Below, piece by piece: positions 1 to 64,000 of a stretch of 64,000 nucleotides of DNA. The notes below the pieces were generated by a model. The model was not told the DNA's origin, did not search any database, and saw only the letters and a program-made list of their open reading frames with translations. The stretch is from the NCBI RefSeq assembly GCF_036588685.1, contig NC_086376.1, positions 83,393,014 to 83,457,013 on the forward strand, written 5' to 3'. Every line of letters starts with the position of its first letter. Position 1 is the stretch's first letter. The translations under genes were made by a program, and so were the position numbers. This stretch comes from Mytilus trossulus. Its lineage: Eukaryota.

Positions 1-53
1 CATCAAAAGTAACACAGAAATCTGGAATGTATAAAGATATTGCAGACTGTTCT
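1..53 (+). CDS. MCMBP: MCMBP exon (partial at window start; codons begin at nt 3), ...SKVTQKSGMYKDIADCS, donor GT at 54
   Basis: Translation aligns to the human MCMBP segment ...GKYRDVAECG. A gtaagt donor follows. The next exon continues in frame. Confidence 0.7.
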
Positions 54-619
54 GTAAGTTAATGAAGGCTGTTACGTTGTAGTCATTAAAATTCATAAAA
101 TTTTCCAAAATATAAATACAACATTTTTGTTTTTTCGTCAGCTGGTGCTTTTAAAGAAAGATAGTGTTAATTCTGTGTATTTCCCAATCAAACCAACTTC
201 ACTCAAGGTAAAATATTACTGAAGGGAATTATCATTGTGCTATTATTACAAGAAGATCTAGATGGCATTGACATCCCCTGCTTATACATCTTTAGCAGTG
301 AAGATTCCTGTTATGCACCAATATATTTTATTTAGTCAAATATGCATTTCCATGCTGGGTTTTTTAACACTCTCCACACATTTAAAAAGTGTAAGAGTTC
401 AGCTGAATTTGCAAGAACTAAAGTTAAGCCAGAACAAGGCCTACTTGAACTTCTGGTTTCGATACTGGTGATTTTTTACAGTGTAAAAGAATAAACCAGC
501 ATTGGTAGCAAACAGTGGATAAAATTGTGTCTAGTTTTGAATCAATTATTTAGCCAAAATGTGTTCAGCATGGTGACCCTATAATTCTTTTATATATGAA
601 CCTTTACTATTTTTTCCAG

Positions 620-721
620 AAATCACAACAGATAGATGTAGAATCCAGAGACAATGTGACTATGGACAGACAAACAATATATTGTGTACCAATACCAGGG
701 GAGACAACCTGGGTAAAAGAG
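620..721 (+). CDS. MCMBP: MCMBP exon, [34 protein letters not shown]
   Basis: Matches human RQTFYCVPVPGESTWVKE. Acceptor is ttttccag and donor is gtaggg. Phase 0 at both ends. Confidence 0.88.
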
Positions 722-1057
722 GTAGGGTTTGAAAATTAATCAGGTTGGGAAATTATATTCTTAATTAGTATAACTGTCTTAAAGGCAAAGTTTATGCAGT
801 TGGCCAATATTTTGGATCTGCATGTGTATTTAACAGTATAATTAGGCATTCAATGTGCAGATTAATAAAGCCCTAGAACAACAAAATTACATTTGCCTTT
901 GCTCATATACGCTAAATGGGTTAAAATGGCTAAACATGAAATAACGTATCTGCAAAAATAGTTTTTTTACAACTTATAATATTGCTTATAGCATCTTTTT
1001 ATCAAGTGAACAATTTAACTCTTTTAAAAATATATCATCTGATTTTGTACATTATAG

Positions 1058-1238
1058 ACATATGCCGACAAAGCAGGTGTCAAAGTTCAACCTTCAATGT
1101 CACATGTTCCAGTTCGAAATAAACGTTCATTGGATGAAGAATCAGAAGATGTTGCTATGGAGACTTCAGAACCAACTGGAAACACAGAATCCTGTGATTC
1201 AGCAGAATCTAAGAGAACAAGAACAGAAAACACACAAG
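1058..1238 (+). CDS. MCMBP: MCMBP exon, TYADKAGVKVQPSMSHVPVRNKRSLDEESEDV... acidic region
   Basis: Matches human AYVNANQARVSPSTSYTPSRHKRSYEDDDD. Acceptor is tatag and donor is gtattt. Ends in phase 1. Confidence 0.85.
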
Positions 1239-1741
1239 GTATTTTGACACTTGAATGTAGGGGTTTGAAGACCTGTTATTCTAAACAAATTTCTAAATTC
1301 TTTTATAATCAGGTCTTTTTAGGAGAGACTGTTGCTGATATCTTTTTAATTGAATGACAAGATCTCGGATGAGGCCACTGCAAAAAGTTCAAAGACCTTA
1401 AGCATAATATATGCATAGCTAAAATTTAAAAAGAGATCTTCTGAATGAGACAAATGTTTGAAGAATATTTAGAGCGTTTTAGTACAAAGATATTAGAAAG
1501 ATATTTTTTTATTAATTTTGTTTCAAAGGTAAAACAAACTACATTTGCAACCAATTTTTTGGGAAAATGTGGATCAGTAGGATGAATAAAATGGCAATCA
1601 AAAAAATTAAAATCCCAACTAGGGTATGTACATTTAAGCATTTACTTGTTACTCTCAACTTTTGAATATATTTTGCTCAAACAAGAATTATTATTGCATT
1701 AAGATAAAAGGAAAATTATATACTTTTCTTTTATTTTTCAG

Positions 1742-1815
1742 CACAGCCTCCAAACGTGGGTCATGATTTAAACTTTCCTTTACAAGGAGAAAAGGGCACA
1801 GCTTGTTTAGTGAAG
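1742..1815 (+). CDS. MCMBP: MCMBP exon (A)QPPNVGHDLNFPLQGEKGTACLVK, followed by a GC-AG intron (donor GCAAGT at 1816)
   Basis: Matches human DLNFPLPGEKGPACLVK. Only the GC donor at 1816 keeps the reading frame into the next exon. A GT donor at 1820 would hit a stop immediately. Confidence 0.85.
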
Positions 1816-2181
1816 GCAAGTATAAGCTTTTCAACATGGATAAATTTTATGTAAAATTGTTTGGAAAATGTGGAGAGAAAAACAAAACTTTAGTCATGTA
1901 AGTATTTTTTAAAGGATTTGCAATTAAATAATTACCTTACATTAGAAGTTGGTCCAACCCCATTTTTCTATGAGTCAGTTTGGATTCAAAATCATATTTG
2001 TGCTAACTCTACATCCAATAATGATGCATGAACCAAATAAAAGACTAAATAGAAACTTTTGACTTCTTAAGAATGAGGGGGAAAAACATTTGAGTCTTTA
2101 TGTTACAATATTTTTGTCATGCAAATAATAGTTTTGCCTATATTTGTAAGAATTCTGACAATTTATTTCTTTTATTTTCAG

Positions 2182-2279
2182 ATATATGATGATATTGACA
2201 AGTTTAAAGTGAACGACATGGTTGAATTCATTGGTATATTATCTGTGGATCCAGCATTAGCTCAATTTAATCCTGAAAA
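2182..2279 (+). CDS. MCMBP: MCMBP exon IYDDIDKFKVNDMVEFIGILSVDPALAQFNPE
   Basis: Matches human [24 protein letters not shown]. Acceptor is ttttcag and donor is gtaagt. Confidence 0.9.
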
Positions 2280-2791
2280 GTAAGTTCAATTTTAAGTTGT
2301 AAAATAGTTGCATTGTTAAAAAAAATATTAAATTATTTGTAGCACCATACAAATAGAAATAAAAGTCAAATTCAATTTAAAGCTTTCCACCTTATTATAA
2401 TGGATTGATTACAATTTGTTTTAGACAATATACAGAAAAGAAGAACATTTTAAGGAGGGGATTATTTTCCTTATTTTTAAGATTGAAATAAAACTGTGAT
2501 ATTGAAATGCAGCAAACATAAACCACTCTAAAATAAATAAATATAACTGTTTTACTCTGCAATTAAACATTATAAATGTTGGGATAATGCTCTCAGACAA
2601 ACATCAAATTTAATTCCAAAATTAGAACAAGTTTCAAGGAGCATTCCAAACCATGGAAATCACTGAAAAACTTTCAATCATAAAAACTCATATCAGAGAG
2701 AGATAAAATTATTTGTAACCTTGATTGTAATTGAATTTTTGGACAGTAAATATTTTAAAAAATTGACCATAATAATTTTGGAATATTCCAG

Positions 2792-2961
2792 TCAACCTGA
2801 AGAATTTGGTGTAGAAGGATATCAGCCACCTGTAGAAGAGATCAATGCTCATGCCCCACCCCCTTCATTGGTACCAAGATTACATGCTGTTTTGTGTAAC
2901 AAGCTGACACACAATAACCCACTACTGCCACAGAAACCTGACTCAGATGAATATAAAACTA
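2792..2961 (+). CDS. MCMBP: MCMBP exon ...HAPPPSLVPRLHAVLCNKLTHNNPLLPQKPDSDEYKT
   Basis: Matches human [27 protein letters not shown]. Donor gtaagt at 2962. Confidence 0.9.
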
Positions 2962-3740
2962 GTAAGTGGAGACTTGTGGATAGTAGTTCAAACCTAATAA
3001 AAGAAAGAAACATTCATTGCAAAGAAAATAAAATCTTTCATGCAAATCTGTTGGTGTTGATCAAAGTATTAAAAGTCATAGAAGTTGAACTTACCCATCA
3101 ATTTAACACTACAACGTATAGCTATATAATTATTGGAAAATCCTCTGGATTTCATTCTATTGGAAGTTTAAATTTCTCCTTGAAAAACACTTTAGGAATG
3201 ACTGTATTTTTTCTGTCTATGAAGAAATAACATAAAAATGTGGTGCACACTGAATAACGTGTGTAGCAGGTTATTTAACAGTGTGCACCACATTTTTTAT
3301 ATTATTTCAAATAGACAGAAAAAATATTACAGTCATTTCTTATAATTTAATTCTAAATTCCATTTTAAACCGTAGAAAACCATGAAAAAACGTTGATGAC
3401 GTCATTGTTACATGACTAAATTATGTCTATGGGCTGATAACAAAATAACGTCAGCCAATCAGAAGATGCGTTACATCCAAAATTAAATTGTATCTTAAGT
3501 GAAAACCTGTGAATTTTACTAAAGAAAACTGCATGTGTGAAGAAAACTGAAGACATTTGCTGAAATTATTATTTGTACTTTATACTATACTTTTCCAACA
3601 TAAAAGTGAAAGTTCGTTGAAAGTTGTAACATTTCTTTCTAACCTATTTAAAGATTATATCATAAATCTCCACTTTGCTCTAATTTGATATATGCTAGTA
3701 CTCTTTATGTCAGTGTATGAACCAATGCATTATCTTTCAG

Positions 3741-3864
3741 AATTTCAGCAACTTGAACAAGAGATAGATACTTTAAGAGGGAGAATAATGGAGTTGTTAG
3801 AACATGCACTACTTGGAGACAGTTTAGCTGCAGAGTTCTTTCTATTGCATTTATTATCCTCTGT
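3741..3864 (+). CDS. MCMBP: MCMBP exon [41 protein letters not shown]
   Basis: Matches human [28 protein letters not shown]. Donor gtaagt at 3865. Confidence 0.92.
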
Positions 3865-4192
3865 GTAAGTATTCTATTACTATAATAACATTATGTTTGG
3901 TAGCAGATTTCAGTTGGGATATCAATCATTAACAATAGCATACTGTCCATCTTGTAGCATTTGGATAATTGCTGAATAATTACCAAAATTTTGCCTTTTG
4001 GACATATGAGGCTAAACTATAATTACTAACATTCACTTCATTTGAACTTTGGTGTATAGTTGCCTCATTGACATTCATACCACATCTCCTTATTTTGTAT
4101 AGCATACATATATTTTGTACTCTTGAAAAACAAATATGTGTCAAACTGAACCAAAGCAATTGATTTTAAACTCAATAAAAAATATTTTTCAG

Positions 4193-4310
4193 GTATGGTA
4201 GAGCTGATGTGATGCCTCTAGGAAAGTTCAGTCTTAACCTAAGTCATTGCCCTGTAACACCTAAATATGGTCAGCTATTACAAGTGTTCATGGCAGGACT
4301 GCTTTCACAG
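4193..4310 (+). CDS. MCMBP: MCMBP exon VYGRADVMPLGKFSLNLSHCPVTPKYGQLLQVFMAGLLSQ
   Basis: Matches human [20 protein letters not shown]. Acceptor is ttttcag and donor is gtatat. Confidence 0.9.
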
Positions 4311-4624
4311 GTATATATCAATAACATTATGAGAACTTTATTTCTTAGCTTTTATGCCCTACTTACAAAAGTACTGGACATACTGTTTCAAGTCTCGGCA
4401 TCTGACTATCCATTAATCCATATCAGGTTTAAGTTTTGGGTTAAGGTAGAAACCCATGATATTGTGTTCAATTTAACTTCAAACTAAAAAGACTTGTGTT
4501 TATTATTATGTTAACTTTTTAATATATGTCTAATCTAGGTTTTGACCAATACTTTGTGGAAAATAACAAAGGAATTGTTACAAATTTGGAGTGCATACTT
4601 ATAACAAGAAAGTTTTATTTTCAG

Positions 4625-4790
4625 TCACATTTACTCCCCTTGTCGATAGAAAACATGAATACTTTACGATTATGTCCAGAAAAAGACTACACAGCAAACC
4701 GTTTAAAATCTGGAGTATTGCAACTACCTGAGAGAACATCATTAGTCATAGATGAAACAGTACTACAACCTGGTCAACTGGAAGCTGGGG
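4625..4790 (+). CDS. MCMBP: MCMBP exon [55 protein letters not shown]
   Basis: Matches human [51 protein letters not shown]. Confidence 0.92.
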
Positions 4791-5235
4791 GTATGTTGGG
4801 TTGAACATTTATCTCATCAAGGTCTGCTCATATATATTTTACTAATTCTTGCCTTTGAGAGAGATCAGTATCTATAGATTGTTATATGGCGCCAATCATT
4901 GAGTAAGAAAAATAGAAGGTTTACATGTGTAACACACAAAAACAACCATGCAACAATGTCAATTTCAGCATGTTCAGTGAATGTTTTTGAAGCACTTTTG
5001 TTTTAAATCTGGCAATACTTTATTATTTATATTTACTGTTGAAATTAGTTGCTATGCCATAATCAATAATTATTCACTTTGAGTGATTTATATTATTGTT
5101 GTCCTTTGAAGTATCAGCTCGAAACAGGTGTTATAGCTCACATTACATTTCTCAGCCTGATACAAATCATCTAATATTTAAAGACGCTATGCAGTTATTG
5201 TCTATGTAACTTTTATGATATTTTTGTCTTTCAAG

Positions 5236-5369
5236 GTGTCAAGAACATGACAGCATTAGGAAACCTGATCAGTTGGCAGAAAGTGGAGTATGATTTCAGT
5301 TACCACAGACAAGATTTTATGGCAAACGTAGCTGTAATGATTCTGTCTGAGGCAAAATCTATATTACCT
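5236..5369 (+). CDS. MCMBP: MCMBP exon [45 protein letters not shown]
   Basis: Matches human [45 protein letters not shown]. Confidence 0.93.
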
Positions 5370-5799
5370 GTAAGTATGCTGCTACTCGTGGGGCACACTG
5401 GGAATCAAGGTCATGTTTAAAAACTGCCTTAGGTCTAGCTCATGACAACATCTTCTGAAGTAGTGAAAATCAGTGTAATTCATTACTAAATTGAAATTTT
5501 CAGTTTTTTCTCCTCGATGCACATTACTGTACTAGGAATTGGCAGAGTTGTCAACACTGACATTGTGAGTTGGAACCCCACATGTGGCTGGTGCATTCGA
5601 TACCAATCATAATTGGCTCAGATTGACATTTTTTTTCTAGAAGATTTGTAGATCTCTCTGTCCACCAATAAGAACTGCCTTTCACCATTAAGCCAATTGT
5701 GCTAAAAGTGAATTAAAACACCAACAATAAATCTGTAAATATCATTAATGAAACTATTATATTGATAGGTATTTGAATCTTTGATGGTTATATTTTCAG

Positions 5800-5964
5800 A
5801 GTGATTGTTTATTACCATTAGAAGCTAAGATAATGCCAGAAGATTGGATAGGACATTTTAGCATGTTAGAATCAGGGATGACAGCAGAATTGTTGACAAA
5901 GATACGCACATACATCACACTGGCCAAACAGTTAAATTATTCATTAACAGATGAATTGCAGAAG
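5800..5964 (+). CDS. MCMBP: MCMBP exon SDCLLPLEAKIMPEDWIGHFSMLESGMTAELLTKIRTYITLAKQLNYSLTDELQK
   Basis: Matches human [55 protein letters not shown]. Phase 0 at both ends. Confidence 0.88.
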
Positions 5965-6555
5965 GTATGTTCATGAACAGAAAATAAAACTAGTGAATAT
6001 CTTTATTGTTCCAGAGCTATTACAATCCTGATTGAAGTTATAAATTTTTGACCAACCTTAAATTGTTCGTCCATTATCTCAAAAAGTATAATAGGTAAAT
6101 AGAAACTGTTAATAACAAGAATGATCAAAAATAAAGGATTAACATTAATGCTTAATAACCAGCACTATGACAATTTTTATCTTCAAACTTTAGACAGAAA
6201 TAGAGAAATTTTGACAAACGGGAATAATCTAAAATAAGTCATCATGACTGAAATGTTGACTCCCAGTAGTAGCCATCAGCCTTAATTTACTTCTTTATCG
6301 ATTTTCAGTTTTGAGCTGTAACTTTAAAAAGTATAAAAGACCCAAAAAAAATATAAGCGTGTAGATCTTCAAAAGTTAATTTACATGACCTAAATTATTC
6401 ATTATCTCCTGAATAAGTTATCTTCATTTTTACACATTTTGCTATGATGTTTAAAACTCAAATAAGTATTATATTGATGTATTTAACTTTGTCTGAATAT
6501 TCTCTAAGGTTTACAATGAGTGCTTCAGGCTCATCAGGGTTTGACACTAACATTA

Positions 6556-7345
6556 GAGGTGTTGTAGTCCACAGGACTACAAAGAATAAAATTTGGGTAG
6601 TCCTGTTAGTCCTTGTCTATCACCGGTGAGGGCCGCGTTGCGGCCCGAACTAGTTAGGGGGGTTTGGGGAAAATTTTTGGAAATAAGATGCAATTTCCTG
6701 CCATCTGAGCACCTCAAAAGCACACAAATGTTCATTTGAGTTTTGAAAATATTTGGTTTTTTTTTTTCAGATAAATTAAAGTTGACATTCAGTGAATAAA
6801 TTTTATTACTCCTGAAATTTTCCTGTCAGAAAATTTTGAAAAATTGAATGCAAAATCTGCAATCTGAGACAATTTCTAAGGCCTTGTTAGGTGGAGTTAT
6901 TTGACCTTTTATTCCAGGATTATTTAGAAAAAAAAAGGATAAAAATAAGTCAATAATAAATAATAGGTTTGTTTGCGCAAACGCTACCTACCCAGAAAAA
7001 AGCTGCCTACTCAAATTCTTTAATTTGTCCTGATTTGAAGAAGTTTTTTTTAATCAAATAGGCATGAAGACTAATAAACATCTAATACCCTATGTGTTAC
7101 AAACACTGTGATGATTCTGATCAGAAATCTGGATCTCAAAAGTGCTTTCATAATAACAATATTAAAATTACGTTCTTCCAAATGCCATCACTGTTTTTGA
7201 AGAATTTAAACATTATTGGGAGGACTTTTATGCCAATTTTTAGCATTGAAATAGCCAGACCATGTACAAATTTCCAGGTGGTCCACAGGACTACTGATTA
7301 ACCATGTTTTGGTAGTCCTCCTAGATTTTATGGGGGCACTGGACT
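6556..7345. mobile_element. Intronic element bounded by two near-identical palindromic motifs (gtRgtccacaggactac ... tttgggtagtcct) about 715 bp apart, with an internal diverged duplicate
   Basis: Direct copies of the motif at 6557-6620 and 7273-7340. Each motif is itself a hairpin (gtagtcc/ggactac). It sits in an MCMBP intron. Confidence 0.35.
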
Positions 7346-7784
7346 ACCGTAAGTGTCGAACCCTGCTCATATGAGAAGTCAGTCTTACATAGTAGACTTT
7401 TTTTTGTTTTTCAAAGAATAAATCAACTTTCATATTGTTATGCCTATCTTATAGGCTACAGGGACATTAAGTGTTACCCTTCTTCCATCCATCCCATATA
7501 TTTTTCTGCACTCTTACTTAAATTTGCCTGTTGCAAATTTATGAAACTCGTACACAATGCTAAGAAACATAGTTCGAAATTTTGGTTGTAAAATCATTTA
7601 CTGTATTTCTTAACTTGAAAACTGCAGACTTTGGAGGTGGGCATTTGTGTCCTCAGGCAAATTCTTCTTTTGTTTATATTGACATTAAAAAGAGGACATT
7701 GAAACCTACTATTAGTAATTAAGGTAAGAGTCCAAGAAGCTGAATATTTATAAGGTTGTCTAAATATAAAAATATTTATTTTAG

Positions 7785-7873
7785 ATAATCCAAGACGACT
7801 TTGTTGACATGAGAAAAGTTGATAGTAAAAGCATGACAGTTGACGACTTCCATTCTCTGTTGTGTACAGTTAG
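7785..7873 (+). CDS. MCMBP: MCMBP exon IIQDDFVDMRKVDSKSMTVDDFHSLLCTV(R)
   Basis: Matches human [30 protein letters not shown]. Acceptor is ttttag and donor is gtaagt. Confidence 0.9.
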
Positions 7874-8422
7874 GTAAGTAATAGATTATAATAAGCTAGT
7901 TGTTCATTGTGCTCTAAGATCAGTTGTTGTCACTTTGCATCATTCACTATTTATGCCAAGGCTGAAATAGGTTCTCATTGACTTTTCTTTTTACACCTAT
8001 GATAAAGTCCTATGTCCATGGGAGTTTCTAGTTTGAAAATTTGTCCAATGACCCTGCCTGCCAACCAAGATGGCCAACATGGCTAAAAATTTAAAGTAGG
8101 GGTGAATTGCAAGTTTTGTCTATCATTTTGAAAATATTATAAAGAGAGGAAATCTGACTGGAGCAAAACTGAACAGAATGTTGAGCTTAATAATAAATAC
8201 TGTAAATTCAGAAATTATTGCAATGTTTTTATTATTGCTAAAAATGTGATAGGGTTATCATTGCAATAATTAAAACTCTGATACAGATAAATATTTAAAA
8301 ACAAAAATAATCAGCAAAATAAGATATACAACATTGCTGAAGCCATCAATTTCTTTTCAATTTTAATTGCCCTTTAATGATAACTTTAATCAAAATGATA
8401 TATTATAACATATATATTTCAG

Positions 8423-8525
8423 ACTGCTATCACTCAGCTACTTAAAATCAACACCTACACAAACTCTGTGGAGAAGGGCCAAAAACATGGACTCAGAAAG
8501 GAAGAGGAGGATCAGCCCAACCTAA
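8423..8525 (+). CDS. MCMBP: MCMBP terminal exon (R)LLSLSYLKSTPTQTLWRRAKNMDSERKRRISPT*, stop TAA 8523-8525
   Basis: Matches human [30 protein letters not shown]. An AATAAA lies about 65 nt downstream. Confidence 0.85.
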
Positions 8526-8587
8526 ACATACTTGATTGACCAACACAGAAGAAAGACTTAAAATATTAAAAAAAGAATAGAATTCAC

Positions 8588-8593
8588 AATAAA
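8588..8593 (+). promoter_or_regulatory. AATAAA polyadenylation signal downstream of the MCMBP stop
   Basis: Hexamer 63 nt after the stop codon. Confidence 0.5.
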
Positions 8594-10804
8594 CAAATTT
8601 ATACGCAAAGAACACATTTTGCCATTGTTAACTGAGGAGAAATTTACATTTGTTAACCATAGAAAGAAAATAAATTGTTAGCTCATTTTAAATGATTTTT
8701 GTTTTGCCTACAAAATAAGTTGACAGACATGACAAACTGATGCAAACAAGGCTATTTGAATAAAACTTTGTGTCAGAAGAAGAAAGAGCTGGATTAATCA
8801 TCTGTTCAACACTACAGTTGTCTAGCTATTATCTGGAAAACTATTGCATTTAGAGAGAAACTAACAATAAAACAGTAAAAATGGCCATCCCACCAAGCAC
8901 TTACTGAATATGTCAAAAAAATCTGCTCCAGACTATTTCAAGACGATTTCAAAATTATTGCCCCTGAAATTTTAATTTTAATTATTGTTTAATGTTTAGC
9001 CTGCTAGCTTTTGTTTCTAAATGATCGACAATACAAAATATTAGATGATTTTTACCAATATACTGTGGTCGTATCAAGCTGCACTTGGCACAGCAATTTA
9101 TTGTTATTGTCTTAAAAAATTTAGACATGTTTATGGTCAATAAAAATTGAAACATTGATCATGTTTGCTAAAAAAGAGGTGAAAGATATCACAGAAACAA
9201 TTAAAAATACACAAAGTTAAAGAAAATGCAACAAAGAGCAAGAAATTACTAACACAAGAGAAACATAATTTGCTTTCAAAACACTACAAAGAAAGCTTCT
9301 AACTAAGCATATCTCACCTCCTAGATACTACCAATATTGCTCTTGGTTAGTAAAAACTTGATGATTAGTCTAATCTTGTTATAGAACAATCAAGAAAACG
9401 AGAACCGGGTTGTGGCTATAATTTTGGTTATCATTTGTGACACAGATATTTCATGACTGTCGTCCTATCCATGATGGTATACATGAAACTTTCTTCAGAA
9501 TTTCTTCAACTCCCCTTGATATCCTTGACTCAACCCTGGTATGCAGCAACCAAATATCAACTACATCATGATATGGAATGAAAGCTCTAAATTATCTTAG
9601 CATCAGCTATTCATACTGATGGTATTTTGCTACCTATAAATTGATTGTTTACAATCAGAAAGCTGAAATTATCTCTTTTTTTATGCCCCATTTATGGGCA
9701 TTATGTTTTCTGGTCAGTGCGTCCATTTGTTCGTCCGTTTGCCCTCCTTACCATCCTCGGGTTAAAGTTTTTAATGAAGTTTAGTCAAATCAACTTGAAA
9801 CTAAGTACACATGTTCCCTATGATATGATCTTTCTAATTTTAATTCCAAATTGCAGATTTTCCCACGTTTTCAAGGTCCACTGAACATAGAAAATGATAG
9901 TGCTGATGGGGCATGCGTGTACTGGGGACACATCAGGGGTAGATCCAGCCATTCTAAGGGGGTTCTAACAATATTCAACCATTCAAATGCATTGATCGTC
10001 AAAAAAAAAGGGGGGGGGGGGTAAAACCCAAACTGGATCCGCCAATGCACATTCTTGTTTCAAAAGGTTTTGTTCTAAACTAACTTTCATTGTCAATTTC
10101 TTTATGTATTAAAATTGAGAATTGAAATGGGGAATGTGTCAAAGAGACAACAACCCGACCATGGAAAAGACAACAGCAGAAGGTCACTAACTTGAAGCCT
10201 TTAGTTTAGAGACACTCTATATAGTGTGACACGAAAGTAAAGGATATTGCTATCATCTCTCAATGTACAGAAACTTCTGGAGGGCTTTTTTGGGGCTAAG
10301 AATAATATAATTATATCGACTGGTCACAGGTTGGGACCCGTTTCTCTATATATCATGAAGTAACTTACTTTAAGTAAGGTCAACTTTATCTCATGAAAAA
10401 AGCCTTGCAATACGTTTGATCTGAACATAATTATCATTAGAGACTGTACATTAAATTGATAAACCATTTTCAGTTTGTTAGTACATTTTCAGACTTATCC
10501 CCTATGGTATGATTTCAGAGTGGTAACTGACTTTCATTGGTTAAAGTTCAAGCATTAGCGCAAATTCAGTGCTATTTAGACACATCGATTGCAGTCAATC
10601 ATTATATGTTATGTCTGTTTTCAGACTGTTCCAACTCATATTTGTTTTCCGCTTTTTTCCAACAAAACATTAGTCTGACATGTTTTAGAACAAAACTGGA
10701 TTGGTTGACTGCAAGCGAACTATCTTAACTTCTGAAACTGAAATGAAAACAACTTTTGGATTTTAAATTATTTAAGATAATAGTATAGAAACAAAACCAA
10801 CCAC

Positions 10805-11075
10805 AATGTCTTATGTTTTATACTCTTTACAACAGATTTCCATGAGTGCGTAGCTAAAGGTAATATCTTTGGTTATATTGCTTGCTAACTAAACTGAAGT
10901 CATTGTTAGGTAAGGTACAAATGTATACTACCCTCCTTTCGAAGTAACTTAGTCCTACAGACAGATAGAATGGTAATCTGTCGGACTAGTATACTCTTAA
11001 AAGAGGGTAACTTGCCTAACATAACAATGACTTCACGGTTGATCTAACAAGCAATCTAACCAAAGATATTACCTT
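10805..11075. mobile_element. Hairpin MITE copy 1 (long, about 100-bp terminal inverted repeats)
   Basis: The left arm is the reverse complement of the right arm across a central loop near 10940-10990. A second copy lies at 24665-24950. Confidence 0.6.
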
Positions 11076-11950
11076 TGCCTACACACTCATTGAAATCGGC
11101 TGTGAAACACTCTTTCAGTGCTTGCTTTAAAACATTTAAAAAATCACAGCCTCAATTTAAGAGATAAGTGGATAGCTCTCGGTGCATATCAGTAAGAATC
11201 TATTGGTATATGCATTACCAGATGAGATTGAAATAAGACCAAAAAACGTACTTAACAGAGTCATTTCGAATATACTCGGTATTCAAAATCTATGAGTTAA
11301 TACCTTCAATCTATTTCAATGCTTTCAATTCAAGTTGACTGCTATTGAAATAGATACCGACCGAATAGGCCATATCTTTTTGGTCAATGGTACAATAGCT
11401 TTCCAGTTGCTATATTTCTTCCATTTGAGACAAACATACAAAGGACAGTGAATGGTTTTTTTTAAACTATTTTTATAACAGGCCCAAGTACACGAGGACC
11501 ATATTTGAACCTGTAACGATGTTCGATAGATGAACACTTTGTATTGATCGGACGAATAAAAAACAAAGACCACGCGTTCATACGTACTTTTTGTTTTGTT
11601 TACACCAATATTGTTATTTACATACCGGCTTTAAATTTGAATTTGTTTTGTTGTCTATTAATCTACATGTATTGGTTTGTGTATTCAGGTTTTGACTTCC
11701 CAGAGTTAATTTGCTAACAAATAACTCAAGACAAATATAATATATATTTATTTAATTGACCTATAATTTCGAATTCATTTAAATAACACATATGTTGCTT
11801 CATGATACATAGAATAATTTAAAGCCTAGATGACTATGAGTTGGATATTATTTTATGTATACCTCGGGTGCAGTTCTCTTTAAACAAAAAGAAAGCCATT
11901 TATTTTAGTGTTTGCAAGTGTTTATTCAATTGTAATAAGTTTTTTTAACA

Positions 11951-12005
11951 ATGCTACCTTTGAAGCTGTCTTGGATGCTCTTGTTGCAAGTGGTCATAAC
12001 ACGAG
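11951..12005 (+). CDS. Lectin gene exon 1: signal-peptide-like MLPLKLSWMLLLQVVITR(G), donor gtatgt at 12006
   Basis: An ATG is followed by a hydrophobic core. The phase-1 donor joins in frame to the phase-1 acceptor at 13418. There is no homology support. Confidence 0.45.
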
Positions 12006-13417
12006 GTATGTAAACCTGTATAGACGGGCGGATTGGTTGAGATTATGTTCGCGCAAACAAAAACATAACATTTGCGCGACTTTAACCTATAAATCTACCT
12101 GTATATTTGCCATTCTATTAAATACAACTTACTTTTTAAAAGTCATATTATTATTGTATACTTTACTGGACGAATATCCATTCAATTTGTAGGTGTCATT
12201 TGGACCGTGTTTTTAAATATACATGTATAGAGAACAAATGCAACATTTGCGCGGCGAGAACTATAATTACGTTCGTGCGGATTTCAAAATAGCAATTTAA
12301 AACAGGTATTTACCTTTATTTTAAGCAATAGCTCTAGTTCTAGTCCTTTCATAAACGTACAATCCGTGCAAACGTAAAATTTCCCGCGCAAACGTAACAT
12401 TTTTGTTCACCCAAAACTAACATTTTTGTTCGCGCAAATATATTTACCAATCCGCGCATATGTAATGTATGTGTATCGACGAATTTACTAACTTTACTTA
12501 TTAGAAGGTATGTAATTTTGCAATACGATACACTGAGTATGTATTAGTTGAAAATTGTACAAAGAACTGTAACAGGGTTCGTTTATTAGTTCTCATATTA
12601 TGAAATTGCATACTAAAACGTCTTTTTTAAAAACCAAACCTTAGTCTACGAATACGGCGAACGCGCACATACACATATATTTCTTCAAAACTCAATCACT
12701 GAATCAATTTTACAGTTTCAGTTTACCATTTACCTTGTCACAACTTTATTACCTTTTATTTATGATAAAGTGAAAGATTCGTAAGTGACAGAAAATGAAT
12801 TCCAACTAGCCCTCCCAACAAGTAAAGTAACTGCAAATTGCCAATGATACCAACTCCCTGTATATTTTTTAATTTGCGCTTTCCTAATCGGAAGATCAAT
12901 CTAGAAATGCGCATCAGGCGCACGAAATTGATAAAGTGAAAAAATTATTCAATTATAATTGAGAGTGTTCTTGTTCTTTTATGCTCTGTGTGACGATATG
13001 ATTGCAAACACGTCAAACTTACTTGTTCTTACAAAAATATGACAAAAGGGTGGAATAAATTTACAAATTGTAAAAATAAAGAGAGAGGTTCGAGTGCTTG
13101 TTCCAAGTCTGGACATCTTAAAACTTTGTTAAGTGTTGTTTCGTTAGGTTCCTATCTCATTTACTTGTATCACACATCTCCTTTCATTCATACAAAACTT
13201 GAAAATGGAAATGGGGAATGTGACAAAGAGATAAACCCGACCAAAGAGCAGACATTAACCAAAGGCCACCAATGAGTCTTTAATGCAGCGAGCAACCCCG
13301 CACCCTGAGGCGTGCTTCACCTGGCCTGAAAAAAGTACAAAAGAAAACCCACAAAATATCAAAGAAAGACAAATGTACCGTACGACTGAATTTTCAATTA
13401 TTGATTTTTTTCTGCAG

Positions 13418-13559
13418 GTTTCAGCACATATTTCTATCTAGGACCATCCATTTTGAATTATTATGATTCATTGGATTACTGTACGAACATTGGAATGAAA
13501 CTGGTAAAAATTAACAACGACCAAATGAACAATATGGCAGCGCAATTCATCACGAGTGA
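13418..13559 (+). CDS. CTLD-1 N-terminal half: FSTYFYLGPSILNYYDSLDYCTNIGMKLVKINNDQMNNMAAQFITS(E)
   Basis: C-type lectin fold signature: Y..F...T...A...C...G..L..I....E..F. Acceptor is tttctgcag and donor is gtaagt. Confidence 0.75.
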
Positions 13560-14512
13560 GTAAGTATATAGTCTACAGGAGCTAGCAAAGGGGGAAGAAA
13601 AATCTGTGGTTGCAAAATTTTCAACTTTTCTATTAATTCATTACTTTTAAAATAGTTAACATTTAGCTTAAACTAGATCGTTTTCATCCAGCGATATGTG
13701 TTATTTTCACATGCAACATTATCAAAACTGCTAACACTTTCGTTTTTTAAGAGGTTTCATGATTTGTAATTAATTTTGAAAATACAATGAGCACATTTAT
13801 TGCCGGACATAACTGTCAAATTCGTGTCCCCGATTCGAACCAAATACTCATATTTTATTTATAACATAGTGAAACATCTATCAAGATTTAAAAAAATGTA
13901 GGAAAGTATTTAAGGGGCATTAGCTACGATTTACACCAAAACATAAAACGTGTTATTTTGTGTTTCTAACATTTTCAAAACCGAAATATTGAAATAATAT
14001 TTCGCTAGCTATTAGCTGTCAGGTCGGTTCATTTTTTTCCAAATAAGATTTTATCTAAACAACAGCAAATGACTTGTCTTATTGGCTTGCAAGTATGATT
14101 CAATCTTATTTGAATCCATAGTCATGCAACCTTTAATTTTACCATGAAGCATAAAATATCAGCCAGGTCCATTTCCGCAAAGTCCTTTTATCTTAAAAAA
14201 AAAAAAAAAAAAAATACCAATGAGCACCGTGTTTACTTATATTTTGATATTAGATTAGGTTTTTTTTTCGAAATGTGCAGACAAATTTGGGAATAAATCA
14301 AATACCTTCCCCAATGCCAAGTGTTGCATGGAATACGACGTGACCATAGCTTTATAGGTCTGTCATTCAATATTTATTATTGTAATTGTGTTCATCTTTG
14401 GTAGACATTTGTATTACTAGTATATGTTGTCAAATATATTTGCGTATACAGGATTTTTGAAGGTGGGGATGTTAGTCTCAAAACCGGCTCTATGGATATA
14501 TATTTTTAACAG

Positions 14513-14712
14513 GAGCATAGTCGATGATGTGTGGATGTCTGTATATTGTCCGCCAAACCAACTTTGTCATTGGGATGATGGCAATACGTTGGACTATGAC
14601 TCATGGGCAGCTACTGAACCAAAATTTGAATTTGGAAAATTTAGCCAGACCTATGCTTATGTATTGTGGACGACTGGCGCCTACACGGAACTTAACCGCC
14701 CTCTATGTTATG
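14513..14712 (+). CDS. CTLD-1 C-terminal half: SIVDDVWMSVYCPPNQLCHWDDGNTLDYDSWAATEPKF...NRPLCY
   Basis: Contains W.DG...Y..W...EP and the terminal LC motifs. Acceptor is aacag and donor is gtgtgt. Ends in phase 1. Confidence 0.75.
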
Positions 14713-14956
14713 GTGTGTATCACTTTAATGTATATACATATGTAATAGTAGAGTACATGTTCCAAAATTCCTTTATCTAGATCTTTTTTTCATCTCTCTC
14801 CTTTCTTTCACAATTATGTTTTAGTGATTAGCTTTGTGTAAATTTTTCATTTATATTTGATAGTGGAAACAGTCTTTTAGTACAATGTATGTCATTCTAA
14901 TTTAATTTCATTATATATTGATTAAAACTATTAATCATGATTTTGATTACTCTATT

Positions 14957-15375
14957 TTCTGTCTATTTTCTTTGGGATTATTTAAGCATTTTGATCATGC
15001 TGTCTGTCTATTTTCTTAGAGATTATTTAAGCATTTTAATCATGCTTTCTGTCTATTTTCTTAGAGATTATTTAAGCATTTTGATCATGCTGTCTGTCTA
15101 TTTTCTTAGAGATTATTTAAGCATTTTGATCATGCTTTCTGTCTATTTTCTTAGAGATTATTTAAGCATTTTGATCATGCTGTCTGTCTATTTTCTTAGA
15201 GATTATTTAAGCATTTTGATCATGCTTTCTGTCTATTTTCTTAGAGATTATTTAAGCATTTTGATCATGCTTTCTGTCTATTTTCTTTGGGATTATTTAA
15301 GAATTTTGATCATGCTTTCTGTCTATTTTCTTTGGGATTATTTAAGCATTTTGATCATGCTGTCTATCTATTTTT
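14957..15375. repeat. 45-bp minisatellite, about 9 copies (tctgtctattttcttagagattatttaagcattttgatcatgctg)
   Basis: Tandem periodicity is visible directly. It is intronic in the lectin gene. The 153-aa ORF across it is a periodic artefact. Confidence 0.9.
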
Positions 15376-16097
15376 TCTTCTTTTTGGCTTTAAGTTAAGT
15401 GGGGATAAGAGATGCCTAAAATATCATCAGGTATGTGCAGTTTTATGCTATGACATTTTTAATTTCTCCATTCAAATTGGGTTTGTTGCCTTGGGGAAAA
15501 TATCGTATCAAAGAATTCTAAAATCGCTGATATGTTTGATTCTATTTTCTTTCCATAAAAAAAAATATGCCGTGCAATACTTAAACACCCATGCGTGTTT
15601 TATGCTTCGGATGCTTAAATTGCTATTAATGAGACAACTATCCAACACAATTATATATGTTTTAAGAGATTTATACAATGAGTTTTTGTTATCAATATTT
15701 TAAATAGCTAGGTAATTGATATTCGAACTTTTTAGTTCTATTTTTTTTTTTTTTATCATATATGTACTTTCAATTTGAATAAATTTCTTTTTTTTTACTC
15801 TCATTTTCATTTAGGCATTAGTAATGCCTCGACATAATTTTCATGAAAATCCTAAAATTTAAGAGTAATGCCTAACATTATTAGGCAATTAGGCAATAGA
15901 CTTAATACTGCCTAGTCGTTAAAGTATTACCTTAGCTTTAAACGGAATGCCTTATTTCACTTATTGCCACTAACATATACACTTTATTGCATAGTTTTTA
16001 CAATAATTTTTGTTTTAATGAAGAAAAAAAACATTCACCGTCTTTCTGTATTCTCTTATGTCAAATTTGTTTCTACTTGTATACTGTTATTTTACAG

Positions 16098-16242
16098 CAC
16101 CTCCTCATCCAGACGTGACATTTATCCATGGAGATTATAACTATTATGAAGCCTCGCAAGAATGTATTAACTTAGGTGGACAATTAGCTGTGTTTTCTAA
16201 TCCAGTAGCCGTTACGTATTTAAAAGAGTTCATAACTTATGA
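16098..16242 (+). CDS. CTLD-2 N-terminal half: (A)PPHPDVTFIHGDYNYYEASQECINLGGQLAVFSNPVAVTYLKEFITY(E)
   Basis: CTLD N-terminal signature (C..GG.LA.......L..F). Acceptor is ttttacag and donor is gtatgt. Confidence 0.8.
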
Positions 16243-17092
16243 GTATGTATTTTCAAGTTAAGATCAGTCAACACTACATTTACATGATTTAATATTTCAA
16301 AATTATAAATTCTTGCAACATATTAAGAATATCTTTGCTAAGATCATCCTTAGACAGCTTCAATGCGAGTACTGATATATGTCCTAGGATATTCATAAGA
16401 GGACCATTAGACAAAAGTCACATGTTTTAAGATATATCTTATGACATGTCCTTTATTAGCTTAGTGAAACCGGCCCCTTACTTATAACTTTTGTACTCAA
16501 GACGCGCATTTCGGCGAAAAAAAGAATCATCATACAGTGACACTCGAATAAAAAAGTAAAAGTTCAAATAAAGTGCGAAGAGTTTTGAGGATCAAAGTGT
16601 TTTTGAAAGGTTTAGCAGAATACAACTATAGCCTAAGGTATTCTATTAATGGGATAGGAAATCCATAGACGCTCTTCGGTTGAATTTGCATTTGCATTTT
16701 TATTCTATTTTTGTTTTATTTTTCAGCATTTGATATTAATTAAGGATTGATAGTATCTGAAGTGTTGCATCACTAACGAGAAATACATTTTAAAAAACGC
16801 ATATAAGACACAAAAATTTGCTTTTGTATCATACAATTTTATCTTGCTTCATATTCATATACGAATATGCGCACTCTTCTGTTACTTTCTCGGGAATAAG
16901 GTATATTCAATTTTAGGATATATACTTGAATACTAAAGGATAGTTATGAAACTGTTTTACAATAGTTCATTCAATATTCATTTTATAAAATGTAGTTTAC
17001 AGCAGCCTAAACTTCTCGGCATCACATATTATATGAAACATTGAGATTTTTTCCCCCGAAATAATCATTGTGAAAGTTTTAGTTAAGTCAGA

Positions 17093-17245
17093 GGCGGATT
17101 TAGGGGGGGGCAGGGGGCCCGGCCCCCCCTTTTTGGGAAAACATTTGGTTGCTTATATAGGGAATCACTGAAGCGTGAATGAAGCGGGCCCCCTCTAAGT
17201 TCAGTCAGTGGGCCCCCACTTATGAAAATTCCTGGATCCGCCACT
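17093..17245. mobile_element. MITE with CAGnGGCGGAT terminal inverted repeats and G/C homopolymer-rich ends
   Basis: Starts cagaggcggattt... and ends ...ggatccgccactg. Related copies lie at 34500-34650 and, as a partial, 9935-10055. Confidence 0.5.
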
Positions 17246-17324
17246 GTAAGTATATAGTTTTGGGGATCGCACTAAAACAAGATTAGTCTGTAAGTATTAA
17301 TGAGTTATGTTGTTTTTGTGCTAG

Positions 17325-17536
17325 AACTCTGACTGGTGACATATGGATAGGCCTATATGGTAACGGAGCATATTTAACCTGGCAAAACATGGTCGAAAGT
17401 GTGGTTTATACGGACTGGAAACCAGGCCACAATGTTCCCAATCAGGATGCAAACGTCTCTATAGCGGTGGACATGATCGATGGTACATGGGTGTCAAAAA
17501 CTAAATCTACCAGACTGCCTCACGCATTATGTCAAT
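17325..17536 (+). CDS. CTLD-2 C-terminal half: TLTGDIWIGLYGNGAYLTWQNMVESVVYTDWKPGHNVPNQDANVS...LPHALCQ
   Basis: Contains WIGL and W.......Y.DW.PG.P. Acceptor is ctag and donor is gtaagt. Ends in phase 1. Confidence 0.82.
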
Positions 17537-17616
17537 GTAAGTTGTTACAGGTTTGAGATGAACTTCAGTCATAATGTGTGCTGTTCTAGAATTTTCAGCT
17601 TTTAGGTTAAGGGGCT

Positions 17617-17800
17617 ACCATTTAGGAGATAACTATATTGTATTTTAAGCTCCGACGGCATCAATTGGGGATTTGATGGTCGCAAATTAAGTTTACTGGC
17701 GACGCGTTAGCGGAGACAGTAAACGGGTATTTGCGACCATCAAATCCCAAATTGATGCCATTGGAGCTTAAAATACAATATTAATATCTCCATTCTACTG
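17617..17800. mobile_element. Hairpin MITE (about 184 bp, near-perfect foldback; TIR ggagataactatattgtattttaagctc)
   Basis: The left half is the reverse complement of the right half. A second diverged copy lies 160 bp downstream. Confidence 0.7.
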
Positions 17801-17957
17801 AAACTGACAGAAAACAACGTTAAAACATGTATTTAAAATTTGTCATGTGCCGTCTGCGCTTGTGCGTACGTCCCATAGCATCAATTGTCAATTGATGCCA
17901 TGTAAGAAAGTGACGTTATCCAATCAAAATGAACGTTACAAACGTTGTTGTATTAGA

Positions 17958-18130
17958 ATTAGGAGATAACTGTATTGTATTTTAAGCTTGGCCTTCGTAA
18001 AACGTAGATTTTACTGTCGCAAATTGAGTTTACCTAGCGACGCGGAGCGGAGATAGGTAAACGGATATTTGCGACAGTAAAATCAAGTTTTACGAAGGCC
18101 AAGATTAAAATACAATACAGTTATCTCCAT
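17958..18130. mobile_element. Second copy of the foldback MITE (same terminal inverted repeats, diverged interior)
   Basis: ttaggagataactgtattgtattttaagc ... aaaatacaatacagttatctcc. Confidence 0.7.
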
Positions 18131-18529
18131 TCTAATGCCACATATTAAAATAAATGTCATTTAATAAATATTTTGGCTTAAAAATGGCATAGATGAAAAA
18201 GTCCGCGAAACTGTTGCATTGTCTTTAGCATCTAAACAATGTGACGTCATGTGTTTACTCTGGATGTCAAACATGAATACTAAACATATTTTTACTTTTC
18301 CTACGCTTCAAAATGGTTTCAATATAGACTAAAAGAAGATTTTGAGGCTCAAAATGTGAATATCTTGTTTATTTTTTGAGAAATTACATATCCCAGAATT
18401 CAAAATGGTGGCTTTCTTAGTTACGGACTGGTAGAACGTGGAATCTAACCCCTCAAAATATTTCTCAACGTCCAATGAAAATTATCGTTACAAACTAATT
18501 GCATTAGAATTGATTTTTAGGGGGTGTTA

Positions 18530-19020
18530 TGATAAAAAAAAAAGACAGGATAGCCGGAAATTCTGATAAAAAAAGGTTTTTATGTAGAAAAAAGTCAGGA
18601 TATATTACTTAAAAAAAGGCAAAACCGTACAGAGTGAAAATTAGTAAGATTACTACTAAAAAAAAAGGCAGGACAGAGATAACCACTAAAAAAAGACAGG
18701 ACAGAGATTACCACTAAAAAAAAGACAGGACAGAGATTACCACTAAAAAAAAGACAGGACAGAGATTACCACTAAAAAAGAGACAGGACAGAGATTACCA
18801 CTAAAAAGTAAAATCACAAAAATACTGAACTTAGAGGAAAATCAATTCGGAAAGTCCATAATCACATGGCAAAATCAAATAACAAAACGCACCAAAAACG
18901 AATGGACAAGAACTGACTAAAAAAGACAGGACAGAGATTGCTACTAAAACAGACAGGACAGAGATTACTACTCAAAAAGAAATGACAGAGATACCGCCCC
19001 CCCCCCCCCCCAAAAAAAAA
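18530..19020. repeat. Roughly 31-bp minisatellite (aagacaggacagagattaccactaaaaaaa)n ending in a C13A12 homopolymer run
   Basis: Repeated units are visible. The homopolymers are at 18996-19022. Confidence 0.85.
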
Positions 19021-19319
19021 AAACCACACACAAATAAAAATGGTTGCTCTCTAACACTATAATATATCTTACACTGCTTCGATCTTTGCACTTAAATTAA
19101 TGTTTAGCAAATCCAAATAATTATAACGTTTCAAATTGATCTGTTCAAATACTCTAAAAAGATGTGGGGAAATTCAAAATCATGCATTCGAATCAACAGT
19201 GAAATAGTTGTATCAAATGGATTACGTGGAATGTTTTGTTCTTCTTTATTTCAAATTGAATAAACGTTTTACAAATATAGCATTGTCAATATTAGAAAGT
19301 AAATTTTAGATTCATATAT

Positions 19320-20615
19320 TTTTAGCTCACCTGGCCCAAAGGGCCAAGTGAGCTTTTCTCATCACTTGTCGTCCGTCGTCCGTCGTCCGTCGTCCGTCGT
19401 CGTCGTCGTCGTCGTTAACTTTTACAAAAATCTTCTCCTCTGAAACTACCGGGCCAAACTAAACCAAACTTGGCCACAATCATCATTGGGGTATAAAGTT
19501 TAAAAAATGTGTGGCGTGACCCGGCCAACTAACCAAGACGGCCGCCATTGCTAAAAATAGAACATAGGGGGTAAAATGCAGTTTTGGCTTATAACTCAAA
19601 AACCAAAGCATATAGAGCAAATCTGACATGAAGTAAAATTGTTTATCAGGTCAAGATCTATCTGCCCTGAAATTTTCAGATGAATCGGACAATCCGTTGT
19701 TGGGTTGCTGCCCCTGAATTGGTAATTTTAGGGAAATTTTGCTGTTTTTGGTTATTATCTTGAATATTATTATAGATAGAGATAAACTGTAAACAGCAAT
19801 AATGTTCAACAAAGTAAGATCTACAAATAAGTCAACATGACCAAAATGGTCAATTGACCCGTTTAGGAGTTATTGCCCTTTATAGTCAATTTTTAACCAT
19901 TTTTCGTAAATCTTAGTAATCTTTTACAAAAATCTTCTTCTTTGAAACTACCAGGCCAAATGAAAACAAACTTGGCCACAATCATCATTGGCGTATCTAG
20001 ATTAAAAAATGTGTAGCGTGACCCGTCCAACCAACCAAGATGGCCGCCATGGCTAAAATAGAACATAGGGGTAAAATGCAGTTTTTGACTTATAACTCAA
20101 AAACAAAATCATTTAGAGCAAATCTGACAGGGAGTAAAATTGTTTATCATGTCAAGATGTCAAATTTTCAGATGGATCGGACATTCTGCTGTAAGGTTGC
20201 TGTCCCTGAATTAGTCATTTTCAGGAAATTTTGCCGTTTTTTGTTATTATCTTGAATATTATTATAGATAGAGATAAACTGTAAACAGCAATAATGTACA
20301 GCAAAATAAGACCTAAAAATAAGTCAACATGACCAAAATGGTCAATTGACCCCATAAGGAGTTATTGTCCTTTATAGTCAATTTTTAACAATTTTCATAA
20401 AGTTTGTAAATTTTAACTAACATTTTCGACTGAAACTTTTAGGCCAAGTTCAATAAAGATAGAAATAATTGTAAGCAGCAAGAATGTTCAGTAAAGTAAG
20501 ATTTACAAACACATCACCATCACCAAAACACAATTTTGTCATGAATTCAAATGCGTCCTTTGTTTAATATTCACATAGACCAAGGTGAACGACACAGGCT
20601 CTTTGGAGCCTCTAG
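19320..20615 (+). mobile_element. Composite non-autonomous element: terminal hairpin (agctcacctggcccaaagggccaagtgagct), (GTC/GTCGTCC)n microsatellite at 19368-19416, two ~540-bp internal tandem units and a conserved tail ...ggtgaacgacacaggctctttggagcctctag
   Basis: All parts are visible in sequence. A reverse-complement copy lies at 52700-54015. The structure resembles the satellite-carrying Helitron-like / tandem-repeat MITE elements described in bivalves. Confidence 0.7.
19368..19416. repeat. (GTCGTCC)n/(GTC)n microsatellite inside the composite element
   Basis: gtcgtccgtcgtccgtcgtccgtcgtcgtcgtcgtcgtcg. Confidence 0.9.
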
Positions 20616-20897
20616 TTATATTTATTTTCAATTTTTCAAAAAGTCAAAAAGTTATTAAGCTACATGTCTTTTAGGTGATTTTTTATATACTATTTGAAAA
20701 ATTATTTTCAGAAACGAATAAATCATCTGAAGGTCGTAAAATTTCTTTATTTTAAATTAAATATAGAGGGATATTTGCCGATATTTCATATTTGTTTCTC
20801 GCTAGGTCTATTCTACTCCACTATTTATTACAGCTTTGAATTGTGTATACTTTGTTTCATTGAGTTTCTTACCAAAGTCTCTTATTTCTGAATGTAG

Positions 20898-21036
20898 ATA
20901 ATTATTTGGCGATGAGTTACTCCGTTGATTATCAAACTGCTAAACAGGATTGTGAAATGAATGCTTTGGACCTTGCCATGCTACCCACAAATGAAATGTT
21001 TACAGTTGCAAAGAATGCTATTGTCTACCAGGGAAT
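20898..21036 (+). CDS. CTLD-3 N-terminal half: (Y)NYLAMSYSVDYQTAKQDCEMNALDLAMLPTNEMFTVAKNAIVYQG(M)
   Basis: CTLD N-terminal signature. Acceptor is tgtag and donor is gtaagt. Confidence 0.8.
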
Positions 21037-21859
21037 GTAAGTAATAGAAATACTGAAATCAGAATCTATCTTTTTAGATACACCTAATAATGTAACAGAA
21101 ACTAATCCGTTTTTAAACATGTCCAAACTATTCTATTTAAATTTATTATGTCTCAAATGGAATTAGAATAATTATGTATCTCTCATCTCTACACTCTAAT
21201 TGTTAAGTAAACACTCCTTAGTTACCAAGGCAAAATCCTTTTAAGACACTTGAATTGTACGCATACACTCCCTACAATGAGGCTACATTATGATAAACGA
21301 TACAATATGGGTTCACCCTTGCTGCTTCTTTGCCTCAGTGCAGAAAGAATCACTAATTTTACTGGTCAATATATATCTTGCATTTACTGGGTAACTGAAC
21401 TAACTAAGTTCTCTTGTTATTCTTAAATCCTTGCGTACTTGCTCCAAAGTCAGGAACCTTTAATTCAGCAGTTGTGTCTTGTTGCTGTGTTACATATTTA
21501 TGTTTCGTTCATTATTTTGTACATAAATCAGGCCGGTTTTATTATTTGAGTTGTTTTACATTTGTCATTTTCGGGCCTTTATATCTGACTTTGCGGTATG
21601 GGCTGCAACTTTGCCCATTGTTGAAGGCCGTATGGTGACATAAAGTGGTCATTTGGGCACTTGTGGAGACGGTTGACTCATTGGCACATCTTCTTGTATT
21701 TACTGATGTGATGATAGAACGGAACGGAAATAAATAATTACTCTATTTGAACTTTGAGAGGACTGTTAGATATCAGTAACTCTTGATATAACCATAGATG
21801 TAATACCGATAATCTTTTTAGTGCTTGCCAATGATCTTCGATAATATGCTAAAGCCCCA

Positions 21860-22365
21860 GGGACAAGAAAAACGATTTCTAATTATATTACAGGGACATT
21901 TATAAAAGTTTCTAAATATACTACAACGACAATAATAACATTTTTTAAACCTAGTACAGGAACAAAGTCAATAATAACGATTTCTAAATATATTACACGG
22001 ACAATAATAACGATTTCTAAATATATCGCATGGACAATAATAATAATTTCTAAATATGTTACATGGACAATAATAACGATTTCTAAATATATTTCATGGA
22101 CAATGATAACGATTTCTAAATAAAGTACATGGACAATAATAACAATTTCTAAATATTATGTTACATGGACATTAATAACGATTTATAAATATAGTACATG
22201 GACAATAATAACAATTTCTAAATATTATGTTACATGGACATTAATAACGATTTATAAATATATTACAGGGTCAATAAGAACGATATCTAACTTGATATGC
22301 TACAAGGAGTCGACAATACTAACGATTTCCATATATTTACAGGGACAATAATAACGATTTTTGGA
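21860..22365. repeat. Roughly 33-bp minisatellite (acatggacaataataacgatttctaaatatatt)n, about 15 copies, running directly into the CTLD-3 exon
   Basis: Tandem units are visible. The last unit supplies the acceptor AG and the first codons of the exon beginning at 22343. Confidence 0.9.
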
Positions 22366-22551
22366 TTGGACTGACATCAGCAGATGGAATTTCATTCAAA
22401 TGGAATGATGGAACAGATCTTACGGAAACAGCATGGATTTATGGAGTACCTACGTCATTTGCTATAAACCAACGTGTTAAACTTGTTTACACTAAAAGTT
22501 TTGATTGGGATAATAGAGCAGCGACGGAAACCAGTCTATTTCTTTGTCAAT
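22343..22551 (+). CDS. CTLD-3 C-terminal half: DNNNDFWIGLTSADGISFKWNDGTDLTETAWIYGVPTSF...SLFLCQ
   Basis: Contains WIGL, WNDG and WDN motifs. Acceptor is tttacag and donor is gtatgt. Ends in phase 1. Confidence 0.82.
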
Positions 22552-23185
22552 GTATGTATGTTTTCCTTGATATACCAAAATGAGGGATTCGAGAAAAAAA
22601 ATTAAAGAAAAAATATAGAAAGCTATACTTATTGTCACAAATATGATTTTTTTATGTGTAAATAAAACTTTTGTCGACCTCATCGAGTGTTTCAATTTTG
22701 AAATAAACTTGATTTTTTTTTAAAGCGAGATTATTTTTTTTTTACATATGGATAAAGCTAAATTAACAATGAACTGATATTCCCATTGTTCGAGTGTGGG
22801 TGTATTTTTGTACGAATATGTATGTGATTTTCTCATTAAACAATAAATGTGAAAAACGAAAATGTACACTAGATAAACTTTGTAATATATAAAAAAGATG
22901 ATGTGGTATGATTGCCAATGAGACAACTACCCACAAAAAGACCAAAATGACACAAACATTAACAACTATAGGTCACCGTACGGCCTTCAACAATGAGCAA
23001 AGTCCATAATATGATCATTTTGTGGAGTCAAAATACAGGTGAGTGTAGGGGGTCGTATATTGGGATAAATAAAAAATTGTTTTAACCATTTAGTTAGACT
23101 ATTGTTTCAGTAAAATTAATCCTGTATCATCATATATATCCGATTATACATCACATTTAATAATTCATATAATTATTTACAATAG

Positions 23186-23296
23186 ATCCAACGGCGAACT
23201 ATTATCCAATATCCCAAGATATAGTTGAAGGTTTAACAACAGGAGTAAACACACCGGCGGGAAATATTGGTCAATGGCATGTTGGTGGTACAAACA
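23186..23296 (+). CDS. Linker exon (Y)PTANYYPISQDIVEGLTTGVNTPAGNIGQWHVGGTN(S)
   Basis: Open in frame between the phase-1 donor at 22551 and the phase-1 acceptor at 23799. Acceptor is aatag and donor is gtaagt. Confidence 0.65.
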
Positions 23297-23798
23297 GTAA
23301 GTAAAGTAGCAAACAACGTTAATACTTCATGGAATAAAAAATGAAGAGATGACAAGACTACACCGCATTGAATTTGATAATGGTTTTTTTTTTTGCAACC
23401 TATGCATCTAATTGTGTTAAACTATTAATTTATATGCATATATTCTACTTTAATTTTGATAGATGAGTGAGAATCAATCGATAAATGACGTTTGTTAAGG
23501 GAGCTATTATTTGATTTTTTTTATTGGGTAAAAGGGGGGTGGGGGCTAGGATGAAAATTGTTGTCCTGCCTTTTTTGTTTTTCAATTTATTCGGTCCTGC
23601 CTCTTCTTTAACTCGAAACTCCTCTCCTGTCATTTTTTTTAAATTTCATCCTAGCCCCCTGAAAATCAAGTGGTAGCTCCCTGATAGCACAGTTATATTT
23701 TGTGTATCCTTGACCTGATGTCCAGTGGTTAAATAATGTTCAAAGTAACTGTTTGCTGCATTTTCCTTCAAAATTGCGTATTTTTTCATCTTTTACAG

Positions 23799-24022
23799 GT
23801 TCAAGGTATTTTCATATTGACAAGACAGATGCCATCCCAACGTCTCTTCCTTATTTAACCGAGTATTCCAAAACAAAGATTTACTGTGCCTACTTATGTC
23901 TACGTCATGGAACCGATTGTACAGCATTTGTCTTTAAAACTGAACAGTGCCTAGTTTTCAATGGATACAGCTCCATCAACACCACACCAGATATTGGAAG
24001 TGTTATCTGGGTGTGGGTGTAA
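23799..24022 (+). CDS. Terminal exon: PAN/apple-like domain ...KIYCAYLCLRHGTDCTAFVFKTEQCLVFNGYSS...VWV*
   Basis: The cysteine spacing C-x3-C-x6-C-x9-C with the AF.F....C.L motif is typical of PAN/apple modules. Stop at 24020-24022. An AATAAA lies near 24160. Confidence 0.7.
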
Positions 24023-24187
24023 GAAAATTCGTCGCAGTACGACATCATGAATTGAGACAAACTGCTGATTTTAGATTTTTTATTAGTCTTAGAAAGTGAA
24101 ACTTACAAAGTATTTTTAATAGAAAGAAATACAGTTACTTCTGACATATGAATTATGAATAAAAAAAAATAATGTTATCCTTTTCAA

Positions 24188-24212
24188 TGATTGATTGATT
24201 GATTGATTGATT
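24188..24212. repeat. (GATT)6 microsatellite
   Basis: tgattgattgattgattgattgatt. Confidence 0.9.
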
Positions 24213-24664
24213 TGTGTTCAATGCCTCTTTCATCACAGTTGTGCTATTTCGTGGTCGCCAGTTTTATTGGTTGAGGAAGCCGTAGTGCCGGAGAGAATAA
24301 CCGACCATCTGTTAAAAAACTTCGACCTTTTTAATTGTGATTGGGGTCAAGCAAACCTGCCTCGGACAGGATACCAACTCACAACCTCAATGTAGAAAGG
24401 CTACAGTGAAACAATAGTTCAGCTACTTAGACCATTCGGCCACCAAAGCCAGCACACCTTTAAATGTCACTTACGTTCGGTTTGTGAACACATATGTTTC
24501 TATACCAAGCTCGTAAGAAAATGAGACAAACAAAACTATCAACATGACATTTAACAAAACATAAAAAAAAAGATAGCAGGCCTATAATTTTGAAAGCCAG
24601 ACACGCGTTTCGTCTACAAAAGACTTACCAGTGGTGCTTTAAGTTAAAAGGCCAAATAATTAAC

Positions 24665-24950
24665 TATGTTTACAGCGGATTCCATTGAGTGTGTAGCCAC
24701 TTATAATATCTTTGGTTATCTTGCTTGTTAGCTGAACCGTGAAGTCATTGTTAGGTTAGGTAAACTTCCCAACTTTAAGAATAGACTAGTCCAACATAAA
24801 ACCAATCTATCTGTTTGTTGGACTATGCTACTTCGAAAGGAGGATAGTATACCTGACCGTCTAGCAATGACTGCACGGTTCAGTTAACAAGCAAGCTAAC
24901 CAAGATATTACCTTTGACTACATACTCAATGGAATCTGCTGTAAGAGCAC
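24665..24950. mobile_element. Hairpin MITE copy 2 (same family as 10805-11075)
   Basis: Shares arms of about 100 bp with copy 1 and is internally palindromic. Confidence 0.6.
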
Positions 24951-26699
24951 GAAGGACGAAACATTCCGAAAGTAACTCAGTGGCCGACTAATACTGACTG
25001 AATAAGTTCGTCATTTACCCATTACATTAACTGTTTAAAAAATAGTTCACTACAGAAGTAGTGGAGCAGGATCAGACTTGACATACTGATTGGTTTTGAG
25101 AAGGTTTTGTTCGAAGTGAGGCAACACCGATCACTTGCTGTTTTCTCGACAAACAAAATGTCCCTGGTAATAATGAGTGATTAAAAAGATTTAAACTAAA
25201 AACAACGCAATAAAACTTCTCCAGAAGAATTCTTCCTTTCAAAACTTCGATAAAAGTAAGACCTCATCTTACCGAACAAGAAGCAGTAGGTAAACATCCT
25301 TTCCAAACCCATACTGAAATACTTCTATGAACTTATTTTCTGGATTTTACCCAACTGTTAGTACTAGGAATACTCCTTTCCTTTTTTAAACTATTTTACA
25401 TCAGAACTACATCGTCATCAAAATTGTGAAGTAAAAAGGCATATTTTCCCAAAGCTGTTAAAGACAAGTAAAAATCCCTTACAAATTGTTGCAAGGATAT
25501 GAAAGGATTCATTCTTATCTTTTATTGAAGATGACTCTTACTTGTGCTTACCTTTCCTGAGTACATACCATACCCTAGTTCTTGGTGGGGTTTGTGTTGC
25601 TCGGTCTTATGTTTTCTATGTTGTGTTTTGTGCACTGTTGTTTGTCTGTTTTTGGATTTTATATTTAGCCGTGGCGTTGTCAGTTTATTTTCTACTTTTT
25701 GAGTCTTTTTTTAAGGTATATATCACATCTTCTTCAATTACTAGAGATATGACAAAAGCTTTATTTAACTGTTTTTTGTGATACAGTGTATGAAACATAT
25801 ACAACCAGAAATAATGAGGACTGTAAACAATGAAGCAAATATCAACATTACAATCAAGGAGGATAATGCAAGTACAATGTATATGCAAAAGAAGAAGAAA
25901 TGTACATCATATGGTTTCAGAACAATTTGTCGCATACCGATCAGCTTTATTTATGCAAATAGACATACAAGCGAGAACACTAACACTTGTCTATTTGAGA
26001 GAGTGAAAGGATGTGTTTGTGTTTTGTACAATGTTTTCTTTATATTATTATGTAGTAAGTGGATCCATTTAAGAGATCTCTACTGGACTATTTTTCGAGA
26101 GTGTTTGAGTTGAGTTACGTCTGACGACATTTTTTTTGGACGAATTGTTCCAGTCAGCGATTGGATGAGGGATTTTATACTCTCAAAAAAGATAACCAAT
26201 TTGGTATATAACTATTTATGTTTGGGTTTTAATTGTCAAGTTTAAGCTCTTTTAAATTTTGTTGGAAAAGCTTTTCTGGATTAATCTTCAGCATGAAGAA
26301 ACAGACAAAGCTAATTGTAGGGTATAGATATAGAAAACGTTAAGGGCTATATGACCAAAAGAAAAGCAATATTCATTGCAGGTCAACTTTGCCTGAGGAA
26401 GTTGAAATCTTAGTTTATAATTTTGTTTTTCTTCATTTATAATCGGGTACACAGTATGATTAAAGTCATAACTGTAACAAAGCACGGACTTCTGAGCTAA
26501 AGAAAGTCTCTGGGAATCTCAGCAGTGATATCTACGCAGTGAAAGGAAATGATTAAAAACAGCTTTAAATTTTTTTCCTGCGTTCGAAGCTGGGACAACC
26601 TTCACAAAGAACGTTAAAATGTAATGTATACTATTGTTTCAGAAAAGGGAGAATATTTGGTACAATTAAAACGTTTAATCCCACTTCAATTGTTTGCAC

Positions 26700-27010
26700 C
26701 TGTCTCAAGTCAGGAATCTGATGTTCAGTGGTTGTAGATTAGACTTGTTTTTCCCGTTTGAATGATTTTACACTAGTCATTTTGGGGCCCTTTATAGCTT
26801 ACTGTTTGGTGCTAGCCTAGTCTCTGTGTTGAAGACCGTACCTTGAACTATAATTAATGGTTTACCACATATTCCTATATAGATATAGGAAGATGTGGTG
26901 TGAGTGCCAATGAGACAACTCTCCATCCAAACAACAATTCAAAAATTAAACCATTAAAGGTTAAAGTACGGCCTTCAACACGGAGCCTTGGCTCACACCG
27001 AACAACAAGC
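26700..27010. mobile_element. Head-to-head inverted pair of SINE-like interspersed repeat copies, forming a roughly 300-bp foldback
   Basis: ttttggggccctttatagc...gtgttgaagaccgtac at 26760-26840 is the reverse complement of gtacggccttcaacac...gctataaagggccccaaaatt at 26960-27010. Confidence 0.6.
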
Positions 27011-27510
27011 TATAAAGGGCCCCAAAATTACTATATATCTATTTGATTGCTAGGGTGCAGAACATCACAGAAAAGGTATAAGCTATATAACTTAAAGTTT
27101 CCTAAAATGAATAAACAAGTTCAGTTTTACTGATTGAGTTATAATATTAAGTTTCTTGGTATTTGTTTATGTCGATCAACGAGTTATTTGAGGAAATATG
27201 TTTAAAAGCATGCCAGTAACGAAGAATGTTAGGAACTATTAGACCAAAGCAATACAAAAAGAATCGCCACATTCATCGAAAGCCAACTTTTCCTGAGGGA
27301 GTTGCATCGTCGCTAGCCAAGGTTTACGAGAGGAGGGAAGTGGATATGTGGCCTTATTTTCTAAGGTTATCAACGAGGCATTTGAGTAAATATGAATCTT
27401 TATAATTCATTTGATTGATTATTTACAAATTTTTAATTTATCTATATAACATTGTATAAGAAACAAATAAACAGTTCAAACATATTAAAAATGAGTTTTA
27501 GATTTTGTCT

Positions 27511-27732
27511 TCAATAGCGATATCTTCTTCCACCACGCCTAGAACAAGGGAAGACACATTTTTCTAGTGATAGTTGACATTTTTTCCCTGACTGACACCT
27601 TCCACATAATTCTGACAGGTGCGGCTTTTTCGGTTCAGAATTGTCCTCTTCACACTCGCAATTCACCATTCCGCAACCGGAACAAATAAGAGGTGTTGTT
27701 CTGTATGGCCCCATAAATTCATCACACTCCAT
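27511..27732 (-). CDS. Unassigned Cys-rich ORF MECDEFMGPYRTTPLICSGCGMVNCECEEDNSEPKKPHLSELCGRCQSGKKCQLSLEKCVFPCSRRGGRRYRY*
   Basis: A 73-aa ORF with about 12 cysteines. A TATATAAA lies 14 nt upstream of the ATG on the minus strand. It has no homologue I can name. Confidence 0.2.
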   Translation of the reverse strand: MECDEFMGPYRTTPLICSGCGMVNCECEEDNSEPKKPHLSELCGRCQSGKKCQLSLEKCVFPCSRRGGRRYRY

Positions 27733-29109
27733 GCACTGTTGTTTATATAGGACCTTGAAGAAAATGTACCATATATATATGTATATATATAACATAGTCA
27801 TCGGTCGTTTTAGTCTCTTTCACTCTATCGTATCTTTTTGAAAATATTACAATATATTTTTCGCGCTTAAAGAAAACCCCGTCAATGTTTAAAGTAAAAG
27901 AGTTTAAGTCATGCGTTTCATAACTTGATGCTTTTCTATGTCATAATATTGCAATGTCTGCAATGTACTAGGCTTCGCGATTTTTCAGTAAACGTTAACT
28001 TGGAACTGGATCAAATAACACTTATTAAGTGTCATTTGATTCAGTTCCAATACACATACTAAGGCAAAGGAAACCCATTGCCATTTCGCCCTACAAAAAC
28101 AGTTAGTTTTCTGAAAAACATTGCACTCATCTGTGCTGACAATGTATTACATCCAATAGTAAAATCCGTAATAAGTTTGACTGTGTGTTTTGTACCAATA
28201 CATGTAAACTCGCCAAATCGGGAATACAACGGTTTTATCGAATGTCTCGTGAGAGGAAACTATCTTCGTGTACCAATTGGCAAAACCTGACTTTTGTGAT
28301 ACTTTCAATTTCCTGAATATGCATGATATTTTGTCACTGGACGTGATTATGATAAAGCAAACTCAATCACTAAATTATAATCTGTTTAGTAAAAAAAATA
28401 AAAAAAATAAGAATGATATCCATCTCGGTCAGTTTGCAAACAATCAGTATTTACAACTTTTAGAAATTGAAAGTTATCAATACCTTTAGCGTTCCAGACA
28501 TTTTCCAGACATATGAACTTGTCCACTCATGATCACAACTTCTGCAACAAAAATATCCAAAGCATCTCACTTCTCTTTGTAAACCCTCTCTACGATTATT
28601 GCGTCTTCCCATCGTATTTTGTATTGTTATTTCCAACTTATTTGTATCATTACATCATATATAGAAATGTAAATCTTTATTTAGAACTCTGTCATTGACA
28701 CGACTTAGTTGGGGAAAAGAAAGTCCCAGTGTAAATGTATTCTAATCTATTTTTACATTCATCTATTGAATTCTAGTTTCGGTTTTACTATCTAATCAGT
28801 ATCAAACATATAACTGGAGAAAACCAATTTTATAATGATATTTCAAACCGATATTTTTACAGATTCGGTTAAATCTGCAAATAACTTACAACTTCTGTGG
28901 ACCATACTATATATAACTTTCTGCGATTATTTTTAACTTCAATCCAATAAAATCCATTTATAACTCGAGGTCGATAACACAGCTAGTGAACGTTTTGTCT
29001 GCTCTGAAAGGGTATTAAGGGCATAACGGCCACCTCCAAATGGTGGCATTACGTCATTCTCTGAAGATTTAATACTAGTATTCGTAAAGTATTAAAATAA
29101 TTCGAAACT

Positions 29110-29320
29110 AAAAAAGAAGATGTGGTATGATTGCGAATAAGACAACTCCCCACAAGAGACAATGACACAGAAATTAACAACTATAGGTCACCGTAAGGCC
29201 TTCAACAATGAGCAAAGCCCCTACCACATAGTTAGCTATAAAAGGCCCCGAAATAACAAATGTAAAACAATTCAGACTGTGCGAGCGGATACCAACCCTT
29301 CCCTAATCTGGGACAGTGGT
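29110..29320 (+). mobile_element. SINE-like interspersed repeat copy (aagatgtggtatgattgc.aatgagacaactc...gtcaccgtaaggccttcaacaatgagcaaagccc...gctataaaaggcccc)
   Basis: The same family recurs at 22885-23015, 26885-27010, 32480-32620 and 42495-42800 on the + strand. It recurs inverted at 21430-21640 and 26700-26880. Confidence 0.6.
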
Positions 29321-29389
29321 GTAACAGACTAGTTACAGAACTAAAAAGAAATGCATAAAGTCGATAGAAAGTTTCTGAGAAAAAGCTCT

Positions 29390-30030
29390 TTTGTTCACTA
29401 CTTTACTTTATTATTTTCTATTTCGCTCCTTGTGTTCAGTTAAAGCGGACTTTACTTTATTATTTTCTATTTCGCTTAAAGCGGACTTTACTTTATTATT
29501 TTCTATTTCGCTCCAAGTGTATTCAATTAAAGCGTACTTTACTTAATCATTTTCTATTTCGCTCCTTGTGTTCAGTTAAAGCGTACTTTACTTTTAAATT
29601 ATTATTTTCTATTTCGCTCCTTGTGTTCAGTTAAAGCGTACTTTACTTTATTATTTTCTATTTCGCTCCTTGTGTTCAGATAAAGCGTACTTTACTTTAT
29701 TGTTTTCTATTTCGCTCCTTGTGTTCAGATAAAGCGTACTTTACTTTATTATTTTCTATTTCGCTCCTTGTGTTCAGTTAAAGTGGACTTGACATTATTA
29801 TTTTCGTTTTCGCTCCTTGTGTTCAGTTAAAGCGTACTTTACTTTATAATTTTCTATTTCGCTCCTTGTGTTCAGTTAAAGCGTACTTTACTTTATTATT
29901 TTCTATTTCGCTCCTTGTGTTCAGTTAAAGCGTACTTTACTTTATTATTTTCTATTTCGCTCCTTGTGTTCAGTTAAAGCGTACTTTACTACATTTTTTT
30001 CTATTTCGCTCCTTGTCTTCAGTTAAACCG
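29390..30030. repeat. 53-bp minisatellite (gcgtactttactttattattttctatttcgctccttgtgttcagttaaa)n, about 12 copies
   Basis: Clear tandem periodicity. Confidence 0.9.
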
Positions 30031-31965
30031 TATTGCACTCAATCCGGAATATTATTTGGCCTACGCATACGCTCTTTCCAACTAATTTATCTATTGACAT
30101 CACATATCTTGCTATATCTGCTAGCTATGCCCGTACTCGTCTTAATATTTATATAGTCTTTATGTATTTTTAAATGAGATTGTAGAGCAAAATGTTTCAA
30201 CCTTCTTTGTTCGTATTCATATGTAATTTGTCGATTTAACCGAGCATCTGTTGCCCTCAAGGAGTAAATGTAATGTTTCGGCATCAGTCGGGAGGATCTA
30301 GAAATTTTCCGTCCGCTGTTGGTGAACGAATCAACGGAGTGTTTTTTTTCAAATTGAAAAGAAAATTGAGACATGAAAAAGCGTTGAAAATTTTACATAA
30401 TCACAGTCATGAATCAACATTTTTTTTTTAACGTTTGAACTTTTTTGAAAAAAATATGAATCCTTATGATGACTATAACGCTAATTCATTGAACTATGGA
30501 ACCTCCTGTTTAAGTGTTTGCCCAAAGTTGTAGAATAGAACGGACGAGTTTATTTGTTCAAAAATCCAGGAACCAAGAAAAAGAAGAATAAGAGGATACC
30601 GTACATCGCATGTAAAATGGGAACAACCCCATAAAAAAGCCGGAGTCGAGCAAATCATGTTATAAGCCACGTGGCCCGATAAACAGGTTTTAAGTTTATC
30701 AAAATTACAACTGAACTAACGATGTCAATGTACGGTTTAGAAAAGAGGTGGAAGATCAAAAGGAGGGTCCAAAACTGTTTGTTACTTAGAACCGTCAAAA
30801 TAGTTTTAAAATAATGATAATCGACAACAACAAAAATCAAAATGTACAAATCACAATATAATTACTACTCAACTACACAAACCTCATCAAAAACCGAGGG
30901 TGATTTGAGATTCTCTGAAAGGGTAGCAATGAGATTGAGCTCAAAAAGTAACACGGCTATGTACGGTAAATATGCATGTAAGCTTTTTAAGTCAATTATA
31001 AATAACGTATTCCGAAATAGGTAGAAAGCTAGCTAACCAAAGCGGTTGCATTTACCTAAACACTCAAGGCAAGCAGCTGTAACACGGTTATGTAGGGTAA
31101 AATATATGTCGATAAACAACGTACACGAAAAACATCTCTAGTGCTCAGAAAGGTTTATCAACAATGTATCTCACAATTGTAAAAGAGTCTTTAGAAATTG
31201 TAATAAAAGATTATATTCTTAAAATTACCTCAATTCAAAATCATTTCAATGAAAGATGATTGTTAAAAAAAATTGTTTTTGAATGGGTCCATCGCGTGTA
31301 ATACGTTAATAAGATTAGTATTTAAGGAAAAGAAAGAAAAAAATGTCTTTATTAGGCTACATTATATACTGCATTATAAATGAAAAGTAGAGTTACCTTT
31401 ATTTAAAATCCGGTTCAGTTTGATTTTAAAAATCAACATTAGCTCTGAGGAATTGTATATTTTTAGATTTCTTGCAACCTATCAAAATTTAAAGCTTTTT
31501 TAAGAGTGTCACCTTTTTAGAAATGGTCGATTCGTACATGGCAAAACTGAGAAGTTCATAAAAAGAAACAAAAGGTATGTTGAAAGATAAGTTTATATTA
31601 CGAACGTGTTAGTTAAGTTTGAATAGCTGTTTTGTTTTGTTTAAACTATCAGATTGCAAGTTAAATACAAATAGATAATTCAAATCTATTTAAAGTTAAA
31701 CTTGTTATGGCGACAGGATACACTTTAAATTCTATATTCAAAATATAATATTCTTATTAAAGGATTGATAGATTTTTTGTTTAGTTTTCATTTAATTTCG
31801 TGTTATTGTCTGAATGTAATAAATGAATAAGAAGCAATTTCATAGTAATTCATTACTGTCTCTTACTTTTGAAATACGAGATATAATTAATCTGGTATTG
31901 TTTTAAAATAATCACCTTTAGAAGGAAAGCCGAATTAGATTTCTTTCGTACGACACGCTTCGAGT

Positions 31966-31974
31966 TATATATAA
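31966..31974 (+). promoter_or_regulatory. TATATATAA candidate TATA box 30 nt upstream of the glutaredoxin-1 ATG
   Basis: Position relative to the start codon only. Confidence 0.25.
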
Positions 31975-32003
31975 CTGTTTTTTTCTTCTTACAAGATTAA
32001 AAA

Positions 32004-32213
32004 ATGTCGAAGGCTAAAGTTTTCGTTGATGGAAAAATAGCTGGGAAGAAGGTAGTTGTCTTTTCAAAATCCTACTGTCCTTACTGTAAAAAGGCAAAAG
32101 CTACGTTGAAGAAATATATTGGTGAGGATGAAAAAGACATCATTGAAATCGACAACGATCCTGACTGTGACGCAATCCAACAGTATCTTGGAAAGTTAAC
32201 AGGAGCAAAATCG
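32004..32213 (+). CDS. GLRX: Glutaredoxin paralogue 1, exon 1: MSKAKVFVDGKIAGKKVVVFSKSYCPYCKKAKATLKKYIG...LTGAKS
   Basis: CPYC dithiol active site in the classic VVVFSK.YCPYC context. Donor is gtcagt, phase 0. Confidence 0.9.
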
Positions 32214-33053
32214 GTCAGTTAATATTTAAAATGTAAACTAGTTCATGCATGTAGTTGTTATTTTCTATCTTTTAATATGTAAAAAAAAAAGAAATATTTC
32301 TTAATTCGGATGTGAAAAAAACATAGTTATAAACGAAATGCCATATTCAAATTTCAGCAAAGACATTCAAAACTTATCCTTTTTTAAGATTGCAAATTTC
32401 ATACTGACATCTACCAGTACAACAAAAATAATGTGTTTGGGTTGTTCAGTCTAACATACAAAAAAATACATTCTTATAAAAATAAGAGGTTGTGGTATGA
32501 TTGCCAATGAGACAACTCTCAACAAGAAACCAAATGACACAAAATTTTCAACACAGTACAGCCTTCAATAATGAACAAAGCCCATATCGCATAGGCAGCT
32601 ATAAAAGGCCCAAAATGCTGTTCCTGCTTTATTGATGACAACTGACAACTTAAAAAAAATAATAGAACGCTGTCCCTTTCTTTGTCATCTAAGTTACAAA
32701 CTATCGGTGTCATAATAGTCCCAAAATCTTCCGATCTTCAAATCTATTATTAAAAACCCAACACACCCATTTATCAGGAGATCATGATCGGAAATGAAAA
32801 ATCTGATAGTATTAGTATCAACTAATATTTGTTTAGAAGTCGCAAATTTTCACTGAATTTCTTGCATATAAATTTCAAAATTTCTGTTATGCCATTATGC
32901 GTATTAACAGAATACCTAAACATATTTTATGGATTTAAGCGTTCGAGATGCAGGTAACAGCTTGGACAAACCAAGGTTAATAAAGTGTTATTTTTGTACG
33001 CCATTTTCATTTTTTATAGAAATATAATAATTGTGCTGATTATGCTATTTTAG

Positions 33054-33149
33054 GTTCCCAGAATATTTGTCAATGGTAAAAGCATTGGTGGCAATGATCA
33101 ACTTGAAGAGTTGGAACGGAAAAAGGAGCTGGCAGTGATGCTTAAATGA
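33054..33149 (+). CDS. GLRX: Glutaredoxin paralogue 1, exon 2: VPRIFVNGKSIGGNDQLEELERKKELAVMLK*
   Basis: Contains the TVPR.F..GK.IGG.D GSH-binding motif. Acceptor is ttttag and stop TGA is at 33147-33149. Confidence 0.9.
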   Translation, partial: VPRIFVNGKSIGGNDQLEELERKKELAVMLK

Positions 33150-33354
33150 AATATTGATCATCGCTCCTATTAGGACTACTAATACAAATACAAATACAAA
33201 TACAAAGTTTTTTATTGTCAATTATGACGCCCAATAATTTGAGCAGTACAATTAAGTTCAATTTCATACAAGTGATTACATATTGATTACATTGATTATT
33301 TAACAATTAAACAAAGTCAAGTTTTTTTCACCCAAATAATATCTGCAAAATAGA

Positions 33355-33389
<35 letters not shown>

Positions 33390-33424
33390 TTACAATATAA
33401 TATAGATCGACAAACTACCGGTGA

Positions 33425-33880
33425 CTAAACTGTATCTAGAATTAATTTTCTCTCTTTGAATAAAGTACACAATAATAAACTTACTTTTTTAATTATAACA
33501 TTATCCTCAGATGACATTAACCATATTAATTTTGATTTATTTGGGAGGCTTTTAAAGTTTTTGTTAACCTTATTTAAGTAATCTATATATTCAGATCTTT
33601 TATTTTCTAAAACAGGACACTGAAGAAGAAAATGAATTTCATCTTCAACTTCAGTGTTACATAATTTACATATTCTATCCTCCACTCGAAGCCCCACATA
33701 TCTGCCTCTTTCAATTTCTAATTTATGTGCACTGACTCTAAACTTAGTGAGCAGTCGCCTTTCATCCTCATTTAAAATTAATAAGTATTTTTCCATATAA
33801 ATATTTTCTTTAAATAATCTGTAAGTTCTTAGTTTATTTCCATGCTGTTTATTTTTTTGCAACAGAGACGTAAATGGCAC
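33425..33880 (-). pseudogene. Non-LTR retrotransposon (LINE) ORF2 C-terminal fragment with HxxxC...C...H zinc-knuckle-like tail (RVSAHKLEIERGRY...CKLCNTEVEDEIHFLLQCP)
   Basis: The motif is typical of reverse-transcriptase C-termini in jockey/CR1-type LINEs. It is truncated and has no upstream RT domain. Confidence 0.55.
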
Positions 33881-34015
33881 GTTGACAAAGACGATATCAA
33901 AGTTGGTGATGTAATTCTTATGAGAGACAAATCTATTTACCGAGGAGAGTGGCCACTAGGCATTGTGGAGGAAGTTCCGGATCTGATGATATCTGTGCAA
34001 TGGGTCTTGCGTTAA
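33868..34015 (+). pseudogene. LTR/BEL-Pao-type integrase C-terminal tail fragment (KWHVDKDDIKVGDVILMRDKSIYRGEWPLGIVEEV...)
   Basis: VGD.VL......PR..WPLG.V motif of retroelement Pol C-termini. Only about 50 aa remain and they abut the LINE fragment. Confidence 0.45.
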
Positions 34016-34499
34016 TAATAGCGGTCACTTCAGCTAAGAATGTTGTTAAACTTTCATGAGTCAAACTTTTACTACTAGAAGCATGATCATGTCTAATAGA
34101 TACCATGATCATGTCTAATAGATGTTCAAGTTTTATTTTGATAAAATTTATATTTCATTTCATTTTTCCAAATTAAAATCATTTTACCTCATGTTAACAC
34201 TTAGGTCGAATTTTTTTTCGTTTGTCATAGTTCATGTGTTCATTCAATATTCCTGTTATGCCGACCTGTTTATGTTAATATAAACGATTGCTTGGCAGTG
34301 GATTGATTACGATTCCGAGACAGAACGTAGCGTGTCGCAGATATATTAACAGGTCCGTGAGAAATCTCCGACTAGATCATAGTGTATTTTATTTTACGAT
34401 TAATATTTCAGACACAACAATATTTCTGACACATTAATGACAAACACGACTAATTCATCATTCCTATTGTCTACTTCGAAAAAAATCCCATTTCTCAGC

Positions 34500-34650
34500 A
34501 GTTTGCATACTCTCCAGTAGCGGATCCAGAAGTGGGATCCGAGGGTTGGGACCGCTTTTTATTAACGATCAATGCATTTCACTCGGGACATATAGTTGGA
34601 ACCCTCTTTTATCCTGGGTTTGGGAACCCCCTTTTTGAAAAATTACAAAT
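34500..34650. mobile_element. Copy of the CAGTGGCGGATCC-terminal-inverted-repeat MITE family
   Basis: ccagtagcggatccagaagtgggatccgag... shares termini with the copy at 17093-17245. Confidence 0.45.
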
Positions 34651-37521
34651 ACAGCTGATTTTTAAAGCCGGACATTCAAGAATTGTTGTCTTAATCGCAA
34701 TTAATTGTTTACATTTTCCCCCATCCAAATCGTTTAAAAATAATTTCATGATATAAAAGATAACAGGATTGAAATTTAGTATTTGCGCTAAATGCGCGTT
34801 TTCTACAAAAGACTCATCAAAGACGCTCGAATAAAAAAAAAGTTAAAAAGGCCAAATCAAGTACGAAGTTGGAAGAGTATTGAGGACCAAAATTTCCTAA
34901 ACGTTTTATCAAATCTTCGGACTTAATTAACTGGGATGAGTTCCTAACACACAAACTGTTCAGACACCACATTAGGTTTACGGTCACCTACACAAAATTG
35001 ATATTGGTGATCGACATGACGTGTTTGTTCTAGTGACATGTTTTCGTGGTCAAAGATATTTATTTGCCTCCTGAATCGTTATATAGGTTGTTAATCGATT
35101 GTGTCTTATTCTTGATTGTGGCATTTTGACTAAGAAAGGATTTGCAGTGTGCGGTACATGCATAGCAGGCGACGATTATTAAGTCGACGAAATTTGGCTG
35201 GCTCATTTTGGAGTTCATGCGATTCTCTCACTTTTAGCTCACAGGGTTATTGCACTTGAAGAACATGTACCTTTTGACATTTTGTCTCAAATCTTAAAAA
35301 CTACAATAGCTAGGAAGATAGAAACTTTAAACAGCAAAACAAGGTTCTAATAAGGTCAAATTATTCCGAAAACATAGGAGTGACTCCCATTAAAAGCTCT
35401 TTTGTTTTAGGGCAAAAATTAAATAAAATGAGTGAAAAACTGTAAACAAAATTATACTGTTGTAAATGCAAAAAAATAAACGCAGATGAACGTCACAGAT
35501 CTAGAGCCTCTAGTTTATTTTTTTCTTGAAAAGTATTTTCCTACTGGGTTTAGAATTGAGCGAAAGAAAATTAAATCAAAAGGCAAAATCAAATGTCCAA
35601 ACACATCAAACGAATGGATAACAACTGTCATATTCCTGAATTGGTACAGGCATTTTCTAATGTAGAAAATGGTGGATTGAACCTGGTTTTATATCTAGCT
35701 AAACCTCTCACTTGTATGACAGTTGCGTCAAATTCTATTACATTGTCAACGATGTATGAACAAAACAAACATACTCAAAGAATAAAAATGTCAAAAATAG
35801 GGGCACAACAGTCAATATTGTGTTATCATCTTAATATCACTATAAAAACAACAAATGAAACGAAGAAGCACAAAAAGGCATACATCAAATTTAACATACT
35901 CATAAAATATAGAACATTTATCGTAATGAGAAAACAACAAGTCTTGCTTACCGGTTTACCGGTTGTTGTCGTCAAAATGTTATGTATAACAATAAATTCG
36001 TGATTTTAATGCAATAATTAATATTCATATGCATTATGTTTCCATGAATTGGGACATGCACATATAATAAAAAACAAACAGTTACAGTGTGTTTTTTCTC
36101 TTGCTCTTGTTATCAGTTTTTCATTCTTAGTACTGGATTCGGGGGTGGGAGTGAGAGGGTAACTCACTTTGGGTAAACCTTTTCTTTTTTTACCTGTTTA
36201 ACCTGTCACGCCACATTTTTGCACCTGTCCCAAGTCAGCAGCCTCTGATCTTTGTTAGTCGTTTGATTTAAGTTCAGTTATATGTTTTGGGGTTTGGTAT
36301 GAAGTTCGTTTTCACTGAGCTACTAGTAGACTAGTCCATGTTTTTATTTAGGAGCCAGCTGAGGCCCATCACCGGGTGCTGGGTTTTGCTCGCTGCGTTG
36401 AAGACCGGTGTAGGTGGACTTCGGCTGTTACCTGCTCCTTCGTCGGGCTGTTGTGTCTTCACGGAGGAGTTCCTGGATTTTCAAATCTCTTCCAGCCGCA
36501 CATTAAATTGCGCTATGGTACTCACTCAAGCCATCATATTTATATCAGCCGGAAGGTTACGATTCAGAATTATGTCTAGTGTTAGGTTTATGATTCATGG
36601 TTATTATTATATTTGTTTCAGGACGTGCGGTTCATATTTTGTTGTGTGCTTCATTTTTTAAGCTAATCCGTTCTATCTAATTTGTTGAGTTTGGTGTTTC
36701 CAAAATAAAATATGTGTCAAAATTTTGTTTACGACATTTGCCACCAGAGACAATGATAATGCAACAGTATCACAGGTTCTTGTCTGGGGTTTGTTTTTAT
36801 ATATATATATATATATACCTTACTGATATTAAGGTATATAAGATTTTTTTTCTGAGACAAGTGCCCGTGAACGGTATACAAAATTTAAACACTGTACATA
36901 TGCCACTGTAAAAGATTTACTCATATGGCAATCTAAATGGTAGAATTAAGATGTTGTTACAAACATGGTTTTTGCCGCTTTCCATGGAGAACTGAACAAA
37001 TCATGATTGTTTCGTGAAAGAAAAAGCTATTAAATGAAAGGATGTGTGGTACCAATGTAGCTTGTCGACCATTTGATATTCCGGATGGGGGGATTGGGTT
37101 TTGTTTGTGGTTTGACTACTATTTTTTCCCCAGCAGATTTTTTAAAATTCCAGCTCTAATTACCAGGCCAGGCTCATGATTCAGATGATCTGACCAAGGA
37201 TTTGTATAGTTAGACTATACAAATCCTTGATCTGATCATTCATTTTTATCACTATAGGTCATTAGAACTGAAGAAAGACCAATAGCTGTTATTATTGGTT
37301 AGTTTTTCTTATATTTTGTTTTGTGTCTGTATCGCTAATAACCCCAAAAAAGTTTGGTTAGTTTTTCAATAAAAAAATATTTTAAAAAAATCCCCGGACA
37401 GTACCCCAATTAAAGCGTCCGGCTGAGTCAGAATATTGATTTCATGCTTCGCTTGGTAACACCTGAGTATTTTTCTGAGAACTAGCATCCTCATTTCCAA
37501 GTTATACTTCTTGAATAAGAA

Positions 37522-37743
37522 ATGTCTAAGGTAAAGACCATGATTGATGCCAAGATTGGTGGAAAGAAAGTGGTTGTCTTTTCCAAAACTTACTGTCCTT
37601 ATTGTACCAAGGCAAAAAAGGTTTTAAGAAATCACTATGGAAAGGATTTAAACGAAGCTGATGTCGATATTATGGAAATAGAAAATGATCCAGATTGTGA
37701 CGCAATCCAAGATTATCTAAAAACATTGACAGGAGGGCGATCT
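37522..37743 (+). CDS. GLRX: Glutaredoxin paralogue 2, exon 1: MSKVKTMIDAKIGGKKVVVFSKTYCPYCTKAKKVLRNHYG...LTGGRS
   Basis: CPYC active site. Donor is gtaagt, with phase and position identical to paralogue 1. Confidence 0.9.
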
Positions 37744-38690
37744 GTAAGTTAAATAATTGACAGTCATCATGTTCATAATTTGTAATTCATTAATACATAA
37801 CCAGAAAAATCCATATACAACGGAAGTCCTATATTGTGAACTTTTTATTGTACCGGTTAATAGTCGATAATAATAATCTAACCAAAATTAACAACCTTCC
37901 ACCATTTAGCCTTTCAGCCTTGGAAAGCTTTTGGTCGAAAATTATGAAATATAGATAAGTAAACACGTGTCCACAACGTTGTTGAATTTTTATTGCAGTA
38001 AAGTGTTCATTTTAATTAGGTCACCACAAATATTTCCTACATCCTTCTATAAACATAATAATACGTCCTTGTATATATGTATAAATATAATTATATTGCT
38101 AATTCATTTAGATGCATTAAAGGGAGATTGATGTGTGGTATGCATCAAGAAAAAAAATTACTGCGATTTTGTTTTTATACTTATCTGAGCATGCTGTTAA
38201 AAAAAAGAGGGTCTCACTGGTGTGAAAGCGTGACAAGGGATTGCAGATTTTTTTGTAAGCTTGACACATGAAAGTAAAATTATTGTCTAGCGAGACATGG
38301 GAATTACAAAATAATGAGAATTGCCTACGTACATAGTGTAAGCGGGATTTGGGATCAGAACCCCCCAATGAGACAGTACAGGGTTTGAAATTAGCAGGGG
38401 CCTACTCGTCAATGGCCCCTAAAATTTGGTGTGGGCTCCTAAAGTTTCTGCTTTTCTTGTATAGAACTTATATATTGGTTATAGAATCTAAGATGTGGGC
38501 TACCATTGCCAAAGCCTTAACTTCAATCCCTGAGACCCACAAGAAATGCTACCGATTTTATGAATCAATCTATTTATAATTATAAAAACTATGAGTGGTT
38601 TTCATTTTTACAGGCCAATGATTTGCCAAATCAGTCCTTGTGATAACTCAAACATTGAAATTGTAATGCATGTAATTTTTATCTTTCCAG

Positions 38691-38786
38691 GTTCCTAGAG
38701 TTTTTATTAATGGAAAATGCATTGGTGGTGGAGATGAAACCCAAGCTTTGGAACAGTCAGGAAAACTATCTGGGCTTCTGCAATAA
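38691..38786 (+). CDS. GLRX: Glutaredoxin paralogue 2, exon 2: VPRVFINGKCIGGGDETQALEQSGKLSGLLQ*
   Basis: Acceptor is ctttccag and stop TAA is at 38784-38786. Confidence 0.9.
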   Translation, partial: VPRVFINGKCIGGGDETQALEQSGKLSGLLQ

Positions 38787-39599
38787 CATTTATATACATG
38801 TATACATCATATAAAATTGAAGCATCTCAACAAAATCCGAAAATAGTGAATGACTTGACTATTATGCATCTTATCCTCATCAGGATTTGTTAATCTAAAG
38901 TCAAATTAAACTTCTTGTCCTCAGCATTGTCTATCCAATGTGTTCATCTGTATGACTATACATTTCCTAGGGTATTGTTGCTTTCAATTCGTCTTTCACT
39001 TTTACTCACCTTCAGTGTGATTTATATTGACTATTTAGCCTTTTCGTGCTGTTTATGATGTTTATATAATAAAATTACAACAGTTACTATAAATGAATCT
39101 TCTGTGTTTTCATTGTTGTGTATTAAATGCATATTCACTGTATACATGGTAATCCACCATCTTGGTTTGTACAATAGCAGTACACCATAGGAATAGTTCT
39201 TTGCCAATATGTGCAAATTTTGAGATAGATCTGCAAATCATGTGTAAGACTGTTTAATTGTTTAAAGAAAATTAAGTGATTTATTATATTATTTAAAATG
39301 AGAAAACAAATAACAAATATTTCTGTTTTTTAGAATAAATTTTTCGACTTGGCCACTTAAGGGGAGATAAGCCTTATACATGTAGTAAAAATTTTCATAT
39401 TTTACATGTTGCAAGAAACATTTCTATGACATTATGTTTTGTCTCATTGTTCTGCCTAAAAGCTGAAAATCTATAAAAGGCAGATAGAAACTTAAATTAA
39501 CAAAAATAATCAGCAGGACAAAGCAAGTTCTGCAAATAAACAAAAGAGCCAATATCTTCAGTCGACTGATTATAGAATATCCTGTTCTTTGACCATTTT

Positions 39600-40260
39600 A
39601 AGCAATATATATCAGTTAAACATAGGACCCTATGGGAAATGCATACAAATGACTTCTTCTAGAGAACCACTGAATGGAATGAAACCAAACATGGCATGAA
39701 TGAACCTTATAATGTGTTGACCAAGTGTTGTTACTTTGTAGCTGATCCATCATCCAAGATGGCCGTTAGTGGGGAACTTAGACTTACATTGGACCCTATG
39801 GGAAATTCTTACAAATGACTTCTTTTAGAGAGCCACTGAATGGTGAGAACCAAACCTAGTATGAATGTGCCTTATTAGGTGCTGAGCAAGTGGTGTAACT
39901 TTGTAGCCAATCCATCATCCAAGAAGGCCGCCAGCTGGGGACTAAGTTTTAAATAGAACTGTAAGGGAAATATATACAAATGTCTTCTTTTAGAGAACAA
40001 CTGAATGGAATGAAACTAAACATAGCATGAATGTTTCTAATGATATGCTGACCAAGTGTTGTTACTTTATCGCCAATCCAACTTCCAAGATGGATGCCAG
40101 TGGGGGACTAATTTTAACATAGGACCCCATGGGAAATACATACACATTTCTTCTTTTAGAGAACCACTGAATTGAATGAAACCAAACATAGCATAAATGT
40201 TCCTTTCCTATTAATGAGGTTCTGGCCAAGTGTTGTTACTTTGTAGCCAAATTTTATCTT
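39600..40260. repeat. Roughly 165-170-bp satellite, 4 tandem copies (..ataggaccctatgggaaatgcatacaaatgacttcttctagagaaccactgaatgg...ccatcatccaagatggccg..)
   Basis: Four successive diverged units. The array ends about 35 bp before the composite-element tail motif at 40296. Confidence 0.8.
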
Positions 40261-43200
40261 TTTTATATGAATTCAAAAACCCAGGTAGATTCAGGTGAGC
40301 GATACAGGCTCCTAAGAGCCTCTAGTTAAAATTGCAACCAGAAGTGACAGCTAACCAGATTTTTCTGCAGAGGTCGAAACCTGAACAGTTGACTAAGTAT
40401 AACCAAACAATTTAAGCTCAAAATATCTATGAATTAGGATCGTGATTAAATATTTGACACAACATATGTTTGTGGCACAAAATGAATGATTATGTGGGCA
40501 AAGAACTGAATTTGAAATTGGTCATTTCCCTATCATGGTCCAGTATTCGAAATCTAAGTACTTTGTTAGAATTTGCACATCAAAGGACCCCAAGATTTCA
40601 ATATTTGATGAACAAATACTTTCAATCAAACCATTTTGGTTCACAGCGGGGAAATAACTATAAAAAAAAACTACAGGCTCTTAGTCAATCGGAACTACTC
40701 GGCCTTTCTGGTTGCACGAAGAAATAACGTTATTGTACTGCATAGCGAGAATGGCCGAGTAGTTACGATTGGCTCTTAGTGTGTCGCTCACTTTGGTGGC
40801 TTGGTCTATGGGAATATATAAATATATATATATATCTTAATCTCATCACCTAATACATAGGTACAAACAGCACACTTTTCAACATTGTAGACGAGGAAAG
40901 ACTATGACAAAATCTCTACTGTTTTTAGTCTGTTTAGTTTCTTTGACTTATTAATAGCAGAGACATATTGTCTCTGTTAATAGATATTGCATTGCTGATC
41001 ATTTTTGTGATTTTAATAGAGTGTTTTATACGACCGCATTTGGTCGTATTTTGGTATCTCATTGGCGTCGTCGTCTGCATTCTAACTTTTAAATAGTTTA
41101 AGTCTATAGAAATCTATCATGATGAGGCATTTTCAGATGAATGAAAACAGACTTTTTATTTATAATAGAGGTCAGGACATAGCTGCTGACTAGAAGTTTG
41201 TTGATAAGCAAATTTAATTTAATAGATATACATAAGTTTATGATTATACAAATGTTTGTTTTTGGAATCATCACAGCCACTAGTATGTATAAATTTTGAC
41301 AGGGAACTGCCTAAAAAGTTTATTAGCATTCATGAGAAGCAAATTATTTCATTGATGCCTAGTATAACTGAAATAATTCCCTTGTCATTGATATATTGAA
41401 GGCGTGGGGTAGGGAAGGGAGTGGTTAAACAAAATAATGGGCTTCACAAACTAAAATAGCGTGCTTCTTTTCAAACAGAATTATCAAAGATGAGTTCTGT
41501 CACGTGTACATTATCTCTTCTAAATAAGGAACAACCAATAAGAGTCGAACATGCAGGCACGAGCTTCTTTATAAGGAGGCTCGCGGGTATAAGATTTTCC
41601 GAACTTTTTAATTTTTTATTACAAATTTTATTTATTACCTTTAGTAGTTGTTACTTCATCATATGATCCAAAAATCATTCCAAAAAATCAATTCGTGTTG
41701 GCCAAAGGTGACTTTTAAAATGTTGCTATCATTGAAAAAGCACAAAATTATCTCCCTTTGTTGCAAACATGATTTTTTTTTGGCATTATTAAAATTGAAA
41801 TACCTTTTTTAGGTCATAGGTGACCTAAATTTTTTATTGTTGTTTTCGAATAAGCTGTACATAAACCAAATAATTGCAAAATTTAAGCGATTTCTGTAAT
41901 TTACTTCTTTTTTATTTCGATATTATCGATATTTCTCCTATTAGTTCAACAGAAAAAAAGGACATCGACAAAAATGTATGCTTCTTTCGAAGGCAGATTG
42001 TGTGCGTAAATGAACGGTGACCCAATTTTTTATTTCCTTTTTCTATCCAGTATAAGATAAAGTTTGTTTATAGAAAAATACAGAGAAATCCTATATTAAA
42101 TTTTTAAAAAATGATTTAGACCCGCGAATTCCCTTAACACGAATAAAACACGCCTAAATTAAATGTAAACTAACATTTATACATGGCAATCATCCTGAAA
42201 TCCTAGAAGTGAAAGACCCGCTTAAATGACCCCAGATTCCTTGTGCATTTGAAACTCAGATGAAGTTTCTGTCAAAAAGACACGAGTTTTTTTTTTGTAA
42301 ATTTGGTATAGCTGATTGTTTTGCTCTATTAAAAACGTTTCTATTCACCTGTTAAAGTTTTCATGATAGTAGAAAAATACAACAAAATCGTCATGTAATG
42401 CATATAACTACTTATACCCCAAATCTGCCTTGGCAAAGTATTGAATAGGTGTGATCGTAAAAGGAATACCATACAGCTTTATATATAACAATAATATGAT
42501 ATGGTATGATTGCCAAAGGGACAACTCTTCAAGAGAGACCAAATGACGTAGCAGTCATCACAACAATCGGTTACTATACTGCCTTCAACAATGAGGGAAA
42601 AAAAACTTGGAGCAAAACAGTTAAACAATCATAGGCCTAGAAATGACAATTATAGAACAATCAAAACTAGCAAACTAGCTGTCTGATTTATCATGTACAA
42701 AACAATAAACGAAAACAAATATGACTCAAAACAAACGACAACCGCTTAATTAAAAATTGTTTTGGGGTTGAACAAACCCTTCCCTATAACCGGGACAATA
42801 CAAAATACGAACAAAAAATAAAAATAATTTGAAAAAGGCTTAACTCATCAGATCGATACATGGCACAAGAAAACTAACAGAATACAAAAGACACATATAA
42901 CAGCGCAGGTCTGAGAGTAAACTGAAAAGCATTTGAAATAGAAATAATATAAACACATAATATAAGCCACACTGGTTTAAAAAGGATACACACCCTATCC
43001 TAATGACAAGTTCTGCGCGAGCATTGTGTTTTGTTTCATTGAGTATGGCACTGTCCGGACTCTGCTAAATTTAAAGTTAAAGATTATTTAGACAAATTCT
43101 GAACTCCCAGCCAGTTTTCTGAGACAAGTGCCTGTAGACTATTCAAAGGAATTTGAATTAAACGTCGCCAAATCAAATAAAGAAAAAAAAGAAGACGATG

Positions 43201-43845
43201 GGATAATGTTATTAGTCCTGACTTGGAACACGAAATTGTCTATGAAATGCCAGTCATGAAACTATCCTTAGTTTAAACAATTTTACATTGTGACAAACGG
43301 GAACTTGTTATCGTTCACACCCGCCACAATGAATCATTTGGCAATATGCGCCTTGTTTTTACCAACATATATGTGGACTATAAACCTTTGAAGATGACAT
43401 TCACCTATTACTGTAGGAAACACCTGGACTTTACCCCGGAATATTTTTTGTCGTTTAAAAGTAACTATTAAATCACAGGCCATTGGACGAGATAAAACGT
43501 TTATTAATACATGTGTAAACGAACTGTTCAACACGTGAACCCATACGCATGTAATACCTATTGTACAAATACCAATTGATAAAAAAGAACCTTGAACCAA
43601 TATAAGAAGATATACCTGTACTTATGTTATAACCATTATCAGGTGTCGAAGTTGACGTAAGTCTTTTCTGTCTTTACCATTTACATTTATATAATAGTCA
43701 ATAAATTCAGTCGCAGATTGAATTCGTATATTTTTATTTGGATTTTCCATCTTTCATAATCTTTCATGTATTTGTTGTACATTTGTAGATAATTGAATTC
43801 GAAACCATTTCAAATTGAAGAATCTCTGAACAGAACATATAAGAA

Positions 43846-43848
43846 ATG
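43846..43848 (+). CDS. ATG-only first coding exon (cagaacatataagaaATG|gtaagt) of the TOM7-like small membrane protein
   Basis: The ATG is immediately followed by a consensus gtaagt donor. It joins the phase-0 acceptor at 45064 to give a 47-aa ORF. Confidence 0.4.
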
Positions 43849-45063
43849 GTAAGTCAAAAGATAATTTTAATCAAGATCAATAGACAACTACGGTATATAT
43901 ACACATGTAACTATCTATTTGTATGCATTTTGGTGTACTTTTTTGTTAACATTTTACTGAATATTATTGATTCTTTTAAAGCATAACAGAACTTGAATTG
44001 CTGCTCAGAAAATATTGGGCAATTATAGTAACATACAAACATTCTATTTTCCCTTGTATTGCACTCAAAAATGTTGTTAATACTTAGGCAGGACAAATGC
44101 AACGTTAACCATGCATACAACACATGCATAAATCATTTCAATGGTTAAGAAAACTGCAATAGTGTTTAAGATACTTTCATGGCATCACAAAATTTATGCA
44201 TCCGTTTTAAGATCATATATACTATATCCATTTATCAGTTCAGCCGGATTTATCAGTTATCTATTTTTATAATATGGGAGATTATATTTTGATTTACAAC
44301 CAAGGTCACATTAGTAGACTAGTCTATAAAATCAATTGCCAATGACTAACAATTATAGTTTGCATAAGTCCTAACAGAGTCTTTGATCCTATCAACAACC
44401 CTGCAATACGCATGAATCAGTGACACATCAAGAAATTTTCATAAGGGGGAGGGCGCACTGACTGCTTAAGAGACCCAGTCTACCTTTTAGAAGGGGACCC
44501 GCTCCAGTCATGCATCAGTGACTCCCTATATAATCATTTAAAAAATCTCACTAAGGGTTGGGTCGGGCACCCTGCCCCTAAATCCGACTCTGGGATTGTG
44601 ACTAGATTTGATCAAGATCCATCGGAGAATATTTAAAATAAAAAGTCAATATGAAATTAAAAAGCTGTCAGGTCATTTTTGACCAGAACCTTAACTTTTT
44701 TCTTGTAGATCTTGTCTTATTGGTGATTTAAGATGTAGTTTCCCTCAATCTAGTATCAAGATGATTTGAAACACGCTAAACCGGTCAAAAATCGTCGTTT
44801 ATGACAATACGTTTACAAATCGATCCTCAAATTCAATAACATAGTTATGTTACCCTTTCTATTTTTTGTTATTTTTAGACTAGTATAATAATGCATCATT
44901 ATGCCTTTATTAACTAGAGCAAAGATGAACTATTGTCGCCGTACTTTAAACCCAGTAAATAGATCTAGTTACAAAGTAGGGTTGTCCTTTTTTTAATATT
45001 TTGATATCAATATATATGGGTTTTAAATGATTTCACATTTGAAACACTTTTATTTTATTTCAG

Positions 45064-45204
45064 GCAAGCGGGTTTTTAAGAACAATTGCAAGATGGGGTG
45101 CATTTATTGTGATTCTAGGTTGGCATTTATTCCGAGATTTAGTGGGATACGTTATACCAGCACTGAAACCAACACCAGAAAATGGAGCACTGAAGTCATC
45201 ATAA
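45064..45204 (+). CDS. Exon 2 of the small membrane protein: ASGFLRTIARWGAFIVILGWHLFRDLVGYVIPALKPTPENGALKSS*, possibly TOM7
   Basis: Acceptor is tttatttcag. There is a single transmembrane helix. The RWGAFIVILGW motif resembles the TOM7 (A/I)RWGFIP.V.YLG(F/W) core. AATAAA at 45268-45279. Confidence 0.45.
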   Translation, partial: ASGFLRTIARWGAFIVILGWHLFRDLVGYVIPALKPTPENGALKSS

Positions 45205-46678
45205 AACTAAATCAAACTTTGTCATGACAGTTTAAAATCATTATTATTTTTGTATTTCTTAAAGCATAATAAAAATAAATTATATCATCTCTTTGTATGA
45301 AAAAACAAACAGATTTCAGTTACTTAGTATATGTCAAAGAGACCCCCAACCAACAACATAAAATATAAAAGACATCTAGGGGTCAGAACATAGTGCAATT
45401 TCAATAAAGTTTTTTGTTTAGTTACAATTTGAAATCATCTCGTCTGACTTATCAACATGTGAACAGTTTAGTCCATTGCAAGTGAAGTGTAGTAACAAAT
45501 ATTCATACCATACCTTTTAAGTGATTGGCTTTTCAATTTCTTTCTTAGTTCAATCTTACCAACTTTTAGTCCAAAAAAGGAACACTAGTCTAAGATCAAA
45601 GTGCCTGTAAGCACCAAAGGATAAAGATTATTTCAATTTGAGAGTGGGAAGTAAAATTAACGTTTCATTGTTTTAAGCATAGGTTGTACTTTATTGAACT
45701 ATAATTATGGACAAAGGGAGATAACAATAACATTGATGATTTTAGAACAGATTATAGATTCCAGCACTTAGCTCTAGTTGTGTACTATACATAATTTTGT
45801 AACTTTAATATCTGAGAATATATGTCATGAATGTTCATAGATAGGATTTTTAGAATATTGTGACCAATGAACTATATTTTGCATATCTCGAAAGTAGTGA
45901 TAAACCTTAGAAGATTAGATATCAAGTCAGAACCATAGGGTTTTAATTGCATTTCATAAAATCTTGACACAAAAAGTATGATGTAGGTACTTATATAAAA
46001 AAGACTGCAAATTTGTTTTATTGTTGTTAGTCTAACATCTAGTGGCAAATATTTCGTGCAACTTCCTTTTTCCATCTTTTTCACTACATGTTTGCTTAAG
46101 GTCTAGTGGCAAATATTTCAAACACCCCCCTTTTTCAATAATAATCAATTGTTTATCACCATGACATTGAGTACATAAAAGCAGAATCATATACAACAAA
46201 AACATGTACAGAAAATTGTTTAACCCTATAACAGTATAATAACAACCATGAACAAAATTACTAACAAAATGTCAAATAATGCTACATTTGCTGAAAGCCA
46301 GCTCAACATACTTCACCTGCTCATATGAAAGATCATGCAGTCTTATATTTTAATGCTAATACATGTCTATAGAAACCAACATGTTTTTACCAGATCACAC
46401 TGTTTCTATAACAAGTAAGACAAGCAGATATCAAAAGACCAAAGAGGATGCTTCTGTTTATTGTGGCAGATAGGTTTTCTCTGTGATTTTCAACTGTGGT
46501 TTCTCTTTGTGCAGCACAATATTTATGCTCCTAAATTTGAATGTGATACCAGTAAATCCAATTCTAAGATAGCATTACTGATTCCTTAAGCTTGTAGTGT
46601 GCAACAAAAAACATATTGAGGAGTGGGTGCTCCCATCAACTCTTATGCTATTTATTGTTAAAAAAGTAAATTTCATAA

Positions 46679-46893
46679 CTACTGTGGATTCATTAATATT
46701 CGTTGGATACCAATTTTCATGGGTTTCGTGGGAAAAAGTTAACAACGAATTCAAATGTTTAACGAATAGCATATTTTCAATAGGCCTTGTATACAGAGAT
46801 TGGCAAAACCACGAAATCAAATATCCACTAAAATGCAAGTTTTTAGCATTCCACGAAAATTGATACCCACGAAAATAAATGAATCCACAGTAA
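46679..46893. mobile_element. Roughly 215-bp foldback element (TIR cttactgtggattcatt / aatgaatccacagtaag) with a palindromic interior
   Basis: The terminal inverted repeats and the internal ttcgtggg...cccacgaa symmetry are visible. Overlapping + and - ORFs across it are artefacts. Confidence 0.55.
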
Positions 46894-48320
46894 GTTTACA
46901 TAAACCTCTCTATGTAATTTGTCAATACAGCTAAGCTTATAAGAACTGCTTATAAAAGAATAGATAGTATTGAGAAATAAAACAGGAAATGTGTCAAGGA
47001 GACACCAAGCCCACCAAAGAGGAGAAAAATAACATAAGGTTACCAATAGGACCAATTAAACAAGAAAATCCAGCACCCTAAACAATAATTTGTACTAGCT
47101 CAGTGAAAGGGATGCAACGCTAAACTATGAAACATATAAATGAACCAAAAAATTAAAAACACAAACTAACAAGGGAGGCCAATGTCAAATGAACAAGTAC
47201 ATAGTAAAATGCACAGAAATTACACTTAAATGTACATTTAGACGATAAAAAAATTGACTGATATTGATGAATCATGTTATTTTTTCTCTTCAAATATGAC
47301 AGTAATTATAGATTATCGTTGATTATCTCAGTTGAGCTGGTACAGCGAAAGTGAGAAAAGCAATTGAGTTGAGATGACCAATGATAATCTGTTTATCGCT
47401 ATTTTACCTATGACGACGTTGTCAATTTCAATATCAATTTCGTTAGCAACGCAATGTGGCCTCCTTAGTTTCTAGCGATAATTTTTCCATATCAAGCGAG
47501 AAGCATGATATGAAAATGATCACAAAAAAGAATCAAAGGAAAAATGCACAAAATAGTGATAATGATAATTATTTGAGACCTCTGATGAATCAAGATAAGG
47601 ATATTTTGACGAATCACAGATTTTTTTTTAACCAATTTGACGCTATTGGCAGCCGAAAATGACTGTTTGACGCCTGACATTAAGGGGCATTGCTACCCTC
47701 TTACAATCATTCCATACACCAAATATACTAGAAATTTTGCTTTTAATATTTGAGATATGGACTTAACCACAAAAAATAAACCTTGTTCACTGATCCATGA
47801 AATGAAGTTGATGTTAAGGGAAAACTGTCTGGGAGGCATGATTACCTTACAAGGAATGCACATACTGTAATTGAGAAATGATTGCATGCATTTTTTATTG
47901 CGATTTTGTCCATTTAGAATAAAATGCGATTTTGATTTTAACAATTTTGAGAAAATATTTCAAAATGCGAGTATAAATTTTTGCGTTAACAACTGTGTAG
48001 CATTTTTCGCAATCAATCTGAATTTACAGTACCAATTATAGTTATCCTTTTACTCACAATAAGAGAGAATTAAGAATACTAAAAACCTTTTTTTCAAGTC
48101 CATGAACCATAAAAATGAGGTCAAGGACAATGGACATATGACAGATGGAAATTTCTTAATATAAGGCATCAAAATCTAAAGAGTGAATGATCCAGGTCTC
48201 CCACCTTCTAAAATATAAAGCTATTAATAGATTAGATAACACCGTCACTACCGCCACAGGAACACTCTCCCTATGTCGAGCTTTCATTGGCATGTTAATA
48301 AAATCCTTCAAGTAAATTGA

Positions 48321-48460
48321 TTATAACATATTTAATAGTAAAATTGTATATAAAAACAATGGTAAAACTAGATTGTCTATTTGTGTAGTAACTGCCTCTA
48401 GAATTGTTGTCATGGTTACTGCTACAAGTGTTATGAATGTCAAGGATGATTCTACTTTGC
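48321..48460 (-). CDS. DOLK: DOLK terminal exon: (G)KVESSLTFITLVAVTMTTILEAVTTQIDNLVLPLFLYTILLLNML*
   Basis: Matches the human C-terminus [29 protein letters not shown]. Acceptor is ttattttcag. Stop at 48321-48323. Confidence 0.88.
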
Positions 48461-49836
48461 CTGAAAATAAAAGAATTCCTTCATTAATAACAATTACTAA
48501 ACAGCATGTTGCTTTATTGCACATTTTTTTGGTTTAAGATTTAAGTTAAAAATGTTTTCAACATACATTTTCACCTTTTCCTTAAAATTGTGTAACCCCT
48601 TTAGCTTTTTTCTGCCAATTTCCTTTCATAATCTAAAAGAATTCTAGGTAATCTATTTATAATTCAACCATTGAGGAATATTATTTGCATGTTGGGTTAC
48701 TAACAATTAAAATTACCCATAGCTCTTTTGATTCTTAAATGATGATTTGTACAAATAAATAGTGAAAAACAATCACTACATTAGATAAATTTCTCTAATA
48801 TTTCTGTTCTTTCTACACTTTTAATCAAATTAATCATCTATGTTCCATATGTATCTCATGTGAACAATCCATTCACCCTTTTCTTATCGAGAAAGTATTT
48901 ACATCCGTATTTCCCCCCATAATTTGATGTATTTTACATTGCAGGAAAAAAATAGTTATAAAAGTGTTCTTGTATTGAATTTCAGAGAAAAAATCCATAA
49001 GTGTTAAATTACGACAAGTTTATTTTTTAAAATGTATATAGAGCTTCTTCTTTAACATTACCATGTCAAATTTTATGACTTTCATTGAAAAAGGTATACA
49101 AAATATTTTGTTGGATCCAATACTATTATCAATACCTTGCCCAGTATGTACACGATAAATTGACGGAATTCATTTTGACAATTTTGTTCTATCTGCGAAA
49201 AGTTATGAAAATTTACACCCTGCGAAAATAACCTGCTTTACTGTAACTCACAGTATGTTGAATTCCTACTTACCACTATACTGAAAAAAATACAAAGTGA
49301 TGATCTGAGATACAAGTGAAGCTAAACTTCCTTCTACTGTCTTAGAACTACCTGCAAAATATTGATGAAATTTACAAGATGGCAAGGAAGTACCTATTAT
49401 ACATCAATTGTTGTTTGAATAATGTTCAAATATGATGGCAAATATTTTGTACCTTAAAATCAGTATGTTTAAAAAAGAATAACTTAGTTAGTGCATGTTA
49501 CAAAACAAAGGAAATGGTATGATAAAAGCAATTATTTCTCCACTGAAAGTGCAAATAAAGTAAAATTTAAACTATTCTGATGGTGTATCTCAAAGAACAA
49601 AAGAGGGGTGTGTAAAAACATTGCAAAAGAACTTATGAAACTCCATTGTGCAACATTGTGCTCATTTATGCACAAAGGAGGTTTATAGGAGCACAAGTGA
49701 TCTTAAATTCCTCTTTGCAAGGAAATAATGTAGTTTCTGAATTAGATTTTCAATATGCAAGACTTTGTGTAATCACTTGAATCAGTTTGGAACTCTCTAT
49801 TATAATTTTGAGTCAAATCACTTTTAAATAATTTAC

Positions 49837-49935
49837 CTGGACATTTAACCCTGCCTATTTTACTGCCAATAATAGATGCTACAGCATCTCCTATACCAAC
49901 TGATATTACACCAGCATACACTGAAATGTCTGAAA
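49837..49935 (-). CDS. DOLK: DOLK exon with the CTP-binding motif: VSDISVYAGVISVGIGDAVASIIGSKIGRVKCP(G). The acceptor may be 6 nt further in, at 49929
   Basis: Matches human [30 protein letters not shown] (DOLK/Sec59 signature). Donor is ccag|gtaaat. Confidence 0.85.
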
Positions 49936-50336
49936 CTAAAGAAAACTCAATACTTCAAAATTTAAATTCAAGTGGCATTCACTTTTCTGAATATTCAGAT
50001 ACTGAGTCAAATTAATAAGCTAAAAGCTTTTTTTCTGTCAAAAAAAATTGTGAAATTTCCTGCTGGATGTTCCCAATCAATAGGATTAGAAAGTAGGGTT
50101 TTACTACCTGCTTGCATTTAGTATCTTTTTGTGTATTTATATAACTTATGTGTTATGCTTGTACGAAGAACAAAAGTGAAAGCAGGTGAAACCATGTTAT
50201 CAAGATTACAAATAAAACAGGAAACCAGAGTTATGAATTATATTGTATGCAATGTGTATTAATTCCATGGTTACTTTATAAGGTATTTTTATGTATGTCT
50301 TTCTATTTCATCTTTTAAATTTTATCAATTATCTAC

Positions 50337-50499
50337 CTGGTATTCTGAAAATGAAAGACAGCCATAATGGCAAAGATAATCCTAATATTAAATATATTGG
50401 AGTTAATGCTAGAGGTCCTTCATCCTGCTTATCTAGGAATAACTTATACTTTTCTTCTATTAATTGTCCAAATGGCTGCACATCCATGTATCTTAAAGT
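50337..50499 (-). CDS. DOLK: DOLK exon: TLRYMDVQPFGQLIEEKYKLFLDKQDEGPLALTPIYLILGLSLPLWLSFIFRIP
   Basis: Matches human [51 protein letters not shown]. Acceptor is cttttcag and donor is gtagat. Confidence 0.88.
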
Positions 50500-50959
50500 C
50501 TGAAAAGATAATCAAACAACTTCAAAGTTACAAAAACACTTGTTAATAAAACAGTGTAACTCAGCCAAAAAAACTTACAAAACAAACATGTATTACATCA
50601 ACACATTCTGTACGTGCCTGTCCTAAGTCTTGAGCTTGTTATTCAGTGCTTGGTGTGTGTTGATGTGTGTTGCTATATATCATTTTTATTTTCGTTAATT
50701 GTTTTGATTTTTCTCCTAAAGTTGAATTATTTACGTCTGTCATTTTGAACTATTTTTGTAACAAAAGGATTCCATGCCAAGCTCACACACTATAACATTT
50801 ATTTGTGATGTATAGTTAATCATTTATAAGATAAGATATTCTTCAAATTATTGGAGGTTTCAAAATTGAGTTGAAATGCCAAGAAGGGGCGGTTACAGTC
50901 ATTTTAAAAAGAGTACTTTTGAAAAATAAAATAATGTTTAGTTTAAACATATTTATTTA

Positions 50960-51290
50960 TAGTGGATTGGGAAACAAGTTTTGCAACTTATATTAATCCC
51001 TTTCCACTTTGCGGGTGCGAGTGCTGCCTTGTAGCGGCATTAGCCTACTCTTTTTCGAAATCTACAAGGGTGTCTTTAACGTGCAAGAGATGTGGCTCTC
51101 TCTTAACACGGGTCAGCCATTTATCGTCCCTTTCCGACGGACTATCATCGTTTCCTCAAGACCATACTCGCAGATGGTGTCAAGGGAGAGCCGAAAATTG
51201 AGTTCCTGAAATTTTCATCCCAATCGGGAATCGAACCAGGAACCTTTGTGTTAGTAGTCCAATGCACTAACCACTACACCACGGCTCTCA
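50960..51290 (-). mobile_element. tRNA-derived SINE candidate (degenerate tRNA-like head GCCGTGGTGTAGTGGTTAGTGCATTGGACT...GGTTCGATTCCCGATTGGG at 51215-51290)
   Basis: Box-A-like (TAGTGGTTAGTG) and box-B-like (GGTTCGATTCC) motifs without a foldable cloverleaf. It is antisense within a DOLK intron. Confidence 0.4.
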
Positions 51291-51538
51291 ATAAAATAAT
51301 GTCTTGGGTTAATGAAGATAACTCTATCAATCAGTATTGCATTTGATTAATTATTTTGAATAACTTGTTTGATACAGGATGAAAATCATCTGTTACTTAC
51401 AAATGTAGCAGCTTGAAGTATAATTTTGAAGGAGATTGACATAACTGTGAAATTGCTTTTAGAGTTATGTCCCTTAAACTAAGAATTGATTATTTTTCAA
51501 GGTAAAATAAATATGAATCAATTGGTGTTTTTACTAAC

Positions 51539-51745
51539 CTCTATGACAAACATAACACAGAAAGCAAGAAGAGATGCTGTAGTTAGGAATGTAGGATCTA
51601 ACAATAAACCTGGAATGTAAACTGCTACTATAATGACATGGAAAAACTTTCTTGTTGCTGTGGAAACAGAAGTCTGCTTACTGTACATCAACAAATACAC
51701 CACAGTGATTGCTGTCAATGAACCATACCAGGCCACAAGGTTAAA
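51539..51745 (-). CDS. DOLK: DOLK exon: FNLVAWYGSLTAITVVYLLMYSKQTSVSTATRKFFHVIIVAVYIPGLLLDPTFLTTASLLAFCVMFVIE
   Basis: Strong match to human YWSLLATLACLVVLY...[39 protein letters not shown]. Acceptor is tgttgtag and donor is gttagt. Confidence 0.88.
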
Positions 51746-52699
51746 CTACAACAGAAATAAACATTTTGTTTCAATAAAACAAGACATCAGCTGCAAATGA
51801 CAGTTACAATGAAGATATAATTACGCCAAAAGCAACAGCTAATTTGCTTGTTTTTTTTCCTTGGTAAGAGATTAATAATACTTTAAGCATAGCGTTTAAA
51901 GTAGCCTCTATTTGTACAGATACAAAAATAAATATATATTTAACAAAAGACACTCAGTATAAAAAGATCAAACAAAAAATTAAAATTATAGTTACAAATT
52001 TTTAAAATGTGTTTTTGGACAAAACATAGCAATACTGTAAATTTCTTAAATTATTGTGATGTTTTTATTATTGCGAAAAATGCGACAGGGTTAGAATCAC
52101 ATTATTTAAACTCCCATTTTGAAATTCTTAATATGACTTAAACAGGATTTTTCTCAATATTGCAAAAATTAAATTCACATTTCAGTCTAAAAATTTCAAA
52201 ATCGAATTTATAAATGCACGCAATAATTTGTGAATTTACAGCGCTCTACTGTGTTACTGTTTTTCAATACATTTTGTAACTATAATTACCAATTGACTGT
52301 AATAATATGAGTAGAAATGTACATTCTTTATTTAACAATTTAAATTAGGGATGTCAACTTGGTGAAGATTTACTAATCGAGTACTTGTTACCGAGCGATA
52401 CTCCAGTACTCTCTCAGTTAAACATTTACAAAATGGAAACACAAACACCCATTTTATGTATTGTGGATCTTTGTCTTCAAAACGTGAAACCCTTGAACAC
52501 TTTGACCTAGGACTAGATAATCGTCCAAGGAATTTCATACTATAATTATTAGCTAATTTACTACATGTACTAATTATGCATACAGGCAATAATCTAATCA
52601 AGTAATTATAATCAATGTCTATAGAAAAATTATTTCTCAAACAGCCGTGTTTGGGACCCGTAAAAAAGACAGTTAATGATCAGCAAATAAATTTAACTT

Positions 52700-54015
52700 T
52701 TTACAAAAACTAGAGGCTCTAAAGAGCCTGTGTCGCTCACCTTGGTCTATGTGAATATTAAACAAAGGACAGAGATGGATTCATGACAAAATTGTGTTTT
52801 GGTGATGGTGATGTGTTTGTACATCTTACTTTACTGAACATTCTTGCTGCTTACAATTATCTTTATCTATAATAAACTTGGCCCAGTAGTTTCAGAGGAG
52901 AAGATTTTTGTAAAAGATTACTAAGATTTACGAAAAATGGTTAAAAATTGACTATAAAAAGCAATAACTCCTAAAGGGGTCAACTAATCATTTCAGTCTT
53001 GTTGACTAATTTGTAAATCTTACTTTGCTGAACATAATTGCTGTTTACAGTTTATCTCTATCTATAATAATATTCAAGATAATAACCAAAAACAGCAAAA
53101 TTTCCTTAAAATTACCAATTCAGGGGCAGCAACCCAACAACAGGTTTACTGATTCAACTGAAAATTTCAGGGCAGATAGATCTTGAACTGATAATCAATT
53201 TTACTTCATGTCAGATTGCTCTAAATGCTTTGCTTTTTGAGTTATAAGCCAAAAACTGCAATTTACCCCTATGTTCTATTTTTAGCTGTGGTGGCCATCT
53301 TGGTTGGTTCGCCAGGTCACGCCACACATTTTTTAAACTAGATACCCCAATGATGATTGTGGCCTAGTTTGGTGTAATTTGGTCCAGTACTTTCAGAGGA
53401 GAAGATTTTTTTAAAAGATAACTAAGATATACGAAAAATGGTTAAAAATTGACTATAAAGGACAATAACTCCACAAGGGGTCAACTGACCATTTCGGTCA
53501 TGTTGAATTTTTTATAGATCTTACTTTGCTGAACATTATTGCTGTTTACAGTTTATCTCTATCTATAATAATATTCAAGATAATAACCAAAAACAGCAAA
53601 ATATCCTTAAAATTACCAATTCAGGGGTGGCAACCCAACAAAAGTTTGTCCGATTCAACTGAAAATTTCAGGGCAGATAGATCTTGACCTGATTAACAAT
53701 TATACCCTTTGTCAGATTTGCTCTAAGTGCTTTGGTTTTTGAGTTATAAGCCTAAAACTGCATTTTACCCCTATGTTCTATTTTTAGATATGGTGGCCAT
53801 CTTGGTTGGTTGGCTGGGTCATCCAACACATTTTTTAAACAAGATACCCCAATCATGATTGTGGCCAAGTTTGGTTTAATTAGGCCCAGTGGTTTCAGAG
53901 GAGAAGATTTTTGTAAAAGTTAACGACGATGGACAACGACAGATGATGGACGACAGACACTAGACGCAAAGTGATGGGAAAAGCTCACTTGGCACTTCGG
54001 GCCAGGTGAGCTTAA
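52700..54015 (-). mobile_element. Second copy, in inverted orientation, of the composite hairpin-microsatellite-tandem-repeat element (tail at 52700-52745, two ~540-bp units, degenerate (GTC)n and hairpin at 53925-54015)
   Basis: Reverse complement of the 19320-20615 element. It lies in a DOLK intron. Confidence 0.7.
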
Positions 54016-54255
54016 AATGTGTGTGATGCTCAAATAGATATTTACCTATTGTGTATCAAATCTATACAATGCAATTCTTCAAATAATTAACCGAAAGTGT
54101 ATGAAATACACAAGTTCATTGCTCAAAACTAACACTTTTGATATACCGGTAATATTATGCCAGGGAAATTATTTAAACTTATTTGTTACCCACCTTTAAA
54201 AGATAAGGGTAATTTTTACGATGTCTTTTGAAAGAAAACTGACTGATTTACATAC

Positions 54256-54435
54256 TCTGATTAAATTCCCAGAGAAATACTCCAACAGGATAACTACAGG
54301 GTTTTGTCTTGGTAAACCAAATATAAGAAAGACTCCAATGACTAGACTGTACACTAAGTAAAATTTCAACTTGGATGTGTATTCTCTGATCATATGTAGT
54401 AATACTGAAGCTAGAACAACTCCAAGTATGGCAAG
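54256..54435 (-). CDS. DOLK: DOLK exon: LAILGVVLASVLLHMIREYTSKLKFYLVYSLVIGVFLIFGLPRQNPVVILLEYFSGNLIR
   Basis: Aligns to human [39 protein letters not shown]. Acceptor is tttttcag and donor is gtatgt. Confidence 0.8.
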
Positions 54436-55542
54436 CTGAAAAATAATACATTTTGTAGTTATTTATAAGATATATAATATAATAAATACACAATAAACTT
54501 TTGGTAGGGTTATTGTTGCTCAGTCTTTAGTTTTCTATTTTGTGTTTTTTGAGTACTATTGTTTGTCTGTTTATTTTTTAGCGATGGTGTGGTAAGTTTA
54601 TTTTTTGACTTATGAGTTTGCATGTCTCTCTGGTATTGATTGCCTCTCTTGAATCCAACATAAAAAAGATATAATTAAAATCTATTGTTCACTGAATATA
54701 TTAGATTTCACATTCGTTTTTGTATGTATTTTTTTTTTATTTCCATGTAGTTTTAACATTTGACTCTACCATAACATATATTTACACCTGGACATGTTTA
54801 CTCACCATTGCTATCTTTATCATGGCATGATCTGACAGTGTCTCTTCTTGATTTTCCTGTTAAATAAACTACATTTTTACTAAATGTTAAACTGAAAACT
54901 CTTTTATTCAGTTTTATGATGAATATCAAAACAGGGCTAATCCATTTTTAATAGAAATCACATATGATTTATAGAATATGACATTAGTTGAGCCAATATG
55001 CTACCTTAGAGATAAAGAAGTTGTAAATATAGGGGGAGGGGGTAGGACCTTTATCGGGACTCCAGGATCAGGTGTTTTTAAGCTCGAGATTTCAGGATTT
55101 ACCCTTTCTTGATCATGGAATTCTTTTTTCAAATTTCGGGATCAAAGGATTTCATGTTTTTAAGGTTGGGATTTCGGGATCAGGACCCCTCCCATCTCCC
55201 CTTAATATAGCTACTGTATGTACACATTGCTTATGTGGTAGATCAGAATAATATGATACTGACTTTATATTGTTAACATGAATCTAACTATAGTGTTTTC
55301 TTTAATAATTGAACAGGTTTGAATCTACAAGGCAAAATAAAAGCAGACCAAATTTAAGCAGAATTATGATACAGTGTCTAATAAAATATCATGTATTTTA
55401 TAATGAATTAAGATATTTTATCTGTATTATTTTGAATCATAATACATGCTCTGTGATTGTTGATTGAGGTGTTGCTTCAGATTTATTACAAGTTAATAGC
55501 TAACATTGTACAGATAGTATTAAGTCAATTATGTTTAATTAC

Positions 55543-55712
55543 CTGAAGAATACCAGTTCTAAATAAGAATTCGTTGACAATGAGAAATGTAGACTGTAAT
55601 ACTATGATGCTTTCTCCATATGAAAATGCCATTGGAAACTTCTGTGGCAATTTTGACAAAGCAAAGTAGTACATTATGCTGTGAAATACACATAATCGAA
55701 TGCTACTCAAAT
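55543..55712 (-). CDS. DOLK: DOLK exon: DLSSIRLCVFHSIMYYFALSKLPQKFPMAFSYGESIIVLQSTFLIVNEFLFRTGILQ
   Basis: Acceptor is ttattgcag and donor is gtaatt. Phase 0 at the end. Confidence 0.65.
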
Positions 55713-56097
55713 CTGCAATAAATAGAAATAAATAACATTATAAAGGGACATAACTCAAGAACGATGAAAGTTACGCTATCCAAATTTGTACTTGATTTGA
55801 GTTTTGTGGTAATAAGTATTGTGTATAGGTCCCATAATGTTCGGTTGGGACAAACTTCGAGTTACAGAACGGAAACTAAATATTTTTTTGCAATTTTTCG
55901 ATTTATATTTTGTGGTAAAAAGCATTGTGTATAAGTTTCAAAACATGTAGACACTTCAGTTGGAGAACAGAAACTAAAAGTTTTGCATTGTTTTCAGTGT
56001 TCTCCCCTGGATTTTTTGATAGCGCTGTTGTAAGCGTGCTGTAATTGATTAATTCACCTTTTTACCTTATTTTAACATAATGTTACATATAGATTCT

Positions 56098-56218
56098 TAC
56101 ATTGATACCAGTGGATTATCGGATTTATCCAATCGAGATAGTTAAAATTTATAATTTAACTATCGAGATTGGATAAATCCGATAATCCATGAGTAACTAT
56201 GTAAGAATCTGTTTCTCT
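56098..56218. repeat. Near-perfect 120-bp palindrome (gattcttacat...ccaatcgagatagttaaa|tttataatttaactatcgagattgg...atgtaagaatc)
   Basis: The arms are exact reverse complements. It is MITE-like and lies in a DOLK intron. Confidence 0.7.
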
Positions 56219-56812
56219 AATGATTAAAAACGCATTTTCTTTTTTTTGTTAACCAAAAATCCCCTTCGAGTGCCTTTCACATTGCACGAAGTTGTCAATT
56301 TTATTAACACCTGTGAGCATATTTTGATTCATCCAGTTAGCTTAAAAGGTCATGACCCTTAGAATCAGCCAATGATCTTTTGAGATCACCAGCAACCACA
56401 CGTTGATTAAATTTTTTTATACAATGAGTTCGGAACGGGATAAATTTCCATAGAATTAGAGAAATTTATTTATAACTACCATGTTGGTTGTACATTTGTA
56501 TTATATTAAATAGACTAACATTTTTTATACATATCCTTTACAGAAATGGAAAAAAGTAACCTTTTAATTATTAAAAGTTTTAAAAATTAAAATGCCTAGA
56601 TAATTTATATAATTTGATTTCATTACCACCCTTCCAATACACTTTAAGTTGCTTGACTTATAAAATAGCTATATATCCATTACAACTTCATATTTTATTG
56701 ACACATAAATTTTGTATTTTACAGAAAGTTTTCAATTCCAAGATTTGATTTTTTCATTAACTGTAACTACAGGGCCATAGTTTAGTTTGATATATAGCTG
56801 GTGTAAACTCAC

Positions 56813-56950
56813 CTTGTTGTTTAAAGATTTCTTTCAACCACAATAACAATAATGCACCTGCAATCTGTGAAGCATTGGAAGGGTTGTAGTGCACTAATGT
56901 CAAGGTCAAAGTTAACAAAACAAACAACAAACTACTATCTATTTTGTCAT
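56813..56950 (-). CDS. DOLK: DOLK exon: DDKIDSSLLFVLLTLTLTLVHYNPSNASQIAGALLLLWLKEIFKQQ
   Basis: Aligns to human [29 protein letters not shown]. Acceptor is attacag and donor is gtgagt. Confidence 0.7.
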
Positions 56951-57367
56951 CTGTAATACATAAAAAAAAAACATAAAATAACTTTTTCCCTGTGGAAAAA
57001 AGCACTGAACATTCAACAACAATATATTTTTAAAGTTTACAATTTTTTGTTGATAAAAACTCAGTGGTGCATTTTTTGTTTTAACAATTCAGTGATGTAC
57101 TATCCTTTTCTGTCTGAAGATTTTTAAAATCTAATTACAGTCAAGCCTTAATAAACAGAAGTTGCAGGGACCTGATACCATTATTTAACTTATCCAAGTT
57201 AAATGAGATTACAAATAATCCAAATTTGACTCATTACAGTTAGAAATGTCTTTAAAATGTGAGTTCTGCTGAAGTTTACAAAATATCTCAAATCAAAACT
57301 GCTTTTCGACCAAACTGTCCTTTACAAATGAGGTTCAAATATAAATAAAAAAAAAAAATTAAATTAC

Positions 57368-57447
57368 CTGTTTTAGTGATAAAATTCCCAAGAACACAAA
57401 TGGCTGGTATCAAGAAAGAACTCCATAGTCCTTGACTGTTAATAGAC
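57368..57447 (-). CDS. DOLK: DOLK exon: (R)SINSQGLWSSFLIPAICVLGNFITKT
   Basis: Acceptor is ttttcctag and donor is gtaatt. Phase-consistent. Confidence 0.6.
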
Positions 57448-57995
57448 CTAGGAAAACAGAAAATGTAATCATAATAACAAATAGGGAAAGACAAAGATTG
57501 ATAAAATGTGGATGCACAATAAAAGATTAAAATATTACCGACAAGTAATATATACATTTCAGTTAAGTATTTGTTTAACAAAAAGTAATTTCTAACACTA
57601 AAATAAACAGCAAACATTTATTGTGTAACTTGGACATCATAGTGTTTATTGCACATAATAAAAGTTATAACAGTTCTAGAGTTTTGATAAATTGAAGTGA
57701 AAAGTCTATTTTTAAGCATCAAAGGTAACACCTATATACAACGCATGTGTGCTTGCATTGTTTATGTAAGGGAAGGAAATTTTGTTTCCTCCATGCATGT
57801 TTTCACTATTCACTTTTAAACAATCTGGCAGTATGTTTTCAACTTTTCTAAAAGTTTTTCTTATTTTATTATCTCAGTAAGCATTTACTTTTTAATTTTA
57901 GTTTCACCAATAATTGAAGACAAATACCTAAATATGTAATGCAAACTGGAGTTGTCTTCTTGTTTTTGCCTAATTTTCATGTTTGTGACATATAC

Positions 57996-58089
57996 CTGTA
58001 ACTACCTTCTGTTTTCTTGACTGGATTAACATGGAAGAGTGGTGCTGCCTGATGGAGTAGGATCATCAGGAAGGAACAGGCTAGGTAAC
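57996..58089 (-). CDS. DOLK: DOLK exon: YLACSFLMILLHQAAPLFHVNPVKKTEGSY(R)
   Basis: Acceptor is cctttcag and donor is acag|gtatat. Phase consistent with the flanking exons. Confidence 0.55.
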
Positions 58090-58428
58090 CTGAAAGGATC
58101 AACAGATGTACAACTTCACAAATATTTGTCAACTGCTGTAATGTACATTTTCATCAACAAACCATTAAAGACTTGCTTAATTTTCTGTCTTTCAAATTCA
58201 ATAAAATATATCATAAACCCGTTTTTGGCCATTAGATTACTTGAGCCCAATGCTTGTGTTTCATGGAAAATGCATTTCAGACTGTGATTTTTATAAATAT
58301 TGATGCAAAACTTGCTGGTTTCAAGAAAAATTCTGACAAAAATTCTCTATTGCCATATATGCCGTAGTTGCTGTTTATCTTACATGTGATAAAATTAATG
58401 CCATCAAGGATTCAAACTTAACTGTTTG

Positions 58429-58545
58429 CAGTCAAGAGTTACTGGATGTTAGTTTCAAACTTAACTGGTTGTAGTCAAGAGTTACAGGATGTTAGTTTCA
58501 AACTTAACTGGTTGTAGTCAAGAGTTACAGGATGTTAGTTTTATA
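58429..58545. repeat. 44-bp tandem repeat, 3 copies (gtcaagagttacaggatgttagtttcaaacttaactggttgta)
   Basis: Direct tandem copies. Confidence 0.85.
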
Positions 58546-58861
58546 ATTGTCATCTCCAGGCCTTTTATACCTTACTACACTAATCATTGTTGAAGGCTAT
58601 ACAGTGACTTATAATTCTTAATTTCTATGTCATTTGCAATTGGTCTCTGGTAGAGAGTTGTCTCTTTGGCTACCAAACCACATCTTCTTATTTTTATTAT
58701 TTTATAAGTTTTTTTGTATATGTTTATAAGAAAAGTTTGTTGGTATATTAGTTGTAGTAAGACTAAATTATTGGTATATATTTATTTTTTATCACATACA
58801 TGTACACACTACACAAACATATATCTATGTCATGTATGTCTTATATAAGTTATAGTTATAC

Positions 58862-58955
58862 CTAACACAGCTACCTCTGTTTCTGTATCAGATTTGTTAT
58901 ACAAGAAGAATAAGACTGTTCCCATTCCTCCTGTGACAACACTGGTTTCCATCAT
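58862..58955 (-). CDS. DOLK: DOLK exon: MMETSVVTGGMGTVLFFLYNKSDTETEVAVL(G), boundaries tentative
   Basis: Weak match to human [20 protein letters not shown]. The phase-1 donor (ttag|gtataa) fits the next exon. Upstream exons are not found. Confidence 0.4.
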
Positions 58956-61900
58956 CTGTAGAAGGTCCATATTTATACTTAGTACCTATTACTTTTATGT
59001 TCAAACATCAAAAGATCTGCAAAACTATGAAATAAAACATTATTTTTAATATGCTGCTTACCATAAACATGATAAATTTTATCAATTTCACAGCAGAAAA
59101 GAATCACTAACAAGAATGTGTCCCCAGTACACTGATGCCCCAGTCGCACTATCATTTTCTATGTTCAGTGGATCATGAAATTGGGGTAAAAATTCTAATT
59201 TGGCATCACAATTTGAAAGATCATATCAAAGGGAACATGTGTAAAGTTTTAAGTTGATTGGACTTAAGACTTCATCAAAAACTTCCTTGACCAAAAACTT
59301 TAACCTGAAGCAGGACAGATTCACAGATCAGAAAACATAATGCCTCTCTACTAACGGAGGTTGGGCAGAAAAACATTAATACAATGTAAGTGCTAAATTT
59401 GTTTTTTTTTAGAAAAATGAATTTGAATGATAAGGATTGATTATATTTAATTTTACAGTTATACATTTGAACTTCAATTTACTTGTTTGCAACATTTTGC
59501 TAAAGGAAAGATTGATTGATTGTTGGTTGCATAATGCCCAGTGGCAAATATTTCATGCATGTTCAGGTCGATCCAGGATAGAACAGAAGTGTCTGCTAAT
59601 GAAATTTTGTAGTTAAAAATAATTTTTCTTGTCATAAATATGCATGAAAGTTATTACTTATTGCCACTTATGTTTTTATTCATGTAAAAAAAAACATGAC
59701 GATTACTCAATGTACAATGTAGACAAACAACTGAACATTTTTAAGATACTAAATTCATTTTAGCTCCATTGCAATTAATGAGTCAATATTGTTGTCCTGT
59801 TGTGAGAGAAGCAGAATGAGAAGGTACATCCTGTTATTGTACTGATTCAAGTGTTCATTGTCATGATTGTAATGTGATTGTATTTAGTGCTTGAAAACTC
59901 TTAGCACATGCACTTGGAAAGTTGTATCTAAATACTTTGTAAATTAATAGAGTAGCTCGCCTTGTATTAAGACACCCTACACTTTGCATCATTCCTGTAC
60001 CTTTATTTGAGCATACATGTATAATAGTACCATAACATAATTGGAATTCCTTTGGAGCTAAAGCTACCAGTTATAAAATATACATGTAGAAAGGTTAATA
60101 AATGTCCCAGATTAAAAAAAATGTATATCATTGCAGTTGCACTGATCTTATCGTAGATTGATTTGAGTTGCATCTTCGCTAGCCAAGTGTTACGATCCAC
60201 TCCTGTTCTCTCCGGGCTAGCAGAGATGTTTTAGTTGGTGCTCTCTTTTAACTGGAAGTCAACAACAAAAAATAACACATATTTCTGCTAAGCTTACAGT
60301 GTAACTACCTTAAATTTAAGCCTTACATCGAATAAATATGACGTCTTGAAAGGCTATTATATTTTTTTCATTGACACATTACATCAAAAAATATAGAAGC
60401 CTTTAAAGAAGTCATAATTATTTGGACTATAAATGGAAATCGGACAATAAATTTCATATCAAGTAAAAATGTGTTGCTTTATTTTTTTTACGGTACCAAA
60501 TGATATTGTTTAACATTTTAAGTCAAACATTTACCCGTGTGAAACTTCTGCATTAATAAGAACATAGTTTTGCCACTAGGCAGAGCTACAGTACATGGGA
60601 TGATCTGATGATCTGATCAGTTTTCGAATGGACGAGTTGAGTTAGCCATATATTTACTTTGAGGATAATTAGTTTGCTTTAAAATTTCTGTATTTACCTG
60701 AAATTTGCTGAGTAACAAGACAGACAGAGTATTTTAGGGGGAGGTTTATATGTAGTTTATATGCTCTCATTTTTATCTGTCTTTATTTGTCGAGATAACC
60801 CATGTGAACCTAATTTTTCTTAGTCGGAGCAGTGCTTGAAAAAGACAATAAATTTAGAACCAAAACGGTAATACACACGTTACAAATTACGCGTTTAGCT
60901 ATAGTTACGTTGATACAAACAAATCGAAAACTCTAGAAATGATAAAAACCAACTTACATTAGACTAGATATTTATAAGATAATTGAACTTATTTTTTTTG
61001 CTTTATAGCAATACAATTTAAAAATAAGAATAAAATATACACCCAAAACTGAGCAATGCGTCAACTTCGGACGATGAATTGTATTAAAATAGGACAACTT
61101 GGCCAGCATAATCAGTGTACACAATATTGAAGACACTATTATACATAAATAAAAATATGGAAGAAAAATAGAATTTAAAAAAAAACAAACTATCTATCTT
61201 ATTAAAAGCGAAAAATAAACAAGGACAGAAACATCATGATGATTTGACAGTTTTGACTCAGAACATACAGATCACCCTACATGTAAGTTGACCGTTGAAA
61301 TAAATATTGACATTGGAGATTAAACAAACAAACAACAATAAACCGACCAACCACAAAAAATAAATAAATTAAAACAACGTTAGATATGAGCAAAATATGT
61401 GTTGTACCGACTTCTCGTGCTGTGTCTGATGACTTTTAGCACCTGGTGTAAAACAAGAGAAAGTTCTAGTAAATATAGATGTTTATTTCTTGAAATCAGT
61501 AATCAAAGTGACCGTTGAAAACATTAATTGTTTCCATGCGGGCGTGGTCACATGATCACTGATTTCTTAACTTTCTCCAGTTTTCACCAATCAAAAATTA
61601 CCTTGTAAAGCTCCCTTGACCACAACCTAATTTCACTGGTTGGTCAATAATCCAGTCATGGGTGACAGGTGTTATAAACAATTTCACACATGAGTAATAG
61701 GAAAAGGTTGTTTAACAAAAGCCTTAATTTACATGTAAGGTACATAATCCAAAGTAAATAATTTAGCACTTACATGTCTCTTTGTTATCCGGCTTAATTA
61801 AGTAATCTAAATATTAAAGTTGTATGTCATTCTTCTTTATCAAAAATTAACATTCCAAAAATAATGTAACTTATGTAAGGAGAAATTTTAGAAAATAAAA

Positions 61901-62611
61901 TAAAAATTTAAACTTCAAAATACTTTAACTCAAATTGTAAAAATTGAATAATTTTCACTTAAGTTTTGGTCTGTTATATTAAAATTTTGTCTTTGGCAAT
62001 TCATAATTTTTCTATAACAACTCTTCCTCAACCTCACTAAGCTTTGTCCCAAAGCTTGAATTTGAAACATCATCTGAACTGATAAAATAAGAATAATAAT
62101 TATATATATATATACATGTAAAAAGAATAAAAGTATGATAAACATAATGTTAAAGTTCATATAGAGTCATTATTTATATATGACACTTATGTGAATGTAG
62201 TTTTGTGATCTAATGCCCATAAAATACTTAGTTAAAAATTAAAAATATATATATGTATGGTCATAATTGCAGATATTCATTCAATAAGACACTTCCAAAA
62301 TTTCAAAGGATGTATGTTAATACACTTGTAACGGGGAAGCACTGAGGTATTGCTTGTTTGCAAATATGCATTCACTTAATATTGTCATTTTGCATATGAG
62401 GAGTTTTATTAACACTTCACACTAAAATATGTGTGTTTATATAGTACTGATGCAGTTTTCCAATAATGAAAAATCAAGTAAACCAGGTGCTTTAGTGCAA
62501 CAGAAAAGTCAAAGTACCAATAAATTTTCATATTAAAAGACAATATAACGATATAAAATTCAAATATAAAACATGAAAATGAATGATTTCTTATATGCTC
62601 ACTCCTTGTAA

Positions 62612-62720
62612 GCGCATGATCTGCAATCTCATGATCTGCAATCTCCCGATCTGCAATCTCACAATCTGCAATCTAATGATCTGCAATCTCACGATCTGCA
62701 TTCTAATGATCTGCAATCTC
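62612..62720. repeat. 15-bp minisatellite (cNNgatctgcaatct), 7 copies
   Basis: Tandem units with a variable trinucleotide. It lies about 500 bp beyond the 3' end of the Gypsy pol ORF, possibly in its LTR. Confidence 0.8.
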
Positions 62721-63202
62721 TATGACATAATGTAATCTAAAAATATGTTTAATATGTGTTCTAAATCCTACAAAAAGAAATAAACTAAACATTAATACAC
62801 TCTAAACTCCTCCACTTTGGCTCTCGGTAACATTTCACTGAACACTTAACTTCATCATACATAACTATAACATTGGAATGGATTCTAGTTTCTCAGGACA
62901 CTAAATTGCTAAAATAAAAAAAAAGTGATGATTAGTCGAATGAGCACGGCCGTACTCTAGCACTACTGACAACAAAACACATATGCATTCTGTTAGGTTT
63001 GACTTCACATCATAATTTGCCTAACAAATTTCTGAAATTAAAAAAAAATTGTTAATCAAAGGGTCAAATAATAAAAGAATGGTCCACTGCGCAGATTTGA
63101 AACTTGAGTTCAATCCAGATTATTTGCATGTAAGTGAGTTATTCGCCTTTAAAGCTTTATCTGTGTTATTCCAATGAAATTTGTACAGTAATATGTTTTC
63201 AC

Positions 63203-64000
63203 CTATGGCCTTGTAAAATATTTCCTCTGTTTTCTCCTCCTTCCTTTTTTTGTTTTCCTTGTAAAGTATTCATGTATCAATCCCTCTCCAATATTCTGCT
63301 TTGGTTCCCATGTCGGTTTGGAACCATCTTTCCATTTCACAAGAAAATACTGTATTCCTCTTGTTTTCCTTGTATTTAGTAGTGTCTCAACCTCATGAAA
63401 CGTATCATCAATAACATTGTTCGGTTCATCTCCATTATCACTGTCGGTTTCTGAATCTGTACTCTCATTGTCTGCAATTTGATCATCTTGATCATTATCT
63501 GCAGGTTGGTTATTTTGCGCATCGGGTGGATTATCTGGAACTGGACGTTCTGGAGCTTGTGGCGGGTCACGGAAATCAGTGGGATCTACATATTGCCTAA
63601 GATTGCTCGCATTGACCATAGCTTTAACTTCCTTCTGGTCACTGCAGCGTCTTAATTTATATGTGAAATTCGGCCCACAGTCAGTTATGTAATAAGGACA
63701 ATTAAATTTATCAACTAATTTTGGTGAACGACCGACAGGGACTACATGTTCTTTAAGTAAAACTTTATCTCTAAGCCTAAATTCAGGAATTTTGGTATTT
63801 TTGTCGTATTGTTCTTTCATTTTTGCTTGTTTAAGCTTAATATTTTCAGCAGCAAAATCTTGGGTAATTTTGAGGTTTGAAATTATTTCTTCTAAATGGT
63901 GTTTTGCATCTTTTGACAGATTGTCTTTTGGCAAAACAGATGCGTCAAAAGGTAAGTTCATCTCCTTGCCGAACACCATTGAGAAGGGAGAATACTCTGT
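63203..64000 (-). mobile_element. Ty3/Gypsy chromovirus-type pol 3' end: integrase C-terminus plus chromodomain (..FHEVETLLNTRKTRGIQYFLVKWKDGSKPTWEPKQNI..), running off the window end
   Basis: A 258-aa ORF. Chromodomain signature Y.VE.IL..R...G...YLVKWKG....TWEP.N. The polypurine-rich K/R tail overlaps a polypurine-tract-like run at 63225-63260. Confidence 0.7.

Follow-up and report, generated by a model that had tools for sequence, protein, structure and literature searches.

What kind of protein is made by a gene whose product joins three C-type lectin-like domains (CTLDs) to a PAN/apple module, when none of the three carries the inner disulfide? The textbook CTLD has four conserved cysteines that form two disulfide bridges (PMC6716108, PMC7618208, PMC12842671). 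We examined a locus in a 64-kb window of the Mytilus trossulus genome (the whole stretch of DNA analyzed; all positions are those of the window) at which this pattern is broken in every CTLD.

The interval 11951-24022 on the + strand is the complete gene LOC134714244, a real, uncharacterized gene that is already annotated as a RefSeq model. Its product is identical to XP_063431556.1 ("uncharacterized protein LOC134714244 [Mytilus trossulus]"), the accessions of which were not mentioned in any paper in our literature search. Nine exons, separated by introns that are all GT-AG, form an open reading frame of 1,437 nt encoding 478 aa and ending in a TAA stop codon at 24020-24022. These data uphold an earlier note on this DNA, which had assembled the nine exons into one protein. 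The features are as follows.

11951..12005, + strand, exon 1: start codon and predicted signal peptide (MLPLKLSWMLLLQVVITR plus the first base of G19), phase 1 end; placed by splice sites and phase
13418..13559, + strand, exon 2: N-terminal half of CTLD1 with C1 = C40, phase 2 end
14513..14712, + strand, exon 3: C-terminal half of CTLD1 with VWMSV in place of WIGL, C78/C84, EPK, F106 (C2), Y123 (C3), and C4 = C131, phase 1 end
16098..16242, + strand, exon 4: N-terminal half of CTLD2 with C1 = C155, phase 2 end; contig L002 aligns at 16096-16242
17325..17536, + strand, exon 5: C-terminal half of CTLD2 with IWIGL, VPN, V225 (C2), K241 (C3), and C4 = C250, phase 1 end; L002 block 17327-17540
20898..21036, + strand, exon 6: N-terminal half of CTLD3 with C1 = C270, phase 2 end; L002 block 20898-21046
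21861..22360, + strand, minisatellite of intron 6, 33/66-bp unit; from TRF and the sequence
22343..22551, + strand, exon 7: C-terminal half of CTLD3 with FWIGL, KWNDG, VPT, R342 (C2), WDN, A358 (C3), and C4 = C366, phase 1 end; L002 block 22343-22549
23186..23296, + strand, exon 8: 38-residue linker PTANYYPISQDIVEGLTTGVNTPAGNIGQWHVGGTN, phase 1-1; L002 block 23186-23296
23799..24022, + strand, exon 9: PAN/apple domain with core cysteines C434, C438, C445, and C455, then the stop codon
24023..24127, + strand, start of the 3' UTR, which extends over 105 nt or more; sister-species contig L002 aligned without break over 23800-24127

The introns between exons 1 and 2, 3 and 4, 5 and 6, 7 and 8, and 8 and 9 are in phase 1, and each CTLD is interrupted by a phase-2 intron at the identical alignment column, 6 to 8 residues ahead of the WIGL motif. 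The earlier note had read phase-1 flanks and a shared internal split position as a sign of module duplication, and the two-exon, phase 1-1 unit with its identical internal intron positions agrees with this reading. The last unit of the minisatellite contributes the acceptor site of exon 7 and its first 18 nt, and the array is also found in M. edulis, whose orthologue has the identical nine-exon layout with one 3-nt indel. Intron-less Logan contigs from a sister species (SRR13891816 and SRR13891787) connect exons 4 to 9 at the predicted junctions, and the junctions from exon 1 to exon 4 are supported by RefSeq models in three species.

These observations bear on whether the gene model missed exons that encode the C2 and C3 cysteines or additional domains. 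The long introns (up to 3.4 kb) would leave room for such exons in principle; no evidence in favor of them was found. The CTLDs span nearly the whole Pfam model and align end to end with tetranectin, gapless at the C2 and C3 columns; the same nine exons recur in independent RefSeq models of three species; and contig L002 carries no added sequence between exons 4 and 9. A tblastn search within the 64-kb window gave no additional CTLD-like segment. An artifact of the gene model is thus most improbable.

The three domains are recognizable as CTLDs, as had been proposed. Scored singly against Pfam Lectin_C (PF00059; gathering threshold, 22.6 bits), CTLD1, CTLD2, and CTLD3 reached 25.8, 32.1, and 30.5 bits, respectively, and the whole 478-aa protein reached 75 bits in three stretches. 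CTLD3 covers positions 3 to 106 of the 107 in the model, CTLD2 aligns to tetranectin over its full length, and all three domains are of normal length (114 to 119 aa), with the long-loop region aligned without deletion. The Pfam match suggests that the single-disulfide domains may fold like ordinary CTLDs; an AlphaFold2 model of a full-length orthologue, built from a 7-sequence alignment only, had a pLDDT of 33.6. Compact CTLDs (Link modules and intimin/invasin), as Zelensky and Gready are said to have described in 2005, likewise do without the C2-C3 bridge, reportedly with the entire long-loop region deleted, whereas the LOC134714244 domains keep their normal length and long loop.

To read the C2, C3, EPN, and WND columns, the three domains were aligned to tetranectin and to a canonical CTLD from Patella. 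The outer pair, which connects α1 to β5, is present in all CTLDs (C40/C131, C155/C250, and C270/C366, matching C1 and C4 of tetranectin), and in this alignment the inner C2-C3 cysteines, which normally staple the long-loop region, are absent from all three, their columns holding F106 and Y123 in CTLD1, V225 and K241 in CTLD2, and R342 and A358 in CTLD3. The canonical Ca2+-site-2 motifs, EPN/QPD plus WND, are found in none of the three domains either, the corresponding pairs being EPK/WTT, VPN/WVS, and VPT/WDN, in which vestiges of EPN persist. Both absences had been claimed in the earlier note. Its further statement that only the outer pair remains holds for CTLD2 and CTLD3; CTLD1 has four cysteines, since a noncanonical pair, C78/C84 within YCPPNQLCHW, had been overlooked and is conserved across the family. 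Likewise, the WIGL motif of the hydrophobic core, attributed to every CTLD, is present in CTLD2 (IWIGL, residue 187) and CTLD3 (FWIGL, 304) and degenerate in CTLD1 (VWMSV, 72), and the W.DG motif, found in CTLD3 as KWNDG, is missing from CTLD2, which reads TWQNM. The protein has an even number of cysteines (12) and no orphan cysteine, and the predicted disulfide pairing is 40-131, 78-84, 155-250, 270-366, 434-455, and 438-445.

Searches recovered family members from Mytilus only, in line with the suggested lineage specificity. The paralogues, among them XP_076089252.1 and VDI72755.1 from M. galloprovincialis and XP_071148670.1 ("secretory phospholipase A2 receptor-like") and XP_071148757.1 from M. 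edulis, share the signal peptide, three CTLDs, linker, and four-cysteine PAN domain with LOC134714244 at 34 to 38% identity, as well as the extra cysteine pair of CTLD1 and a CTLD2 without C2 and C3, which are missing from CTLD2 of every family member. They differ in a longer, Thr/Pro-rich, repetitive linker and, in P0002 to P0005, P0007, and P0062, in having cysteines at C2 and C3 of CTLD1 and CTLD3 and EPN in CTLD3. Because these paralogues keep the C2-C3 pair, the family alignment shows the losses in CTLD1 and CTLD3 of LOC134714244 to be secondary and paired, both partners having been replaced, and the loss in CTLD2 to be older and family-wide. C2 and C3 are likewise missing from the orthologues of M. 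edulis, M. galloprovincialis, and the M. californianus type, and the EPN motif of CTLD3 decays stepwise, from EPN in the paralogues through EPT (M. edulis and M. galloprovincialis) and VPT (LOC134714244) to APS or SPS in the M. californianus-type orthologue. The transcript of the latter apparently lacks CTLD1. Orthology is supported by an MCMBP gene upstream of the locus in both M. trossulus and M. edulis.

The lost cysteines and ligand site could mark a relic nearing pseudogenization. A disulfide that is normally conserved was lost three times independently, the Ca2+ motif is gone, and CTLD1 is apparently absent from the M. californianus-type transcript, all of which would fit such decay; dispensable immune-type genes are also numerous in Mytilus genomes (as cited in PMC10140915). 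Against it, the reading frame is intact at 477 to 478 aa in M. trossulus, M. edulis, and M. galloprovincialis, the cysteines disappeared pairwise and left none unpaired, and spliced transcripts exist in a sister species. The dN/dS ratio relative to M. edulis is 0.225 overall and 0.15 to 0.24 per CTLD, at a dS of 0.23, and by this measure LOC134714244 is under purifying selection. Decay is therefore largely refuted and very unlikely. Purifying selection together with splicing and expression in a sister species indicates instead that LOC134714244 makes a working protein.

The protein is probably secreted. Judged by eye and by hydropathy, its N terminus resembles a signal peptide, the hydrophobic core of which (residues 6 to 17) has a mean Kyte-Doolittle hydropathy of 2.0, and a signal peptide, three CTLDs, and PAN in one chain agree with the secreted-type protein first proposed. 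No transmembrane-grade hydrophobic segment was found outside the N terminus, and beyond the signal peptide the maximal 19-residue hydropathy is 1.0, which leaves the designation "receptor" in the earlier note unsupported. Automated names would place the protein in the macrophage mannose receptor family (MRC1, LY75, and PLA2R). In the PDB, CTLD1 and CTLD3 do match CTLDs of that family best by sequence, namely those of MRC1 and LY75 (E = 1e-6 to 2e-9). MRC1, LY75/DEC-205, and PLA2R1 also contain tandem CTLDs, most of which do not bind sugar. However, the members of that family are membrane proteins of another architecture, with 8 to 10 CTLDs instead of three, and their CTLDs reportedly retain the canonical cysteines. 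LOC134714244 has no ricin-type or fibronectin type II domain (Pfam finds Lectin_C only) and no transmembrane or cytoplasmic tail, and its PAN domain is foreign to that family, so this assignment has almost nothing to commend it. The names "lymphocyte antigen 75-like," "CD206," and "C-type mannose receptor 2-like" (LY75-like, MRC1-like) are misnomers refuted by domain content.

The C-terminal domain required profile and structure comparisons. In the Pfam test suggested in the earlier note, the best PAN match was PAN_2 at 13.7 bits (E = 0.07), under the cutoff of 21.1, so this part of the proposal failed; profile and fold evidence sustained the PAN assignment itself. A family PAN profile matched exclusively PAN domains in the PDB (HGF N domain, E = 0.011), and against 1.84 billion proteins it retrieved multi-PAN_1/PAN_4 proteins with E values down to 1e-47 and 1e-14; among the best 10 matches scanned, 9 of which were nonfamily, 9 were multi-PAN by Pfam. 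Alignment with Pfam-verified PAN repeats by hhalign gave 97.6% and E = 3e-12. The AlphaFold2 model of the domain (pLDDT, 78; core, 84 to 91) has the β-sheet cradling one helix that defines the PAN fold, with HGF NK1 as the top Foldseek match and the apicomplexan proteins MIC4 and SML-2, whose PAN domains bind galactose, among its structural neighbors. C434, C438, C445, and C455 make up the core pattern of the helix and central strands, and when 47 PAN sequences were aligned, no other column was invariant. Together, profiles and model confirm a predicted PAN fold of the four-cysteine, HGF-N-like type. Compared with known PAN/apple modules (HGF N domain, plasminogen PAp, factor XI/prekallikrein apple, and apicomplexan MIC4, MIC5, and SML-2), it stays under the Pfam single-sequence threshold, lies C-terminal to a CTLD array, and has two predicted disulfides; with only four cysteines instead of six, it lacks the third, terminus-linking disulfide of apple domains sensu stricto. 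The nearest non-Mytilus PAN domains are those of Patella caerulea KAK6173957.1 (P0020) and of Haliotis proteins of the same PAN subtype. The Patella protein also joins PAN to a CTLD, but there the PAN comes first and the one CTLD is canonical (EPN, C2, and C3). As the earlier note had anticipated for a CTLD series joined to PAN, the layout of signal peptide, three CTLDs, and PAN was not among the bivalve lectin architectures described in the literature searched.

Could such a protein still be a humoral pattern-recognition lectin that recognizes carbohydrates or PAMPs through EPK, VPN, VPT/WDN, or secondary sites, with the missing disulfide of little consequence? Scallops secrete lectins with three CRDs (CfLec-3) or four (AiCTL-9, Cnlec-1, and CfLec-4), which are likewise bivalve humoral proteins with tandem diverged CTLDs, several of them with degenerate motifs (YPT/FQN, EPD/FSD), EPN tending to stay in the last CRDs (PMC12842671). 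These scallop lectins have no described PAN and are reported to be Ca2+-dependent, mannose-inhibitable agglutinins. CfLec-3 CRD1 (YPT/FQN) and ScCTL-1 CRD4 (MPT/YIN) belong to bivalve lectins reported to bind PAMPs and agglutinate microbes, and variant motifs (YPT, MPT, VPD, and others) are frequent in functional multi-CRD lectins of bivalves (PMC12842671); therefore, loss of EPN/WND alone is no proof of lost sugar binding. The SpBark CTLD binds LPS and microbes despite having no EPN, QPD, or WND (PMC6716108). EPN is retained in CTLD3 of the paralogues, so the ancestral role of the family was probably glycan binding, and the galactose-binding structural neighbors of the PAN domain also speak for a carbohydrate-recognizing protein. 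On the other hand, Glu and/or Asn coordinating Ca2+ at site 2 is replaced in all three CTLDs, and the motif drifts among close species, suggesting an unconstrained site. We therefore regard persisting carbohydrate recognition of this kind as possible but rather unlikely.

The reading that we prefer, at a probability of roughly 0.6, is that LOC134714244 encodes a soluble, secreted, noncanonical multivalent binding protein of 478 aa without a Ca2+ site, neither a classical C-type lectin nor a membrane receptor. Its small family, recovered only from Mytilus, arose by tandem duplication of the two-exon, phase 1-1 CTLD unit; C2-C3 was lost early from CTLD2 across the family and replaced later in CTLD1 and CTLD3 of this orthologue group, and the EPN/WND ligands of Ca2+ site 2 decayed too. 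Putative ligand binding would proceed without the classical Ca2+-dependent sugar site, through a multivalent array of the surfaces of three CTLDs, their long-loop regions unstapled, plus the PAN module. Precedents are the binding of microbes or LPS by a CTLD that lacks EPN/QPD/WND, that of SpBark (PMC6716108), and the Ca2+-independent CTLs of bivalves (ScCTL-2 and SPLs; PMC12842671), and a Ca2+-independent binding mode is what we infer here. The protein might then serve as a humoral binding or agglutinating factor or as a matrix-adhesion factor, and the pattern-recognition or adhesion role raised in the earlier note is, at this point, speculation. Overall, LOC134714244 represents a modest evolutionary curiosity and not a new kind of system.

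Nine candidate exons of gene LOC134714244 (11951-24022, + strand), spliced by script from the inspected interval 11500-26000, are flanked by GT...AG at every intron and yield a 1437-nt open reading frame (ORF) with a TAA stop at 24020-24022. The conceptual product of 478 aa is letter-for-letter the RefSeq protein XP_063431556.1, "uncharacterized protein LOC134714244 [Mytilus trossulus]," which was found in the 90% cluster of the M. edulis ortholog; the gene is already present as a RefSeq model. In a protein search, the M. edulis match (477 aa) covered the full query (100%) at 90% identity, and its locus has the same nine exons, with a single 3-nt indel in exon 3. The proposal that these nine exons encode one protein is upheld.

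Exons of LOC134714244
11951-12005, + strand, exon 1
13418-13559, + strand, exon 2
14513-14712, + strand, exon 3
16098-16242, + strand, exon 4
17325-17536, + strand, exon 5
20898-21036, + strand, exon 6
22343-22551, + strand, exon 7
23186-23296, + strand, exon 8
23799-24022, + strand, exon 9

The phases of the eight introns are, in order, 1, 2, 1, 2, 1, 2, 1, and 1, so that every CTLD forms a phase 1-1 module interrupted by a single phase-2 intron. When the three CTLDs are aligned, this internal intron falls at an identical column, 6 to 8 residues ahead of WIGL, as predicted for tandem duplication of a two-exon unit. Phases and intron column thus agree with the earlier description of symmetric 1-1 modules split at one internal position. 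The possibility of missed exons was rejected, since tblastn within the window returned zero additional CTLD exons, and no paralogs, elsewhere.

MCMBP is the upstream neighbor in both M. trossulus (exons at 2721-3230 and ~8281-8820, + strand; Pfam MCM_bind) and M. edulis, and its shared order and orientation support orthology of the two loci. Across the whole locus, exons are 87 to 97% identical and introns ~76 to 88% identical between the two species, with a dS of 0.23, which is a high divergence for sister species.

Intronless Logan contigs from SRR13891816 and SRR13891787 encode the M. californianus-type ortholog; their alignment to the window breaks into six blocks, which correspond to exons 4 to 9 and extend 105 nt into the 3' untranslated region. 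Transcript support comes from a sister species and covers five of the eight junctions. On the 5' side of exon 4, the contigs (L002, 1-139; L003, 1-169) carry intron-like sequence ending ..CAACATAG, with in-frame stops, in place of exons 1 to 3. The expectation that transcripts join the predicted exons therefore held for exons 4 to 9, whereas for junctions 1 to 3 the evidence is the RefSeq models. The M. californianus RefSeq model consists of CTLD3 and PAN only; possible explanations are loss of CTLD1 in this species and use of an internal promoter.

Intron 3 contains a 45-bp minisatellite (14956-15374; 9.3 copies, 95% identity) that produces a spurious repetitive ORF of 153 aa (14937-15398). 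The repeat-rich part of intron 5 (17622-20395) holds a hairpin element with 63-nt arms that are 90% complementary (17625-17791; related copy at 17959-18033), 29/27-bp minisatellites (18647-18992), a (GTC)n/7-mer run (19368-19415), and a tandem duplication of ~500 bp (19409-19903 and 19911-20395, 86 to 90% identical), all probably transposon debris. A 33/66-bp minisatellite of ~13 copies, also found in M. edulis, runs from intron 6 into exon 7 (21861-22360), so that exon 7 takes both its 3' splice site and its first 18 nt from the final unit (..TTTACAG/GGACAATAATAACGATTT). Upstream units contain near-copies of the splice site (ACAT/GG), a few of the units having true AG sites, and the residues encoded by the array are exactly where the orthologs differ (DNNND, DVNND, NVNND, and DVLNND). 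Elsewhere in the window, retroelement remnants lie on the - strand at 33425-33880 (weak zf-RVT match) and at 63203-63979, the latter a 258-aa ORF with a terminal chromodomain that represents the tail of a Ty3/gypsy-type integrase.

Scored singly against Pfam Lectin_C, the three CTLDs reached 25.8, 32.1, and 30.5 bits, each above the gathering score of 22.6 bits. To place the cysteine and motif columns, we aligned all family CTLDs with tetranectin and one canonical Patella CTLD. C1 and C4 are kept in every CTLD, and the C2 and C3 columns hold residues other than cysteine in all three. The central claim of the earlier note, that the outer pair alone remains of the canonical cysteines and that the inner C2-C3 pair and the EPN and WND motifs of Ca2+ site 2 are absent, is therefore right.

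Residues at canonical CTLD positions
CTLD1: C2, F106; C3, Y123; EPN column, EPK; WND column, WTT
CTLD2: C2, V225; C3, K241; EPN column, VPN; WND column, WVS
CTLD3: C2, R342; C3, A358; EPN column, VPT; WND column, WDN

The outer pair is not, however, the entire cysteine complement of CTLD1, which adds C78/C84 (YCPPNQLCHW), a pair conserved in every family member; the whole protein has 12 cysteines, none orphaned. The other motifs are less uniform than had been described, with VWMSV in place of WIGL in CTLD1 and no W.DG in CTLD2. Four cysteines forming two bridges are a structural hallmark of CTLDs (PMC6716108, PMC7618208, PMC12842671), still kept by those of choanoflagellates (PMC4381721), and a literature search for CTLDs described without the second disulfide returned no clear precedent and no census. 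An AlphaFold2 model of the full-length M. edulis ortholog, built on the 7-sequence family alignment only, had a pLDDT of 33.6, too low for use.

At the sensitivity available, the family comprises nine clusters, all from Mytilus (M. edulis, M. galloprovincialis, M. trossulus, M. coruscus, and M. californianus), and a full family profile search likewise returned nine proteins, from Mytilus only. The paralogs are 34 to 38% identical to the window protein and share its architecture but differ from it in still having the C2-C3 pair in CTLD1 and CTLD3, as well as an EPN motif in CTLD3; the C2-C3 pair is absent from every family CTLD2. Because canonical CTLDs possess C2/C3 and the site residues, the window state represents secondary loss, in each case of both C2 and C3. 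The CTLD3 EPN column reads EPN in the paralogs, EPT in M. edulis and M. galloprovincialis, VPT in M. trossulus, and APS or SPS in the M. californianus type, changes that look like drift at a site out of use.

Compared with the M. edulis coding sequence (Nei-Gojobori method), dN/dS was 0.225 overall (dS, 0.23) and 0.24, 0.15, 0.24, and 0.16 for CTLD1, CTLD2, CTLD3, and PAN, respectively. A pseudogene was rejected on the basis of this overall ratio, intact ORFs in three species, and the existence of transcripts. Paired removal of the inner disulfide from three CTLDs, together with loss of the Ca2+ site, could also be read as adaptive remodeling, in which the long-loop region would be freed as a flexible, Ca2+-independent binding surface. 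Single-disulfide CTLDs whose long loop is still intact, acting with the PAN module, would then give a Mytilus-specific humoral factor a new recognition mode. We consider this adaptive origin rather unlikely.

The best Pfam match of the C-terminal tail was PAN_2 at 13.7 bits, under the cutoff of 21.1 bits, so the PAN domain proposed earlier fails on Pfam score but stands on profile and fold evidence. A profile built from eight family C termini matched only PAN proteins in the PDB, namely, the HGF N domain (E = 0.011) followed by Eimeria MIC5 and Sarcocystis SML-2. Searched against 1.84 billion representatives, the C-terminus profile retrieved 39 proteins; among 10 of these that were scanned, nine, all outside the family, carried Pfam PAN_1/PAN_4, mostly as multiple repeats, and the tenth was a family member. 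Alignment of the family profile with Pfam-verified PAN repeats (hhalign) gave a probability of 97.6% (E = 3e-12), and the four cysteines were the only invariant columns in a 47-row PAN alignment. A homologous-protein search seeded with the PAN alignment gave zero matches. With the 47-row alignment, AlphaFold2 modeled window exon 9 at a pLDDT of 78.2 (core, 84 to 91) and a pTM of 0.70, and the top Foldseek match of the model was HGF NK1 (probability, 0.99). Together, profile, alignment, and fold evidence identify the tail as a divergent PAN domain with four cysteines rather than a six-cysteine apple domain.

Among described proteins, those nearest in kind are secreted scallop lectins with three or four CRDs (CfLec-3, CfLec-4, and AiCTL-9), for which a PAN domain is not described. 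A Patella protein also combines the two domains, with PAN placed ahead of a CTLD of canonical type. The automated names LY75-like, CD206, MRC2-like, and PLA2R-like reflect best matches of single CTLDs, and membership in the mannose receptor family was rejected because Pfam shows that architecture to be absent. The surveys of bivalve C-type lectins consulted here give WSC, sushi, SRCR, apextrin, and Ig as partner domains and do not mention PAN, and literature searches on PAN_1 with Lectin_C, on PAN domains in bivalves, and on the family protein accessions and SRA runs found nothing relevant.

The N terminus has a signal-peptide-like hydrophobic core, and nowhere else does the protein approach transmembrane hydropathy; we therefore infer that it is secreted and soluble. 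Since all three CTLDs are devoid of site-2 ligands, the protein is unlikely to bind sugars in the classical Ca2+-dependent way. In other proteins, HGF, FXI, and apicomplexan lectins among them, PAN modules bind proteins, heparin, or galactosides; the apicomplexan lectins are among the structural neighbors of the PAN model. The main rival explanation is that binding of glycans or pathogen-associated molecular patterns persists through variant motifs, as scallop multi-CRD lectins bear such motifs as YPT/FQN (PMC12842671) and the SpBark CTLD binds lipopolysaccharide without the motifs (PMC6716108). Judging from sequence, the predicted secreted protein is most likely a humoral or matrix factor that would bind its ligands in a multivalent, noncanonical manner.

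Overall, the feature is real, correctly described, and ordinary in kind, being one more lineage-specific bivalve CTLD protein that is annotated already. Bivalve CTLD genes number in the hundreds, and most are known only from automated gene models whose vertebrate names mislead. Two traits are unusual: first, all three CTLDs have secondarily lost both partners of the inner disulfide while purifying selection has continued, and second, the protein has a C-terminal PAN module, by which a CTLD-PAN architecture unmentioned in the bivalve lectin surveys consulted is documented here. The locus constitutes a clean natural experiment inside one small gene family, with sister paralogs that differ in the presence of the C2-C3 disulfide, supposedly a structural one, and of the EPN site in domains that are otherwise alignable, and with the disulfide-less copies retained by selection in several Mytilus species. 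Paralogs with and without C2-C3 thus make directly testable both the need for the inner disulfide in a full-length CTLD and the ligand of a disulfide-less one.

Follow-up and report, generated by a model that had tools for sequence, protein, structure and literature searches.

A polymorphic 33-bp minisatellite, most likely derived from a 3' splice junction, reiterates the acceptor of a C-type lectin exon in mussels

In the mussel Mytilus trossulus, the intron that interrupts the third C-type lectin domain (CTLD) of a lectin gene ends in a 33-bp minisatellite whose last unit spans the 3' splice site. We found it in a window of 64 kb (the whole stretch of DNA analyzed), which is AT-rich eukaryotic DNA with a GC content of 32%. 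Most likely, this minisatellite arose when 33 bp straddling the 3' splice site were duplicated in tandem, in a lineage-specific event, and it is polymorphic in length. Taken as a whole, the locus is very probably best explained as a junction-derived, polymorphic minisatellite made up of mostly silent or unproductive decoy acceptors. The coordinates of its features are collected in Table 1.

Table 1. Features of the lectin gene and of the junction minisatellite in the M. trossulus window (a slash marks a splice junction)
Feature	Position	Strand	Evidence
Host gene LOC134714244, nine coding exons	11951-24022 (approx.)	+	tblastn of XP_063431556.1 onto the window
CTLD-1, first-half exon	13418-13559	+	
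CTLD-1, second-half exon	14513-14712	+	
CTLD-2, first-half exon	16098-16242	+	
CTLD-2, second-half exon	17325-17536	+	
CTLD-3, first-half exon (3a), donor GGGAAT/gtaagtaa, phase 2 end (AT)	20898-21036	+	100% match to XP_063431556.1 residues 253-298
Phase-2 intron inside CTLD-3, 1306 bp	21037-22342	+	
33-bp minisatellite, 14 intronic units and junction unit	21861-22360	+	TRF, unit tables, single-copy M. californianus homolog
Unit 1, unit-phase decoy AG; if used, MDKKNDF then stop	21859-21860	+	
Unit 2, unit-phase decoy AG; if used, MDIYKSF then stop	21892-21893	+	
Unit 4, unit-phase decoy AG; if used, MNKVNNNDF then stop	21958-21959	+	
Central units 5-12, no acceptor dinucleotide left (ACAC in one unit, ACAT in seven)	21986-22255	+	Unit table
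69-bp block of two units, present twice (68/69 identical)	22118-22255	+	TRF period 66 row, unit table
Intact unit-phase decoy AG closest to the authentic site (74 nt upstream); if used, MVNKNDI then stop	22267-22268	+	
TACTAAC in the last intronic unit, putative branch site; branch A 22322, 21 nt before the exon	22317-22323	+	
Authentic acceptor AG, tccatatatttacag/G (ttacag/G at 22342/22343)	22341-22342	+	RefSeq model, open frame, ortholog junctions
Exon-borne part of the last unit, encodes (M)DNNNDF	22343-22362	+	Unit tables
CTLD-3, second-half exon (3b), WIGL to C-terminal Cys; donor GTCAAT/gtatgtat, phase 1	22343-22551	+	

The product of the host gene (XP_063431556.1, 478 aa) consists of a signal peptide, three CTLDs and a C-terminal tail containing Cys. 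As expected of a C-type lectin, three stretches match Pfam PF00059 (Lectin_C; E=9.3e-21, 75 bits against a cutoff of 22.6). The six CTLD exons, once joined, form one uninterrupted frame of 349 codons, and the three introns inside the domains are all of phase 2 and placed at the same position, with the split codon and six residues preceding the Trp of WIGL. Their translation is found intact within XP_063431556.1, that of exons 2 to 9 is contained in it exactly, and translation and protein are identical over 348 and 459 residues. The model of this protein places the acceptor at 22342/22343, and the same junction, VYQGM followed by D(N/V/I)N(N/K)DFWIGL, appears in the gene models of M. edulis, M. 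galloprovincialis and M. californianus. Two Logan contigs (L007 and L008) are spliced transcripts reading CCAGGGAAT/GGACATTAATAACGATTTCTGG, i.e., exon 3a is joined straight to the homologous acceptor. Both match M. coruscus in CTLD-2 with 98% identity, and the direct transcripts across the junction thus come from M. coruscus alone, a species whose genomic contig ends before CTLD-3. An earlier note on this DNA had proposed that both the acceptor AG and the start of the coding sequence of the exon, (M)DNNND, come from the last repeat unit, and the open frame, the shared position and phase of the intron, XP_063431556.1 and the M. coruscus transcript all agree with it; the exon reads (M)DNNNDFWIGL. 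The reading frame is intact in all the assemblies, and dN/dS among the three array-bearing species is 0.21 to 0.22; the host lectin gene is still constrained and shows no decay.

TRF describes the array with a period of 33 (21861 to 22290, 12.7 copies, 78% matches) and again with a period of 66 (7.3 copies from 21861), the latter being the same array extending to 22360. With a period of 33 and 12.7 to 15 units arranged head to tail, it fits the usual description of a minisatellite or VNTR (units of ca. 10 to 100 bp). Dissected unit by unit, it resolves into 14 intronic units and a 15th one, the exon-derived part of which is the exon start itself. Thus, GGACAATAATAACGATTT, at 22343 to 22360, is identical to the unit consensus in 18 of 18 positions. 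The earlier note had the array running up to the second-half exon of CTLD-3, which both TRF and the dissection confirm, with the refinement that it goes beyond mere abutting and reaches ca. 18 to 20 nt into exon 22343-22551. A search with the 26-nt core of the unit (up to 3 mismatches) gave 10 matches in the 64 kb (0 expected from 100 shuffles), all of them within the array and none elsewhere in the window. The last M. trossulus unit has suffered a 1-nt deletion that shifts its register; for this reason, a count of mismatches over the 23-mer is meaningless here, and the M. trossulus decoys were read from the unit table. The nearly identical 69-bp blocks show a recent higher-order duplication inside the M. 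trossulus array. The possibility that RNA structure conceals the decoys was rejected, since the array RNA (482 nt) folds no better than shuffled sequences (z = +0.96) and has no unusual structure. Long open reading frames cross the array in frames other than that of the exon, at 21845-22348 on the + strand (TIITISKY, repeated) and 21886-22155 on the - strand (beginning YLEIVIIVH). They are a mechanical consequence of the period, 33 nt being 11 codons, and are absent from M. californianus, which has no array.

Several other repeats surround or lie within the gene. A second minisatellite in the host gene (14956-15374, 45-bp unit, 9.3 copies, 95% matches) is located between the second-half exon of CTLD-1 and the first-half exon of CTLD-2, adjoining neither. 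The intron between CTLD-2 and CTLD-3 contains arrays of 27 to 29 bp (with AAAAAAGACAGGACAG) at 18647-18807 (5.6 copies) and 18889-18992 (about 3-4 copies), followed by a run of C15 at 18997-19011, and also a direct repeat of ca. 460 bp with 85% identity (19500-19959 and 20002-20447). The gene is flanked on both sides by an element of ca. 280 bp (10827-11109 and 24667-24944). Its two copies match in both orientations, 80% inverted and 71% direct, and the element is therefore internally palindromic and MITE-like. Downstream of the gene, TRF detected two more tandem arrays, at 29399-30032 (49 bp x 13.0, 83% matches) and 39619-40250 (166 bp x 3.8, 78% matches).

The origin of the array can be traced by comparison with M. 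californianus, which lacks the array and has a single copy of the junction, aaatatgttacag/GGACAATAATAAAGACTTCT (also given as aaatatgttacag/GGACAATAATAAAGACTTCTGGATTGG). At the 5' edge, where the array begins, the sequences of all the species are collinear, and the lone M. californianus copy aligns with unit 1. The unit in its ancestral register can therefore be written as AAATATGTTACAG/GGACAATAATAACGATTTCT, with 13 nt from the end of the intron and 20 nt from the start of the exon; unit 1 then starts at ca. 21841. An origin as a dispersed repeat or transposable element was rejected, as no unit copies occur outside the array within the 64 kb and the unit is the local ancestral junction seen in M. 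californianus. From the shared unit register, the duplication would have occurred after the M. californianus lineage split off and before the separation of M. trossulus, M. edulis and M. galloprovincialis, and slippage or unequal exchange would then have expanded the array.

The number of units varies widely. We counted them in seven loci from four species, with one allele for M. trossulus and TRF for the sister-species loci. M. californianus (L002) has one unit in an intron of 511 bp and M. trossulus about 15. The two M. edulis assemblies have 22.0 units in an intron of about 1.5 kb (L001, GCA_963676685) and 37.5-38 in one of about 2.4 kb (L004, GCA_905397895). M. galloprovincialis has 40.0 units in about 2.1 kb (L003, GCA_965363235) and 37.0 in each of two contigs of GCA_900618805, UYJE01008370.1 (L005, intron of about 3.5 kb) and UYJE01005812.1 (L006, about 2.4 kb), which have identical arrays. 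Copy number thus differs within species, as in a VNTR (22 against 37.5-38 in M. edulis and 37 against 40 in M. galloprovincialis), and the comparison of unit number across haplotypes proposed in the earlier note gave a clear positive result (1, about 15, 22, 37, 38 and 40 units). Alleles have their edge units in common and differ in their interiors, e.g., 3 interior units in M. edulis L001 and 19 in L004; together with the duplication of the 69-bp block, this looks like typical minisatellite dynamics. Outside the identical 37-unit arrays, the non-repeat intron of the two M. galloprovincialis contigs (L005, 2397-4727, against L006, 6588-7782) differs by a large indel, in which ca. 1.6 kb of L005 stands in place of ca. 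0.47 kb of L006. These two loci are haplotigs or a recent duplication.

Duplication of the junction also multiplied the splice acceptor. We joined each AG of the array region in turn, as an acceptor, to the phase-2 AT of exon 3a, leaving the authentic AG out of the counts. Use of a decoy leads to a premature stop because the duplication joint, TTTCT/AAATAT, places a TAA in the exon frame (AT/G GAC AAT AAT AAC GAT TTC TAA). In the M. trossulus window, this applies to all 14 upstream AGs, which meet a stop within 2 to 85 codons. Moreover, the unit-phase AG is kept in only 4 of the 14 units (with the A at 21859, 21892, 21958 and 22267), while the other 10 have ACAT (seven), ACAC, ACAA (one each) or a rearrangement. 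The suggestion of the earlier note that alternative acceptors could give in-frame insertions of N-rich segments is thereby excluded for the window. That AG>AT is so widespread in M. trossulus may reflect a single mutation propagated by homogenization of the array, not selection. The last intronic unit has TACTAAC where the other M. trossulus units have TAATAAC, and this motif lies inside an AG-free zone, the nearest upstream AGs starting at 22305 and 22308.

These features suggest how the authentic site might be chosen. Each upstream copy would represent a decoy 3' splice module composed of a branch-like TAATAAC, an AG and an in-frame TAA, the heptamer being supplied by the exon-derived codons AAT AAT AAC ca. 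21 nt before the AG of the next unit. A TAATAAC heptamer ca. 21 nt from an AG is at a typical branch-site distance. After duplication, the ancestral branch point would have been left upstream of the whole array, and the authentic acceptor therefore most likely relies on the last unit's heptamer. The copy at the 3' end, the sole one that continues directly into the remainder of the exon, would be the productive acceptor. Exon definition, through the body of exon 3b and the donor 209 nt downstream, probably favors this exon-proximal module, and any use of a decoy would give a stop-containing mRNA, presumably removed by nonsense-mediated decay (NMD). Most decoys of M. trossulus are dead (AG>AT or AC), and the heptamer of its last unit is a perfect TACTAAC. 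Of the 18 to 36 decoys of M. edulis and M. galloprovincialis, nearly all are intact. We infer that the last AG is predominantly used in vivo in the array-bearing species. Their three sets of gene models and the logic of the open frame support exon-proximal use, although the gene models could have chosen the last AG merely because the frame stays open. The decoys would be either silent or cleared through NMD. As for the array, it is most likely a by-product, neutral or slightly harmful, and would not be an adaptation.

The arrays of M. edulis and M. galloprovincialis have kept the unit-phase AG in 18 of 21, 36 of 39, 32 of 37 and 33 of 36 units. Most of these decoys differ from the authentic site by 0 to 3 nt over -20 to +3 and are almost indistinguishable from it. 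Their AGs show no greater decay than the rest of the unit, with 0.035 mismatches per site against 0.062 at other unit positions; these figures are descriptive per-position counts over units that are not independent, due to array homogenization. The AG decay in the sister species does not suggest selection against decoy AGs. In four of their five loci (L001, L003, L005 and L006), the last unit has changed TAA to TAT, so that the frame of the AG at -33 is open and its use is predicted to add 11 residues in frame, DNNNDFYICYR. In the fifth, M. edulis L004, a TTAAAG variant (C>A) restores the TAA stop in the frame of the -33 decoy. The same locus has, at 8549-8584, a nonconsensus acceptor, gttaaag/G, and three extra exon nucleotides (GGATGTTTTAAATAAC) that give DVLNND, as in the annotated CAG2243796.1. 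The first 20 nt of exon 3b are unusually variable in the edulis complex (DNNND, DVNND, NVNND and DVLNND), with 5 of 20 variable sites against 12 of 189 over the remainder of that exon (Fisher p=0.014, in a small sample). The starts compared were 22343-22362 of the window, 11891-11910 of L001, 8311-8330 of L003 and 8562-8584 of L004. The array units retain the ancestral GGACAATAATAAC, and where the exon truly starts, M. edulis and M. galloprovincialis now have GGATGTTAATAAC.

A further reading gives the array a function. The -33 decoy of M. edulis and M. galloprovincialis would be used beside the authentic site, inserting 11 residues before the WIGL strand; distal decoys would feed a share of NMD that rises with copy number, and the change of TAA to TAT, on the one hand, and the loss of AGs with the gain of TACTAAC, on the other, would be two independent adaptive fixes for the problem of a proximal decoy. 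We regard this as unlikely. The original and broader proposal, that upstream units act as alternative acceptors adding N-rich segments to CTLD-3 in frame and that repeat number diversifies the lectin, seems quite improbable to us. It finds some backing in the unit length of 11 codons, in the four loci with an open -33 AG, and in the use by IFI6 and CBS of the one or two pseudo-sites nearest the exon, in donor-side human cases. However, besides the stops that follow every upstream AG in the window and the one at -33 in M. edulis L004, the -33 site is at best the only open one in any of the alleles, and insertions therefore cannot scale with repeat number. In addition, no insertion or truncation at the junction was seen among the seven proteins of the 90% identity cluster or the other matches. 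What might survive of the proposal, to judge from the sequences, is a single 11-residue insertion at most, in four of the five sister-species loci.

Equally hard to credit is a selected expression rheostat, in which the decoys would divert a copy-number-dependent share of transcripts into NMD and so tune lectin dosage. The 18 to 36 intact modules, each with its branch-like heptamer, AG and in-frame TAA, the undecayed decoy AGs of M. edulis and M. galloprovincialis and the strong difference in copy number within M. edulis (22 against 38) would all be in line with it. Nevertheless, most decoy AGs have been lost in M. trossulus, contrary to a conserved function, concerted evolution alone can hold the units uniform, and the outgroup M. 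californianus manages without an array. An assembly artifact is almost certainly the wrong explanation, and so is a satellite or transposable element that inserted here and has no relation to the exon. Tandem repeats do invite assembly errors, and one M. galloprovincialis assembly has the identical array in two of its contigs, but the same register and flanks appear in five assemblies of three species, the unit equals the single-copy junction of M. californianus, and the 64 kb contain no other copies.

Similar structures have been described in humans. Intron 7 of F7 (IVS7) contains a polymorphic 37-bp minisatellite whose terminal monomer spans the exon/intron boundary, so that the splice site is reiterated in the intron, and the exon-proximal site alone is used physiologically (Borensztajn et al. 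2006, PMC1557585). The described junction-spanning members, F7 IVS7 (37 bp), CBS IVS13 (31 bp), IFI6/6-16 intron 2, LMNB2 and PDGF, are all on the donor side, and in the human donor-side cases only the one to three exon-proximal sites are used (PMC1557585). The mussel array is likewise polymorphic, its terminal monomer lies across the boundary (13 nt of intron and 20 nt of exon, the latter matching the consensus at the 18 of 18 positions given above), and the splice consensus is reiterated in the intron, with YAG/G in 4 of 14 units here and from 18 of 21 to 36 of 39 in the sister species. It differs from all the described members in that the reiterated site is the acceptor (3'). In F7, the site is a 5' donor downstream of the exon, with 5 to 9 copies and 4 nt of exon per unit, whereas the mussel locus has a 3' acceptor upstream of the exon, 15 to 40 copies and 20 nt of exon per unit, its splice use being deduced from sequence. 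The CBS IVS13 31-bp VNTR and the IFI6 (6-16) intron 2 minisatellite are also junction-spanning VNTRs, with 15 to 26 reiterated splice sites, but they are donor-side and vertebrate, and whether their products are in frame or truncated varies by gene. The LMNB2 (100-bp) and PDGF (81-bp) intronic repeats that reiterate the junction are on the donor side too and have longer monomers than the mussel unit. Tandem 3' splice sites are otherwise familiar from NAGNAG acceptors, in which AGs 3 nt apart have one branch point and pyrimidine tract in common and whole codons are added or removed. The mussel locus resembles them in having tandem 3' sites, but with a spacing of 33 nt, a branch-like motif for each site and an in-frame stop in between, it is not a NAGNAG acceptor. 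Our literature searches found no case of an acceptor-side junction minisatellite, within the limits of those searches. The mussel locus is the acceptor-side counterpart of the donor-side junction minisatellites, to which it adds a branch-point dimension and 20 nt of exon per unit.

Donor-side junction minisatellites, F7 especially, have been used as natural models of splice-site selection by the spliceosome when the 5' sites on offer are identical, and the mussel locus fills the gap on the acceptor side, as a model of 3' splice-site choice. It is a natural allelic series of 1, 15, 22, 37-38 and 40 modules at a fixed spacing of 33 nt, each with a branch-like motif, a short pyrimidine stretch and an AG, in a gene under purifying selection. 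Such a series could test exon definition against the first-AG rule among near-identical tandem acceptors, and also the cost of decoy sites. It also illustrates that codons of an exon (AAT AAT AAC), when copied into the intron, can turn into a branch-like element. As regards mussel immunity, the array would be at most a minor source of lectin variation.
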